From: Candidatus Poribacteria bacterium
GTDB taxonomy: Bacteria; Poribacteria; WGA-4E; PCPOR2b
Reading direction: 5' to 3'
Assembly: GCA_965218095.1 (NCBI GenBank)
Contig: OZ244587.1
Location: 5,792,001 to 5,856,000, forward strand
Length of the DNA stretch: 64,000 nt
Shown: one piece after another, positions 1 through 64,000 of the stretch
Layout of the letters: every line of letters starts with the position of its first letter
Position numbering within the stretch: position 1 is the stretch's first letter
Notes under the pieces: generated by a model
What the model saw: only the letters and a program-made list of their open reading frames with translations
Told to the model about the DNA's origin: nothing
Databases searched by the model: none
Program-made: the position numbers and the translations under genes

Positions 1-2
1 TG

Positions 3-1169
3 CGGAAGAGTCTCGTCAACGCCTTTGATTACCAGACCTTGTTGACAGTTATCAATGCTTCAGTCCAAGAGGAGTCCTTCAACGTCGAACTTTATCTCAA
101 CGACGCACTTCTGGATGTCCGTCCTTACACCCTCGCGCCCGGCGAGAGTAAATCCGAGCTCTTTGCCAATTTTACCCCGGAGGGCGGCAGGCTAAAAGCC
201 GTGTTAGATGTGGAAGATGCGCTATCTACCGACAACGTTGCTTACGCCGCGCTGCCAAAGCGTGAGCAAATTCCTGTCTTGCTTGTCACCCCTAACCACC
301 CATTCCTCGAAAATGCGCTCGCTGTTGATGAAAAATTGGATCTGACCATCGTTGCTCCAGACCGGTACGACCCCGGTGTGGTGGGGTATGACGTTATCAT
401 TTTCGACCGTTATAATCCACCAACGCTCGGCGATGGCAACTATATGTTCATCTATCCTCCGAAAGAAGGGGCAATTTGGCCGATCGGCGAATCGCTGGAG
501 ACGCCGATCATTACAGAGTGGGAGCGTGAACACCCCATTCTACGCTATGTCCGTCTGGATAATGTCCAGATAACCGAAGCGTATCAGGTCAAAGTCCCGG
601 CTACGGCGAGTGTGCTTGTCCGTTCATTTGAAGACCCTTTGCTGATTGTTGAGGAGGCACCGAATCGAAGAATCGTTTTTGTTGCCATTGATACCCTAAA
701 ATCTGACTTGCCCTTGCGCATCGCTTTTCCGCTGATCGTTGCGAATACGATTCAGTGGTTTCAGGGGAAATCGGAGATTGAAGAATATCATCTTCAGGCG
801 GGGGAAATTCTGAAAAAACGGATCGACGAAGCCTCCGCAATTGAAAGCGTGACGATCGTGGGACCGGCGGGGAAGTCGTGGGAGATTCCTGTTGAAAGGG
901 ATGAACTTCTCTTTGATGAAACCTCAGTGGCGGGGTTCTATGAACTAAAGATCGGCAAACGCGAGGAGGTTTGGGCGGTCAATCTCACGGACGAGTCGGA
1001 GACAAAGATTGGCGTAACGCCATCCATTGAAAACCTGTTGGGCGAGGAAGCGGCCGTGCTCGGTGGTTCCGGGCTGCTGCGTTATCCGCCGTGGATTTAT
1101 CTGGTTTTCTTCGCGGTTATGTTAAGCGCTGTCGAATGGTTTCTATATCAGCGGAGGCGGATTGACTAA
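3..1169 (+). CDS. C-terminal part of a BatA/VWA-associated membrane protein (5' end outside the window)
   Basis: Frame is open from position 3. Ends with NL...ES, a TM segment and 'EWFLYQRR', typical of BatA/VWA-domain proteins. Sits next to a second VWA gene. Confidence 0.7.
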   Translation, partial: RKSLVNAFDYQTLLTVINASVQEESFNVELYLNDALLDVRPYTLAPGESKSELFANFTPEGGRLKAVLDVEDALSTDNVAYAALPKREQIPVLLVTPNHPFLENALAVDEKLDLTIVAPDRYDPGVVGYDVIIFDRYNPPTLGDGNYMFIYPPKEGAIWPIGESLETPIITEWEREHPILRYVRLDNVQITEAYQVKVPATASVLVRSFEDPLLIVEEAPNRRIVFVAIDTLKSDLPLRIAFPLIVANTIQWFQGKSEIEEYHLQAGEILKKRIDEASAIESVTIVGPAGKSWEIPVERDELLFDETSVAGFYELKIGKREEVWAVNLTDESETKIGVTPSIENLLGEEAAVLGGSGLLRYPPWIYLVFFAVMLSAVEWFLYQRRRID

Positions 1170-1170
1170 T

Positions 1171-3756
1171 ATGGAAATCGCCCGTCCCTTCACACTTCTG
1201 CTACTTTTCCTGATACCCCTCCTTTATTACGGCCATCGCCGAAGCCTCGTCGATCTATCACTGCCTCAACGCATCGTCAGCCTGATTCTGCGGGCGCTCA
1301 TTATCGTCCTACTCATCTTCAGCCTTGCCGGCGTCCAATATCTAACGCCCGATGCAAAATTGGCAGTGATTTTCCTTGCGGACGTTTCAGATAGTATCTC
1401 AGAGGAGGGACTAAAGCGAGCGCAGAAGTACATTGACGACGCGATGGATAGCCGAAGCGACCAGCAAGTGGGTGTGATGGCTTTCATGGAGGAAACACAG
1501 GTGATTCGGGGGTTTCAGTCGAAATCCGAGGCGGTGTTAGATCTCGCTGAAATCAAAGCAGACTGGCTCAAGGAAGACGAAAGCGCAGGGGATGCCACAA
1601 ACATCGCTCAAGCGATTGAGACGGCATGGGGCATTTTTCCTGCAGATTCCAACAAGCGTATTGTTCTGATTAGCGATGGTGTTGAGACACGCGATGATGT
1701 GCTTCGCGCCGGATTGCGTGGGAAAACCTTTGGTGTACAGATCGACACCGTGCCCATCCTCCCCAGCGATGCCCCCGAAGTCATGATTGAGCGCATTGAT
1801 GCACCGGTGCAGGTCAAGCAGGGAGAACCGTTCTATTTAGAGGTCTTTGTCCACAGCAATCACGAGGATTTCGCGGAGATACGACTTCACAAAAATAAGT
1901 TTGAGGTGGCGAGGCAGGAGGTCCGGCTAGAGGTGGGTGAAAATCGAATTCGTTTCTCTCAGATCGCGACCGAGAGCGGCATGCTGACCTACGATGCGGT
2001 TTGTGCGCCAACGCAGGACACCCGTTACGACAATAACCACGCACTCGGCATTGTTGTCGCTTCTGGCAGGCCCAGGGTGCTCCTGATCGACGAGAACGAA
2101 TCACAAGCCCGCTATCTGGCGCGCGTCCTTGAAGACGCGGAGATTCAGGTGAATGTCCGCAACGGCTTGGGCGTCCCCAACGAATTATCCGACCTACAGA
2201 ACTACGATTTGGTAATCTTCAGCGATGTCCCTGCCAATCGCCTAAATCAGAAGCAGATGGAACTGATTCGCACCTACGTCCAAGACCTCGGCGGCGGATT
2301 CATGATGCTGGGGAGTGAAAACAGCTTTGGACTCGGCGGTTACTACAAAACCCCGATCGAGGAGATTTTGCCCGTCCGCACAGATACAGAGAAAAAGAAG
2401 GAAACGCCGAGCATTGCGATGGTGCTGGTCATTGACAAATCGGGAAGTATGGGAGGAATAAAGATCGAACTGGCGAAAGAAGCGGCACGTGCAACGGTTG
2501 AACTCCTCGGCCGACGTGATAAAATTGGCGTCATCGCCTTTGACGGCTCGCCCCACTGGATTACGGAAATACACACCGCTTCCGACAAACTCTATCTCTC
2601 CGATCAGATTGGGTCGCTCAGCGCAGGCGGCGGTACGAATCTTTATCCTGCACTCCAGCAGGCATATCTCGCCTTGACTGAGACCACTGCGAAACTCAAA
2701 CACGTCATTGTGCTGAGCGACGGTCATTCACAGCCGGGCGATTGGTACGGTATCGTCAATTCGATGCGTGCCGAGCGGATGACCGTTTCCGCCGTTGGCA
2801 TCGGTAGCGGTGCCGACATGAATCTGCTGTCTAACATCGCCAATTGGGGCGGCGGCCGTGAATACTTCACGCAGGACGCTTATAACATCCCACAGATCTT
2901 TGCTAAAGAAACTGTTACTGCCTCCAAATCCGCTATCATTGATGAACCGTTTATCCCGCAGATCATTAAACTCACACAAGTCTTGCAGGGAATTGACCTC
3001 GAACTGGCACCTTTTCTGCTCGGCTATGTTTCGACCCAACCAAGGCCGACCGCCGAAGTCTTCCTTGTCTCAGATCGCGGCGACCCGTTGTTAGCTAGCT
3101 GGCAGTATGGCTTGGGTAAATCCGTCGCCTTTACTTCGGACGCCAAGGCACGATGGGCGGCAGATTGGTTGGAATGGGCGGGCTTCGGCAAGTTTTGGAC
3201 ACAATTGGTACGCGACACCATGCGCAAATCAACAGCCAGCAACTTTCAGGCTCAAATCGAACAGGAAAAGGGGACCGCGCATCTCACCATTGACGCCCTG
3301 AACGAGGCCGGGGATTTTCTGAACAACCTCGAAAGCGATATCTCCCTGATTCCTCCGAATTTGAAAAAGAAGCAACTCAACATCACACAGATGGCGCCGG
3401 GCAAGTATGAGATCGATTTTGCCGTCAACGAGATGGGGGCGTATTTTGTCAACATCATGCAGAAACAACACGGCAAATCGGTTAACACACAAGTCACCGG
3501 CACCGTTGTTTCCTATCCTGATGAATATCTCATCCATCGCGCCGACGAAACCCTCCTGAAGCAGCTTGCGTCTACCTCCGGTGGGAAGTTCGCGCCCTCG
3601 CCACAAAATGCGTTTCGCGCACCTGAACATCCGGTCGTCCACCGCGTTCATCTCTGGCGACCGCTGCTTACCATCGTTGCGTTTCTGCTGCTAGCTGACA
3701 TTGCATTGCGCCGAATTAATCTGACGAGAGAGAAACGGACAGATAGAACGATTTAA
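1171..3756 (+). CDS. VWA-domain protein with two VWA domains, a GATase1-like domain and N/C-terminal TM helices
   Basis: MIDAS-like motifs DVSDS and DKSGSM, GGGT and LSDG. GGGFMMLGSENSFGLGGY is GATase1-like. ATG at 1171 follows the previous stop. Confidence 0.85.
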   Translation: MEIARPFTLLLLFLIPLLYYGHRRSLVDLSLPQRIVSLILRALIIVLLIFSLAGVQYLTPDAKLAVIFLADVSDSISEEGLKRAQKYIDDAMDSRSDQQVGVMAFMEETQVIRGFQSKSEAVLDLAEIKADWLKEDESAGDATNIAQAIETAWGIFPADSNKRIVLISDGVETRDDVLRAGLRGKTFGVQIDTVPILPSDAPEVMIERIDAPVQVKQGEPFYLEVFVHSNHEDFAEIRLHKNKFEVARQEVRLEVGENRIRFSQIATESGMLTYDAVCAPTQDTRYDNNHALGIVVASGRPRVLLIDENESQARYLARVLEDAEIQVNVRNGLGVPNELSDLQNYDLVIFSDVPANRLNQKQMELIRTYVQDLGGGFMMLGSENSFGLGGYYKTPIEEILPVRTDTEKKKETPSIAMVLVIDKSGSMGGIKIELAKEAARATVELLGRRDKIGVIAFDGSPHWITEIHTASDKLYLSDQIGSLSAGGGTNLYPALQQAYLALTETTAKLKHVIVLSDGHSQPGDWYGIVNSMRAERMTVSAVGIGSGADMNLLSNIANWGGGREYFTQDAYNIPQIFAKETVTASKSAIIDEPFIPQIIKLTQVLQGIDLELAPFLLGYVSTQPRPTAEVFLVSDRGDPLLASWQYGLGKSVAFTSDAKARWAADWLEWAGFGKFWTQLVRDTMRKSTASNFQAQIEQEKGTAHLTIDALNEAGDFLNNLESDISLIPPNLKKKQLNITQMAPGKYEIDFAVNEMGAYFVNIMQKQHGKSVNTQVTGTVVSYPDEYLIHRADETLLKQLASTSGGKFAPSPQNAFRAPEHPVVHRVHLWRPLLTIVAFLLLADIALRRINLTREKRTDRTI

Positions 3757-4350
3757 CGGAAAATCGTGGTATGGTGGTACTCGCTGTCTCAAGCAGGTTT
3801 GCGCCGCTGCCAATAGTTGGTCAGAAGAGATTGAAGATTGACCTCACGAATGAATTCGGGCCTTGCTTTTCTGTCAATAATATGTCGTGCAGCGACGAAC
3901 TGCGTTGATAGAGTGTTCCACCCTTAACCCTTTCAAGGGTCATTAATGATCCTTTTCTTTGCTCAATGTAGGGCTTTGCAACCGTGGATCTGCGATACAT
4001 TGCTGACCAATACAGTTTCTCGTCAGAACGGCATTGGTCAAACCATTTCTGCAGACGGCAACCTAAGTTTCTAACTTGGCATCAAACACCGGACCAAGAT
4101 AGAATTTTGGGCCACGACTGGATCGGCGATTAATTTGTCAACACACCCTGGATAATCCGTTAATTCTGTGAATCCGTGCTATCAATCAAGTTTAGAGTCG
4201 CCACCGATGTGTCATCTACTTATCGGTAACCTGGTTCAAGTCGTTATGAGCCAAGAAGAATGGAAGGACGGAAGAACAATAGGAAATGAGTCTAGGCGTT
4301 CATGAGTTCATTTATGTTTTATGCATTACGCATCACGGAGGAGAATTTAT

Positions 4351-7062
4351 ATGTCAGACCGATACAATTTTCACGATGTTGGAAGACTTCCGGCACCGGC
4401 TGATAACGTGGCAATTGCCACACGAAGAATAGATGCCGGCGCGGAGATTAACTACAATGGTAATAGTTTCACCATATCTCATACGATCTTAGAGGGACAC
4501 CGATTCGCCCTCAAACTAATTCTAGCGGGCGAACCGCTGCTCTCATGGGGGTTGCCTTTCGGCGTCGCAATCGCTGACATCCGCCCCGGCGACTATGCCT
4601 GCAACCAGAAGATCCTTGATGCCCTTGCGATAAGGAATATTGATTTTGTGCTGCCATCGCGTCCAAACTTCAAGGATCAGATCGCCCCCTATATCCTTGA
4701 TGAAGACGTATTTCAGTCGGGTGAACAAGTTCCCCGATATGACCACGACAGAGCTTTTCTTGGTTATTACAGGGAAGGCGGCCGAGGCGTTGGGACGCGA
4801 AATTATATCGTGATTATGGGAACGACCTCTCGAACCTCCGGTTATGCAAAAGCGTTGGCCGATCGGTTTAAGGGCGTTGCAGCGGATTATGAAAACATTG
4901 ATGGTATCGTTGCTGTGACGCACACCGAAGGCGGGGAAAGCACAACACCTAATAATCTTGAAATGTTGCTGCGGACACTTGCCGGCTTTACGGTTCACTC
5001 CAATATCGGGGCGATATTGGCAGTCGATTACAGCGCTGAACCCGTGACAAATCAGTTGCTTCAGCGTTATATGGCTGAACATCACTATTCACTGGAGGCT
5101 GTGCCGCATCAATTTCTCAGCATACAAGGAGGTTTTGATGCCAGTTTGGACAAAGGTGAGACAATCATCAAAGGTTGGTTAAAACCGGTAAACGCCATAG
5201 AGCGCACCGAGGAATCTCTTTCCAACCTGAAGATCGCGCTTCAGTGCGGCGGCTCAGACGCATTTTCGGGGGTGTCGGGCAACCCGTTAGCGGCTTACGT
5301 TGCGAAACAAGTCATCCGTTACAGCGGCGCTACCAACCTCGCGGAAACTGATGAGCTTATTGGCGCCGAGCCATATCTGCTTCAGAACGTGAAAGATTTT
5401 GAAACCGCTCAACAGTTCTTAGGCACCATTGAGCAGTTTAAGGAGCGGGCGCGTTGGCACGGTCATACCGCTGAAGCCAATCCATCTGGCGGGAATAATT
5501 TTCGAGGGTTATACAATATCGTCATCAAATCAATTGGGGCTGCGATGAAACGTGATCCGGAGGTGTGTTTGGATTACGTCATTGATTACGGAGAGCGCAT
5601 GCTTAAGCCGGGTTACTACTTTATGGATAGCCCTGGAAATGACCTTGAGAGTATCGCAGGACAGGTCGCTTCCGGTTCAAACATGATCTTCTTTGTCACC
5701 GGCAATGGCTCGATTACCAACTTCCCCTTTGTGCCAACAATCAAGATTGTCACTACCACCGGGCGCTACAACCTGTTGAAAAACGATATGGATGTCAACG
5801 CCGGCGCCTACCAGGATGGTAGGCCAATGGAGGAATTAGGGCAGGAGATGCTCGATCTCACCGTTGATGTTGCCTCTGGCGAGCGATCCGTCGGGGAGAA
5901 GGCAGGACATTCGCAGGTGTCGATCTGGCGGAATTGGAAGCAGACGGCTCCCGTCGATCCAGCAACCATTCTTCCGATTAAAGCGCCTAACGGCGAACCA
6001 ATTCCGATTCGGATTGACGCCCCGCGGACGGATGTCGTCTTCAACGCAGTACAGACCGAAAGCGGTTATCGAAGTGATCAGATCGGGTTGATCCTCCCGA
6101 CCAGTTTATGCTCTGGACAAATCGCCCAGATGATTGCCGACCGGCTGAACCAACAAGGATTCGGATGCGAACAAGGGATTTCGCGCTATGTCGCGTTGGC
6201 GCACACGGAGGGATGCGGCGTATCGGGCGGAAATTCGGAGGATATCTATAGACGAACGCTTATCGGACATCTCATCCACCCAATGGTTGCGCTCGGCCTG
6301 CCCCTGGAGCACGGCTGCGAAAAGACTCACAACGACTACATGCGTCATGCGCTCACAGAACAGAGCATTCCGCTTGAACGATACGGGTGGGGGAGCGTGC
6401 AGTTAGACGGTGGCATTGACGCAGTCATCCAAAAGGTGGAGGATTGGTTCAGGAAGTCTCTGGAATCCATGCCTCGCCCGAATCACACTGATGTCGGTTT
6501 GGAACACCTTCGGGTTGGGGTCATGTCGAGCGGGAAAGTTACGGAAGCGGCGGCGCGGAGCCTGGCGCATCTCACTCAAACAATCGCTGGTGCAGGTGGG
6601 ACTATCGTCGTCCCTGCGAATGCGACCTTCTTGACTACTCCTGTCTATCTAGAAAATGTCCTCGGCGGTCAATCCTTGAGGAATACCCTCGCCTATGGTC
6701 AAAGTATCACCGACCCCGGATTTCACATCATGGAGACACCCACCGATCACGTCGTGGAAACATTAACAGGTTTGGGGGCGACAGGCGTCGATCTGATGTT
6801 CGCGCATGTTGTAGGGCATCCGCTTCAGGCGCACCGGATGATTCCGCTAATCCAAGCCACAACGGATGAGACCACGGGGGCAATCTATGTAGATGATCTC
6901 GATCTTTTGCCCGCGGACCCGGATTGGACGCCTGAAGGTTTTTCGGCGCAAATGCTGGAAGTCATCTTGCAGGTTGCCTCTCGTCGTTACACGCCCAGGC
7001 TCTATGGCAAGGGAAATACGGACTTCCAATTTACGCGGGGGTTGCTCGGCATCTCGATGTAA
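4351..7062 (+). CDS. UxaA/GarD-family sugar-acid dehydratase with N-terminal SAF domain and a duplicated C-terminal module
   Basis: DNVAIA (SAF), GVGTRNY, LQCGGSDAFSGVSGNP, ANPSGGN, MDSPGND, FVTGNGS. Second HTEGCG/GCEK copy downstream. RBS GGAGGAG precedes ATG 4351. Confidence 0.85.
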   Translation: MSDRYNFHDVGRLPAPADNVAIATRRIDAGAEINYNGNSFTISHTILEGHRFALKLILAGEPLLSWGLPFGVAIADIRPGDYACNQKILDALAIRNIDFVLPSRPNFKDQIAPYILDEDVFQSGEQVPRYDHDRAFLGYYREGGRGVGTRNYIVIMGTTSRTSGYAKALADRFKGVAADYENIDGIVAVTHTEGGESTTPNNLEMLLRTLAGFTVHSNIGAILAVDYSAEPVTNQLLQRYMAEHHYSLEAVPHQFLSIQGGFDASLDKGETIIKGWLKPVNAIERTEESLSNLKIALQCGGSDAFSGVSGNPLAAYVAKQVIRYSGATNLAETDELIGAEPYLLQNVKDFETAQQFLGTIEQFKERARWHGHTAEANPSGGNNFRGLYNIVIKSIGAAMKRDPEVCLDYVIDYGERMLKPGYYFMDSPGNDLESIAGQVASGSNMIFFVTGNGSITNFPFVPTIKIVTTTGRYNLLKNDMDVNAGAYQDGRPMEELGQEMLDLTVDVASGERSVGEKAGHSQVSIWRNWKQTAPVDPATILPIKAPNGEPIPIRIDAPRTDVVFNAVQTESGYRSDQIGLILPTSLCSGQIAQMIADRLNQQGFGCEQGISRYVALAHTEGCGVSGGNSEDIYRRTLIGHLIHPMVALGLPLEHGCEKTHNDYMRHALTEQSIPLERYGWGSVQLDGGIDAVIQKVEDWFRKSLESMPRPNHTDVGLEHLRVGVMSSGKVTEAAARSLAHLTQTIAGAGGTIVVPANATFLTTPVYLENVLGGQSLRNTLAYGQSITDPGFHIMETPTDHVVETLTGLGATGVDLMFAHVVGHPLQAHRMIPLIQATTDETTGAIYVDDLDLLPADPDWTPEGFSAQMLEVILQVASRRYTPRLYGKGNTDFQFTRGLLGISM

Positions 7063-7187
7063 TCTGCACATGATTTGCTTTCGTTCCTGACGTTGTTAGT
7101 GCGACCATAGAAATTCTCCACGCTCCCGTTCAAACGATTTTTCTGACTTCAGGGGAGCAGATCCGGTTGATTTTCATTTCCTATCCC

Positions 7188-8042
7188 TCATTCGCCAAAT
7201 TTCGGGGCATAAAACCGGTCCTGATATTCCCCACACGCTTTCTTTTTTTGGTACTCCCATTCATAAGGCGATTCGCGCATCCGTGTTGGGCCGTTCCGCA
7301 CATCGAATCCGATGTTAGCCGCCTTGGGATAGTGGCTATAAATCATCAGGCGGCGCGGTCTGTTGGAAGCATTCGGCCTGGAATTGTGAACTAGCAGGAC
7401 GTGAAAAAGCAGGACCGAACCCGCAGGCGCCAGTACATCGATGCCGTCATCGAAGTCAATGAGATGGGGAAGCACCTGCAAACCGTTGTCCGTAGGCTCA
7501 TGTTCGAGGTATTCCCTGTGGCTCCCCGGCCAGACATGGATAGGCCCGGAATCCTCCGTGCATTCGTCGAAGCAGATTGCCGAGGAGAGGATCGACTGTG
7601 GATAGTTTTGTGCGCGGTAGTACGCCCAATCGTTATGGACAGGGAAACGGTCATCGATCTTCTGGGCTTCGACAGCGGGTATTGGCTCTGGCAGTGGTTC
7701 CTTGTAGTTCAGCTTCTCCTCCATCAACACCGGTTCATCATTCATAACCTGCCGCATGGGCCCGAGTAATCGGTCATTATTTGAGACCTGAGTCAGGTAT
7801 AGTGAGAGATCATTAATTGGCTGGATTTTCCGAACCATCTGCTGACCATGGGAAAGTTCGAGGATATCCAGACGACTGCTTCTGCGCTGATTTGCCAACG
7901 AGGAATTGATGATGAGTTCAAGAATACGGTCTGCTTCTTCCCGCATCCTTTCAACCTCATCTGCTGTAAACGCTTCCGGCAAAACCAGATAGCCTTGTTC
8001 ATGAAATTGATCGAGTTGTTTTTTCGTTAACTCGGTGCCCAT
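7188..8042 (-). CDS. Phytanoyl-CoA dioxygenase (PhyH) family 2-oxoglutarate/Fe(II) oxygenase
   Basis: FHEQGYLV, HxD motif (HNDW), GPIHVWPGSH, distal HNS and NASNRPRR. RBS AAGGAG precedes ATG 8042. Confidence 0.85.
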   Translation of the reverse strand: MGTELTKKQLDQFHEQGYLVLPEAFTADEVERMREEADRILELIINSSLANQRRSSRLDILELSHGQQMVRKIQPINDLSLYLTQVSNNDRLLGPMRQVMNDEPVLMEEKLNYKEPLPEPIPAVEAQKIDDRFPVHNDWAYYRAQNYPQSILSSAICFDECTEDSGPIHVWPGSHREYLEHEPTDNGLQVLPHLIDFDDGIDVLAPAGSVLLFHVLLVHNSRPNASNRPRRLMIYSHYPKAANIGFDVRNGPTRMRESPYEWEYQKKKACGEYQDRFYAPKFGE

Positions 8043-8347
8043 AGGATTCTCCTTATTTATGGCAGCAATGATCTGGGGAAATGTTGGTTTCAAACGATTT
8101 GGCAGATTGCTTTGCGATAGATCGAAAGTCGTCGCGTTCAAGTTTTTTCGCCACAACAAATGGGGATTCCACCGTTTTCATCGGAAAATTATAGCAAATT
8201 GAGCAGGATTCGACAATCCAAAAAATAGGACATCAACATGGGATCATGCTGTTACAGCAGCACGGCGCAAACGAATAGATTGCCTACTCGTTGAAAACAA
8301 GGGTGACAACATATTGAATCTAGCCGCACGTCGTCGCCTTTTTTCAT

Positions 8348-8375
8348 TTGATTGTGAATGAAATCGTGCTATAAT
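8348..8375 (+). promoter_or_regulatory. Sigma70-type promoter for the ATPase/helicase cluster
   Basis: TTGATT-N16-TATAAT with extended -10 (TGcTATAAT), about 50 bp upstream of GAGGT RBS and ATG 8427. Confidence 0.6.
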
Positions 8376-8426
8376 TTCCATAATCCCTATCAGAAATTAA
8401 AGTGAAATGAAACACGAGGTGTCAAT

Positions 8427-9273
8427 ATGGATCTGACCCAGCTCATCGGGGAATGGAGGACGTCAAAAAAGCAGACAGAATCTGTTTTGAGGCTGCTTCG
8501 GGAAATCGCCCGTCTGGAGCAAAATCGGATGCAGCATCTGCCCCAATTGAGGAAACGATTGACTCAGCTTGATTCCTTTGTCAACCAACTCAACCGGACC
8601 CCACATCTGCAAGATGGACTGCGGAATTGGCTGAATGGGTATCGACAAGAACTTGCGGATGCAGCGGAGGAGTTCAAAAAACGGTTTGGGATTGTGCTTG
8701 AAGAGGAGTTGACAAAAAGAGGGCTTTCGCTTTCAGGATAATATCCTCAACTGAAAACGGGGCTGTGTACGATCGAACTCGACTTTGAGAGGGAACGAGT
8801 GACGGTTTGGTATGGTCCCAAACAGGAGCGTCTTTTTCAGTATGGTCTTGAGGCGGCGGAAGTAGCGAACAACGTTGAAAAAATCAGGGGGCGCCTTGGG
8901 TGCGGTTTAGCCACAGAAAAATTCCACCAGAAATTACAGGAGGCTTATGCCCGCGCTACAGGTGGGGTGGTGGGCAAACCTGCCCCAATCGTTGAGGTTC
9001 TAAGGGAACTTGCCTACCTCCTCCAGGATTCACAGTTTCTTCAAGATCCAAGGCAGGAGAACTATAAGGGCTACGATCGTGCGGATTTCAGCTATGACCT
9101 TTATCTGCTCCGTCAATCGGCTTCGGACATACTTGTTGACAAGCGGCCGCATCTGGTTGTGGCGACCTGAGCTCGCGCCAGAAGACAACGAGATTTCCTC
9201 TGGGTGCCTGATAATGAAAGCGGTAGGGGGACGACCTATTCCCACCTGAAATTTCGAGGAGGTAACGCAATGA
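8427..9273 (+). pseudogene. Uncharacterised ~280-aa protein, first gene of the candidate defence locus, with two in-frame stops
   Basis: ORFs 8427-8741, 8799-9170 and 9204 onward are co-frame, separated by TAA 8739 and TGA 9168. The original stop probably overlapped the next ATG (caATGA at 9270). Confidence 0.7.
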
Positions 9274-10527
9274 GTGAACTTCGCCTGGACGCTGCGCGAC
9301 GTATCATTGAGACCGTCGGCGCCAACGGTATCCCACCGGAACATGGATTTCAGTTTTTCACGGCTGGCCTGGAGCCTTACCTGACGGTCATTGATAAAGA
9401 GTATCTCTCCACGTTCATTCAGGGGGGAGGGGCCACCTTTAAGATCGTCATTGGCGTTTATGGCGGTGGAAAGCCCCACTTTCTTTACTCTGTTCGTGAC
9501 CTTGCCTGGAAGCATAACTTTGTCGTGTCGCATGTCTCCCTTTCTCCAGAGGAAAGCCCATTCCATCGGTTAGATCTGGTGTATAAAGTCATCGTGGGTG
9601 GATTTGACGCCCCCGCTAACTGCCGATGAACTGCTCTCCGGATACGAACAGGGAATGGCGAGTTTTCTGCGCACTTGGTACAGCCAGAAGTTTCAGGAAT
9701 TGAGCAGCACAGGTGTCTCAACGGAGGCGCTGCATGAGGAATTGTTGAACGGCGTGGAAACCATTGAGAGAATTGAAAGCATCAGCTTTGCCCGTGCAGT
9801 CAAAGCCGCCTTCCGTGCACTGACAGACCATCGGAAAGAGGATTTCATCAATATCTGCTTGTGGTTGAGTGGGCAGGGGTATGACCGGAGGATGCACGGG
9901 ACTTATGGCATCTACCAGCCGATTGATCGAACAACGGCATTGACCACGATCCGATCGCTAGTGCAGTGGATAAGACAAATTGACTACTCCGGTCTGGTGA
10001 TTCTTTTAGATGAGGCCGAGCGGGTGCCTTCCTTGAGCAGTCGGCAGCGGGTGCCTTCCTTGAGCAGTCGGCAGCGGGAACAACACCTGAGCAATCTACG
10101 GGAAGTGATTGATGCGTGTGGGCACACCAGCTTCGGCTGCGCGATGATTTTTTACGCCGTTCCTGACGAGAATTTCTTGGAGGGACGCACACAAGTCTAC
10201 GAAGCATTGCGACAACGGGTCGCTACCGTTTTTGAAACATTGAATCCATCGGATGTCCGAATCGATCTCAATCAAGTTAGCACCTCACCGCTCGACTTTT
10301 TACACGAAGTTGGGGACAAATTGGCTTTCGTTTACCAGACCGCTTATGACCATGAGTTTGAGGTAGCTGCCCTTGAGGAAACCATCACAATGACGGCGGA
10401 AACAGTGTATGAGCAACGCTTCGGTGACATTGGGTACAAACGGCTCTTCGTCCAGACGCTTATTCGAGGACTTCATTTTCTACGCCAGGAGGGTAGTTCA
10501 CCTCAAGTCAAGGATTTGCAGGTGTAG
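9270..10527 (+). pseudogene. DUF2791/BrxD-like P-loop ATPase 1, frameshifted
   Basis: Walker A GVYGGGK(P)HFL with T>P, ESPFHRLDLVY, Walker B LLDEAE, YEALRQR. Frameshift near 9600. 27-bp tandem duplication at 10021-10074. Confidence 0.75.
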
Positions 10528-10539
10528 GAGGAATCTGCC

Positions 10540-12002
10540 ATGCAAGAAAGCGTCATCCATCATAAAAAATACGGGTAAGGCGTCGTCAAAGGCACGTGCT
10601 TCAAAGGCTTCCAACTACAGGTGGCATTCGACACCGGACTGACGCGATGGGTGCGGCTGGATGAATTGACGGACACAACAGAAACGCCTCCGCCGAGTCC
10701 TCCGATGCCTGGCATCGGCGTTCCCCCAAACATTGAACGCTTCAAATCCCGACGTATGGTTGAAGCCTTTCGACTCGGCATTGTCCCCTACGATTGCGTC
10801 AGTGATTTCATTTTCGGACGCGCAGAAGAAATCCAGATTTTAACAGACTGGCTGGACCAACCCGACAGCAATGCAATGCTTACAGTGGGGGAGTATGGAA
10901 CAGGCAAAACGCATCTCCTTCACTATGCCTATGTCTGAGCGTTACAGGAAGGCTTCGCCGTTGTTTTAGTCGAGATGGATGGAAACGAATGCCCCTTTCA
11001 TAAACCCAAGCAGGTCTACAGCTACCTAGTCTGAACGCTTCAATTCCGTTCCGCAAAACATGGGAAGACACGGCTTGCCGGGTTTCGGGATGTACTCAAG
11101 GAGGCATTCGCTTGTTCCGCTTTCGAGGAGCATGTTTACTTCAAATGGCTAATCGATAAGACATTGGATGAGACGTTATGGGATTGGATCGAAGCGCGTG
11201 ATTACAGTCTCCGACCGCCGAATCTCTACCAGCAGACCAAAATGAGGGCCATCCGACGTGATTTTGACGCGGTTGAGCGGAATTTCCAACAGATGGAGGA
11301 GATCTTAAAGGAGATCCAACAGCTTGTTGATGGGGGTGATCTGAAGTTACCGGGAATTTACGCCAGATTGCCGGGATTGTATCCATATTATAAGGCAGCG
11401 AGTATCTACTGTTACCTTCTTTCCGCGCTCGGTTGGGCAGCGAAAGAGATTTTGGGACTCAAGGGGTTTCTGTTAATCTTCGACGAAGCGGAAACGGTCG
11501 ACAGATACGACAACCTTTATCAGGTGGACAAGAGCCAGAACTTCCTCAAGGCACTGATTCGCACAGCAAATAACGATGCGCATCTGTCCGGCCCACCCAG
11601 GGAGGCGGGACTGGACTACTGCCGCGTGGGTATTGCCCATCCATTCTGTTCCTCTATAAGCAGCTGTCCGGACTGAAGCTGCTTTTCGCTTTGACACCGA
11701 TTGACAGGCTCAAGGGGTTTCCAGAATTGCAACAGGCTGAACGAATTGATTTACAGCCGTTAACAGAATCGGTAAAACAAGCGCTCTTCCAGAATATCTT
11801 TCTCCTTTACAAGCGGTCGTATGACGGTCTCAAAGCAGATCTCCCTCTTGACATGATAGGAGCGGTTTTCCAACAAGTAACGCGCAGAAGTGAACTGACA
11901 CGGCTGTTCGTCAAAGGTTCTGTTGAAGTGTTAGACTTGATTCGGCGTGCACAGGGGCGCAGTCTGAGTTTCACCGAGGTACTGGGTGAGGTTTTTGAAT
12001 GA
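10540..12002 (+). pseudogene. DUF2791/BrxD-like P-loop ATPase 2 with an N-terminal Tudor/SH3-like segment, disrupted
   Basis: VEAFRLGIVP, FGRAEE, Walker A GEYGTGKTHLL, PFHKPKQVY, Walker B IFDEAE. In-frame stops at 10576, 10936 and 11032; frameshift near 11640. Confidence 0.75.
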
Positions 12003-13582
12003 TTGATGTCACAAAAGTTGAGGCGATTCATCGCCGATTGAAACGGGCCTGGATGCCGTTCTTCACTCGGTTCGGTCAGCTCACGCTGGTCCAGATCGAA
12101 ACGATTCCGAAGATTCTGGATGGCGCTAATGTCGTTGTGGCTTCACCGACAGCTTCAGGTAAGACAGAATCCGTCATCGCTCCCGTTTCGGAACACTTTC
12201 TTGCAGAATGTTGGGAGGGTATGGCGATTTTGTATGTCGTTCCAACTCGCGCCCTTGCCAACGATACGTTGGCGCGCATTGAAGGCCCGCTTGGGGACAT
12301 GGGACTGACAGCGGCGCTCAAGCACGGCGATAACCCTTCGCTGCCAGCAGATAGCCTGCCCAATTGTCTGATTACTACGCCCGAATCTTTAGACTCGCTG
12401 ATCTGTCGTTGCCCGCAAGCGTTTGCAACCTTGCAGACTGCCATCCTGGATGAGATTCATCTACTGGATAACACCTGCTGCGGCGACCACCTGCGGCTAC
12501 TCTTATGGCGGTTGCGCAAGTTGGTATCCGACCGATCTGACCGTCAGGAAGGTCACAGTTTCTCCACCGATCTCCTGTCGGCGACCCTTTCTGCGCCTCA
12601 CCAAATCGCCCGAAGGTATACAACCGACTTTGAGGTCGTGACGGTGGCCAGCAGCCGGGAAATCGATTATTACCTGATTGATTCTCACCAGGGAGCTTAT
12701 GATTTGGCGCGAGCGCGGGGGTGGCGGAAACTACTCATCTTTTGCAATCTGCGTGAGTCTGTTGAACAGGTTGCGGCTGATCTTGCCCCATTGTGGACCC
12801 CCTATCCTGTCATGGTTCATCATGGCAGCCTCAACCGTCGCGTGCGTGAAGAAGCTGAGACCGTCATGAAGGAAGCAGATATCGCGGTCTGTGTGGCAAC
12901 ATCCACGCTGGAAATCGGCATCGATATTGGTGATGTAGACCTCATTGTGCTCGCCGAAGCGCCCTGGAGTATCTCTGCGCTGCTTCAACACATTGGGCGG
13001 GGTAACCGCAGAGCGGGGCGCATTCATGCCGCGGCGGTAGCAACCACTGAGGAGGAGGAAGCGCTGCTTTCAGCGATGTTCAAGATGGCCGCGACAGGCA
13101 TGCTTCCAGCCGAGTCCTATGCGCCGGACCCTTCTGTTGCGGTTCAGCAGATCTGCTCGTATCTGTATCAACACCCCCAGGGGGCGTCAGAAGCAGAACT
13201 ACTTGAGCTCGTTTCTCCCCTGTGTTTAGCGAACGAATCCAGGCGGATTTGGGGGCACTTGCAACAACGCGGTTTTCTTGAGTGGTACACAGGACGTGGG
13301 TTCGCTTCTCCAAGGTTGATGGGTATGGGGGCAAAGGGGTACATTCCCGATGCACAAACCTGCAGTGTCATAGACGTTGATTCAGGCGGGGAAATCGGAA
13401 CCATCTCCGGCGTGTTTGATAACGTGTTTATTCTGGGCCAAAGAAGCTGGCAGATTGTCTCTCAGAAAGCGGGCATTATCAAGACCCGCCGCTTTCATGG
13501 GGAGGCAGAAACCCCTTTTTTTGAAAGACACAAGGGAATTGGCGCTTTCCACCATCTTTTGCCATCAAATTTGAAAAGGTAA
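11999..13582 (+). CDS. Short Lhr-like SF2 (DEXH) helicase, BrxHI/SngC-like, with degenerate motifs
   Basis: SPTASGKTE, PTRALAND, TTPESLD, DEIH, LSAT, HHGSL, ATSTLEIGIDIGDVD, motif VI QHIGRGNR (R>H). ATGA overlap with the upstream gene. Confidence 0.8.
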   Translation: MIDVTKVEAIHRRLKRAWMPFFTRFGQLTLVQIETIPKILDGANVVVASPTASGKTESVIAPVSEHFLAECWEGMAILYVVPTRALANDTLARIEGPLGDMGLTAALKHGDNPSLPADSLPNCLITTPESLDSLICRCPQAFATLQTAILDEIHLLDNTCCGDHLRLLLWRLRKLVSDRSDRQEGHSFSTDLLSATLSAPHQIARRYTTDFEVVTVASSREIDYYLIDSHQGAYDLARARGWRKLLIFCNLRESVEQVAADLAPLWTPYPVMVHHGSLNRRVREEAETVMKEADIAVCVATSTLEIGIDIGDVDLIVLAEAPWSISALLQHIGRGNRRAGRIHAAAVATTEEEEALLSAMFKMAATGMLPAESYAPDPSVAVQQICSYLYQHPQGASEAELLELVSPLCLANESRRIWGHLQQRGFLEWYTGRGFASPRLMGMGAKGYIPDAQTCSVIDVDSGGEIGTISGVFDNVFILGQRSWQIVSQKAGIIKTRRFHGEAETPFFERHKGIGAFHHLLPSNLKR

Positions 13583-13841
13583 CGTAAGCACCGTAATTGC
13601 CACGTTCCGTCCGGCCCGCCAAAGATGGCGATGATGGGGTTCTCTAGATCACATTGTGTCGAATTCTAAATTGAAAAGTTGCACACGTCTTTTATCCGCC
13701 CTCCAACTTTCTGATTTCTCCAATCACGACAATTTCCCTGTTCCCCGTTTTTTCATTGAATTATGCTTGAAAATATGGTATAAGTAAAATGAATGATTAC
13801 AATAGCTATTATCATCAAATGTGATGTGTAAAGGGAAAGTC

Positions 13842-14747
13842 GTGAATCTACACCAATTGGAGATTTTTCTCGCGGTTGCCAGGTGCCGGCATTTCTCAAA
13901 GGCGGCGACAGAATTGGATCTGACGCAATCCGCTGTATCAATGCAGATCAAGCAGTTGGAGCAGGAGCTGGGAGTGCCTCTGTTTGATCGGTTGGGAAAG
14001 ACGACACATTTAACGACATCCGGAATGCTTTTGGAGCAGCACGCGTCCCGGATTCTTGGGGCGGTGCGGGAGGTTTACCAATCGATTGAAGAGTTGAAGG
14101 GATTGGAGCGTGGGAGTGTCGCATTGGGCGCAAGCACGACGCCCGGCATTTACATTTTGCCTGCGATTTTGGGAATGTACAAGCCTCGGTATCCGCAGGT
14201 AAAACTGGACTACCAGATTGCCGACACACAGCAGATCGAGCAAATGGTGCTTCTCAATCAACTGGACTTCGGTGTGGTGGGTGGGCACCTCGTCGAGCAG
14301 GATCTGTGGATTGAGCCTTATTTGACCGACGAACTCATCCTGGTGGTCGGCGTGGATCACCCCTTCGCAAAAAGGGGAAATGTCGCGCTAGAAATGTTGC
14401 AAAGTGTGTCTTTCATTCTGCGACAAAAGGGATCTGCGACCCGTAAAGTCATTGACGAGGCGTTTGAAAAGCGAGGATTAAAACTCAACGTGACCATGGC
14501 GTTGCGCGATCCGGAATCTGTGAAACGGATGGCAATCGCCGGGCTTGGCGCAACGATTATCAGCAAATATGCCGTGCAACGCGAGATAGAGGCAGGGAGT
14601 TTAGTCTATGTACCCGTGCAAGGACTGCCGTTCACCCGACAATTGGTAGTTGTTTCTCACCGTGACAAGCGGTTTTCCGTGGCGGCGCAAGCGTTGTTGC
14701 AATTGTTACGCGATTCGAGGGCGCACGAACAGCCGAATTCAACGTAA
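13842..14747 (+). CDS. LysR-family transcriptional regulator (CysL-like)
   Basis: NLHQLEIF...FSKAA..L.LTQSAVSMQIKQLEQELGVPLFDR, GASTTPG and GSATR. AT-rich upstream region contains an ATGAT-N13-ATCAT dyad. Confidence 0.9.
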   Translation: MNLHQLEIFLAVARCRHFSKAATELDLTQSAVSMQIKQLEQELGVPLFDRLGKTTHLTTSGMLLEQHASRILGAVREVYQSIEELKGLERGSVALGASTTPGIYILPAILGMYKPRYPQVKLDYQIADTQQIEQMVLLNQLDFGVVGGHLVEQDLWIEPYLTDELILVVGVDHPFAKRGNVALEMLQSVSFILRQKGSATRKVIDEAFEKRGLKLNVTMALRDPESVKRMAIAGLGATIISKYAVQREIEAGSLVYVPVQGLPFTRQLVVVSHRDKRFSVAAQALLQLLRDSRAHEQPNST

Positions 14748-14823
14748 AACGTGTGATGTCCCCATTAATCCAGGGTTTTCGCGTCGCGCATCATTGTGAA
14801 TGAACATGGTAATTGACGCGTGT

Positions 14824-16008
14824 CTACGCCTCCGAGCAGAGAACCAGGGCACCTGTATAGGCATGGACGAAATTTCGATTGCCAATGGGGGCAAACTCGG
14901 CATTTCCAAAGAAACCAATAATTGGCAAATCTGGGAATTTTTCCTTAATGATCTGAATATCGTGGTTTTCTTCGCCATATAGCCCTCTGCCCCTTCCCAA
15001 GCAGTTAAAGTAAAGCCCGAAGGCGGGTGGATGCGCCTGTGCCCTTTCATGCAGCCGATTCATGATTGCCTGAATATCTTCTTCAGCCGCAAAGGGATTC
15101 CGCAGGTGAAACTGTACAATTTGTCTTTCTTCAACTTTCTCGGCAACTCCGATTGCCGAACCCTGCGGATCAATGCCAGTGAGGTTACGGATCAGATAGT
15201 CACCAGGCTTCGGAGATCGATTGGAGGCATCCATTGCGATACCAAGGAAAACCATTCTGCCAGAGCGCTGAATATCTTCCTCAGTCAATAATTGTATAGA
15301 ATCCCGCAAAACCTCTACAGCAGGCCTTCCATCCAATTCAAAGATTAGATTGTCCTCCGCGCGCGTGATTTCAAGTGGATGTCCAATAGGTTGACAGCCT
15401 TGCGCGACGCCGATCTCGGTGTGGAAGGAACCTGTCAATAACACACCCGCAACACTCGCTTCTGCAATATCTTTCCCGCACCATTGGTACATTTGCCCGC
15501 TCACCGGATCGCCGGAAGCCGCGGCGCCGACAATGGGGAGTTTACCTCCATCTTCACCGATCTGTTGGATAAGTTGGGCGGGCAGGATACATCGCACATC
15601 AGGCAAGACCACCAGGAGCGAATTCTCACGCAGTTCAGGCTGTATACGATTGCGTATGGATGTACCAACAGAGGGTCCATCACCTTCCGAAATGCAGAAG
15701 GGAAGGGCAGACAACTGATCTGAACGCAGCACAAGGACAGCAACGCCTGATTTTCCTTCAAACTCTCCGTCCGAAGTGAGGACGCTCATTCCACTACAGC
15801 CGATTAGGTGATCGCAGCCCGAGATCTCCCGCACCCCCTCGAAGAGTCGCTCGTACTCTCCTTGATAGTCAACTGTTGCGAAAACAAACGCAAGATCTGC
15901 CTTTGCCAATTTCGCTTTACTCATCGCCATTGTGGTTGCCTGTTTAACCGCTTCAGGTGTCAAAGTACTCAGACTATGACCAACGCCAGCACGAATCATC
16001 AATCTCAC
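14824..16008 (-). CDS. FIST N/C-domain protein
   Basis: LIGCSG, IVGAAASG, VAQGCQPIG, IFELDGRPA, YFNCLGRG, GFFGNAEFAP, HAYTG. Confidence 0.85.
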   Translation of the reverse strand: MRLMIRAGVGHSLSTLTPEAVKQATTMAMSKAKLAKADLAFVFATVDYQGEYERLFEGVREISGCDHLIGCSGMSVLTSDGEFEGKSGVAVLVLRSDQLSALPFCISEGDGPSVGTSIRNRIQPELRENSLLVVLPDVRCILPAQLIQQIGEDGGKLPIVGAAASGDPVSGQMYQWCGKDIAEASVAGVLLTGSFHTEIGVAQGCQPIGHPLEITRAEDNLIFELDGRPAVEVLRDSIQLLTEEDIQRSGRMVFLGIAMDASNRSPKPGDYLIRNLTGIDPQGSAIGVAEKVEERQIVQFHLRNPFAAEEDIQAIMNRLHERAQAHPPAFGLYFNCLGRGRGLYGEENHDIQIIKEKFPDLPIIGFFGNAEFAPIGNRNFVHAYTGALVLCSEA

Positions 16009-16110
16009 CTAATCTTTCTCTACTTCATAACTTTTGTTTTTTCTCTCTGGATTCGACTGACTATTATACACCCACCGGCGTTTTTTGTAAAGTTCTATTC
16101 GCAAGAGGCA

Positions 16111-17367
16111 TCACGCATTATGTTCCGTGATGACGAATTCCATCCGGCGATGTGCTTCCCGTAGAGCCATCTCCACACTTTCGGGTGTTCCACTCCTTGC
16201 TAGGATGAATCCGAGGTATCTGCCCCCCTCTGGCAAAGGGATAACCTCCTGCCCAAGCGGTATGCTGATGGCGATCTCCTCGATTCCAGCGACCTGTTCT
16301 GCTTCTGCTTTGCCTCGCACCTCGCGTAGAATTCCTGCACGAGGGATGGGAATCATCATCACGCCAGCCGGTTGTCGTTCCCGCTGCAACGATTCGATCT
16401 CTATCCCGATGGCGTGCCGAATGATAAGCTCCTCCAGCGAGATTCCTGTGCTGAAGCGCAACGTCCGCGCGCAAAGCCCACCAATCGATCGCCCGGCAAT
16501 CTCGATAATCCAAACCCCTTTATCGTTGACCCGAAGTTCAGCGTGGACGGGTCCTTCCCGCAAGCCGAGCGCTTCTGCCGTTTGTACCGTACAGGATGCA
16601 ATCTCGTCCTGGACGCTGGTCGGCAATCGCGATGGTGTGACATAGAGCGTTTCCTCGAAAAAGGGACCATCTAGCGGATCTGGTTTATCGAAGATGGCGA
16701 GGACCTTGAGTTGCCCTCGCAAAAGGATTCCCTCAAGGGCAACTTCTCTCCCCGGTATAAAGCTTTCAACAAGAATCTGCTGCGCCTCCGTACTCCCTTG
16801 AGCCGCGACATCGGGTGAACGTAAGATTGCAACCACCCGCTGAAATGCTTCCACAAACTCATCCGGATCGTTCGCACGGATGACGCCGCGACTCGCCGAA
16901 AGGGAAAGGGGCTTGAGGACACACGGAAAATCCACGCGGCGGGCGATTTCCGCCGGTTCATCGTCGATTGAAACAGGGTCGAAGCGCGGTGAGGAAATAC
17001 CCCCCTCCGTGAGGATTTTCCGCATCTGATACTTGCTTCGTGTGGCGTAAGCGGATGCTACGGAGTTATGTGGTAAGGAGAATGCCTTCGACGCCATTGC
17101 TGTAAGAATCGTCGTGTCGTCATCGACGCCCACAATCGCGTCGATCGGATGGGTTTTAGCAAACACCACGATCTCCTGCACTGCCTTTTCCGGCTTGTTA
17201 AAGTTGATGACGAAGGACTTTCGGGGCGAAAATTCCGACAACGTTTGTGGCTGATCTGATCCGAGCACGACCTCCACGTCTAACTGTGATGCTGCTGCTA
17301 GAAAATCAGTTGCCCTATACGTCTTTGTAGGCAAGAGAAGGAGAATACGTTTCTTTTCCGGATTCAT
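16111..17367 (-). CDS. ATP-grasp domain protein (substrate unknown)
   Basis: TRSKYQMR, FPCVLKPLSLSASRGVIRA, VESFIPGREVALEG, GPVHAELR, IEIAGRSIGG. Confidence 0.85.
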   Translation of the reverse strand: MNPEKKRILLLLPTKTYRATDFLAAASQLDVEVVLGSDQPQTLSEFSPRKSFVINFNKPEKAVQEIVVFAKTHPIDAIVGVDDDTTILTAMASKAFSLPHNSVASAYATRSKYQMRKILTEGGISSPRFDPVSIDDEPAEIARRVDFPCVLKPLSLSASRGVIRANDPDEFVEAFQRVVAILRSPDVAAQGSTEAQQILVESFIPGREVALEGILLRGQLKVLAIFDKPDPLDGPFFEETLYVTPSRLPTSVQDEIASCTVQTAEALGLREGPVHAELRVNDKGVWIIEIAGRSIGGLCARTLRFSTGISLEELIIRHAIGIEIESLQRERQPAGVMMIPIPRAGILREVRGKAEAEQVAGIEEIAISIPLGQEVIPLPEGGRYLGFILARSGTPESVEMALREAHRRMEFVITEHNA

Positions 17368-17708
17368 GAGATTTTCTCCATTTGAGGCAGGCTATGTATC
17401 TTTGTTATACTCATGAAAGCTGTGACTTGACGTTTCAGACTACTCAGTCCAACTTGGAAGGAAAGGATGGAAGGAAGATTTCATCCCTTTCTTCCGAGTC
17501 ACAATGGATCTGAATTAGGAAAATCACAACTTATGACCTGTGTTATATTATACACTGTATCCTTCTGATTTTAGAAATAAATAACAGATGGCAAACAATC
17601 AGAACCCTAAACCTCACCTACCCTTCTGCGTCTAATGAGGCGATTTCACAGGCGTTAAGCTACATATTTATCGTCAGATGTCATAGGAGTATAGAAAGGG
17701 TTGCCAAA

Positions 17709-19454
17709 ATGCGCAATGCACCGGATAAATCGTTAATACAGGTGATGCTCGATTCAAAGCTGATTTCCGAAGATGAGCATCGACAGGTTCTCGAAGAGGT
17801 AGAAAAAACAAGGGTTTTGATTGACCAGGCGCTCTCAAAGTTTGCAAACCCCAAAACCCTTGATCTTGCTAAGAAGAGCGTGGAGTATAGCGTTTCGTGC
17901 GTCCTGCTGGAGGATATCATTCCAGACAATGAAGCAACTGAGAGGGTCTCAGCGAGTTTTGCCTACCGAAACAAGGTGTTGCCGATTCGTTTCGATGGCT
18001 CAACGCTTACGGTTGCAATAGCGGATGCGCTGGATGTCATGCTAATCGACGAAATGCGGTTGGTCACGGAATGTGAAATCGATCCGGTGCTTGCGGACGA
18101 AGAAGATATTGAAGCGGCGATTATTCGCTCCTACGGGAAAACAGCCGCCGCCATCCTCAACGAAAGTATCAAGGGCCCTGTCGGGGCTGTCGCCACGCTT
18201 GAGCGCGAGACGATTGATGATTTCGGTATCAGTGAACAGGACTTGAGCCGAGATCCAACGGTTGTGAACGCCGTGGATCAGATCATTATCGACGCGGTGC
18301 GACTTGGCGCGAGCGACATCCATATCGAACCCTTTCCCAATGAGCTAAAAATCCGTTATCGGATTGATGGGGTGTTAGAGGAACAGCCACAACCACCTCC
18401 CCATCTCCAGTCAGCAATGACTTCTCGCGTTAAGATCATGGCGAACATGAATGTTGCTGAACGGCGTCGTCCTCAGGATGGTAAGATTGGCGTCACTGTT
18501 CAGAGTGCTGGGAATCGACAAATCGACCTGCGTGTTTCGACTGTCCCGACAGTACATGGTGAAACCCTCGTCCTCCGAATTCTTGATAGACAATCCATCT
18601 CATTCGGCTTAGAACAGCTTGGCTTGATGGCGGACAATCTGAATCAGTTTAATCGAATGATCCAGAAACCACATGGAATCATTTTAGCCACGGGTCCAAC
18701 GGGAAGCGGGAAAACCACAACGCTCTATGCGTGCCTGAAAGAGATTAACACGCCGGAGGTTAAAATCATCACAATCGAAGATCCGGTTGAGTATGAGCTC
18801 GAAGGCATTAACCAGATTCAAGTGAATCCAGATATCGATGTGACGTTTGCTGCGGGATTGAGGCATATCCTCCGACAAGATCCGGATAAAGTGCTGGTCG
18901 GTGAGGTTCGAGACTACGAGACCGCGGAAATGGCCATCCATACCTCTTTGACTGGCCACCTTGTTTTTAGTTCACTGCACACAAATGATGCACCGAGCGC
19001 AATTACCCGCTTGGTGGATATGGGGGTCGAACCGTACTTAGTTGCGTCAACGCTGGAAGGCATTATCACGCAGCGCCTTGGGCGCCGTGTTTGTCCGCAT
19101 TGCCACGAAATGTATCACCCAGAACCGGAGTGTATCCAAGACCTGCTTGGGGACAAAGCTGGAGAGGTCCCGCCCGATCTGCTTATCCCTCGTGCCGTTG
19201 GCTGCAAGGAGTGCCGAGATCGGGGATATAGAGGCCGGATTGGACTCTTTGAAGTCATCCTGATGAGCGAGGAATTGCGGGAAATGACCATTCAGAGCGC
19301 GTCTGCAAGCCAGCTAAAGCGGGTTGCGATGCGATTAGGGATGAAGACGCTGCGTGAGGATGGCTGGAGAAAGGTTGTCGCCGGCTACACCACCATTGAT
19401 GAAGTGGTGCGACTCACACAGGAGGACGAATTCGATATCGGTGAAGTGATATAA
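17709..19454 (+). CDS. gspE: Type II secretion/pilus assembly ATPase GspE
   Basis: ASDIHIEP, PQDG, GPTGSGKTTTLY, TIEDPVE, LRQDPD, TGHLVFSSLHTN, CxxC...CxxC. Confidence 0.92.
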   Translation: MRNAPDKSLIQVMLDSKLISEDEHRQVLEEVEKTRVLIDQALSKFANPKTLDLAKKSVEYSVSCVLLEDIIPDNEATERVSASFAYRNKVLPIRFDGSTLTVAIADALDVMLIDEMRLVTECEIDPVLADEEDIEAAIIRSYGKTAAAILNESIKGPVGAVATLERETIDDFGISEQDLSRDPTVVNAVDQIIIDAVRLGASDIHIEPFPNELKIRYRIDGVLEEQPQPPPHLQSAMTSRVKIMANMNVAERRRPQDGKIGVTVQSAGNRQIDLRVSTVPTVHGETLVLRILDRQSISFGLEQLGLMADNLNQFNRMIQKPHGIILATGPTGSGKTTTLYACLKEINTPEVKIITIEDPVEYELEGINQIQVNPDIDVTFAAGLRHILRQDPDKVLVGEVRDYETAEMAIHTSLTGHLVFSSLHTNDAPSAITRLVDMGVEPYLVASTLEGIITQRLGRRVCPHCHEMYHPEPECIQDLLGDKAGEVPPDLLIPRAVGCKECRDRGYRGRIGLFEVILMSEELREMTIQSASASQLKRVAMRLGMKTLREDGWRKVVAGYTTIDEVVRLTQEDEFDIGEVI

Positions 19455-19456
19455 CC

Positions 19457-19488
19457 TAGCAAAGGTTTGAACCCTTCGCTAGGCTTAC
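19457..19488. repeat. REP-like imperfect palindrome between gspE and gspF
   Basis: CCTAGCAAAGGTT-TG-AACCCTTCGCTAGG forms a hairpin. Confidence 0.45.
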
Positions 19489-19509
19489 GCCTTACGGTAG
19501 GAGTATTTG

Positions 19510-20733
19510 ATGCCAAGATTTCGTTACGAAGCGCTCACAAACACCGGGACAACGGTCAGCAACGCACAAGAAGCGAACACAAAGGCTGAACTTGTGTCTA
19601 AACTCAAGAGCATGGGGTATTGGCCCACGAGTATCGTTGAGGAGAGTACCGAAGCCCAAGCTCAAAAAAAGCTTCAACTTCCATTCCTTTGCACTCGAAT
19701 CAAGCCGACTGAAGTCGAGTTTTTCACGTATCAGATGGCAACACTAATCAGTGCCCACGTTTCTTTGTCCCGCGCTTTGGGAATTACCCTCGAACAGATC
19801 GCGAACGTTGAACTCAGACGGATCGTCGAACAGGTCAAGTCCGATGTTGAGCACGGTTCCACATTTAACGACGCACTCGCTCAACATCCGAAGGTGTTTT
19901 CAGACCTGTACGTCAATATGGTGAGAGCGGGTGAGGCAGGCGGCGTACTCGGTGTTGTATTGGATCGCCTTGCCGAGTTTGCTGAGAGACAGCGGCTTCT
20001 TAAAACCGAGGTGACCTCGGCGCTGTTTTATCCCGCGATTCTGCTGGGTTTAAGCGTCATCGCTGTGACAATTTTAATGACTTTTGTTATCCCCAAGCTC
20101 ACTGGTATGTTCGCTGAACTGGATGTTGAATTGCCTACTCCGACGCGATTTCTAATCAGTGTTACTGATTTTCTGAGTGCTTACTGGTGGGTGATTTTAA
20201 TTGGGGGCATCGGCGGTGTATTTGGAGCTAGGCAATATGTACGCACAGAGACTGGGCATTTTACCTATGATAGACTGAAAATTAAGTTCCCTGCCATCGG
20301 AGTAATCTTTAGTAACTTCGCACTAGTCCGTTTTACCCGAACAATGGGAACGTTACTCGAAAATGGCGTTGTTCTTCTGCCAGCGCTTCGCGTTGTCAAG
20401 GATACAATTGGTAACTTAGTCTACCGCAATGCTGTCGCAAATGCTGAACAAGAGATCGAGCGAGGGGCAACTTTATCGCGGGAGTTGGAAGGCAGCGGGG
20501 TCTTTCCACCCCTGCTGACCCAGATGCTCGCGATTGGTGAAGAATCCGGCAACCCTGAACAGATGTTGGCGAAATTGTCGGAGTATTACGATATGGAAAT
20601 CAAGAAAAACCTCGAACGGCTAACGAATTCGATTGGACCGTTGGTGATTCTATTTATGGGGTTGCTGATCGGGTTCATTGCGGTCGCGATGATACTGCCA
20701 ATTTTTGAAGCTAGTACAGCGTTAGGTAGATAG
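19510..20733 (+). CDS. gspF: T2SS inner-membrane platform protein GspF
   Basis: FRYEAL, HPKVFSDLYVNMVRAGEAGG, YP, RFTRTMGTLLENGV, IGEESG, LPIF. Confidence 0.92.
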   Translation: MPRFRYEALTNTGTTVSNAQEANTKAELVSKLKSMGYWPTSIVEESTEAQAQKKLQLPFLCTRIKPTEVEFFTYQMATLISAHVSLSRALGITLEQIANVELRRIVEQVKSDVEHGSTFNDALAQHPKVFSDLYVNMVRAGEAGGVLGVVLDRLAEFAERQRLLKTEVTSALFYPAILLGLSVIAVTILMTFVIPKLTGMFAELDVELPTPTRFLISVTDFLSAYWWVILIGGIGGVFGARQYVRTETGHFTYDRLKIKFPAIGVIFSNFALVRFTRTMGTLLENGVVLLPALRVVKDTIGNLVYRNAVANAEQEIERGATLSRELEGSGVFPPLLTQMLAIGEESGNPEQMLAKLSEYYDMEIKKNLERLTNSIGPLVILFMGLLIGFIAVAMILPIFEASTALGR

Positions 20734-20777
20734 TAAACACGGTCTAATACCATGACTTTACGACAGGAGGCTACAAA

Positions 20778-21224
20778 ATGGTGAAACGATTCAAAGCGGA
20801 TGAATCAGGGATGACACTCATCGAAATTACGATTGTCATCGTCATTCTCGGTTTGCTGGCGAGTTTTATTGCACCTAAAGTGGTGAATGCTATCGATAAA
20901 GCGAAGGTTGCAAAAGCCAAACAAGAAATTGGATCCTTGGAAAACGCGCTCCAGCTATACTCAATCTCCATCGGGGACTATCCGAGCACGGAGCAAGGTT
21001 TACAAGCACTTTGGAGACCTCCCAACCCGGAACCTGAAAATTGGGAGGGTGCTTATATTAACAAGCCAACCTTCAGAGATCCGTGGGGTAACGATTATGT
21101 CTACAGGTACCCCGGCAATCACGAGGGTTACGATTACGATCTCTACTCTTTTGGGAAAGATGGCAAAGAAGGCGGCGAAAACTTCAACACCGATCTCACA
21201 AGCTGGGTTGAGGAAACAGAGTAG
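20778..21224 (+). CDS. gspG: Major pseudopilin GspG
   Basis: G|MTLIEI class III signal, YPSTEQGLQAL, DPWGNDYVY, LYSFGKDGKEGG. Confidence 0.92.
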   Translation: MVKRFKADESGMTLIEITIVIVILGLLASFIAPKVVNAIDKAKVAKAKQEIGSLENALQLYSISIGDYPSTEQGLQALWRPPNPEPENWEGAYINKPTFRDPWGNDYVYRYPGNHEGYDYDLYSFGKDGKEGGENFNTDLTSWVEETE

Positions 21225-21334
21225 AGGCGAAGTGCTATCAGCCTAAACGCCTTTTACGATTCGTGAACACTTTATCCAGCCAGGGAATTCGTTAACTCAT
21301 GAACCCCGAAACCTACTGACATCAGCAACCCCCC

Positions 21335-21979
21335 ATGAAAGGTAAACATCTGTTTAGGCGAGCCCAGCACTCAGATAACGGCTTTACGCTGATTGAGGTC
21401 ATGATTGTACTGGCATTAATCGCAATCCTTTCCTCAATCACCATGCCGTCTTTGCGTGGCTTTGCTGCATCAACTCGCTTGAAGTCGTCTGCCCATGCTG
21501 TCCGGGACATGCTCAATTTTGCACGGGACATGTCAATTACAGAGCGGACTGCTTACTTCGTCGTATTTGACTTTGATCAAAACCACTATTGGCTTGCCTC
21601 CAGCGAAACTTTCAATGTCGAAAACCCGTCTGCCTCCTCAATTACCAGTCCATCAAGCAGTTCCCTCCAAGCTGCATCTCTGCAAACAACGCCTTTACGC
21701 ACGAGTACGATTCTCGGTGTGTGGCAAGAATTCAGCCAAAATGTGAGTTTAGTGCGCATGATAACAAATCACAATTTGCGGACCGCTCAAGTGGACGCCG
21801 GCGTCGATTATATCTACTTTTCCTCAACCGGTTCTTCCGAAGATACAACTCTGTATATTCAGGATAGGCGGGGTAAAGTGATGTCCATAGCGGTTGCAAA
21901 CGCTACGGGACGAGTCCACCTTCAAGAACTCGACAGCCAGCAAAGCGAGGAATTAGGATTATCTGTTGGAAGCTCGTGA
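21335..21979 (+). CDS. gspH: Minor pseudopilin, GspH/FimT-like
   Basis: G|FTLIEVMIVL; located after gspG. Confidence 0.75.
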   Translation: MKGKHLFRRAQHSDNGFTLIEVMIVLALIAILSSITMPSLRGFAASTRLKSSAHAVRDMLNFARDMSITERTAYFVVFDFDQNHYWLASSETFNVENPSASSITSPSSSSLQAASLQTTPLRTSTILGVWQEFSQNVSLVRMITNHNLRTAQVDAGVDYIYFSSTGSSEDTTLYIQDRRGKVMSIAVANATGRVHLQELDSQQSEELGLSVGSS

Positions 21980-22449
21980 AGACTTCATATATGAACCCCT
22001 TGAATGACTTTATCTCACTTATTCGTAGGTCAGTAGACAACAAACGCGGCTTCACCCTGATCGAAATCGTCGTTGCGTTAGCGATTTTGTCGTTAGCTCT
22101 GCCGGCGTTACTGCGTGCCTTTACGGAAGCGGCGAAAGGACAAGCAATTTCAGAAAACAGGACAACTGCCTTATATCTTCTCAAATTCCGGATGGCGGAA
22201 ATCGGGCTTGAGGGGTATCCAGATATCGGTGAAGAAAATGGTGAATTCGGGGATAACTCGCGATTTCGTTGGCATTCAGAGATTCAAGATATCGAGTCAG
22301 AGGAGATTGAAAGACTCCGCCTTGTGACCGTTACCGTCACATGGCAAGAGACTGGGAAAGAGCGATCTATTTCAATGAACACCTATATTGCCGACCGCCA
22401 AAAGCAGACACAAGACGGTCAGCAGAGTTCAGACGGTAACCGCGGATGA
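21976..22449 (+). CDS. gspI: Minor pseudopilin GspI
   Basis: G|FTLIEIVVALAI, FRW...VTVTVTW; operon position. Confidence 0.75.
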   Translation: MKTSYMNPLNDFISLIRRSVDNKRGFTLIEIVVALAILSLALPALLRAFTEAAKGQAISENRTTALYLLKFRMAEIGLEGYPDIGEENGEFGDNSRFRWHSEIQDIESEEIERLRLVTVTVTWQETGKERSISMNTYIADRQKQTQDGQQSSDGNRG

Positions 22450-23456
22450 GACGAAGCGGCAAGCGGACAAGAAGGAGGAAAGGAAGAAGGGGGAGGATGG
22501 AAGGAAGGGAAGGATTGACTTCACGCTTTACGTTTCACGTTTCACATCTTACGCATCACGCCCCCGGTTTTACCCTGCTCGAACTGCTAGTTGCTGTCAG
22601 TATTATGATCATCATTGGAGGCGCCGCTTATACAACGTTCAATATGGCAATTGATGTTTACCAGAAATCTGAATCGCGGATTGTGATGAACCAGAAATGC
22701 CGAATCGCGTTAGATCGCGTTGCTACGGATTTGAGTAACTTACAAACGGTGCAAGGAGATGAATCCCTCATCATCGTGTCTCAGGATAATCCGGGCGAAG
22801 ATGGGGGCGAGCGGGACGTAATTAGCTTTGTGACATTAATTCATACGGACCCAGATCCGTTTCTTGCCCAACTGAACCTAAGTGGGCAAACGATGTTGAC
22901 GGATGAGGAGGAAAATCAGGCAGGGTTTGTAAGCGATGTTCAACGGGTCGCCTACTATATCGGGGAAGATCCGAGTCAGCAAGTTGAGTTTAGCGAAATC
23001 CCCGGTATTCGATCGAGGGAGGCAGACTCAGAAGTACGTGGGCCGATTTTGACAGACTCTGGCGAAGAAGTTCAGCATCCGGCACTTTTACGCCTCGCAA
23101 CAATAGCCCTCGATCCGGAAATCGTTATCCAGCCCATGCTTGAGTCAGGAATTCCTCCGACCGAGGACGAAGATGGCAATCCAATCCACATCAATATTGC
23201 CCCGATTATCGATCAGATTGTCTCCTTCGATGTGAAATATTTTGATGGCGAAAAATGGTATGACTCATGGGAGGACACTGAGACAATTCCGAAATCTGTT
23301 CAGGTTTGGATCACTGTCGCTGATGAAAATGGACAGAGACGTCAGAATACTCCCTCCGCAAGGTTGACCCAATCGACGATGATTTATCTACTAATGAGTG
23401 CGAATTTTAGCGAACAACCTCCCGGTGGCGGTCCAGCAGGAGTGCCGGGCGGTTGA
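22446..23456 (+). CDS. gspJ: Minor pseudopilin GspJ (start possibly 22497)
   Basis: G|FTLLELLVA; C-terminal YFDGEKWYDSW...PKSVQV. Confidence 0.78.
   Translation: MRRSGKRTRRRKGRRGRMEGREGLTSRFTFHVSHLTHHAPGFTLLELLVAVSIMIIIGGAAYTTFNMAIDVYQKSESRIVMNQKCRIALDRVATDLSNLQTVQGDESLIIVSQDNPGEDGGERDVISFVTLIHTDPDPFLAQLNLSGQTMLTDEEENQAGFVSDVQRVAYYIGEDPSQQVEFSEIPGIRSREADSEVRGPILTDSGEEVQHPALLRLATIALDPEIVIQPMLESGIPPTEDEDGNPIHINIAPIIDQIVSFDVKYFDGEKWYDSWEDTETIPKSVQVWITVADENGQRRQNTPSARLTQSTMIYLLMSANFSEQPPGGGPAGVPGG
22470..22560 (+). repeat. Purine-tract plus heptamer (TTTCACG-like) repeat in the gspJ leader
   Basis: GGAAGG-rich tract followed by TTCACG CTTTACG TTTCACG TTTCACA TCTTACG CATCACG. Confidence 0.75.
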
Positions 23457-23565
23457 GGAAATGGGGAGAATAAAGCTCGAAGAATGGAAGGAGGGAAAAA
23501 TGGAAGGGTTCATTTCAGGTATTACGTTTCACGCAATACGCAATACGCAATACGCAATACGCAAC
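23456..23565 (+). repeat. Purine-tract plus (TACGCAA)4 repeat in the gspK leader
   Basis: GAAGAATGGAAGG...TTACGTTTCACGCAATACGCAATACGCAATACGCAATACGCAA. Confidence 0.8.
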
Positions 23566-24966
23566 AGTGAACACGGACTATCCTTGATTTCCACTCTGTG
23601 GATTTTGACAATTCTCTCAGTGCTTGCAACCCAGTTTCTTTATTCGATCCGTCTCGAACAACGGATGCAGGCAAACTTTGCAGAGCGAACAAAGTACCAC
23701 TATGCGGCAAAGGCTGGATTTGAGCAAGTGATCGCGATGTTGCGGGGAGATGAAACTCCCTACGATGCGCTCGGCGAAGATTGGGCAAAGGAGATGGAGG
23801 AAGAGATTGAAGACGGCATCATGGTTGGAAACGCCCTGACGTACCGTGTCAACATCACTGACGAAGGCTCGAAGGTCAACATCAACACCGCAAATGAGAA
23901 CGTGATTCGTGGGCTATTGAGTCTAGTCGGCTACGAAGAGGGGGCAGTACCTACGGAGCAACCACTGGCTGAAGCGATTGAGCAGGAACGTCCATATCGC
24001 AGTGTGCGAGACCTGGCGAGAGTTGAGGGCATGACCCAAGAACTTCTCTATGGAGGGCGGGCAGCAGGTGCCAACATAGAGGTAGACGAAACAGAAGAGC
24101 AGCAAAACGTCCCCGGATTGATTGATCTGGTAACTGTCTATTCGATCGACAAAAACACCAATGCAAATGGCCAGCAGCGTGTGAACATTAACAGTGCAGA
24201 TGCCCAGCAGCTCACGCAGATCCAAGGGAACAACAATCAACCTGTTTTCTCTCAGGGGGAGGCAGATTCACTGATTCAACAGCGTTCATTCAATAGCATC
24301 GGGAAACTGCTCGATGCGCAGGCTGTTACGGATAAGGTTTTTAACAACATCCGCGATAGGACGAGCATAGACAGTGACAAGGAGAATCAAGATCTGGTCA
24401 ATATCAATACTGCCGACGCTGACAGATTGCAGACGCTGGATGGGATTGATCAGGGAATCGCCGATCGGATTATCGATCACCGCAACAATCAAGGCAACTT
24501 CCAAAACGTTGATCAACTCAAAGACGTGAAGTTGATTACAGAGGACGAGTTCAGAAGTATCGTTGATCAGATCACCACAACGGACGACACAACAATTAGT
24601 GGACTCATTAATATCAACACCGCGTCCCAAGAAACTCTGCAACTGCTGCCGGGTATGGACGAAGACAAAGCGCAAGCGATCATCACCCGTCGTGAATCGG
24701 AACCAAAAGATGAACAGCAGGCTCAAGCATTGGAAGAAGCTGGAGTCGAAGGAAATCCTTTTACCAACATCGGACAACTCCTCGATGTGGAAAGAATCGA
24801 TATAGAAACGTTTCAACAAATCGCCGGGCTTGTCACCTATCGGTCGAGTGGTTTTCTCATTGAATCAACTGGGGTTGACCCTGTTGGGAAAACGCTTGCC
24901 TCCTGTGTTGGTGCAATCGATCGCACCGGGGAGCAAGTTGCGATTAAATACTGGAAACAGGATTAG
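23461..24966 (+). CDS. gspK: GspK-like tip pseudopilin with four HhH/ComEA-like modules (start 23461 or 23500)
   Basis: G|LSLISTLW (no E5, as in GspK), DEGSKVNINTA, four NIN[T/S]A repeats, C-terminal YWKQD. Confidence 0.8.
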   Translation: MGRIKLEEWKEGKMEGFISGITFHAIRNTQYAIRNSEHGLSLISTLWILTILSVLATQFLYSIRLEQRMQANFAERTKYHYAAKAGFEQVIAMLRGDETPYDALGEDWAKEMEEEIEDGIMVGNALTYRVNITDEGSKVNINTANENVIRGLLSLVGYEEGAVPTEQPLAEAIEQERPYRSVRDLARVEGMTQELLYGGRAAGANIEVDETEEQQNVPGLIDLVTVYSIDKNTNANGQQRVNINSADAQQLTQIQGNNNQPVFSQGEADSLIQQRSFNSIGKLLDAQAVTDKVFNNIRDRTSIDSDKENQDLVNINTADADRLQTLDGIDQGIADRIIDHRNNQGNFQNVDQLKDVKLITEDEFRSIVDQITTTDDTTISGLININTASQETLQLLPGMDEDKAQAIITRRESEPKDEQQAQALEEAGVEGNPFTNIGQLLDVERIDIETFQQIAGLVTYRSSGFLIESTGVDPVGKTLASCVGAIDRTGEQVAIKYWKQD

Positions 24967-25004
24967 TTTGAAACCACGATTGAAGATCGGGGCTAGAGAC
25001 TGTT

Positions 25005-26006
25005 ATGGCAAAAGCACCGCGCAACCGAACAATAACACTGTCGGATCGGGAGAGAGAAAACTATCGGCAGCATTTATTAAAAATCTCCAGTCCTGTTTCA
25101 GTGGATGGGGTACTGAACAAAGTTATTAACCAAGATCTCTTTGATGTCCTCGATTTTCTCCCATCACGTTTTGTTGATCTCCTCTTTCTCGATCCACCGT
25201 ATAATTTGACAAAGCATTTCAATACCCGTTCTTTTCAGCAGATGCCTGTTGAGGGGTACATGGAATGGCTCGAATCTTGGCTCTCCAAAATGATTAGGCT
25301 GCTGAAGCCGAGGGCGTCAATCTACATCTGTGGAGACTGGCGGTCTTCTGCTGCGATTCATCTCGTTTGCGAAAAATATCTAATCGTCAGAAACCGGATC
25401 ACCTTTGAAAGGGAGAAAGGACGCAGGGCGAAGAAGGATTGGAAAAACAACTCTGAAGATATCTGGTTCTGCACCGTTTCAAACGATTACTATTTTGACT
25501 CAGAAGCGGTACAACTAAAGCGGCAAGTCATCGCGCCATATTGGGAAGATGGGGAACCGAAGGATTGGAAAGCAGAGGTGGATGGGAACTTTCGGCTAAC
25601 GGGGCCATCAAATATCTGGACAGATATAACGATTCCTTTTTGGTCAATGCCGGAAAATACGCCCCATCCGACGCAAAAGCCCGAAAAACTGCTGGCAAAG
25701 CTCATGCTCGCAAGTTCCAGAGAAGGAGACCTCGTTTTTGATCCCTTTGCCGGGAGTGGAACAGCCGGAGTTGCAGCGAAAAAATTAAAGCGAAATTTCG
25801 CTATGGTGGAGATTGATGAGGAATATTGCCTTTATGCCGAGAAAAGGTTGCAAACGGCTGAGACCAACAGAACAATCCAAGGGTACACCGATGGGGTTTT
25901 CTGGGAAAGAAACACGTTGCGAGATATGAAGATAAAGCGGCGTAAGAAACCAAATACTGAAGGGACATTAGAATTATTTACAAACATTGGGCAGGGTCAA
26001 AAGTGA
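25005..26006 (+). CDS. Beta-class amino (N6-A/N4-C) DNA methyltransferase
   Basis: Catalytic DPPY precedes HPTQKPEKL and SAM-binding DPFAGSGT. Confidence 0.9.
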   Translation: MAKAPRNRTITLSDRERENYRQHLLKISSPVSVDGVLNKVINQDLFDVLDFLPSRFVDLLFLDPPYNLTKHFNTRSFQQMPVEGYMEWLESWLSKMIRLLKPRASIYICGDWRSSAAIHLVCEKYLIVRNRITFEREKGRRAKKDWKNNSEDIWFCTVSNDYYFDSEAVQLKRQVIAPYWEDGEPKDWKAEVDGNFRLTGPSNIWTDITIPFWSMPENTPHPTQKPEKLLAKLMLASSREGDLVFDPFAGSGTAGVAAKKLKRNFAMVEIDEEYCLYAEKRLQTAETNRTIQGYTDGVFWERNTLRDMKIKRRKKPNTEGTLELFTNIGQGQK

Positions 26007-26671
26007 AGAGTCGAATTTTTCACACGCGTGTGTATGAGGAGATTGAAGGCAAAATTAAGGCGTTTCTCAACGGCTACCCTGACTTCCTCACTCCAGACAC
26101 GGTTGCAAGCACGAGAGCGACAGGGGACGCAATTCAGCATATTCTGGAAGAGAACTTTGCGCAAATCATTGGAGATTTTTCCAAAGAATATTCCGCGAAT
26201 TTTGCGCGAAGGGCGATGGCTGATTTAGCTTTTACGGATCAAGACGACTTGTATTATGTTGTAGATGTAAAAACTCATCGATTGGAAACGAAATTTAACA
26301 TGCCGAATCTCACTTCTGTAGAAAGGTTAGCACGCTTTTATGAAGATGATCAGAATTACTTTGTGCTGTTGATGATAGCCTATACCATATCCGGCGTTCG
26401 CATTAATGTGGAGAAAGCTCATTTTGTGCCAATTGAATTTTTATCTTGGGACTGCCTAACAATCGGTGCGTTAGGTTGGGGACAAATACAAATTGCCAAC
26501 GCAAGCAATATTGTTATAAACCAAGGATATTCCAGAAAAAAATGGATGCTAGCGTTATGCGACGTGTTAAGCGAATTCTATCCTCGCGAAATCGAGAAAG
26601 TAAAGGACAGAATCAATTACTTTAAGCGGGTAAGAGAGCGATGGAAAGAAAAAGCGGATATTTGGGAATAA
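26003..26671 (+). CDS. Probable type II restriction endonuclease (PD-(D/E)xK)
   Basis: ADLAF...VVDVKT motif; GTGA overlap with the MTase; visibly more AT-rich than the flanking genes. Confidence 0.7.
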   Translation: MKSRIFHTRVYEEIEGKIKAFLNGYPDFLTPDTVASTRATGDAIQHILEENFAQIIGDFSKEYSANFARRAMADLAFTDQDDLYYVVDVKTHRLETKFNMPNLTSVERLARFYEDDQNYFVLLMIAYTISGVRINVEKAHFVPIEFLSWDCLTIGALGWGQIQIANASNIVINQGYSRKKWMLALCDVLSEFYPREIEKVKDRINYFKRVRERWKEKADIWE

Positions 26672-26740
26672 CGACAAATCAGCACTTTCTCTTTTTAAGG
26701 GAAAAGATCCACCCATAAGTTTCACCCTATAGAGGGAAAC

Positions 26741-28648
26741 ATGGCAAAGAATCAAATCGTATCCATTGACATTGGAACGAACGCGATCAAGCTGGTACAA
26801 TTAGAACAAACCGCGTCAGGGATTCGCCTTGTGAGCGCAGGGGTTGAGGCATACCCCCGTCAAAGTGCGGTGGAAGAGATCGCAAATGAAACGATCTCCC
26901 GGACCTTGCAGCGTCTCTGGAAGAAGGTGCAAGGACGCAAGGTCCCAGTCGCGCTATCAATGCCTCGCCTGTTGGTTACCTCGCGTCGCTTAACCAACTT
27001 GCCAGCCGCTGCGACGGATGAACAACTCGACGGCTTGGTTACGATGCAAGCAGAAACAGAACTTCCCTTCAGGGTGGAAGAAGCAATCTACGATTACCAC
27101 GATGTGCGTCGTTCAGACAGCGGCGTGTCCATTGAGCTTATTGCTGCAAAGCGAGAGACTGTACAGCAACAAATCGACTATCTAAAGCCGCTGGGTATTG
27201 TGCCAAAAGCCGTGATCCCTTCGTCACTTGCAACCGGCGTGCTAGCCGGGATGCAACGACCAGGCCACGACAAAAATTCGTCGGACGGCATGACAATGGT
27301 TGTGGACATCGGCGCCGGGCGGACAGACCTGTGTCTAATGGCTGGAGATACGCCGTGTTTCTCACGCAGCTTTCCCATCGGTGGGAATCACTTGACATAT
27401 CTGTATCAAAGCGAAACGGGGGGTAACTATGAGTTTGCCGAGGGTCAGAAAATTACCAACGCGGCACTGGATCGACACTCTCAGAGTGCGGCGCCCACCT
27501 GCAAATGGGTGGATGGGCTTGTCTCAGAGTTGAGACGATCCATTGGCGGCGCAAAACGGGAACTTGATATCAATAGAGATACACTTGTCAGTGAAATCTG
27601 GCTTTGTGGCGGCGGTTCTCGGATTGCTGGGCTGGTAGATTATATCGCCGATCAGCTGCAGATTCCAGCCCGTCTTTGGAATCCGCTTGATGCATTCGAA
27701 GCGGTGGAGGACGAACAGCGATCCGACACCCAATCTGTTGACGGTTTCAGCAACACCTCCGGTCTTCAACCGGGGGTCTTCGATCTTGCAGTTGCATTGG
27801 GGCTCGGCGTCAATGCTTTGACTCATCAAATCTCCTTAGACCTCCTCCCGAAGGAAGAGAGAGCAAAGTTAACCCAGGCCGCACAGCGGAAGCGGACATT
27901 GACTGCCGTTGCTGCCGGAATAATTTTACTTGTGGGACTTGGGCTCAGTGGGTTGACATGGAGCAGAGCCCATCAGGTAAAAATTGCGGTCTTAGATCAA
28001 GAAATCAGAAACATCAGGCGAACTGAATCTAATGCCCGAAAAGCGTTAGTCAAAAACTTAGCCATCACTGATCTCTTGACGCCTCGCGTATCTCCGCTTG
28101 ATGTTTTGCGCGAATTGAGCCTGCGATTTGCCGATCGGACAAAAGTCGCTTGGAAAACGTTTAACATCAGCCGCCTTGATGACATTGAAAGGGCGAAAAT
28201 CACTTTTAATATCGAATCCAAATCGCATCAAGAAGTGAGTCAAATGATTAGTGGCATGGCGCAATCGGGCATATTTACGAACATCAAATCCGGACAGATC
28301 ACAAGTATTGAACGCAATAAAAAACCAATCTTTCAAGCACAAGTGACCTGTAATCTTGCGTCAGATGCTGCGCGAACCTTTGCCCAAACTCGCTATCTAA
28401 ACATGACCAGACCTCATCTAAATCGGGATGGAAAGCAGAAAGCAGACGAAACAGAAACAGAAAAAGTGTCGCAGGAGGACGGAAAATCGACAATCGACGC
28501 GCACGAATCATCAGATGAAACTTCCTTCGTCGAAGCTGAATCCCCTGAAGCCGATGCTGTCAAGGACGAATCTTCTGAAGTCAATGGTGTTGATGAGGGC
28601 GAATTTCCTGAATTCGATACTGAAGAAGATGATGAAGAGGAGAGGTAG
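26741..28648 (+). CDS. pilM: PilM-PilN fusion (GspL equivalent) with acidic tail
   Basis: Actin-like motifs SIDIGTNAIKLV, VVDIGAGRT, FPIGG, LCGGGSRI, followed by a TM helix and a PilN-like periplasmic domain. Confidence 0.8.
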   Translation: MAKNQIVSIDIGTNAIKLVQLEQTASGIRLVSAGVEAYPRQSAVEEIANETISRTLQRLWKKVQGRKVPVALSMPRLLVTSRRLTNLPAAATDEQLDGLVTMQAETELPFRVEEAIYDYHDVRRSDSGVSIELIAAKRETVQQQIDYLKPLGIVPKAVIPSSLATGVLAGMQRPGHDKNSSDGMTMVVDIGAGRTDLCLMAGDTPCFSRSFPIGGNHLTYLYQSETGGNYEFAEGQKITNAALDRHSQSAAPTCKWVDGLVSELRRSIGGAKRELDINRDTLVSEIWLCGGGSRIAGLVDYIADQLQIPARLWNPLDAFEAVEDEQRSDTQSVDGFSNTSGLQPGVFDLAVALGLGVNALTHQISLDLLPKEERAKLTQAAQRKRTLTAVAAGIILLVGLGLSGLTWSRAHQVKIAVLDQEIRNIRRTESNARKALVKNLAITDLLTPRVSPLDVLRELSLRFADRTKVAWKTFNISRLDDIERAKITFNIESKSHQEVSQMISGMAQSGIFTNIKSGQITSIERNKKPIFQAQVTCNLASDAARTFAQTRYLNMTRPHLNRDGKQKADETETEKVSQEDGKSTIDAHESSDETSFVEAESPEADAVKDESSEVNGVDEGEFPEFDTEEDDEEER

Positions 28649-28659
28649 GAAAGCAGACC

Positions 28660-30132
28660 GTGAGAAAACTCACACAACGTGAAAGAATCTTACTCGCTGC
28701 CGTTGCCGTTGTTGCTGTCGTGGCTTTGTTTATGGCTATAGAGCCCACAATTCGTCAAAGCTTTTCAAGCGGCGAACTTGCCGTTAAGCGCAAGCAACTT
28801 CAAACGGCGCAGGATCTTGTCCAACTTGCCCAAATCACCAAAAGCACCCAGGAAAAAGTTCATAATCGAGTCGGCTTACAGGGACGGATTATCTCCGATT
28901 CATTGTTTAAGGAGATTTCAAACCGTGTTGACTTAGAAGCGCTCAATCGAGCGCCTGGAGCATCAGCGCTGGCAGCCCTACACCCCGCGCTTGAGGCGAA
29001 AGCAGAGACGCTGCTGGCTTATAAGAAGCAGCACGACAAATTTGAGAACTTCAACGTGCTAAAAGAGATTCGCGGACCGATTTTTGAAGGGGAGCAACCG
29101 CAGGCAGTAATTTCGCGACAAATTTCAAACCTTGCGCAAAAAGCGGGACTCCGACCAAATTATCAACTCAATATTAAGCCAATGCCGGGCAAAAAATCTG
29201 AAAAGTTCTCGACTCAAGCGAAGAAAAATCTGGTGCGCTACCTCTATTTGGACGAGTTAGCGGATGAACTGCAACAGTTGCAGGCGCAGCAAAAGGCTGC
29301 TAAGGAAAAAGAGGAACGGAAACAGATTGAGGCTGAAGAAGCGGTGATGGAGGCAATGTACGAAGCATGGTGGGGGAATGATGATGGCGATGCAGAGAAT
29401 AGCGATGAAGGATACACAGCAGAAACCGAATCAGACGTAGAGTTGGTCAAAGGTGAAATCGCCGAACCATCAGATTCGGAAGCCGATCGGCAAGATACGC
29501 CATTGCCTCCTGAACGTGTGCGACAGCAATCGAATCGGCAAGTTTCGCCCTTACTAGAGGTCATCCCTTTAATCTTGCGGATACAACTCATCCAATTTAT
29601 TCAATTCAATCTGAACCAGCAAATAGCTGGGGCACTGGAATTTAGGGAAGGATTCCTTAAAGCTCAAATTGACACAGAGACCATCAAAGCGCAGAGTGGA
29701 TTTTTCGGCATCGGCACTAAAAAGAGGACGACGCGAGTCAAGTTCAAGCCCAACAGCGTTCTTCTATCAAAGTTCGAGACGTTAATCAACCGTTATGAAG
29801 ATGAACAGGCTTACGATATGCCAAACGGGAAGGCGAAAGGTATGCTCGATTATGATCAGCAACTTCGCGCCCTTACCCAATATGTTGATCAGACTCTGGA
29901 ATGGCAAGAGCAACTTCAAAGTTGGTTTGAAAAAGTCCCCTCAACATATCAGCCACAGGTTTACACCGTTGATATGAACTTTAATGCCGAAATCGGTAAA
30001 ATTGTTCGGCTGATTCAATCCATCGAATCAACCGTGAAATGGTTACAGGTCAGAGATCTGAGGATCTCCATAGCGGATAAGAACAAGACGGTTATCGGTG
30101 CAAATCTCTCAATGCTCGCAGAAATCCTGTGA
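28660..30132 (+). CDS. GspM/PilO-position protein, enlarged, with an inserted HhH-like segment
   Basis: N-terminal LTQRERILL plus TM (GspM-like); C-terminal 'LIQSIES...LQVRDLRIS' ferredoxin-like; operon position. Confidence 0.6.
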   Translation: MRKLTQRERILLAAVAVVAVVALFMAIEPTIRQSFSSGELAVKRKQLQTAQDLVQLAQITKSTQEKVHNRVGLQGRIISDSLFKEISNRVDLEALNRAPGASALAALHPALEAKAETLLAYKKQHDKFENFNVLKEIRGPIFEGEQPQAVISRQISNLAQKAGLRPNYQLNIKPMPGKKSEKFSTQAKKNLVRYLYLDELADELQQLQAQQKAAKEKEERKQIEAEEAVMEAMYEAWWGNDDGDAENSDEGYTAETESDVELVKGEIAEPSDSEADRQDTPLPPERVRQQSNRQVSPLLEVIPLILRIQLIQFIQFNLNQQIAGALEFREGFLKAQIDTETIKAQSGFFGIGTKKRTTRVKFKPNSVLLSKFETLINRYEDEQAYDMPNGKAKGMLDYDQQLRALTQYVDQTLEWQEQLQSWFEKVPSTYQPQVYTVDMNFNAEIGKIVRLIQSIESTVKWLQVRDLRISIADKNKTVIGANLSMLAEIL

Positions 30133-30186
30133 CAAATCGGTATGCAAAAATTCTGTTTTCGCAAAGCAGATGGGAAGGAAGAGGCA

Positions 30187-30984
30187 GTGAACAAACAACA
30201 ACAGGGGCTGTTGTTTCGCATCGCCCTTGCACTATTATTTGTTGGAATTTCGCCGGCAAACGGTGATTCTGATGCATTTGTGGGTAAACAATTTAAGGAT
30301 TTCGACCTCCTCCCCTTCGCGAAGAAAATGCTCGAAAAAGAAGGCATCACAGTAGCAGATTTGAAAAACGATCCGGAACTTCGTAGAAAATGGCTAAAGA
30401 AATTCCAGGATAGACAACGCAAAAAGGAAGAAGATGCGAATTCGAGCTCTGCTCCACAAAAAGATTTCTATACAGTTATCATTGACAATAACCTGTTTCG
30501 TCCACTCGGGTACAGGAAAGAACCGGGGCCACCATTTGAACTGATCGCTACCGTCGTTGATCATGCAACAAGCAAGAGCAGAGCGTTAATCCGAAGCAAT
30601 GCGGATGGGAAGATTTACTATGTCGGGGTCGGAGAAAACTTTGCTGGCGCCAAAGTTGAAAAGATCGAATCTCTCAAAGTGACGCTGTTGTATCACGGAG
30701 AATCGAAGGAATTTCGTGCTTCAGAACAGAACTTTCTCAGCGGTGGGGGCAGCAACAAAGAAAAACAGCCCTCGGAGGAAGGTGAAAAACCTGCCCCAAA
30801 ACCTGAGCGAAAGAAGTTCAGAGACGATTCCAATCGCGGTATGATAGAGAAGATGCGGGAAAAGTTATCCGCCGAGGAACGTGAGAAAATCCGGTATAAG
30901 ATGATGGAGGAACGACGCAGGCGTGCGAGCGAAGGTGAGCGCCGGGGTGATCGTGGGCGCTGGAGAGGCGGTCGAGATCGGTAG
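30187..30984 (+). CDS. GspC/PilP-like protein with Arg-rich tail
   Basis: TM, NLFRP, FELIATV...ALI...YYVGVGENFAGAKVEKIE (HR-domain-like); immediately upstream of the secretin. Confidence 0.6.
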   Translation: MNKQQQGLLFRIALALLFVGISPANGDSDAFVGKQFKDFDLLPFAKKMLEKEGITVADLKNDPELRRKWLKKFQDRQRKKEEDANSSSAPQKDFYTVIIDNNLFRPLGYRKEPGPPFELIATVVDHATSKSRALIRSNADGKIYYVGVGENFAGAKVEKIESLKVTLLYHGESKEFRASEQNFLSGGGSNKEKQPSEEGEKPAPKPERKKFRDDSNRGMIEKMREKLSAEEREKIRYKMMEERRRRASEGERRGDRGRWRGGRDR

Positions 30985-31144
30985 AACATGGTCAGGTATT
31001 ATACGCATGCAGGTTATCACCTTGTGATTTCCAAATCGGGATGGATCGAGTCATCACGGAACCTTGATTTATAGCCTCCATGATTAGATTCGGTCATACG
31101 TTTCACATGTTACATCAAAAATCACTTCCGTGCAGGAGTAAAAT

Positions 31145-34100
31145 ATGAAAGTGGGCTTCAAGACAAATGCCTTCCAGCGATTAACCGGTTACACATTCCT
31201 GGCTCTGGGAATCTTTGTTGGGGGAATAACCACGATCGCTATAACACCTGTTTTTGCGCAGGACGATGGTCGGCAAGGCATGCAGGTCTCAGAGCGCGAT
31301 GAAGCGGGCAAAGCCATCAGATTTGATTTCGACTTCTCAAGTGGAAGTCTGCAGAGCCTAATCAAGTTCCTTAGTGAAGAAACAGATCTTGCGATCATCG
31401 CCTCCGAAAACGACATCAAGGAGAAGAAGTTTACCCTCACTAACCTCAAGAATGTGACAATTGAGGAGACATTGGAGGAAATTAAAACTGTCCTGGCGCA
31501 GTATGATCTGACTATGATCCGGACCAATAACACCATGCTGATCACGACATTCGAGAAAGCGGTGAAGATGAAGGTGCCGGTCAAGCGAATTACAGCGGAT
31601 GCAAATCTGGTTGAGCAAACCGATGAAATCCAGACATACATCATTCAATTGAATAATGCCGTCGCCTCCGAGCTGGTAGGAGGTATCAGGCCGCTACTTA
31701 ACAAGGCTGCGAATATTTTTGCGGATGGCACCAGTAACTCTCTGGTCATTACCGATGTCGCGTCCAATATTCGTCGTATTGCAACCATCTTACAAGCTGC
31801 CGATGAAGCGCCGGAAATCCCGCTCAAGGTGGAGGTTATTCCATTGGTTAATGCCACGGCGAGATCGCTTGCCCAAACCCTGAATGAATTCTTCCGTGAG
31901 GAAGGGAGAGTGAACAGCCTCCTCAGAAAGATGAGCGGTGCGAGTAAGCCTGAAGATATGGAGAAAATGATGGAATACGCCAAAGAAACGGGCACAGGGA
32001 TTGACATGCTACGGGGGCGCATCCAGATCGCGGCTGACGAAAGTTCTAATACTCTGATTATTAAAGCGTCAGAATCCAACCTCGTTGTACTCAGGGAATT
32101 GATTCAACAACTTGACACAACGCCAAGTATTCAAACAGAGTTCCGAGTTTTCCGTTTGGAGTATGCTATCGCCCAGGACGTGGCTCAAACGCTTGAAGAG
32201 GTCATCATCGGTCAAAGCGCCGGCAGACGCCCCGGACGGTTCTCAAGGTCGAGCGAGCGACGTGAGTGGATGCGCCGTCGGCAAGAAGTGCGCAAAGAAG
32301 GAGAAGGGGAGGGGTATCAAGGTATTATCGGAGTGGTGAATATCTCATCGAATGATCGCTTGAATGCCGTGGTGGTCGGCTCAGATCCACGGAACTTTCC
32401 GATTATCGAAAAAATCATCAAGGAACTCGATCAAACCGACCCTCAGGAAGAGATTCGTATCTACTTCCTGAAGTTTGCCGAGGCGGAGGGTTTGAAATAT
32501 AACCTCCAAGATCTCTTTGAAGGTGGCAGCACCGGACAGGATCGAAATAGACCGTGGTGGAGGCGAGAGGAACGTCGCCAAACAGGAAATACGGGATTCG
32601 GCGTCCAAGGTCCCGTCCACATCGTGTCGGACACCCGATTGAATGCCGTTATGATTTCCACTGCCGAACAGAACTTCGAGACCATTGAGGGTTTAGTCAA
32701 ACGCCTCGATGTGAATATGCCAGATCAGGAATGGGGGACACGTATCTACAAATTGAGATATGCGGATGCCGAGAACGTTGCCGATATTATTAACAATGTT
32801 TATCAAGGAAGTGGCAATAGGAGCGGCGGCTCTTTCTTTTTCGTTCCCGGCAGAGCACGGAACCGAAACCTGGGTTCGCTCGCCGGAAATGTAACCGCAG
32901 AGGCTTACCCTACACTCAATACGATAATTGTCTCCACAGCGACACAACGGAATTTTGAACTCATTACGCAGTTTATTCAGGAGATTGACACGCCGACGCC
33001 AGAAGACCAGAAAGAGGTCACGAAATCTTTTCGCCTCGAATACGCAAATGCAGATGAGCTTGCAGATCTATTGGAAGAGGTATGGGATGAAGATGACGGC
33101 GGCGGCAGTCGATTCAGTTTTGGTCGTTTCTTTGCACGGGGCGGTCGGCTTGAACAGAAAGATATTAACTCGCTGCGCGGCAAAGTTCAGTTGGAAGCAG
33201 ACCCGCAGACCAATTCGCTGGTTGTGACGGCCGCCCAACGATACATGCCAGATATAGAAGCCTTGATCCGTGAACTTGACTTCGTTCGTGGGCAGGTTTG
33301 GATTGACATACAGATCCTCGAAATCACACTGGATGAAAACACAAAGTTGGGGATTGAGTTGACGGCGCGAGAAAAAAATCTGTTCGGGGCAGAGGTGCGC
33401 GAAGGCGATCCGCTGATTGGCGAGTTTGAGTCGAAACTTGGATTGGCACAAGAAATTAGTGGATTCAACATCAGTGTGGCAACAAAGGATTATATGGCCT
33501 TGCTCCACACGCTGATCCGTGAAAACAAAGTGCAAACCATATCGACCCCCGCGCTGCTAACTCGCGATAACCAGCAAGCAACGTGGAGCTCTGGACGACG
33601 CATCCCATTCCTGCAAAGCGTTGATACCAGCAGCCTCTTAGGTGATACGGTGACCCAGCCCTTGTTCAATTATGATTTTATTGAGCCGCCGGTCGGTATC
33701 AACATCACAATCACGCCGCATATTGCAAAGTCGCAAGAAGGTTCCAGCGGAAGACGCACGATCGGATTGGCGATCGAGCAGATCCAAGTGAGTAACTTCA
33801 TTGAGTTCACGGACTTCAACGCGCCGATTACAGAGGATAGTTCGATCAGCGCCTATATTGATGTGGAGGATGCACAGACAATCATCGTTGGCGGAATGAT
33901 TAAGGAAAAACGACAGCAGATCGAGAGTAAGGTGCCGATCCTTGGAGACATTCCCTTTATCGGTGGCCTCTTCAAAAAAACGGAAACCGTGGCAGAAAAC
34001 TCCGAGATTGTCATCATTATCACGCCGCATATTATTGATATCCGAAATCCAGGAGATCGTGGCAGACTGCAAAAGCAGGCTGATGAGTGGCGTTCAAATG

Positions 34101-34150
34101 GTCAGGATGGGGCAGATGGAGAACAGGAAGATCAGAAACCGGAGAAATGA
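31145..34150 (+). CDS. gspD: Secretin GspD with N0 plus six N-domains
   Basis: Signal peptide, repeated L.YA.A..[VL]A / D..[ST]N.[LI] N-domains, QVWIDIQILEI, STPALLTRDNQQA, KVPILGDIPFIGGLFK, IIITPHI. Confidence 0.9.
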   Translation: MKVGFKTNAFQRLTGYTFLALGIFVGGITTIAITPVFAQDDGRQGMQVSERDEAGKAIRFDFDFSSGSLQSLIKFLSEETDLAIIASENDIKEKKFTLTNLKNVTIEETLEEIKTVLAQYDLTMIRTNNTMLITTFEKAVKMKVPVKRITADANLVEQTDEIQTYIIQLNNAVASELVGGIRPLLNKAANIFADGTSNSLVITDVASNIRRIATILQAADEAPEIPLKVEVIPLVNATARSLAQTLNEFFREEGRVNSLLRKMSGASKPEDMEKMMEYAKETGTGIDMLRGRIQIAADESSNTLIIKASESNLVVLRELIQQLDTTPSIQTEFRVFRLEYAIAQDVAQTLEEVIIGQSAGRRPGRFSRSSERREWMRRRQEVRKEGEGEGYQGIIGVVNISSNDRLNAVVVGSDPRNFPIIEKIIKELDQTDPQEEIRIYFLKFAEAEGLKYNLQDLFEGGSTGQDRNRPWWRREERRQTGNTGFGVQGPVHIVSDTRLNAVMISTAEQNFETIEGLVKRLDVNMPDQEWGTRIYKLRYADAENVADIINNVYQGSGNRSGGSFFFVPGRARNRNLGSLAGNVTAEAYPTLNTIIVSTATQRNFELITQFIQEIDTPTPEDQKEVTKSFRLEYANADELADLLEEVWDEDDGGGSRFSFGRFFARGGRLEQKDINSLRGKVQLEADPQTNSLVVTAAQRYMPDIEALIRELDFVRGQVWIDIQILEITLDENTKLGIELTAREKNLFGAEVREGDPLIGEFESKLGLAQEISGFNISVATKDYMALLHTLIRENKVQTISTPALLTRDNQQATWSSGRRIPFLQSVDTSSLLGDTVTQPLFNYDFIEPPVGINITITPHIAKSQEGSSGRRTIGLAIEQIQVSNFIEFTDFNAPITEDSSISAYIDVEDAQTIIVGGMIKEKRQQIESKVPILGDIPFIGGLFKKTETVAENSEIVIIITPHIIDIRNPGDRGRLQKQADEWRSNGQDGADGEQEDQKPEK

Positions 34151-34166
34151 GAAAGGGGAATTCACC

Positions 34167-34367
34167 ATGATAGACAACAACCCAAACCGTACCCCCTCCA
34201 AGTTGCTAGTCCCTCAACCAACCTTGATGACGGCTGATGAGCTCTGGAAATTGCCAGAAGATGAATACCGATATGAATTGGTGAAAGGAGAAATTCGTCA
34301 AAGGGCGCCTGCCGGAATTGCGCATGGAATTAGAACCGAAAAACTTGCATCTCGACTTTCTTTATAG
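34167..34367 (+). pseudogene. Uma2-family endonuclease, N-terminal fragment
   Basis: LMTADELWKLPEDEYRYELVKGEI...PAG..HG, then truncated. Confidence 0.7.
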
Positions 34368-34402
34368 TCTAATAGAGACTTTGCGAAGAATTTCAGCGCC
34401 AA

Positions 34403-34429
34403 AGATCCTTCACTTCGTTCAGGATGACA
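34403..34429 (+). repeat. Half of a common REP-like palindromic repeat
   Basis: AGATCCTTCACTTCGTTCAGGATGACA lies at the Uma2 truncation; no partner arm is present. Confidence 0.45.
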
Positions 34430-34497
34430 GATGCCCTTAAAAGTGCAATTTGACGCGGTGTTGAGTATAAAACACTATGAGGACATGACGCCACTTC

Positions 34498-35264
34498 ATG
34501 CCTTTGAGAAATCTAAATCCTTCCCTACTCTTCCCTCAGTTCTTCCTGTGAAAATATGGCGTTTACCTGCCGCCCCTCCTGATGGATTTCTGTATCAGCA
34601 GCATCCTCACAAACGCCTCCTTCTACTCCAGCTACCTTCATCTTTCCTCGACAACCCTCGGCACATTCATGGCACTATGTACCGCATGCTTTGTCACACT
34701 TGCGATTCCCTTCGGCCGGCTCTCTGATCGGGCTGAGCGAACATACCTACTTTCCGCCGCATGCCTTTTGCTTGGAGGCGTGAGTTTCATTTTCCTATTC
34801 TGCCTTAGCAAACTCCAGCTTGCAATCGTTTTCCCGTACCTCGGCGTCAGTATGGCGCTTTTTTGGCCCGCCTACGAAACATGGCTTGCAGAACGCGAAG
34901 GCGTTGGTAGTCTGATTAAGCGCATAATGATTTTGGGAATAAGTAGTTACTGGCTTAAATCAACCGCAGAGGCGCAGAGGGCGCAGAGTTTTTTTAATTC
35001 TTCTCTGTGTTCTCTGCGTTAAATAAGCGTGTTACGACTTATGAAGAAACGAATAAATCGGAGATTTATTGTGTTTCCTCTTGCGAAATGTCAAGCCTTA
35101 ATCTACTTATTGCGATGATTTTTAATCTATTCTGGAGTATCGGGATTACGTTCGTCCCCTTTATTTCTGGCTATCTCTATCGTAATTCAAATCCGTTTAT
35201 TCCCTTCTACCTTGCGGGTGGTTTCAGCATCATCAACTGGCTCGGGATCTCCTTCCAAGCTTGA
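34498..35264 (+). pseudogene. MFS transporter pseudogene (N-terminal half), interrupted by a MITE
   Basis: FGRLSDR motif A, FWPA, FNLFWSIG..G. Stop at 34549, insertion at 34935-35114, 3' end truncated. Confidence 0.75.
34935..35114. mobile_element. 180-bp MITE with ~24-bp imperfect TIRs and an 8-bp target duplication
   Basis: ATGATTTT at 34927-34934 and 35115-35122. Ends read GGGAATAAGTAGTTACTGGCTTAA and (reverse complement) CGCAATAAGTAGATTAAGGCTTGA. Removal restores the MFS frame. Confidence 0.8.
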
Positions 35265-35432
35265 TTGCACAAAGGGATTCAAAGCCATCTGACTGATGAT
35301 ACCAATAAGGGATGATTGAACGAGCTCCGAAGTTGTTCTACCGCCTTGAGTCTGCTTTTCCAATTCCACCCCTTTACGCATAAATCTCTCCTTGTACCCT
35401 CGATCTCGCTTCACGTTTCACGCCTCACACAC

Positions 35433-37607
35433 TCACTTTAAGAGTTCCAGAATGTAGAATTGTCCTGGGCCGCCTCGATTCCACCAAGCATTCACGCGAA
35501 TCGCGTATTGACCATCCGCCGGCAGTTCATAATCCGCGATCAGCGAGTCGAGTGTGCCATCATCGTCGTTGCGGGCAAGTTGGCGACCGTCAGGACCATA
35601 AAGGTAAAGGTAAGAATCAAGCGGTGAGCCAATGACTTGGGCGGTGATGTCAACCGTAATTACATCGCCCTGCTTACCCTCAAACAAAAAGTAATCCCGA
35701 TCCCCTCGACGTCCAACCTCACCAGACTGTTCACCGCCGTAACGGATACGTGTCCCATCCTCACGGGAATCAGCGTGATCATCAAGACTATCGTCGGAGT
35801 CATCATCGCTATCATTGTCGTTGTCTCCGTCCGGGGCTTCAGTATTGCCGAATGCCGTAAATGCATCATCTGGAACGGCAGCTTTGCTCTCTGTGTTTCT
35901 TGCGCCTAACCCGTCGAGTTCGCGTCTTGCCGCCACGCTTGGGCGGACTGAAAGTTCGACAGACAACGTGGTTTCTTCAAGTGCTGACTCAACCAGAATC
36001 TCTGCGGTGTAGTCGCCTGCACTGAGGGTTCGCGTATCATAAGAGATTGTCAAAGTTCCAACACCGCCGGGATGGATGGTCAGAGATGTCGGTTGAAAGT
36101 CAAGCCAAAGTTTCGGCTTTTCAATGCGGATGTGAAGCGATTTAGTATGCCGCCCTTGATTTGAGATCATGACAGTTTGTGTATCCGTCTGCCTAGCCAT
36201 CAGTTCAATCGTGATCTGTCGTGGGGTGATTTCCAATCCGGTGTCCATCAGATCTGGTTCGGCAATATCCGGTTGGTCCGGTTCAGCCTGCGCATAGCGG
36301 ACTGCAGCATAGGAGTCTAGCTTGCCTGCGCCGTAAGTGCTATCGAGCCCCGGCACACCGAGATCGAATGCGGTTTGTTTGAGTATCCACCGCAGATCAG
36401 CGACAGTCAAATCCGGATCGGCTTCCAGTAACAGGGCGACGGCTCCCATGGCCTGAGCACAGGCGAGCATTTCTCCACGACCATCCCTCACTGTGCCATC
36501 GATTGAGGCGATGCGCAGATTCGTTGCTGGCGCCGATAGATCCGGAACGATACGCGGATCGAATGCGACCGAACGATTTTCCCCAAACAAAATAACCCCA
36601 TCCCGATTATCTAATGTCCCCACGGCGAAAGGATTCACGGGGATCGGAACGTCACGAAGCTCGGGTGGTATATGGACATCAAGCCCAACAGTAATCACGC
36701 AAAAGATCTCCAGCCGGCACAGATTATCAACCGCTTTTGCGCAGGCAACATCACGAGCAAAGTCCGCTTTGCTCAACGGCACATTGATGACTTTTGGTGC
36801 ATCTCGTGTTTGGAGGTTTCCGTCCAAATCGGCCATCCACTCTAAGCCCGCGTAGATCCAAGACGCATAGCCGCCCTCCGGCGTCATAACCTTCGTTGCG
36901 ATCCAGTTCGCATCCGGGGCAACGCCTAACGGTTGTTAATCGACATCTCTGCCTGTGATCAGGCTCAACATCCCCGTGCCAAGCCCCATATCGTCGTAGG
37001 GGGTAGTTTGTGAGGCGCAGGTATCAAACTAACTCCCGCGATAGGTTGCGCGAAGATTCGCCACAGACAGATTAGCTCCCGTTCCCAACACACCGATTGT
37101 AACCCCTTTTCCGGTGATATGAAGTTCATTCCAAACCCGTCTCACAGCCTTCATTTTATCAAGCGCACTTTGATCTGATTGTGCTTAATCGTAGAAAAGT
37201 TGAGGCCGGGGATAAAAACGATCCGGCAAAATCATACGGACACCAGCGTGTGTCGAGATCTGCCTCAACATCTTTGGAGTTGCAATGACATGCAAACCGT
37301 TAAATATCCAGAAACTTCGATACGACTTGACGCTGCCGTCCGCTAGCTCTTTGGAAAGCGCCTTGATCAGCCCACCCTGTGTCCGATTTGCGGTCTGCTG
37401 CAAAGCGGTTATCTTGGCATGGGTCCCCGCAATCCGTCGAAGATTCACCTGCCGCGACATGACGACGATAGCACGTATAAAATCGTTCGGGGGTGTCTTT
37501 TCCAATTGCTCCTTTATTTTATCATCCAGGGTTGCTCCCCCATTGAGTGAAGATAATGACACAACAAGAAGAACACCAAAAAAATTAAGCAGTGTGCGTT
37601 TCATCAA
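35433..37607 (-). pseudogene. Secreted S8 subtilase homologue (propeptide, S8, Ig-like/BACON-like, PPC) with three in-frame stops
   Basis: Signal peptide, SFWIFNG propeptide, ITGKGVTIGVL, GVAPDANWIA, PDLSAP, GAVALLL, YGAGKLD, DSYLYLY...NDD (PPC). Stops at 37185, 37029 and 36936. Confidence 0.8.
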
Positions 37608-37715
37608 GATCCCTCCCCAATGCTAAATTCTTTAATGTCAACCATCAATTTTCGCTCCATTTGTAGAACCGGTTTTGTACTCCTGAAGAAATGGTCTGGA
37701 CTTTTCAGGGGGTAT

Positions 37716-38417
37716 TTACCGATGGGCGACGACAATAAACCCTGTCAAGCCGCCAAGTAAAATCTGAAAACCGGTCTGGTAAAGTAAGATGACAAAAGGT
37801 TGGCAGAGGAAAACTAACCCGAGGGCAATTGCACTGATTGAGATGTGCTCGATTAACAATTTTCGCGGGGATACAATTGTAGTCACAATTATGCCTGTCA
37901 GAATGAGATGAAGTCCAGTACCCTGCAGAAGTTGATTAAAGGGTTGATAAAGAAAGACAAGCCCCGTGACCACAATCAACGCCGTTACAATCTCCGCTAG
38001 CCTTTTCAGATTTGTTGTCATGCCGAAAGCGATTGCGCTTGCCGAAAGCAGATAGAAAGCAGAACCCTGTAAAATCGGGAAGGTAGGCAGATAAAGGAAT
38101 ACAAATCCCAGGATCAATACCAGCCCGGCGATAACTTCGACAATTCGTTTATTAGAAAAGAAGATTGCCGATAAGATTGCGGAAATGACCAGCAGCGGCA
38201 ATGCGAGCCCCTTGAGCAGGATCGAATTCGGTTGATAGAGGGACTGAAATAGCTGATGGAGAAATTGAAGTAAAGGGATAGCTCCTGAGATTTTGTAAAT
38301 CATAAAAAGCGGCAGAGTCATTGCTCTCACCAGCATATTATTCGGTTGATAAAGAAACACCAAACTGTAAATCAGGGTTACACCGGCGATCAGTTGATTG
38401 CGACATTGCTTTGTCAT
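37716..38417 (-). CDS. Integral membrane protein built from five 'FLYQP' repeats
   Basis: Hydrophobic throughout, with repeated (G)LVFLYQP...LL.G units. Confidence 0.7.
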   Translation of the reverse strand: MTKQCRNQLIAGVTLIYSLVFLYQPNNMLVRAMTLPLFMIYKISGAIPLLQFLHQLFQSLYQPNSILLKGLALPLLVISAILSAIFFSNKRIVEVIAGLVLILGFVFLYLPTFPILQGSAFYLLSASAIAFGMTTNLKRLAEIVTALIVVTGLVFLYQPFNQLLQGTGLHLILTGIIVTTIVSPRKLLIEHISISAIALGLVFLCQPFVILLYQTGFQILLGGLTGFIVVAHR

Positions 38418-38513
38418 TGATTAAGATTCCTAAAAGTCTAGATAAGCTGAGGTGGACTATGCTATAATTGGACAGTACACTTCCAAATCTAAAAATGGGG
38501 AGTCGGGGAAGAT

Positions 38514-39288
38514 ATGAATCCAAAAATCTCAATGATTGGCACGGGAAATTGGGGAAAGATTCTAATTCAAAAATTTCATCAACTCGGCAGGCCGCATCTT
38601 GTTTGCGGGCATCAGAATCGGGATGTGCTGGAACCACTGAACTTACGTTTCACAGAGGATATTGACGCGTTAATCAAAGAAAGTGACGCGGTGGTCGTTG
38701 CGACGCCGTCGGAAACGCATGCGGAAGTTGGTCAGCGTGTACTTTCTGCGAAAAAAGATCTGTTTCTCGAAAAGCCAATCGCGCTTTCGTCATCAGAGGC
38801 GAAAGATCTTGCTAAACTTGCTGATGCTTCGGATCGCCTCTTCATGGTTGGTCACACGCTTTGCTACTCAACTAGCTTTCAATAGCTGAACAAATTTCTT
38901 GGCGATCCGGTCGCCGCCGATGCAAAATCCTTAAAAACATCAACGGAGGAGAAATACCTCAACGCCTACTGGAATTTCGGCGTCCACATGGTTGCTCTGG
39001 CGGTAGCATTAGATATTCCACCAAAACAACTGACATTGGAAGCATCGGATCAAGCCCCTGCAAATCAGCGAACTTTTGAGTTGCAAACACGAACTGATGA
39101 TGGCAAGACCCACACGTTGATGTGGAATTTTCTCGCTCCTGAGAATCAAGAGGATATGCTGATGGTTGAATGCCAGCATTTCCTAGATTGTTTAAGGCGA
39201 TGACAGAAGCCGCGCACAGATGGGTGGCAAGGAGTTCAAACGATTCAGATTCTGGCGAAGATTCATCCCGAACAGCGGCAGTAAGTTT
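38514..39288 (+). pseudogene. Gfo/Idh/MocA oxidoreductase pseudogene (3' end approximate)
   Basis: IGTGNWG, DAVVVATP..TH, LEKPIA, MVGH. In-frame TAG 38883 and TGA 39201. Confidence 0.75.
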
Positions 39289-39779
39289 TAGGCGCCTTTG
39301 GGGTTTCGTCTGAAAAGGTTCCAAAACCCTTTACGGGAAGCAGCCTCAGCCTCCTCCCTTAACTGAATCTGTTCTGTTAGCTCAGTCTGTAAAGTCTCAA
39401 CCTTCTGTTGCAACTCTTTGATGCGGTGCTGCGATTGCCTGTTTTGTTCCTGTAGTTCATGGTTCTTACCAGTCAAATTAGTATTCTCCCCTTGGATGAG
39501 CATGAGATGTAATACCTGACAGGCGAGGTTCTCAATAATGTCCGATGTTGGAATATTAAAAGCCAGTTTGGTGATGAGTAACGGCAGCCCCTCGCAATTC
39601 AGAAGAGGCGTTTGAGGTTGGGGAATTGAGGGGTTAAGGTTATCTCTTTCTGCCTTCGCCTTGGGTTCATGGAGGTAGCCGGCGAGATCTTCATCGCGGC
39701 GTTCAAGGGTATGCCTGACGATAACCTCTTCGACGCCTATCATATTAGCGATTTCTGATACGGTGAGCGGGGCGGGCAT
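39288..39779 (-). CDS. Hypothetical protein: HTH-like N-terminus, coiled coil, amphipathic KGFWNLFRR tail
   Basis: LTVSEIANMIGV and a heptad-rich region. Extended -10 TGCTATAAT lies upstream near 39845. Confidence 0.6.
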   Translation of the reverse strand: MPAPLTVSEIANMIGVEEVIVRHTLERRDEDLAGYLHEPKAKAERDNLNPSIPQPQTPLLNCEGLPLLITKLAFNIPTSDIIENLACQVLHLMLIQGENTNLTGKNHELQEQNRQSQHRIKELQQKVETLQTELTEQIQLREEAEAASRKGFWNLFRRNPKGA

Positions 39780-39907
39780 GCTTTATTTCCCTTACATTCT
39801 TTGTGGTTTGCACACATTTTCGTTTTGAATTTGGTTTCTACACATTATAGCACATCCGAGAACCACAGGACAAGTACAGCACGATTTATGCCTTCTTGTG
39901 ACGAGGC

Positions 39908-40519
39908 TCACCCTGCTTGCTGCAATATGCGAAACAATCGCCAACCATAGGTCCACACTGAAATCAACGAAAACACCAAACCGACGCATAGCACGTAGAA
40001 AGGGAGGGATGAAGGTATTAAGATTTTCTTTTGCTCTCCTAAGATATAGAGCACCAAAGCTGTTGAAAGGAAGAAAGTCGTGCATTTACCCCACCAATTA
40101 GATCGGGCAATTAGCCGTGTTCGATGAAACAGCACGATGTTGGCAATTACAATCAAAATATCTCGAATCATCACAACGCCAAAAGCCCAGCGTGGAAAAC
40201 CTTGATTAGATAAAATCAGGGTAAGAATCACGGCGCTGATTATCGTTTTATCAGCAATTGGATCCAGAATTCTCCCCAGATTGGTACGCTGATTCAAACG
40301 TCGCGCAAAGTAACCATCAAGCGCATCAGATAGAATTGCTATCCCCCCTATCGTCAACGCCGTGAAGTGGTAGCGCTGAATGATGCTGTAAAAGATGAAT
40401 GGGATAAGCCCAATCCGCATCATGGACAATAGATTGCTGACATAGAAAAAGTCTCGCACCGCGACTAGAGAATCAGATGTTTGGGTAGAGCGATTTGGGT
40501 CTAAATTACTTCGCATCAT
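39908..40519 (-). CDS. CDP-alcohol phosphatidyltransferase (PgsA-like)
   Basis: SNLLSMMR, SDALDGYFARRLNQRTNLGRILDPIADK, RD, GK. Confidence 0.88.
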   Translation of the reverse strand: MMRSNLDPNRSTQTSDSLVAVRDFFYVSNLLSMMRIGLIPFIFYSIIQRYHFTALTIGGIAILSDALDGYFARRLNQRTNLGRILDPIADKTIISAVILTLILSNQGFPRWAFGVVMIRDILIVIANIVLFHRTRLIARSNWWGKCTTFFLSTALVLYILGEQKKILIPSSLPFYVLCVGLVFSLISVWTYGWRLFRILQQAG

Positions 40520-40572
40520 TTCTCTTGATTTCAAAGGCAGCAAAAGGATTAAGGGTGGAGATAAGTGCTGTT

Positions 40573-40748
40573 CATAGGGATCAAGTTAAGGACTGAAATA
40601 CGCTGATTTCGCGGATTGAAGCGGATTTCTTATTCCGTTGGCTTCGACAGCCAATGTCCGAATCCGCGTCTAACAAGGATTCGCAATTTATTGTTGGGGC
40701 CCAATCGAGAGCGGTACAGCACCAATTTCCGTTAAATTGATCCCTATG
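40573..40748. mobile_element. 176-bp MITE with ~20-bp TIRs and a 20-bp flanking direct repeat
   Basis: Ends CATAGGGATCAAGTTAAGGA and TCCGTTAAATTGATCCCTATG. Flanks GGGTGGAGATAAGTGCTGTT (40553-40572) and GGGTGGGGATAAGTGCCGTT (40749-40768). Confidence 0.8.
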
Positions 40749-40767
40749 GGGTGGGGATAAGTGCCGT

Positions 40768-41478
40768 TCAATTCAGAGACGCCTTTTTCCACGGAGGTAT
40801 GTCAGTCGGTTCGCCTTTTTCCAGGGTTCTTCGAGCGATTAGATTCGCCCTCAATTTTTGGTTTTCTTGTTCAAGGAGTTCGATTTCTCGACTCAAAAGC
40901 TGATCTATCGACAATGTTTCTAACAACCGTTGTTTGTCCGTTAAAGGAATTTGTAGCCTTATCCCGATCTGGTAAGACAGGTGGTCAGGGGCAGGTGGAA
41001 TCTCTTCTACAGCTTTCCAGTCAGGAACCAACTCCGCCAATAACGATTCGTAAGCCTGATATAATTGGCTTGCTCCCACAGCCGACATTCTAAGATCGTC
41101 GTGTGTTTCTGCATTATCCGTCCCCAATGCCCTGACTTGACCCACTAAATAGGGCAGATCTCGCCGAATCTTCATAATTTCAAAGCGGTGCTGTCCGAGT
41201 GTTAGCAGGTTCATTCGACCGTCTTCCAACCGATCTACTTCTATGATTTTGACAGCAGTGCCAACGAGATGGGGTTCGGCAGGTTCACCCACTTCCCGTC
41301 CCTTTTTGATGAGAACGACGCCAAAAAGTCGCTCGTTATCCAGGCAAAATTGGATCATCAATCGATATCGCTGTTCAAAAATATGAAGTGGCAAAACGCC
41401 TCCCGGAAACAGGACAACATTCAGCGGAAAGAGCGGCATTTCGTCCTCAGACAGTTCTTGGGTTAAATCGGTTTGCAT
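40768..41478 (-). CDS. LON peptidase substrate-binding (N-terminal) domain protein
   Basis: PLFPLNVVLFPG..LPLHIFEQRYRLMI, VGT, LEDGR, KQRLLE. Confidence 0.88.
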   Translation of the reverse strand: MQTDLTQELSEDEMPLFPLNVVLFPGGVLPLHIFEQRYRLMIQFCLDNERLFGVVLIKKGREVGEPAEPHLVGTAVKIIEVDRLEDGRMNLLTLGQHRFEIMKIRRDLPYLVGQVRALGTDNAETHDDLRMSAVGASQLYQAYESLLAELVPDWKAVEEIPPAPDHLSYQIGIRLQIPLTDKQRLLETLSIDQLLSREIELLEQENQKLRANLIARRTLEKGEPTDIPPWKKASLN

Positions 41479-41614
41479 GGTTTAACTCCTGATTCCGTCG
41501 ATGGAAATAAAAGTTGTGTGTCCATTAATTTCAAGTTTAGCACACGATACGACAGGTGTCAATAGAGAAATGAGTAGAATTAAGGAGAAAGGGAAGAAAG
41601 AAAGGAATGGAAGA

Positions 41615-42899
41615 ATGACAAACATCAACATTTGTAATCCGCTGCTTCGCACACCGTTATCGCTGATCGTCGATGACTCGTGTCCTGTCATTAATCTGAC
41701 TTATTACTAGATCCAGCAGCGCGATGCGTGGAAGGCAAAACACCAGCCCGGTGTCCCACCGGATCGATGGGAAGGTGAACTAGCGAAGGTGGCCAGCCTA
41801 TCGCGGACGATTCCCGTCGCGGACGATTCCCGCGGATTTCGCCAGAGAGTGGGGGGAGTGGTGCTGGGAAAATGGGATCAAAGGCAAATTCAGCTTGATC
41901 CCTTACCCTGCGGGTGTTGGACGAGTTAATCAGGGGTTTCCCGGTTTCCCGAAATGGGAATATCATGAGTGGATGCACATTTATCGGGACATTATCTGGC
42001 CCAACTTCGATCTGACACCCGAGATGCTGACCCACACCGCTGTCGTGGACTTGAAGACCTTTGAATTGACGGAAGCGTGGGAGCAGCGAGAGTGGGTCGA
42101 TCCGCCCGTCGAATTGCTGACAGATTATATTGCAGCGGCGATGCAACTGCTTGATAACGTCGGCATGCCGTGCGAAGGCGTGACAAGTCCGGGAGCATTC
42201 GGTAAACACAAGGAGGCGGCATACGCGAGGGCAGTCCTTGATGCGTCACTCTGCGTGAACAACGATCCGCGTCCGCTCTATTTCCTGTGGCTTAAACGCG
42301 ATGAATTTCCTGATGTACCGATTTGGTATGCAGAGAAGGAGAAAGGCATCGCAATCGCCAGCATCGTGGCGTGTGCAGGGGATTGGTTCGGCGGTTGGAC
42401 AGGGTATGACCGAGGCAATCCGGATCTGCTCATTACCAAAGATCTGCAGGGTGGTCGCCTGCCGCCGATTCTCGAAAAAGAACTACCGTGCGTTCTCGTT
42501 GGGCATTGGCCCGTCTTCCATTTCAACGGAGAGAAAATTGGTTTTGATGTCCTTGAGAAAGTCAAGTGGAGACTTGATGACTATGACCCCAACGGTACGA
42601 AGACGATATGGTTAAAAACATCGGAGATTGGACGCTACTGTATGGCGCGACAGTTGTCCGACATTGAGGTCATAGATGAACAGATTCGGGTCAGGACAAA
42701 TTTTCCGGCGGCGAATTTTACGCTGGAACTTAGCGATTTTGCGGTACAACATGTCCAACTCAACGGCATCAATCTGCGGCAAGTCCATTCACGGCGAGAT
42801 TTTCAGCGTGATACGTTCCTCGTCGAAGGGAAACGAATGTTTCTGGCGTTTGATCTGCCGGTAGGAGAGACGATCGCCGATGTAATGCGTGATACGTAA
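41615..42899 (+). pseudogene. Conserved hypothetical (possibly polysaccharide-deacetylase-like) pseudogene
   Basis: PLSLIVDDS..VINL, GIKGKFSLIPYP, PEMLTH, GVTSPGAFG, HWP. TAG at 41708 and a frameshifting 16-bp duplication at 41801-41832. Confidence 0.7.
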
Positions 42900-42970
42900 A
42901 ACGTGAAACGTAAAAAGATATGAGAAAACGTTACCCAGCGAAAAACTCGCAAAAAGAAGAGGTGAAGCAA

Positions 42971-43537
42971 ATGGCAGTTGCCCCCCCCAATTTGTTATCT
43001 AACGAATTACAAGGATTACTGTTAAAGATTGCGCGAGACGCAATTGAATCCCATCTCAGGGGCAGAATACCGTCGAAATTCCAGGTTTCGGAGACAAATC
43101 TTTTACAAAAATGCGGTGCGTTTGTCACCTTACACAAAGCAGGCAAGCTGCGAGGTTGCGTCGGTCATCTCGTATCCGACAAGCCGCTGTACGAGACGGT
43201 CGCAGAGGTTGCCGTTAGCGCTGCAACCCGAGATTCACGCTTCAATCGTGTTACCCTCCCGGAGATGTCAGAGATCAAACTTGGGATCTCTGTCCTGACG
43301 CCGCTTCAACGCCTTGAGCACATTGAAGAGATTGAGATTGGCGTTCACGGGTTGTATATCAGACATAGTGGACAAAGTGGTCTGCTCTTGCCACAAGTTG
43401 TGACGACATATGGCTGGAATCGCACCCAATTCCTCCAACAGACCTGCATAAAAGCGGGACTGCCAGAGAAAGCATGGCAAGAGCCGGAAGCGAAGGTTTA
43501 CCTGTTCCGTTCGCAGGTTTTTGGGGAGGATGTATAA
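42971..43537 (+). CDS. amrA: AMMECR1-domain protein (AmmeMemoRadiSam protein A)
   Basis: GAFVTL...LRGCVG, D.RF, ISVL, G.HGL, GLLLPQV, KAGLP..AW. Confidence 0.88.
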   Translation: MAVAPPNLLSNELQGLLLKIARDAIESHLRGRIPSKFQVSETNLLQKCGAFVTLHKAGKLRGCVGHLVSDKPLYETVAEVAVSAATRDSRFNRVTLPEMSEIKLGISVLTPLQRLEHIEEIEIGVHGLYIRHSGQSGLLLPQVVTTYGWNRTQFLQQTCIKAGLPEKAWQEPEAKVYLFRSQVFGEDV

Positions 43538-43549
43538 AAAATGCCGTTA

Positions 43550-43745
43550 TCATCGGCGCTCTGGGGCAATCGAACCCGCTGACTTTATATTCGATGGTCT
43601 TTCACCCACTACAGGAATCACGTAGCTCACAATCGCCTTGCCTTCGATCGCCTCCTTTTCTTCCCGCGCTTCACGCTTGCTGCGGTAATCAAACACAACG
43701 TAGTATCCCGATGTGACGCCTTCCAATTTGGGATATTCCGCCGAT
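43550..43745 (-). pseudogene. C-terminal remnant of an AAA/PD-(D/E)xK-type protein
   Basis: 'EGVTSGYYVVFDYR...GKAIVSYVIPV' tail; the 5' part is replaced by a purine/pyrimidine repeat. Confidence 0.4.
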
Positions 43746-43762
43746 GGGACTCTAAAGCGATT

Positions 43763-43900
43763 GGAAGAAGGGAAAAGATGGGGAACAAGGAGAGGGGAAA
43801 AAGTGAGGAAATGAAAAGGAAAAAAGGAAGAATGGAAGGATGGAGGGAAATGCGAGGAGTGATGATACACGCATCACGTTTTACGTTTCACGCATCACGC
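43763..43900 (+). repeat. Longest intergenic copy of the purine-tract plus heptamer repeat
   Basis: About 90 nt that are almost all purine (AAGGAAGAATGGAAGGATGG), then CACGCATCACGTTTTACGTTTCACGCATCACG. Confidence 0.75.
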
Positions 43901-43982
43901 AGCAGGTATTTTGTGTTCACATCGTCGCGACAGATGTGTTATAATGAACTTCGGCTAATCCGTGGATAGTAAAGACTGGAGA

Positions 43983-44050
43983 GCAGATTTTGCGGATTAT
44001 CATCCGCACGGATTATTTATCCGCGTAATCCTATGAGATCCGCGGTTCTT
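43983..44050. repeat. CGGATT...AATCCG-type imperfect palindromic repeat (related copies at ~4115-4180 and ~40600-40670)
   Basis: GCAGATTTTGCGGATT ... ATCCGCGTAATCC ... ATCCGCGG. Confidence 0.5.
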
Positions 44051-44080
44051 AAAACTAAAGATAGAAGAAAATGACGTGGA

Positions 44081-47000
44081 ATGAGTATACAAGTCACCTC
44101 AGGTTTGGTGGAAAGAACCGTGCGTAACACCAGCCCCATCCTGTGGCTAATTTCCTTTTTCTCTGGCGCCTGCGGTTTGATCTACGAAGTGATCTGGGCT
44201 CGCTAGCTCATGCTGTTTTTCGGAAGTCCCGTGTTTGCTGTGATCACGACGTTGAGTGCCTTCATGGCGGGCTTGGGGCTTGGCAGCTTTTACTTTGCGC
44301 GTTTGGTGAATAGAGAAGGGCGCCCATTACGCCTGTACGCCTTCCTTGTAGCGGGTATCGGGTGCTTCGCACTCATATTCCCGTTACTGTTGAGTATCCT
44401 CAACGCGATCTGTGTCCTCGTCTATCGCGGACTAAATACAAGGTTCTATTCGCTTTCATTGATCCGGTTTGTCCTGTCGTTTCTCGTTCTGCTCATCCCA
44501 TCGACATTGATGGGAGGCGCACTTCTCGTTCTCAGTAAATTCTTCCTGGAAAGATTTGAAGGATTCAAAGTCAGCACCCTCTTCACGCTCAACACGCTAG
44601 GCGCAACGGTCGGTTGTATCGGCGCTGGCTTTTTCTTCATCCAGCTTTTAGGCCTTCAGAATTCTGTCTGCCTGGGCGCAGCGATTAACCTGGGTGTAGT
44701 GGGGATTGTTCTCGGTTTAGATCTACGGCAGAATTTGACCGAAGCAGGGGGGAAAGCAGATCCCGTTTTTTCAGAAGAAGGAATAGAAGATAAGCCATCG
44801 TGGCGGTTGGCGCGGTGGGGATTTGCCATCTCGGGATTCTGCGCTCTGGTTTATGCAGTCCTCTGGACGCGTATCCTTGTATCTTTCCTCAGCAACACGA
44901 CTTACGCCTTCTCGGTCATGCTAGCAACCCTACTTTTTGGCGGGGCTTTCGGGAGTTTTTTGTTTGCGTGGATTGTGCATCGGGTGAAGCCGCTCGTCAG
45001 CCTTTTCGGATTGACGCAGATTGGGATTGGACTATCTGTAGTCGTACTGATGCCCGCTTTTGGAGAACTACATGGCATCAGCAGAGGGATCCAAGCGGCC
45101 TTTGGGATGGGACGAATCTGGGAATTGGTCGCAGCCTTCATCCTGATGATCCTTCCTGCCATCTTGATGGGAGCAAGTTTTCCGCTGGTCACGCGGATTT
45201 ACACTATTAGCGAAGTGCGATTGGGGCGCAGCATCGGGGCAGTTTACCCATTCTACGCAATCGGTGCATTTCTCGGATCGTTGTGCACAGGGTTTATCCT
45301 GATTCCGCTAATCGGGGTACAGCCAAGCATTTTCTTGATGGCCGGGTTAAATACGATTATGGGCTGTACCTTAATCCTCCGGAATGAGGAGAAGTTACAA
45401 CTTCTCAGTGGGGCCGCAATTGGTGGAGCAATCCTGACCGGTGGGGTTGGGTTAATAGTGCTGCTCTGGGCGAATACACCTCTCTTCTTGAAAATCTTCT
45501 TGAAAAACGAAATATTTTGGACGCAACGTTCAAAATATACGTTGGTCGAGTATAGCGAAGCGGTTGATGCGAACATCATCACGCTGATGGACAATAAGGG
45601 TGTCCATCGGATGTATATTGATAATAACCAGGTTGCTAATACTTCCCGCTGGGTTTCTCCCTCGCATCGCGTCATTGCCCATCTCCCCTTGCTCCTTCAC
45701 CCGCGTCCGAAGCGTGCGCTCGTCGTTGGATTCGGCATGGGCGTCACCCCCGCTTCGATGGTGCAACACGGTGTGCGTGTGGATGTCGTCGAAAGTTCAC
45801 AGGCCGTCATCGAAGCGGCCCGTAAATACTTTCCCGACGCAAACGATAACCTCTTCGGCAATTCATTGTTCAATCACACACTCAATGATGAGCGAAACTA
45901 TGTCCTGATGACGCGGAATCGATATGACGTAATCTCCACGGGGATTATCCACCCGCTTGTAAGTTCGAGGGGGCCAACCTCTACACCGCGAATTTCTACA
46001 GATTGTGCAAGCGCATTCTGACGGAAGATGGTATTATGTGTCAGTGGGTGCCGCTTGACCGATTGCCGGAAGAACACTACAAGCGGATCGTGAGAACCTT
46101 TATCGAAGTGTTTCCGTACACAACGATCTGGTACAAATATACGCCAGACTTCGCCATCCTGATTGGTACTCCAGAGCAACTCAAGGTTAATTATAGGCGT
46201 TTTATGGAAAGAGCACAGATTCCAAGCGTTCGCGAAGACCTTGCGGGTAATGATCTGGATGGTATGTCACTGCTCGATTCATTCATGATGGGTGATACGA
46301 TTGTCCGACAATATGTCGGCAATGGCCCAATTCATATAGACAATCGTCCACGTCTGGAATTTTTCCGCTCCCAAGATCTCGTGAATACAACCTACAAAAA
46401 CCTTGAGGGGATGGTGAAATATCGCGAACGTGTCACGCCATATTTGACCAATTACGGACGCACGATGGCGGAAAAAATCGAGGAGAGAAAGAAGATTGAT
46501 CTTTACTTCAAGGCAACCCAAAGACTGATTCAGGGACAGATTGAATATGCCAAATGGCAGTATGAAAGGGCTGTTAGCTTGTTTAACCAGGCACTCACCA
46601 TTAACCCAGGTGATGAAACAATTCGATACAATTTTGAAGTTGCCATCGGATTGGTCCGTGAAGGGGAGCAAGATGAATTCAAGCAACTTGAGCAGGAGGT
46701 CAAGCGGATTTTACGAAGAGATCCGGAGGATGTGGAAGGGTACATTCACCTAGCGGTTATCCACGAAAGCCAGGGGAAATTGGTTGAAGCCACAGAAGCA
46801 CTTGAAGAAGCCCTCAAATATGCGCCGGCTCGACCGGATCTTTATGTACTGCTCGGACCGATTTATGAACGCCAAGAACGCTACGATGAAGCGTTGCGTA
46901 CTTATCAACGGTTTGAAAAATTAGACCCCAATCCCCCTTCTATCATTTTCACGGCTATGGCATCGATTTATCATTTTCATAAGAAAATGCTGCCCGAAGC

Positions 47001-47307
47001 CCTCAAATATGCGCAAAAGGCGTTGAGGGCTGATCCGAATTCCTGGCGTGTGCATGACCTGTTGGGCAATATCTATGCAGATAGGAATGAGGTTAAAAAG
47101 GCAATTGATTCTTTCAAGCAAGCAATGAAGTTCGCGCCGAATGAGCCGATGCCTCGTAGCGATCTAGCGCATATGTGTTTTGCCCAGAAGCGTTATGGCG
47201 AAGCGTTGAAAGCCATTGACGAAGCGATTCGTCTCGTCCCAGATGAACCATACTTTCAAGAACAACGCCGCCAGATCCAGGAGGCGATGATGTCGGACAA
47301 AAAATGA
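44081..47307 (+). pseudogene. Fused MFS-like/spermidine synthase-like protein with C-terminal TPRs, disrupted
   Basis: SGACGLIYEVIWAR*, AFMAGLGLGS, LMGASFP, ALVVGFGMGVT, YDVI, TPRs. TAG at 44204 and a frameshift in the G-run near 45970. Confidence 0.8.
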
Positions 47308-47396
47308 ACAAACGAGGAAATGGGACGCGCCTGATACTTCCATGTTCTCTGTCGCAGCGAGCATATATGTGATGACATACTGAAAAGGAGAATCCT

Positions 47397-48404
47397 ATGA
47401 AACTTGGAATTAATACCCATTTCATCATGAAATTTGGGTTTGAAGAGGGACTGAGATTTTGCCAGGACCTCGCGTTGAAGGCAGTCGAGGTCGCGGCAAC
47501 TGAATCCGACGCCAAAAGGTACTGCGATGTAGACAAATTATTGGCGGACGAAGGCGAACTTCACCGCTGGCTGGACGCCTACGCCAGTCACAGCCTTGAG
47601 ATTTATTCCTTCGCCGGCCACGGTGCGCCACTGTCACCGGACAAGGAGATCGCCGCCGAATACTCACACCAGTTTCGACAGGCGTGCAAACTGATGGAGC
47701 AGATTGGTGTCACGCGGCTGGCGTTGGTAGCAGGTTTGCCCGAAGGCGTCGAGGGAGATACCATCCCAAACTGGATTATCAACACCGACCAGCCCATCTT
47801 TCGTGACGCCTTGGAATGGCAATGGGAGAAGCGTCTCATCCCCTACTGGAAAGAGCATGGAAAGGTCGCCGCCGACCACGGCGTGACGCTGTGCTTCGAG
47901 ATGCAAGTCAACGACATGATCCATACGCCGGTCAAACTCAGGCGGCTGCGCGATGAGATTGGCCCGGTTGTTGCCTGCAATTTCGATATTTCACATATGT
48001 GGGTGCAAGGCATCGATCCGTTCGAGGCGATGCACTATCTGGGCGACCTCATTGAGAATGTCCATCTCAAGGACACGTTAATCCACGACCCCAATGCTCG
48101 GTTGCGCGGCCTATTCGACTCGACTAATCCGACTCAACCTGAGCATCGCTCTTGGGCATTTACCCTGCCGGGATGGGGTCATGACGAGCAGACTTGGCGC
48201 GAAGTCATCACGACACTGCGCTTTTTGGGCTACGAAGGCATTCTTTCTCTTGAGATGGAGAGTGAGTACATCGAGATTCAGGAAGGATTGGAAAAGACAG
48301 TGGCGTTCATCAAGTCGATGGTACTGGAGGAGCCGCAAGGACCGTCGTGGTGGCAAGTGACGGAGTTACATGAACGTTGGAAAGCGGCGAAGGCAAGGGA
48401 GTAA
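47397..48404 (+). CDS. Sugar phosphate isomerase/epimerase (TIM barrel)
   Basis: FEM, NFDISH.WVQGIDP, VHLKD, GWGH, LSLEME. Confidence 0.88.
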   Translation: MKLGINTHFIMKFGFEEGLRFCQDLALKAVEVAATESDAKRYCDVDKLLADEGELHRWLDAYASHSLEIYSFAGHGAPLSPDKEIAAEYSHQFRQACKLMEQIGVTRLALVAGLPEGVEGDTIPNWIINTDQPIFRDALEWQWEKRLIPYWKEHGKVAADHGVTLCFEMQVNDMIHTPVKLRRLRDEIGPVVACNFDISHMWVQGIDPFEAMHYLGDLIENVHLKDTLIHDPNARLRGLFDSTNPTQPEHRSWAFTLPGWGHDEQTWREVITTLRFLGYEGILSLEMESEYIEIQEGLEKTVAFIKSMVLEEPQGPSWWQVTELHERWKAAKARE

Positions 48405-48433
48405 TGTGTAGTTGTTCATTCCGAAGGTGGGGA

Positions 48434-48620
48434 AATTAAATGACCCTCCACAATCGCAGGGTCATTTAATTCTTGGATAAGTAAACGCCGATTGAGTATA
48501 ACGAAGTGTATCGAAATCCTTGGTGCTTTGCACCGGAGCCGATCTGTCGGTGCAGGCGTTGGTCTTGATATGACTTCGTCTACTCGACCGACGCCCAAAA
48601 GTGGGAAATTAAATGTCCCT
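48434..48620. mobile_element. MITE-like element (48458-48620) plus an extra adjacent end copy
   Basis: AATTAAATGACCCT at 48434-48447, AGGGTCATTTAATT at 48458-48471, AATTAAATGTCCCT at 48607-48620. Both right-end copies are followed by (c/t)CACAA. Confidence 0.55.
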
Positions 48621-48715
48621 TCACAACCCGAAAGTCATTGACAACGCCAGATACCTTTGCTAAAATTATGGGTAATTTGGGGGACGGAAATTCTGTGTAT
48701 GAACAGGTTAGCAAG

Positions 48716-49162
48716 ATGAGGCCTCGCACACAAGCAAGGGTGTTTACGCTTCAGATGTTGTATCAAGCAGAGATTACAAATGATCCGGTAGACTGCGTCC
48801 AGGAACGTTTCTGGCAGGTATGCGAAGCATCGGCAACCGTTAAACACTTTGCAAACCTTCTCACCGAAGGTGCCTCGAAACATCTTGCCACCATAGATCC
48901 AGCGATTCGCTCGGCAGCGACCAATTGGGAACTCCACCGAATGCCGGTTGTCGATCGGTGCATCCTGCGAAGCACAGCCTATGAGCTCCTTTACCTCGTT
49001 GACATTTCCCCGGCGGTTTCAATCAACGAGGCGATTGAGCTTGCCAAAAAATATAGCACAGAAGACTCGCCACAATTTATCAATGCAATTTTGGATAAGA
49101 TCAAAGACATGGGCGCTGAATTGGTAAGTTTAGAACATCTAACAACAAGTGGGGGTGAATAG
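48716..49162 (+). CDS. nusB: Transcription antitermination factor NusB
   Basis: R.QAR..LQMLYQ, W.L.RM..VDR.ILR, VSINEAIELAKKYS, FINAILD. Confidence 0.92.
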   Translation: MRPRTQARVFTLQMLYQAEITNDPVDCVQERFWQVCEASATVKHFANLLTEGASKHLATIDPAIRSAATNWELHRMPVVDRCILRSTAYELLYLVDISPAVSINEAIELAKKYSTEDSPQFINAILDKIKDMGAELVSLEHLTTSGGE

Positions 49163-50956
49163 TTGATAATATTACGCAAGGTATTTTGGGTGTTGATTGT
49201 AAGCCTGTTGATTCAACCTGTTGCCGATGCACATCGGGAAGTCAAATTTGTCCAGGAGTTTGGCGGAAAGGGCGAGCAGGAAGGCAAATTCGCTGAGAAA
49301 ATCTTCCTCGCCTTCGATCGGGAAGACGGGATTTACATTACGGACACCGAAAATTTTAGAATCCAAAAACTCGATACCGATGGGCATTTTCAATTTGAGA
49401 TCAAGACGACCGACCCGGATGGGTTCATCCTGAGAAATCCGATGGACATCACCGTTGGCAAAGACGGAACGATTTACGTCATGGATTGGATCACCACACT
49501 GGTGGCTGGCACTGAAAACCCAAAAGTCTTTAACTATGCACCTTGCATTCATCTATTCAATCCGGATGGTAACTTCATGGCAAGCTATTCCCTCCAGGAT
49601 TTAAGCAAACGGATAAGGTTGGTCGAAGGCGCCGCACCAGGGCTTGACGCCGAAGGAAAATACGCCCTCATCATCCCACAAGGGGATACCCAAAGGTCCT
49701 TCCTATTGACAGTTGATGACGAGGGGAACATCTATGTTTTCGATGATGGTGATATTTATAAACTCGACCCAAATGGTCAGCCTGTGGCGACTTTCACCGC
49801 TTTCCAACCCAGTGCAGGACAGTTGAGCAAAGCTGTGGATATGACCGTAGACCGTCAGGGAAACCTTTACATCGCGGATGAGGCGGCGCATCGCGTCCTG
49901 AAATATGATGCCAACGGTCAATTCTTGCTATCATTCGGTGAGTATGGCGATCGCGCGGGACAGTTTATTTCCCCCTTCCACCTCATCGCGCTTGACGACG
50001 GGACGATTCTTGTCGCGGATCGAGCCAAATATAAGAAGGATTACGCGTCGGATTTACCCAGAAGGCAATATGATCCGTTTCAGTTTGGTGCTTATCCCTA
50101 CCGTGTCTTCCGCACCCGCTTGAGGCGTGTTCAGCGATTCTACGCCGACGGAGAATATGCCGAGAAGATCCTGAGCCGTTTCCAGCGCGAGAACGAACAG
50201 CAAGCCCATCTCAAGCTCAAAGCCATTGACTACAGCGGCAACCTTTACTTCGTTGACACGGGAACCTTGAAGTTTAGGGTGTTCGCTCCAACTTCTCCAC
50301 TGATCTCTTCTGCATTTCAAACAGAAGTCAAATTGCGATACATCGCTGACGTTGAAGATATCGAAATAGACAACCAGGATGACCTGGATGCAAATCTTGG
50401 AACCAAAGCTGATTTTGATGAGCGGATTAAACAGTATCAGCTAGGTGCGGAAATCATGCTCGCTTATGATGTAAACGAAGATTTTCGATTCGAGATCTCT
50501 AACGATTTGATTTACCTGAAATACACTGACACAAGTTTCTTCCGAACGAGGGATTTCGAGGATTTCCGAGGACGTTTCAATCAGGACGATGAATCGACCC
50601 AAAAAATGTGGGAGGACCAGATCCAGATTGACTTTACCCTGATCCGGAATCATAATCCTTACCGTTATAGAACGGCCGGGGTGTTCGCCTACCTCAACGT
50701 CATCCGAAATGATTTCATCAACGATGCACTCGATCCAACCAACCGCCGATTCTTTGACTTCAGAGCGCGAATTTCCAGTTGGGGCGCAGGGATGCACTAT
50801 GACCTCGGCAAGGCATTTCAACTTCAGTTTATGGTTTCCCATTCCTTCGGCTTTAATGAGTATAGTTATATCGATGAAACCAATGTCCTGTATGCGACAG
50901 GCTTTATAGAGGGAGGCGGCACAATAGCACTTCTTAGCATTGATGGCGTATTTTGA
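49163..50956 (+). CDS. Secreted NHL-repeat protein with a probable C-terminal outer-membrane beta-barrel
   Basis: Signal peptide, NHL repeats (IYITDTENFRIQK; LYIADEAAHRVLKY), alternating beta-strand pattern, terminal Phe. Confidence 0.7.
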   Translation: MIILRKVFWVLIVSLLIQPVADAHREVKFVQEFGGKGEQEGKFAEKIFLAFDREDGIYITDTENFRIQKLDTDGHFQFEIKTTDPDGFILRNPMDITVGKDGTIYVMDWITTLVAGTENPKVFNYAPCIHLFNPDGNFMASYSLQDLSKRIRLVEGAAPGLDAEGKYALIIPQGDTQRSFLLTVDDEGNIYVFDDGDIYKLDPNGQPVATFTAFQPSAGQLSKAVDMTVDRQGNLYIADEAAHRVLKYDANGQFLLSFGEYGDRAGQFISPFHLIALDDGTILVADRAKYKKDYASDLPRRQYDPFQFGAYPYRVFRTRLRRVQRFYADGEYAEKILSRFQRENEQQAHLKLKAIDYSGNLYFVDTGTLKFRVFAPTSPLISSAFQTEVKLRYIADVEDIEIDNQDDLDANLGTKADFDERIKQYQLGAEIMLAYDVNEDFRFEISNDLIYLKYTDTSFFRTRDFEDFRGRFNQDDESTQKMWEDQIQIDFTLIRNHNPYRYRTAGVFAYLNVIRNDFINDALDPTNRRFFDFRARISSWGAGMHYDLGKAFQLQFMVSHSFGFNEYSYIDETNVLYATGFIEGGGTIALLSIDGVF

Positions 50957-51076
50957 TTTAAGGAGGACACGCGATATGTGATGGGTGCTACGTAACGCGT
51001 AGAAAACAAATGAGACAATGACGACGGCAGTTCAGGGTGGTTTTCTTGCCACCCTTTTTTGATATGAGGTAAACTG

Positions 51077-51847
51077 ATGAGAAAGGTGCGAATCGGCATG
51101 GTTGTGGCTATGCCGAAGAAGTGGTAAGTCGAAGAGAACTGGTCTGTTTTCGATGCCTTCGTTCGCCGCCATGCTGAAGATGATGTGGATATTTTCATCA
51201 CGCCTGAATGCTTCCTTGATGGATATGCTGTTACGGAGGAGAACTGGACAGTGGAGCGGTTTACACAGGTTGCCCAGACAATTGATAACAGCTCTTATGT
51301 GTTTGGGCTTAAAAGGCTCGCAGTCCACACGCACGCCCATATCGTATTCGGATTGACGGAACGCCAATCGACGAACTTTTATAACTGTGCACTGCTGATT
51401 GGCAGACGTGGAGAAATCATAGGGAAGTATTACAAGACACACCTTCAGAGCCATGATCTCCGCTTTACACCGGAGCGTGATTTACCTGTCTTTGAACTCG
51501 ACTGTGGTATTGCTGGGATAGCGGTTTGCGCGGATCGGCGCTGGCCAGAAACGATCCGGACGCTACGCGTGAAGAGAGCAGAGATCGTGCTGATGCCGAC
51601 TTACGGCGTGTGGTATCTCGACAATGAGTGGCGATCCTATGAGAACGAAATGTTTGTCTGCTTTGCACATCCGAATGTCGCACTGGTTACCAACCCCAGG
51701 GGACAAGTCAAAGCGAAATTGCAGTCAAACGTTCCGAGCGTATTGATCCGTGATATAGATCTGGACGAATTGACGACCAACATGCTGAAAGATCGGCGTA
51801 CTGAACTGTATGGGGTTCTGGGAGACACCACGATCCAGTTTGAGTGA
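51077..51847 (+). pseudogene. Carbon-nitrogen hydrolase (nitrilase family) with an early stop
   Basis: TPECFLDGY, YN, Y.K.HL, VCADRRWPE (E-K-C triad). TAA at 51125. Confidence 0.78.
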
Positions 51848-51885
51848 CCTGATACGTGAAAAGTGATGCGTGATTCGTTGACTTT

Positions 51886-53550
51886 TTGAGTTGTCATCGC
51901 AATAGTAAGCTTAAAATCACCTTGCCACGAATAAGATTCCGCCCTTCTAAAAAACAGATTATTATCTTCAGCTTGATTGCCGGATTCCTGATCGTGGCGT
52001 CAATTATTTATCGCTTGACCTCCCTCTGGAAACCGGATCAGAGTTTGCTCGCCCTCGTGCCGGATGCCCCGATTTGCTATGTGAGCGTTAAAGATCTTGG
52101 CGGCCTCATCAAGACCTTTCAAGACAGCAAGGTTGGCAATCAGACCTCGCAGATGCCCATTCTTGCGGAGATCCAGAAGAAATTCTGGTGGCGACAGATC
52201 GTTTACCAGAAGCGGACGTGGGAATACGAAATGGGTGGGAAACTCGAACTCAAGCTGATCCGGGGCTATTTGGGTGAGGAAGCAATCTTGAGTTTTTACA
52301 AGCGCAACGACAAAATTTCATTCCTGCTGATCAGCGCTGTTGGGGCGAAAGAGAAACTCGAGATCGCAACGCTCACTGCAGCAGCCTCCGTCAATCCAAA
52401 TTACAAACGGCTCAAGGAGAATTATAGACAGCTGGACATCAACACCATCACAGGCTATCCGCGTGATTTCAGCTATGCCTTTGTCGGGAAGATCGGCCTG
52501 TTGACAACAGATAAGTCCTTAATTCAGGATACGATTGACATCTACGAAAAGCAAAAGCAAGGCTTTATCGATCTCCAGCCGATAGATAACTACCTGTACA
52601 AACAGTATAGCGCCGATCGGAATAGCGTTTATATCGATTTTTCGAGACTTCTCCAAGTATTGGTGATGGGCGAAATGCTCAAACCACTTTTAGACGGGGT
52701 CGATACGTGGACGTTCAGCAATCGCTACGAGAACAGCATTATCCGCTCCCGACACCGGATCGTCAAGAACACCACTTCGCAGCCCAAACAGTCCCCGCGT
52801 CTGATAGATAAAAACGTGCTTTCTATACTCCCGACAATGACCGCGTTCCTGAGCGTGAGCAACGACGAGGATCTCGCGACACTATGGAAACGCATCAACA
52901 CCAACCTACCCTTGCAGTATCAGCGAAGTCAGATCGACCTATCGCGCCATGTCGGATCTGGAATTGCGCTGGCACTGCTTGCTTCCCCGCCTGATGCACC
53001 GGTGCTAATACCGCCGATGCTCCTGATCTGCCCAATCAAAAATCGAGCGGGTTTAGAAGCGGATTTAACGCAACTCAAACAGATAAAGATCTCGCTCAAC
53101 GGCAATCCACTCCAATTCCATGCCTCACAAGATTATCAGGGCATCGAACTACAACCTGTACAACTCCGCTTCGGATTTCTGTTATCTCTCAAGGGTGGAT
53201 ACGCGCTCGTCGATAATTACTGGATCATCAGCACAACGCTTGGTGGGTTGAAGTCAGCCGTCGATGCGTTTGCCAATTGGGAAACCGCGTTGACCGGCAT
53301 GCCGCTTCCTTTCCAATTAGAATCCCCAGGCCATACCCACATCCTCATCCAGCCGAGTCGCTTTATTCCTGAGCTGAAACGCTTTATCCCACTGATAGCA
53401 GCCGCCTCCGGACAGAAGATTGATCCGGAACTGACGCGGCACATAGTGAATAATCTTTTCCCATTAGAAGCGCTTGGAACGATTACCGCTAACATTCAAG
53501 TTGAAGGCAATTTTGTAGACGCGGAGATTCACATTGTTCTCGAAGAGTAG
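51886..53550 (+). CDS. Membrane-anchored hypothetical protein (DUF3352-like)
   Basis: N-terminal TM, and internally duplicated 'LVP..' and 'YA.V' motifs. Confidence 0.6.
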   Translation: MSCHRNSKLKITLPRIRFRPSKKQIIIFSLIAGFLIVASIIYRLTSLWKPDQSLLALVPDAPICYVSVKDLGGLIKTFQDSKVGNQTSQMPILAEIQKKFWWRQIVYQKRTWEYEMGGKLELKLIRGYLGEEAILSFYKRNDKISFLLISAVGAKEKLEIATLTAAASVNPNYKRLKENYRQLDINTITGYPRDFSYAFVGKIGLLTTDKSLIQDTIDIYEKQKQGFIDLQPIDNYLYKQYSADRNSVYIDFSRLLQVLVMGEMLKPLLDGVDTWTFSNRYENSIIRSRHRIVKNTTSQPKQSPRLIDKNVLSILPTMTAFLSVSNDEDLATLWKRINTNLPLQYQRSQIDLSRHVGSGIALALLASPPDAPVLIPPMLLICPIKNRAGLEADLTQLKQIKISLNGNPLQFHASQDYQGIELQPVQLRFGFLLSLKGGYALVDNYWIISTTLGGLKSAVDAFANWETALTGMPLPFQLESPGHTHILIQPSRFIPELKRFIPLIAAASGQKIDPELTRHIVNNLFPLEALGTITANIQVEGNFVDAEIHIVLEE

Positions 53551-53624
53551 GGCGCCGGCTGGCAACCCAAATCGCAGCGTCCATTTGGCGCCTGTCCGAA
53601 TACCGCCAAAAGGTTCTTTCATCC

Positions 53625-54482
53625 TTACGATCGATTACTTTCTAGCTCCGTCATCATTCGCAGATTCAACAAAGGGGTCATGGTACCCCCCGCCGTTGGA
53701 ATCAATCGCCCGGTATCGTATATTTTCATCGCAGCGATGGCGGCATGGGCAACATCTTGTGGTTTTCCCGGCCGAAACATGAAGATGTATCCCTTCTTCG
53801 ACGCCTCTTCATAATCAGGGATACGCACACGAGCGAGATCGGTATCGATAACGCCAGCCTCAATGCCGTTGACTTTGATCCCTTTCTCTGCCAATCTCCC
53901 CGCGTAAACCTTCATGTCCATCTCCAGGCCGGCCTTGGAGATGCAGTAAGCAGCACGGTTATCAGAGGCAAGCGTGTCTGAAATGGATAGCGTATAAATG
54001 ATACACCCGCGAACCCCCTCAGCGATCATGTAATTCGCAACACGCTGCGTCAAAAAATGTGGGGCTTTGAGATTCGTATTGATGATGGCGTCAAAATCCG
54101 CTTCAGACTCTTCAAGGAGATCGGCAATCCGCGTGATGCCTGCATTGTTGACGAGAATATCGACTTTCCCAAAGGCATCAAGCGTGGTATCAAGCAGCTT
54201 CTGATGTTGCTTGAGATCGCTGACATCTGCCTGCACGATAACGGCTTTCCGACCAAGCCCTTCAACCTCACGCCCCACCTCCTCTGCGGCCTCACGGTTA
54301 CGGTTGTAATTGACGAGGACATCCGTTCCCTGACGTGCGAGCTCAATGGCAATCGCCCTGCCGATTCCCCGACTCGAACCGGTGACAATCGCGCTTCTGC
54401 CTTCAAGTGAAACGTCTGTTGCGAAAAAACCAAGATCCTGATTTGATGGCACATCCTCTTCCTTTTCAATTTTTGTGTTCAT
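53625..54482 (-). CDS. SDR family oxidoreductase
   Basis: TGSSRGIG, NNAG, YCISK. Confidence 0.9.
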   Translation of the reverse strand: MNTKIEKEEDVPSNQDLGFFATDVSLEGRSAIVTGSSRGIGRAIAIELARQGTDVLVNYNRNREAAEEVGREVEGLGRKAVIVQADVSDLKQHQKLLDTTLDAFGKVDILVNNAGITRIADLLEESEADFDAIINTNLKAPHFLTQRVANYMIAEGVRGCIIYTLSISDTLASDNRAAYCISKAGLEMDMKVYAGRLAEKGIKVNGIEAGVIDTDLARVRIPDYEEASKKGYIFMFRPGKPQDVAHAAIAAMKIYDTGRLIPTAGGTMTPLLNLRMMTELESNRS

Positions 54483-54870
54483 TTACTTCTCCTTGCGTTT
54501 CATCGAAGCGATGAAGTGCATTTTGGAGTTCTTCTTCACTCGGTAGTTTGAATTGATATTGCGGAACAAAAATATGCTGTGACATTCCTCCCAAGGCATA
54601 GCGAATCACCGACTCATCCTTGTCTTTGCACAGCACTATTCCAATTGGATCGTTTTCGCTATCGAATCATTCCGTTTCACGCCAGTAATTGAGGTACATG
54701 TTCATCTGTCCTACATCCACATGAGTGAACTTACCGATTTTCAGATCGATCAACACAGAACATCGCAATCCACGATGGAAAAACACCAAATCAATGTAAT
54801 AATCCTCGTCTCCAATTCGGACACGCTTTTGACGTTTTTCAAAAGGTAAACCCCGCCCCAAGTTCCACAT
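54466..54870 (-). pseudogene. YhcG/DUF1016 PD-(D/E)xK C-terminal remnant
   Basis: YIDLVFFHRGLRC.VLIDLK, GQMNMYLNY, PIGIVLC, LPSEEEL. Internal TGA at 54667; no N-terminus. Confidence 0.75.
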
Positions 54871-54972
54871 GTTTTACTCAATATAACTTCATCATTTCCG
54901 CAAGTGGAGTCTTGATAGCAGCCTAAAACAGGTCTGGCAAAATAGTATATCAACCAGTTCCATAACAACCTC

Positions 54973-55428
54973 CTAAATGTTGTTTGCAAGCCACTGGTAG
55001 AACAAGTCAACGCATTCCAAAAAAGAGACCGCCTCCTGTCGAATGCCATCGTCGCCCAAGTAGCGCCAAGCATAACTCCATGTGTTACAGCGAACATAGC
55101 GCTGATACATGGCTTGGTTCTGTCGCAACCTTGCCTCATAATCCGGTGCAAATCCAAGTAGATATTCCAGATGATGTGCCTGAACTGACATCAATGCAGG
55201 ACGGTCACCGGTACGTCGTTTCAGTTCTTCCTTGAGTTCCTGTAAATGGAAACAGTTGTACCGTTCCATCAGTTGCGCTTTGAGTTTACACTCTAAAGCA
55301 TAGCCGGCCATGTACATGGCTCCACGCCAACGCTGTTTTTCCAACAGGGCATACGCATCGCGATGCCGCTTGCCAACAGCTCTGCTCAACTGTGTGCGGC
55401 CGGTAGTTGTGGAAATTCTCATGTCCAT
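54973..55428 (-). CDS. HEPN-domain protein
   Basis: A.Y.AGYALECKLKA, H.LE.LL, W...WRY. Confidence 0.65.
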   Translation of the reverse strand: MDMRISTTTGRTQLSRAVGKRHRDAYALLEKQRWRGAMYMAGYALECKLKAQLMERYNCFHLQELKEELKRRTGDRPALMSVQAHHLEYLLGFAPDYEARLRQNQAMYQRYVRCNTWSYAWRYLGDDGIRQEAVSFLECVDLFYQWLANNI

Positions 55429-55473
55429 TACCTTCCTGAACCTTCTATGGGAGTCAAGCTTGGAAAGATTATT

Positions 55474-57246
55474 TCACGCGACCGTATCGACCTTTATCGA
55501 TAGTTGTTCGAGTTGCTCGTCAGTGACGTCTGAAGGGGCGCCGGTGAGCAGGCATAACCCGCTCTGCGTCTTTGGAAACACGGTGACTTCACGGATATTT
55601 TCTTCGCCTGTCATCATCATCACCAGCCGATCCAACCCTGAAGCAATTCCGGCGTGCGGCGGCGTGCCGTATTGGAGTGCCTCGACGAAATACCCAAACA
55701 GCCTTGTAACGTCTGCAGGTTTAATCTTTATGATTTCAAAAACCTTCTGCTGGATATCCCACCTATGAATTCTGACGCTGCCACCAGCACACTCTTCCCC
55801 GTTGATAATCAGGTCGTACTGTAAACCTCTCGCACTGCCCGGGTCGGTATCCAGCAGTGAAATGTCCTCCTCTGGCAACATGGTGAAGAGATGTTGGGAC
55901 GGATCGTACCGGTTCTCCTCTTCGTTCCAGTGGAATAGCGGAAAATCGATAATCCACAAAAAATCGAAGCGGTTGTGATCGATTAGATTGAGTTTTTCGC
56001 CCAAATGGAGGCGGAGATTTGCAAGTGAATCCGCGACGACCTTCGGCTTATCTGCAACGAAGAACATAATATCACCCGGTTTCGCGTCCATCCGCTCGCT
56101 GACGGCCTTGAGGGTTTCTTCGCGGAAGAATTTGACGATCCCTGACTCGAAGCCCTTCTCCGTCACTTTGATCCACGCCAGGCCTTTTGCTTTATAGATA
56201 GCGACGAATACAGTGAAATCTTCAATCTCTTTGCGAGAAAAGGCAGCACCACCGGGGGCGACAAGCCCTTTTACCTGCCCTCCCGTGGCCAAGGCACCCG
56301 TAAACACTTTGAAATCGCAGTCAGCAACGAGATTGGAAAGATCAGAGAGTTCCATCCCGAAGCGGGTATCCGGTTTGTCAGTCCCGTATCGCCCTATCGC
56401 TTCATCGTAAGGCATTTGTCGAAGGGGTATTTCAACAGGAATGCTAGCTGCTTCCGCGAAGATTTTTCTGATTAGCCCTTCTGTTATTTCCATAACATCT
56501 TCTCGGGTCGCGAACGACATTTCGATATCGAGTTGCGTCAATTCAAGCAACCGATTTGCGCGAGTATCCTCGTCCCGGAAGCAGCGTGCAATCTGAAAGT
56601 AACGGTCGACACCACTCATCATTAAAAGCTGCTTAAATTGTTGGGGGGATTGCGGCAACGCATAGAACTTGCCCAGATTAAGCCGACTCGGGACGAGAAA
56701 ATCGCGCGCGCCCTCCGGCGTGCTGTTCATCAAGATTGGGGTTTCGATCTCAAGGAAGCCCTGTTCATCCATGTATTTTCGAGCAGCGAGCATGGCTTTG
56801 TGCCGAATCTGTAACATCTTCTGCATTGTCGGACGGCGGAGGTCAACGTAACGATGCTTCAGGCGAACATCTTCGGCTGTATCAATGTCGTCTTCGACAG
56901 GAAATGGTGGCGTTTTCGCAACATTTAGGATTTCCAGCCCATCCGTCGCTAGTTCGATCTCGCCTGTTAGGAGGTTAGGATTGACCATCCCTTCCTCCCG
57001 CTCGCGTACTTTCCCGCTGACACTTAACACAAATTCGTTGCGAATATCGTGTGCAGCCCTATGGGCTTCGGGGTTGATCGTGGGATCGAAAACCACCTGC
57101 GTGAGTCCGGTTCGATCGCGCAGGTCTACAAAAATGACGCCGCCATGGTCCCGGCGACGGGATACCCAACCGGTGAGTCGCGCCGATTTACCGGCATCGG
57201 CGAGCCGTAGTTCCCCACAATAATGCGTCCTTTTCATTTCAGGCAT
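55474..57246 (-). CDS. aspS: Aspartate-tRNA ligase, probably non-discriminating
   Basis: RTHYCG, RDHGG, STPEGARDF, YALPQSPQ, RCFRDED, GGSVRIH, GTPPHAG, FPK. Confidence 0.97.
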   Translation of the reverse strand: MPEMKRTHYCGELRLADAGKSARLTGWVSRRRDHGGVIFVDLRDRTGLTQVVFDPTINPEAHRAAHDIRNEFVLSVSGKVREREEGMVNPNLLTGEIELATDGLEILNVAKTPPFPVEDDIDTAEDVRLKHRYVDLRRPTMQKMLQIRHKAMLAARKYMDEQGFLEIETPILMNSTPEGARDFLVPSRLNLGKFYALPQSPQQFKQLLMMSGVDRYFQIARCFRDEDTRANRLLELTQLDIEMSFATREDVMEITEGLIRKIFAEAASIPVEIPLRQMPYDEAIGRYGTDKPDTRFGMELSDLSNLVADCDFKVFTGALATGGQVKGLVAPGGAAFSRKEIEDFTVFVAIYKAKGLAWIKVTEKGFESGIVKFFREETLKAVSERMDAKPGDIMFFVADKPKVVADSLANLRLHLGEKLNLIDHNRFDFLWIIDFPLFHWNEEENRYDPSQHLFTMLPEEDISLLDTDPGSARGLQYDLIINGEECAGGSVRIHRWDIQQKVFEIIKIKPADVTRLFGYFVEALQYGTPPHAGIASGLDRLVMMMTGEENIREVTVFPKTQSGLCLLTGAPSDVTDEQLEQLSIKVDTVA

Positions 57247-57307
57247 TATATTGATAATCTCCTTCTATTCGTGAAACGTGATATGGATTTTGCAATCTGT
57301 TATGCTT

Positions 57308-57667
57308 CTATACTTCTGCCCCTGATGGGCGAACCCTAAGCCTACCGGACTCCGCGGTGACAATAGCACCGGATTGTAGTTCGTTTCCATGCAGGGTAGG
57401 CACATGTGAGCAAATTGACGCTTGCTGTTTGGCTGAAAAATCTACAAGCTGTAGAATCCCACAATGGGGTGTTCCACGAACGATAGCCAATTCGCCGAAA
57501 TCCTTATCCAGTGTTACCAAGATGTGCCCCTCATTATAAGCGCGTACCAGAATCGCCTCATCCCCTCGATCTTCAGGCCAATCTCCTGCCCATACGACGT
57601 CATGACCAGAAGCCTCAAGGTCTTCGCGGGCTCCACCCCATACGCACGCATCCAAAAGCAGCTTCAT
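57308..57667 (-). CDS. DUF5615 PIN-like toxin
   Basis: MKLLLDA, D..IL, LVTLDKDFGEL. Confidence 0.85.
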   Translation of the reverse strand: MKLLLDACVWGGAREDLEASGHDVVWAGDWPEDRGDEAILVRAYNEGHILVTLDKDFGELAIVRGTPHCGILQLVDFSAKQQASICSHVPTLHGNELQSGAIVTAESGRLRVRPSGAEV

Positions 57668-57915
57668 ACGCCGGACTCCATGAGCAACAGCTCAACCCGC
57701 TCATGACCAACTAACTTGTGAGTATAGGCCAGACAGGCTTGTACATCCTCTGGTTCCAGCCAGGGATAGCCTTCAAGGAGAGTTACCAGTGTGTCGCCAG
57801 CTGCCAACATTCCAAGAACATGTTCGATGGCAAGACGACGTCCGCGGATAATTGGTTTGCCCCCGAAAATCTTCGGATTTACCGTAATCCGTTCCAACAG
57901 CTTTTTCTCGTCCAT
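57664..57915 (-). CDS. DUF433 antitoxin
   Basis: RITVNPKIFGGKPIIRGRR, YPWL..EDV.ACL.Y; ATGA overlap with the PIN gene. Confidence 0.9.
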   Translation of the reverse strand: MDEKKLLERITVNPKIFGGKPIIRGRRLAIEHVLGMLAAGDTLVTLLEGYPWLEPEDVQACLAYTHKLVGHERVELLLMESGV

Positions 57916-57946
57916 CTTGACCTCCGAATGAAATGCGGAACTTGAT

Positions 57947-59212
57947 CTACCGACTCACCGATTCATGCAGCATTTCCGCCAACTGCGCAAACGCAACCGA
58001 TTGCTGATCGCCGCTCTCCATATCCCGAACAGTCGCCGATTCGTTGTTGATTTCATCTTCGCCGATTATCAGGACATATCGCGCAACCAGTTTGTCTGCT
58101 GTCTTCATCTGTGCTCGCAAGCTGCGTCCCTTGTACTCAAGATCGGTTTTAATTCCACTGTCGCGAAGCTGTTGCGTCAGTTGCATGGCGACGGGCATCG
58201 CCGCATCTCCTAACACAGCGATGTAAACATCTACCGGCGGGCATGTCGGCGCCGTAACGTTCTGGGCTTCTAATGCAATGACAATCCGATCCACGCCGAG
58301 CGCGAATCCGACTCCGGGCGTTGGATTGCCGCCAAGTTCTTCGACGAGATAATCATAGCGCCCGCCACCGCCGATCGCGTCTTGCGCGCCGAGTCCGCTC
58401 GCTGTAAATTCAAACGCGGTGCGAGAGTAGTAATCCAACCCCCTGACAATGTATGGATTTTCACGATAGTCGATTCCCAGTAGATCGAGATATTTCCTCA
58501 CCGCATCGAAGTTTTCGCGGCATGCGTCACATAAGTAGTCAGACAGGCGAGGTGCATCAGCGACAACAGCGCGACAGCCGCTTTCTTTACAATCCAGAAC
58601 CCGCATCGGATTGCGCTCATGACGGGCGAGGCATTTTCCGCACAACCGATCCAGATGCATCTTCGCATATGCTTTGAGATCTTCAATGTATTTAGGGCGG
58701 CAGACCGGATCGCCGATGCTATTCAGGTACAGCGTGAGATCTTTGATGCCGAGCGTTGAGAAGAATTGATACCCTAGTGCAATAACTTCCGCATCGATCG
58801 CGGGCTCATCCGCCCCAAACGCTTCGACGCCAACCTGCCAGAATTCTCGATACCGCCCGGCTTGCGGACGGTCATAGCGGAACATCTGACCGATGTAGTA
58901 GAACTTCAAAACGCTGGCGCCATCCAGTAAACGATTCTGGAGAATGGCGCGAATCACTGACGCCGTGCCTTCTGGACGCAGCGAAATACTCCGGGTGCCC
59001 TTGTCATTGAAGGTGTACATCTCTTTTTCAACGATGTCGGTGGCGTCGCCAATCCCACGCACGAAAAGGTCTGTGCTTTCAAAGATTGGCGTGCGAATCT
59101 CCTGATACCCGTAAGTTTCAAAAACAGATCGCGCGACCTTTTCAACCCACTGCCACGTTTGAATTTCTGGAGGGAGGATGTCTCTCGTCCCTTTTGGTGA
59201 TTGAATCTTCAT
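57947..59212 (-). CDS. hisS: Histidine-tRNA ligase
   Basis: PKGTRD, TPIFE, KEMY, LRPEGTA, FRYDRPQAGRYR, VRGLDYY, GGGRYD. Confidence 0.97.
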   Translation of the reverse strand: MKIQSPKGTRDILPPEIQTWQWVEKVARSVFETYGYQEIRTPIFESTDLFVRGIGDATDIVEKEMYTFNDKGTRSISLRPEGTASVIRAILQNRLLDGASVLKFYYIGQMFRYDRPQAGRYREFWQVGVEAFGADEPAIDAEVIALGYQFFSTLGIKDLTLYLNSIGDPVCRPKYIEDLKAYAKMHLDRLCGKCLARHERNPMRVLDCKESGCRAVVADAPRLSDYLCDACRENFDAVRKYLDLLGIDYRENPYIVRGLDYYSRTAFEFTASGLGAQDAIGGGGRYDYLVEELGGNPTPGVGFALGVDRIVIALEAQNVTAPTCPPVDVYIAVLGDAAMPVAMQLTQQLRDSGIKTDLEYKGRSLRAQMKTADKLVARYVLIIGEDEINNESATVRDMESGDQQSVAFAQLAEMLHESVSR

Positions 59213-59648
59213 TTTCTATCGATCACTCCTCAGTTAATTATGAAATGTGAAACATTATACGTGATGCGTAAAGCGTGAACTATTTAACTCCTGTATCCCA
59301 GCTTTTCTTCGATTCATAGGAAGATTCATCAGCCCAATTAGGCTGAAGCGCCTGTCAGACCGGAATTCGCAAACCTCTGCAAGCCAATACATAGGTTTGC
59401 TCAAGTCTGACGGGAACGGCAATCGCCGGGTGTGACGGTTTCGCCATCGCTGGACAACCCATTCCGCTCGGCAAAGGTCTTGACACCCTTCGTCGTGCCG
59501 CCACCGCAGTCCCCGTCTGCGCCGTATTTTTCCCAATTCAGTTCAGCGTCAAATCCGAATTCATGCAGCATGTTCTGCAAGGCACGCACGGCATCTTTCG
59601 CGCTAGAACCTCGCTTCAGAACCGATTCAACAGTTCCCTTATCAACTA

Positions 59649-60484
59649 GGTTCTGTTGACATTTCAAGGGAGCCATATAAGAGTGGCGACAAAGCTGAGA
59701 AATCCAAAATAACGGACAGCTAGCTTCTCAAACCGAGAGAAGATACGACGATACCATTTTATCTTGTTGATGAAACATTCAACCCGATGTCTCTCTTTGT
59801 ATAAGTGTTTGTCATACATTCTTTGGTCAACACGATGACTTTTTGGCGGTATCACCGCAATCGCTCCATTCGCCTCAATAACCGCGATAAAAGCGTCCGA
59901 ATCGTACCCCTTGTCTCCAATCACATATTCACTGTTATATCCGATTATCAACCCTTCCGCCTCAGTTATGTCATGTCTCTGACCGGGTGTCAGATGAATT
60001 CTTAGCGGATTGCCTAGTCCGTTAACTGTGATGTGATTTTTTGTACTGAAACCGCCCCGAGACCGACCTAATGCTTGGTTTTCAGTGCCACCGTTTTTTT
60101 TAAGGCGCCAGCTTTTTAAGGCGCCCGCCGCACACGGGTGAGCGCGGCAGATGGTACTGTCCACAATAAGCGACTCGATATCGGGGTCAGAGGCGAAGTG
60201 GTGGTGCATCTGTGTGAAGATACCTTTGTCGCACCATCGAGCAAACCGCTTGTAGCGGGTGTTCGATTTGCCATATGTGTCTGGTAGAAGTCTCCATTGA
60301 GCGCCACTACGAGTCACCCACAGAACAGCTTCGACGAAGCGGCGTGTAGCAGCTTCGTCGCCAACATAGATGGTGGGACAGCTTAGAAGAAACCGGTATA
60401 TCTTATTCCATTGTTCATTAGGTAAGGTTATTGGCGTCATTCTTCTATTATGCCACAACCTTATACTCAAATGTCAACAGAACC
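59649..60484 (-). mobile_element. IS5-family insertion sequence (IS427-group-like), 836 bp
   Basis: Perfect 16-bp TIRs GGTTCTGTTGACATTT / AAATGTCAACAGAACC; TA duplicated within a CTAG target. Confidence 0.92.
59664..60440 (-). CDS. IS5-family DDE transposase, OrfA and OrfB fused in frame
   Basis: SGAQWRLLP..YG, IVDST, GRSRGGFSTK, GDKGYDS, YKERHRVE. Confidence 0.9.
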   Translation of the reverse strand: MTPITLPNEQWNKIYRFLLSCPTIYVGDEAATRRFVEAVLWVTRSGAQWRLLPDTYGKSNTRYKRFARWCDKGIFTQMHHHFASDPDIESLIVDSTICRAHPCAAGALKSWRLKKNGGTENQALGRSRGGFSTKNHITVNGLGNPLRIHLTPGQRHDITEAEGLIIGYNSEYVIGDKGYDSDAFIAVIEANGAIAVIPPKSHRVDQRMYDKHLYKERHRVECFINKIKWYRRIFSRFEKLAVRYFGFLSFVATLIWLP

Positions 60485-60741
60485 TAGTTCTTAGATCGTG
60501 CTTTGATGTGACATCTGTAAATCCTCTTTAAGTTGGGTTGAAGCTCGCCTGTAAACATAGTGGAACACCGCATTATTTTGGCATAAACCTCTGATAAAGT
60601 CAAGGCTGAATTCCGTTATTGAAAATTTGTAGGAATTATGCGATAATAGTACCAATTGAAATAAAGCGAAATCGCAACATCTCGTTGCTTTTCAGAGAAT
60701 TGACTCGATTTCAAATCTTTCTACGATGGGAGGCAAGCACC

Positions 60742-62199
60742 ATGAGCACGGGAAATATCCTCCAAAACTACATCAACAACGAATGGCGTCCGTCCAACGC
60801 CAATGAATATCTAGATGTTACTAACCCCGCCACGACTGAAATTATCGGCAAAGTTCCCCTATCGCCAGGCGTCGAAGTGGATCAAGCAACGCAGGCAGCG
60901 GCTGAAGCACTTGTCGAGTGGCGTCGCACGCCACCGCCAGACCGTATTCAATACCTGTTCAAGCTGAAAAACCTGCTTGAAGATAATTTCGATGACATTG
61001 CCCGCACGATTACGATAGAGTGTGGCAAGACGGTCGATGAGTCGCAGGGCGAGATGCGTCGTGCCATCGAAAATGTTGAGGTCGCCTGCGGCATTCCCAC
61101 CCTGATGCAGGGCTACAATCTTGAAGACATCGCCGCTGGCATTGACGAGCTCATGATCCGACAGCCGGTGGGCGTTTGTGCGGCGATCGCCCCCTTTAAC
61201 TTCCCCGGCATGATTACGTTTTGGTTCATGCCGTATGCCATCGCCTGTGGCAACACTTACATTGTCAAGCCCTCCGAAAAAGTGCCGCTCACTATGCAGA
61301 AGATCTTTCAGTTAATCGAACAGGTGGGGCTGCCCAAAGGCGTGGTCAATCTAGTAAACGGTTCAAAAGAAACGGTGGACGCCATTTTAGATCAGCCGAC
61401 GATTAAAGCCGTTAGCTTCGTCGGTTCGACGCCCATTGCTAGGTACGTCTACAGCCGGGCGACGGCCAACGGAAAGCGGGCGCAGTGTCAGGGCGGGGCA
61501 AAGAACCCAATTATCGTCTTGCCTGATGCCGATCCGGAGATGACGCGCCACGCGACGACCGAGAGCGCCTTCGGTTGCGCAGGGCAGCGGTGTTTGGCGG
61601 CTTCACTTGCGATCGCCGTTGGTGAAGCGCGAGATTGGTTCAATGACGCCATGGCTGAAGCTGCTGAAACGCGCGTTGTCGGCTATGGCCTGGAGGAGGG
61701 AGTTCAGATGGGGCCCGTGATTACGCCCGAAAGTAAAGCCCGAATTGAGGGGCTCATCCAGAAGGAAGCTGATGAAGGCACAAAGGTTCTGGTAGACGGA
61801 CGCAGTCCCAAAATCTCTGGCTACGAAAACGGAAATTTCGTCCGCCCGACCATCCTGCAAGGTGTGAATCTGTCCGGGGAAATCGCCCAAACCGAGATTT
61901 TTGGACCCGTTCTCAGCACCATCCATGTGGACACGATTGATGATGCAATTTCCTTAGTGAATGGCGGAAGATACGGAAATATGGCATGTTTGTTCACCAG
62001 CAGTGGGGCGGCCGCTCAGAAGTTCCGCTACGAGGCAGAGATCGGCAACATTGGGATCAACCTTGGGGTTGCAGCGCCGATGGCGTTCTTCCCATTCAGC
62101 GGCTGGAAGGATAGTTTCTTCGGGGATATGCACGGACAAGGCAAAGACGCTGTTGAGTTTTTCACGCAGAAGAAGGTTGTCGTTGAACGTTGGCTTTGA
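60742..62199 (+). CDS. mmsA: CoA-acylating methylmalonate-semialdehyde dehydrogenase (IolA/MmsA)
   Basis: [57 protein letters not shown] precedes 60742. Confidence 0.9.
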
Positions 62200-62406
62200 G
62201 AGGGCATGTGAAAGAGCTAGATCAGAGGGTTTTCTATAGCTATCCAATTTTCAACTCCTAGTAGATTTTCGTGTAGGCATCTTCAAGTTTAACGGGGACA
62301 GCGACCTCTGGTGAAATGAACAACGGCAAAGTGGGCAGAATATCACCAACTTGTAGGAGATAATTCCATACCTCAATCACTAATTCCTCGACAAGGCAGA
62401 GTTAAA

Positions 62407-63459
62407 ATGTTCACAGAATACCTGAACCCAATACCCGACGAGAAAATCAAGGTCGGCGCCATCGGGACAGGGCGCATTGGTAAATTACATGTTGAGCATC
62501 TTGCTTCGCGCATACCCGGAGCGGAGTTGGTTGCCATCGCCAATCTTAACCTTGCGGTAGCGCAAGCAATCGCCGCTCAGTTTAATGTGCCGGTAGCTGT
62601 CTCTGATTACCGCGCCCTCCTCTCTGATTCAGAGATTGATGCGGTCGTCATTTGTACACCTACAGACACGCATGCACAGATCATTCAAGAGGCGGCTGCC
62701 GCTGGAAAGCACGTCTTTTGTGAAAAGCCAATTGACTTTGATCTTCGCCGGATCGATCAGACATTGGCTGCGGTAGAAAAGGCGGGTATCAAATTCCAAG
62801 TTGGGTTTAATCGGCGTTTTGATCCCAACTTTCGCCGAGTGCGTGAGATGGTGGCTGCCGGAGAAGTTGGAATACCACACATCCTTCGCATTATCAGCCG
62901 TGATCCTGCGCCCCCGCCAATCGCATATATCAAGGCGTCCAGTGGTCTATTTCTGGATATGACCATCCACGACTTTGACATGGCGCGCTACCTGATTGGC
63001 GATGAAGTGGTCGAGGTGTACGCTGCTGGCGGCGTCATGGTTGACCCACAAATTGGCGAAGTCGGGGACATTGATACCGCCGTGCTCACGCTGCGATTTG
63101 CCAACGGCGTCATCGGAACGATTGATAATAGCCGCAAAGCCGTTTACGGTTATGATCAACGTGTCGAAGTATTTGGAGCAGAGGGTATGGTGAATGTCGC
63201 CAATCAGACCCCGGACACCCACACCTTGAGCGATGCTCATGGCGTCCACTCCTCGCGCCTACTCTATTTTTTTCTGGAGCGGTATAAGCAGTCATATATC
63301 AATGAACTGATAGCCTTCATCGCCTGCGTGCAGAAAGACATGCCCCCCTTGGTCACAGGCAACGACGGTCGTATACCGGTGGTGATGGGATTAGCAGCGC
63401 AAACGTCTTATCAGGAGAACCGTCCGGTTCAATTCACCGAAATTGATGAAGCGTCATGA
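62407..63459 (+). CDS. iolG: Inositol 2-dehydrogenase
   Basis: GTGRIG, CEKP, GFNRRFDP, SRDP, DMTIHDFD, YGYDQRVEVFG. Confidence 0.9.
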   Translation: MFTEYLNPIPDEKIKVGAIGTGRIGKLHVEHLASRIPGAELVAIANLNLAVAQAIAAQFNVPVAVSDYRALLSDSEIDAVVICTPTDTHAQIIQEAAAAGKHVFCEKPIDFDLRRIDQTLAAVEKAGIKFQVGFNRRFDPNFRRVREMVAAGEVGIPHILRIISRDPAPPPIAYIKASSGLFLDMTIHDFDMARYLIGDEVVEVYAAGGVMVDPQIGEVGDIDTAVLTLRFANGVIGTIDNSRKAVYGYDQRVEVFGAEGMVNVANQTPDTHTLSDAHGVHSSRLLYFFLERYKQSYINELIAFIACVQKDMPPLVTGNDGRIPVVMGLAAQTSYQENRPVQFTEIDEAS

Positions 63460-63556
63460 CAGTCAGACGTAATACATGATGTGCAGCGAGTGACTTATTA
63501 CGCATGATGCATTGCGTCTGGATCCGTTGATTCGTCAATTGTCAACTGTCATTGAG

Positions 63557-64000
63557 TTAGTGCCCGCCAACTTCACCAACGCGGATCTCAATCTCATCAC
63601 GATTTCTGATTCGTTCAACCTTTCCATCACGAATATCAACGACTCGGTCGGAGACATCGAGCATTTTTAAATCATGCGTCGCCGAAATTATGGTCACGCC
63701 TTGCTCGGCGTTAAGCTGTTTAATCAGATCGATGATTTCGCGCCCGATTACCGTATCAAGGTTAGCCGTCGGTTCATCTGCCAGAACGATACTTGGGGCA
63801 TTTGCCAATGCTCTCGCAATCGCGACGCGCTGACGTTGCCCACCGGACAACTCATCTGGTCTGTGATAAATTCGATCTCCCAATCCAACCCTCTCAAGCA
63901 GTTTCGTGCCCTTCTCGTTACGGTCGTCCGCTGATAATCCTGCGAAAATCATCGGCAAGGTCACATTTTCGAGTGCCGTCATCACGTGCAACAGGTTGTA
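63557..64000 (-). CDS. LolD-like ABC transporter ATP-binding protein (5' end outside the window)
   Basis: LSGGQRQRVAIARAL, ADEPTANLD, ATHD. Confidence 0.9.
   Translation of the reverse strand, partial: YNLLHVMTALENVTLPMIFAGLSADDRNEKGTKLLERVGLGDRIYHRPDELSGGQRQRVAIARALANAPSIVLADEPTANLDTVIGREIIDLIKQLNAEQGVTIISATHDLKMLDVSDRVVDIRDGKVERIRNRDEIEIRVGEVGGH

Follow-up and report, generated by a model that had tools for sequence, protein, structure and literature searches.

A decaying gene cassette of paired BrxD/DUF2791-type ATPases and an Lhr-type helicase, a putative anti-phage system, in Candidatus Poribacteria

The locus at positions 8348..13582 of the window (the whole stretch of 64,000 nucleotides that was analyzed) contains a four-gene cassette that is decaying here. 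Intact versions are likely mixed ORC/Cdc6-like ATPase loaders of an Lhr-type helicase, most likely directed against phages; we give this reading a probability of about one-half. The cassette is likely related to the anti-virus modules of Shango and BREX, and its putative role in defense is likely. Of the ATPase-helicase pairs characterized so far, the nearest, those of Shango (10.1101/2022.11.11.516204) and BREX type 2 (PMC12839542), are defense modules, and the accessible parts of the literature on Shango and BREX type 2 do not explain how a BrxD/SngB-type ATPase and its helicase stop phages. The cassette is a compact version of such a module, with no methylase, nuclease or recognized membrane part. 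The catalytic motifs are divided between the two ATPases, one of which bears a domain known from other proteins to bind RNA polymerase. Intact copies are 5 kb long and clonable, and the cassette is directly testable through orthologs. Should phage tests fail, it would still be an uncharacterized, widely transferred module for DNA transactions.

Organization of the locus and families of its proteins

Six-frame reading revealed four co-oriented, closely packed genes on the + strand, encoding an unknown protein (gene 1), two BrxD/DUF2791-type ATPases and an Lhr/BrxHI-type helicase, which confirms the tight gene coupling reported in a preliminary description of this DNA. Gene 1 and the ATPase 1 gene overlap by 4 nt. 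The features are as follows.

8348..8375, + strand: sigma-70-like promoter match (TTGATT-16-TG-TATAAT), 10/12 with an extended -10, of predicted function
8427..~9273, + strand: gene 1 pseudogene, ~280 aa (reading frames, homologs, model of an intact homolog)
9270..10527, + strand: ATPase 1 pseudogene, BrxD/SngB-like AAA+, ~409 aa (PF10923, PADLOC BrxD/SngB, invariant columns)
10019..10072, + strand: 27-bp in-frame tandem duplication in ATPase 1, absent from locus L011 and from runs X2 and X4
10540..12002, + strand: ATPase 2 pseudogene, ORC/Cdc6-fold AAA+, ~435-475 aa (PF10923, alignments, model)
10540..10670, + strand: PcrA/UvrD-type Tudor domain at the N terminus of ATPase 2 (profile matches), broken by the stop at 10576
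11999..13582, + strand: short Lhr/BrxHI/SngC-type SF2 helicase, 527 aa (open frame, PADLOC, hhalign, conserved columns)

The promoter match lies 51 nt upstream of gene 1. Promoter-type sites occur in the region at chance level (6 versus 4.3 +/- 2.5 in shuffles), which does not support the single promoter proposed earlier.

Both ATPases match PF10923, in agreement with the DUF2791 type first assigned to them. Against NF033438, the BrxD equivalog with a cut-off of 350 bits, intact ATPase 1 proteins score 144.7-162.3 bits and ATPase 2 proteins 63.1-70.1 bits; hhalign relates ATPase 1 to SngB at 98.9%. A quick tree of 56 rows places four SngB rows on a branch of their own (support 100), with both cassette ATPases outside it and a support of 88 for the ATPase 2 group. 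All 689 records returned by a plasmid search with ATPase 1 were below 60% identity, and the three that were fetched comprised two Shango loci and one BREX-2 locus.

In the window copy, ATPase 1 carries the Walker A string GVYGGGK followed by P, where homologs have T, and the Walker B-type string LLDEAE. It keeps YEALxQR, in which R307 is invariant (42/42) and, from its position rather than from a structure, is likely the arginine finger; two distant relatives of ATPase 1 without a Walker A match retain YxALxxR. The corresponding strings of ATPase 2 are GEYGTGKT and IFDEAE. Walker A is present in 120/120 ATPase 2 homologs, and one distant ATPase 2 (L111:8566) has no strict match to it. Between strands 4 and 5 of ATPase 2 no column exceeds 11/37 R/K, so there is no conserved arginine before strand 5. 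The putative finger kept in ATPase 1 and absent from ATPase 2, together with the Tudor domain, favors a heteromeric ORC/Cdc6-like loader; a heteromeric ATPase had been raised before as a possibility, and the complementary loss of motifs fits it.

Walker A, Walker B and an initiator-type fold, the features of ORC/Cdc6-type ATPases, were all found, the fold in a model of ATPase 2 alone. This model matches Orc2 and Cdc6/Orc1 at Z 15.7 (rmsd 3.7-3.9 over 233-241 residues) and aligns with 1w5s over 241 residues at an rmsd of 3.7. The Tudor domain was absent from the preliminary description, as were wider cassettes that combine gene 1 and twin ATPases with other helicases. Its profile matches C-terminal structures of UvrD (7egt, 6yi2, 7egs) at E values of 4.5e-4 to 1.6e-3; PF21196 was found in 10/36 ATPase 2 members, with precomputed PF21196 matches on several longer homologs too, and by HMM the domain is doubled in 6/120. 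At the positions through which the PcrA Tudor domain binds RNA polymerase, as defined in PMC5397179, the ATPase 2 domain has H in 36/36, Y/F in 33/36, R/K in 30/36 and V/I in 36/36. Since BrxHII and BR helicases also begin with Tudor domains, for which a reader role has been suggested, binding to RNA polymerase is one option among others. At locus L066, ATPase 2 is fused in frame to the helicase in a protein of 959 aa.

The helicase matches the PADLOC models of BrxHI (E 2e-65) and SngC (E 1.5e-52), and aligns with SngC by hhalign at 100% over 464 columns. Its Lhr type, assigned at the outset, stands; the shortness noted at the same time is no truncation, because 527 aa falls within the family length of 517-542 aa (43 proteins). 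The window protein departs at 9/157 conserved columns, including motif VI (QRxGR to QHxGR) and a 4-residue deletion; 5/34 other helicase rows show as many or more departures at conserved columns.

Gene 1 belongs to a family with 92 homologs and 831 cluster representatives, at least 534 clusters being reached at E<=1e-10, for which Pfam has no model. No Pfam, PADLOC or NCBIfam family was matched, and a search against 5027 PADLOC 2.0.0 models gave nothing beyond two weak single matches (E 0.002-0.004). The absence of a recognizable TerB, claimed previously, was borne out by sequence: the PADLOC SngA model matched 0/7 close and 0/9 distant gene 1 proteins while finding true SngA in L074 (E 8.5e-105) and L119 (E 3.8e-69), hhalign with two SngA proteins gave 0.1-0.2%, and a Pfam scan of 86 members turned up scattered coiled-coil families and, among the 25 listed of 76, no TerB. 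A PDB sequence search with the gene 1 profile returned coiled-coil noise only.

The model of an intact homolog, P0003 (pLDDT 91), consists of a three-helix bundle, an alpha/beta middle domain and a C-terminal domain that appears winged-helix-like from the order of its secondary-structure elements only. Foldseek gave nothing at E<=0.001. Fold matches are dominated by residues 1-85, a generic three-helix bundle, and hardly sample residues 86-281: VIA-align matches (Z<=9.9) cover only this N-terminal bundle, and those to MIT domains (Z 8.4-8.8) are not above background. In the ESM Atlas, P0003 retrieved unnamed clusters only and its residues 95-281 no usable named match. Three acidic positions, E134, D220 and D224, are near-invariant, and the motif Y-x-R-x-D-F-S-Y-D is conserved. 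With no catalytic motif and no fold match found, the sensor or effector role first proposed for gene 1 is not supported; a role as an adaptor or in DNA binding would suit it no less.

Distribution and proposed mechanism

The order gene 1-ATPase 1-ATPase 2-helicase is found at 45/46 loci with at least 2900 nt past gene 1 (66 loci were examined, of which 20 were too short for this count), as anticipated from the window copy; repair of that copy is unnecessary because intact orthologs exist (e.g., L009 and L010). Intact cassettes recur in many bacterial groups, with hosts including Poribacteria, Planctomycetota, Acidobacteriota, Chloroflexota, Cyanobacteriota, Atribacterota and Bacillota. Their spread is patchy, gene 1 being present in 3/41 related genomes and PF10923 in 3/121 genomes of the phylum; in six Acidobacteriota genomes the cassette occupies one conserved site. 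Exceptions are L013, which lacks the Tudor domain and the helicase, and G002, which has gene 1 alone and intact. Distant relatives keep gene 1 and two ATPases and have other helicases. A conserved fifth gene was sought and rejected, as no neighbor cluster recurs across lineages save scattered Mrr_N and DUF499 proteins. Among viral contigs, 28 pattern matches gave 0 confirmed cassettes. No PADLOC 2.0.0 system was matched by all components, and the earlier view of an undescribed system holds for the libraries searched; the accessible literature on DUF2791, BrxD/BrxHI and Shango gave no description of the cassette.

We propose that in the intact form a mixed ring or spiral of ORC/Cdc6-like ATPases would load the short Lhr-type helicase onto DNA. 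Gene 1, co-translated with ATPase 1 through the 4-nt overlap, would be a DNA-binding or adaptor subunit that provides in trans the winged helix absent from BrxD-type ATPases. Each ATPase 1 subunit would offer its arginine finger to the next, and ATPase 2, with no finger to pass on, would cap the oligomer, its Tudor domain docking a protein partner, which may be the helicase of the cassette or, if PcrA/UvrD is a guide, RNA polymerase. The loaded helicase would then unwind or strip invading DNA and stall its transcription or replication; action without cutting is proposed because no nuclease domain was found. A broader reading, which we regard as improbable, places gene 1 and the unequal ATPase pair at the center of a large unnamed family of heteromeric helicase loaders of the ORC kind, with Shango and BrxD-BrxHI as single-ATPase offshoots; the Tudor subtype would ride RNA polymerase, sense transcription of the invader and block it via the helicase with neither nuclease nor methylase.

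Genomic neighborhood, decay and alternative readings

The cassette could instead be a DNA-repair or transcription-conflict module with no role against phages, its helicase being loaded at stalled RNA polymerase or damaged DNA. The Tudor domain is of the PcrA/UvrD type, whose representative in PcrA has RNA polymerase and UvrB as binding partners (PMC8318588); the ATPase 2 of P0100 carries a fused RNA polymerase alpha-CTD domain (E 2.9e-26); and the top NCBIfam matches of the helicase, both far below cut-off, are the ligase-associated DNA damage response helicase and PRK13767. Many loci, that of the window included, are set among housekeeping genes, and the enrichment in defense islands suggested for checking was not significant: among lineage groups with at least 5 kb of flank, RM or BREX-type neighbors occurred in 8/24, versus 2/14 control stretches (one-sided Fisher p=0.18; 9/24 and p=0.12 when an orphan methylase is counted). 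We nevertheless judge a repair function unlikely, as the cassette is patchily spread over distant phyla, with cases of loss or decay among close kin, its closest ATPase families occur in defense systems, and in two lineages (L021/L052 and L058/L063) it is inserted in BREX-1 or BREX-related operons, lying between pglX and pglZ-brxL in L021 and between a DUF1156-like methylase and a DUF499 ATPase in L058/L063 (99.9% identical). BREX-1 clusters are known to carry inserted defense genes (PMC12707154).

The same in-operon loci, the RM genes adjoining L012/L040, L017, L042, L066 and L030, and the precedent of BrxD-BrxHI in BREX type 2 would suit an accessory module that depends on a BREX, BREX-related or RM system and, for instance, clears DNA or presents it for the nucleases of that system. 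No effector or nuclease domain was identified in the cassette itself, and PglZ-domain matches exist somewhere in 4/5 host genomes tested. We consider such dependence quite unlikely, however, since partner systems vary by locus and 16/24 groups have none nearby. G131, a single-contig genome, has the cassette and no PglZ match. As described at the outset, the window copy has no linked Pgl core gene (pglW, pglX, brxC/pglY or pglZ) among the 38 flanking ORFs scanned, and the PF08665 matches of its own genome lie ~390 kb or more away.

At several loci the cassette has plasmid, integrase or prophage genes at its flanks, which would agree with a stand-alone system against plasmids or other mobile DNA, or with an abortive system whose toxic effector, gene 1, is restrained by the ATPases. 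The acidic residues and the Y-x-R-x-D-F-S-Y-D motif of gene 1 could serve such an effector, and the oldest lesions of the window copy, those common to the runs, include two in gene 1. They strike both ATPases as well, however, and in gene 1 neither His nor Cys is conserved and no nuclease or toxin family was matched; its intact survival alone in G002 is hard to reconcile with an unrestrained toxin. This alternative appears very doubtful.

The window copy is inactive, as stated in the preliminary description, which had counted five stops and two to three frameshifts; we count five stops and three frameshifts. Gene 1 has stops at 8739 (TAA) and 9168 (TGA) and one extra base near 9258, after which its frame runs on into ATPase 1. 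A fusion of the two genes was considered and dismissed, the extra base explaining it and homologs having a stop. ATPase 1 has a +1 frameshift near 9605, and ATPase 2 has stops at 10576, 10936 and 11032 and lacks one base near 11634. The whole stretch is also covered by contigs of runs X2 and X4, which come from two other studies; in both, the five stops and the 9605 frameshift are identical, and each has one stop of its own, so the decay is genuine and still under way. Although the genome is a single-contig assembly, a type that can contain indel errors, the lesions shared with X2 and X4 and the stops private to each refute assembly or sequencing error in a locus that is really intact, a reading with virtually no chance of being correct. 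The 27-bp duplication is the most recent lesion seen. The window copy records the stepwise loss of the cassette across strains of one species. Short pieces, 99% alike, over gene 1 and other parts of the locus are also present in RNA runs X10-X13 (one study, a sponge metagenome); these are contigs and cannot show transcription.

Comparison with known systems

Shango consists of the TerB-domain protein SngA, the ATPase SngB and the helicase SngC (10.1101/2022.11.11.516204, 10.1101/2022.05.11.491447). Like it, the cassette is a stand-alone operon with a specificity-type first gene, a DUF2791 ATPase and, downstream, an SngC-like Lhr-type helicase. Unlike Shango, it has a first gene product of ~280 aa that is non-TerB by sequence, two ATPases that both fall outside the SngB clade, the second with a Tudor domain, and a helicase ~200 aa shorter (517-542 versus 725-731 aa).

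A helicase-loading role has been proposed for the BrxD-BrxHI dyad of BREX type 2 (PMC12839542). The cassette resembles this Pgl system in having an ORC/Cdc6-clade ATPase immediately before an Lhr-like helicase (45/46 loci) and in its top PADLOC matches, BrxD and BrxHI. It differs in its extra gene 1 and second ATPase, in the absence of linked pglW, pglX, brxC and pglZ from the window, in ATPase scores far below the NCBIfam BrxD cut-off, and in a helicase that aligns to only 436/698 positions of the BrxHI profile.

ATPase 2 also resembles the DNA-binding AAA+ proteins TnsC/MuB (Z 15.0 for its model versus TnsC), with an identity to ORC/Cdc6 and TnsC of just 12-16%. Unlike Orc1/Cdc6, its model stops at the AAA+ lid with no C-terminal winged helix. 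ORC is a heteromer of unequal subunits that loads a helicase; the helicase of the cassette is of SF2 and not a ring helicase. The Tudor domain matches that of PcrA/UvrD in sequence, with the partner-binding positions largely retained, whereas it is N-terminal on an AAA+ ATPase and mostly has Arg in place of the key Lys.

Decay of the window copy

The cassette copy in the window genome is dead. The preliminary description listed five stops and two to three frameshifts, and our count is in agreement, with five stops and frameshifts at about 9258, 9605 and 11634. The locus is made up as follows.

8427-13582: cassette of four genes in the same orientation, flanked by genes for a PhyH dioxygenase and a LysR regulator
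Gene 1: stops at 8739 and 9168; extra base at about 9258
ATPase 1: frameshift at about 9605; Walker A Thr to Pro; 27-bp duplication
ATPase 2: stops at 10576, 10936 and 11032; frameshift at about 11634
11220-11380: helical insert of about 40 aa in ATPase 2, common to L011 and the homolog P0182 and missing from most homologs

The helicase frame is open and its length lies within the family range (517 to 542 aa). It is altered at columns conserved in 33 to 34 of the 34 other rows of the alignment; its departures amount to 9 of 157 columns, a total that 5 other rows equal or exceed. The closest intact named relative is L011 (61 to 80% identity), which makes a member of Ca. Poribacteria the likely host. 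The GC content is 52%, versus 50% genome-wide. The promoter-like site near gene 1 is a good consensus match, yet such sites are no more frequent than expected by chance.

Comparison with contigs from four sequencing runs (X1, X2, X4 and X9) demonstrates that the decay is real. X2 and X4, which come from two other studies, each cover the whole locus in a single contig (10 and 27 differences, respectively) and share the five stops and the 9605 frameshift in identical form. Of the remaining window lesions, X2 is missing only the 27-bp duplication; X4 is missing that duplication, the Walker A change and the frameshifts at 9258 and 11634. Six lesions are therefore old and shared and the remaining ones later. 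X2 and X4 also carry one private stop each, at 11230 in X2 and within the helicase at 13450 in X4, and the ratio of nonsynonymous to synonymous differences is 7:1 in X2 and 15:10 in X4. X1 and X9 cover the locus piecewise, with no differences listed, and one of these two may represent the source sample. A 19-base insertion in ATPase 2 at 11145, seen in a single low-depth contig of run X11, is a further strain variant.

Conservation and spread of the cassette

The cassette is real, conserved and uncatalogued. A word search recovered 92 gene 1 homologs, and 831 representatives of 50% clusters matched at E≤0.001 (330 at 1e-30). Scans located 66 loci (20 in genomes and 46 in metagenomes) and none in the viral contigs scanned. 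The preliminary description had proposed a search for intact four-gene homologs as a test of conserved order, and its expectation was borne out: the order gene 1-ATPase 1-ATPase 2-helicase occurs in 45 of the 46 loci with at least 2,900 nt after gene 1, the sole exception, L013, having neither the helicase nor the Tudor domain of ATPase 2. These loci are partly nonindependent, since 60 intact gene 1 proteins collapse to 35 clusters at 70% identity. A 4-nt overlap between gene 1 and the ATPase 1 gene is the usual arrangement. Occurrence is patchy, with the cassette in 3 of 41 related genomes and PF10923 in 3 of 121 genomes of the phylum.

In L013, a 577-aa ORF of no known family (9981-11714) occupies the helicase position; as the DNA there is GC-rich, this frame may be spurious. 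In genome G002, outside the 66-locus count, an intact gene 1 stands alone (L006, 8479-9348), with no ATPase or helicase remnant within 20 kb; the luciferase-like gene preceding it resembles one that lies upstream of L005's full cassette, a similarity suggesting that the other three genes were deleted in G002.

A wider family is also present. In the phylum of genome G129, 18 of 401 genomes encode PF10923 at E≤1e-15, and 14 were examined at locus level: 11 have two adjacent ATPases behind a first gene of 260 to 355 aa (including two duplicates, of L013 and L022), another two cluster with Shango and the last is fragmented. The first genes of L106, L115 and L116 match gene 1 directly (35 to 107 bits), and the others match it weakly (8 to 14 bits) and through a chain of pairwise BLAST hits. 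Helicases vary, with an Lhr type of about 700 aa in five and SNF2 in L113; none was found beside L108, L114 or the second L111 cassette within the stretches examined. A 56-row quick tree, which has no outgroup and gives no order of events, places the 25 second ATPases on one side of a branch whose support, 88, is not strong; first ATPases group with SngB and BrxD, SngB forming its own branch. L111 (6381-15989) and L112 (5893-15000) carry two different subtypes of the gene 1-twin-ATPase cassette in tandem, separated by a Uma2-like gene (a PDC-S03 hit in L112).

Proteins of the cassette

ATPase 1 is highly conserved (mean identity, 66%), and its Walker A, Walker B, YEALxQR and KRxF motifs are invariant; R307 of YEALxQR, a putative arginine finger, is present in 42/42. 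ATPase 2 is 44% identical on average and retains Walker A (120/120 homologs), Walker B and R413; no conserved arginine was found between strands 4 and 5. Two distant cassettes have an ATPase 1 with the finger motif and no Walker A match, and one distant ATPase 2 likewise failed the strict Walker A pattern. An asymmetry of this kind would be predicted for a heteromer whose sites are composite. The structural model of ATPase 2 (pLDDT, 86) has Orc2, Cdc6 and TnsC as its best structural matches.

Residues 1 to 45 of ATPase 2 form a PcrA/UvrD-type Tudor domain, present in 117/120 homologs and, by HMM, doubled in 6. RNA polymerase binding by PcrA requires H681, W684, K712 and L714 (PMC5397179); by our own mapping, via a UvrD alignment, the equivalent columns hold H (36/36), Y/F (33/36), R/K (30/36) and V/I (36/36). 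One ATPase 2 homolog has a C-terminal RNA polymerase alpha-CTD domain. A simple RNA polymerase-binding reading is weakened because Tudor domains also head BrxHII and BR helicases and because L013 lost its Tudor domain and helicase together, a joint loss compatible with the Tudor domain docking the helicase. ATPase 2 is fused to the helicase in L066.

The gene 1 model is confident (pLDDT, 91; pTM, 0.83) and shows three parts: a bundle of three helices, an alpha/beta domain with five strands, and a helical domain that finishes with three strands. We read this last domain as winged-helix-like from the order of its elements alone. Family and fold searches gave no match beyond a generic three-helix bundle. 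Conservation is highest at Y216, R218, D220, S222, D224, T246 and E134, and the alignment holds no conserved His or Cys. Two longer homologs, P0312 (469 aa) and P0319 (366 aa), have lysine-rich low-complexity N-terminal extensions with no Pfam match at 1e-9.

Defense context and relation to known systems

Among the window ORFs scanned, nothing marks the window as a defense island. Its other features include the following.

4321-7062: protein of 913 aa, similar to altronate/galactarate dehydratases, whose domain set is duplicated (two matches each to Pfam GD_AH_C and GD_AH_second)
17709-34150: type II secretion/type IV pilus-like cluster (T2SSE, T2SSF, T2SSG, PilM, secretin)
23398-24966: T2SSK-like protein (522 aa) containing several HHH_3 (helix-hairpin-helix) repeats (E=1.3e-38), a possible sign of DNA uptake
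25005-26006: orphan N6/N4 DNA methylase gene inside that cluster
59664-60470: IS5-family transposase (DUF4096 and DDE_Tnp_1), the sole mobile-element gene among the window ORFs scanned

Elsewhere, we scanned with Pfam 200 neighbor entries hand-picked from about 420 ORFs (a few repeats, some core genes; thresholds, 1e-7 to 1e-12). RM, BREX or BREX-related neighbors occur in 8 of the 24 lineage groups whose flanks reach 5 kb or more (L030, L012/L040, L017, L021/L052, L042, L058/L063, L061 and L066), seven groups with shorter flank being left out, versus RM genes in 2 of 14 prechosen 12-kb control stretches (138/140 ORFs scanned). The enrichment in defense islands that the preliminary description had proposed to check is thus suggestive at best (Fisher P=0.18). 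Mobile-element genes lie beside 4 additional groups versus 2/14 controls. A stronger sign of a link to defense is position within operons: the cassette lies between pglX and pglZ inside the BREX-1 operon of L021, and between a methylase and a DUF499 ATPase within a BREX-related operon in L058/L063. An RNase III-like gene lies directly 3' of the helicase in both BREX-1-embedded copies (L021, 6074-6817; L052, 6490-7299). Mrr_N-domain proteins are encoded 3' of the cassette in two lineages (L012, 5604-6167, coupled to the helicase gene; L017, 8945-9973).

We consider that the cassette has about an even chance of being an anti-phage helicase loader. No published description of it was found in the literature searched on DUF2791, BrxD/BrxHI and Shango; a supplement and the 2012 Ter paper may also bear on this point. 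In parts and layout the cassette resembles Shango and the BrxD-BrxHI dyad of BREX type 2, but it belongs to neither, as had been proposed from the lack of a recognizable TerB, the lack of Pgl genes and the two ATPases. It differs from Shango in having no SngA by sequence, two ATPases and a shorter helicase, and from BREX type 2 in having no Pgl core, ATPases that fall below the BrxD cutoff, two of them rather than one, and, again, a shorter helicase.
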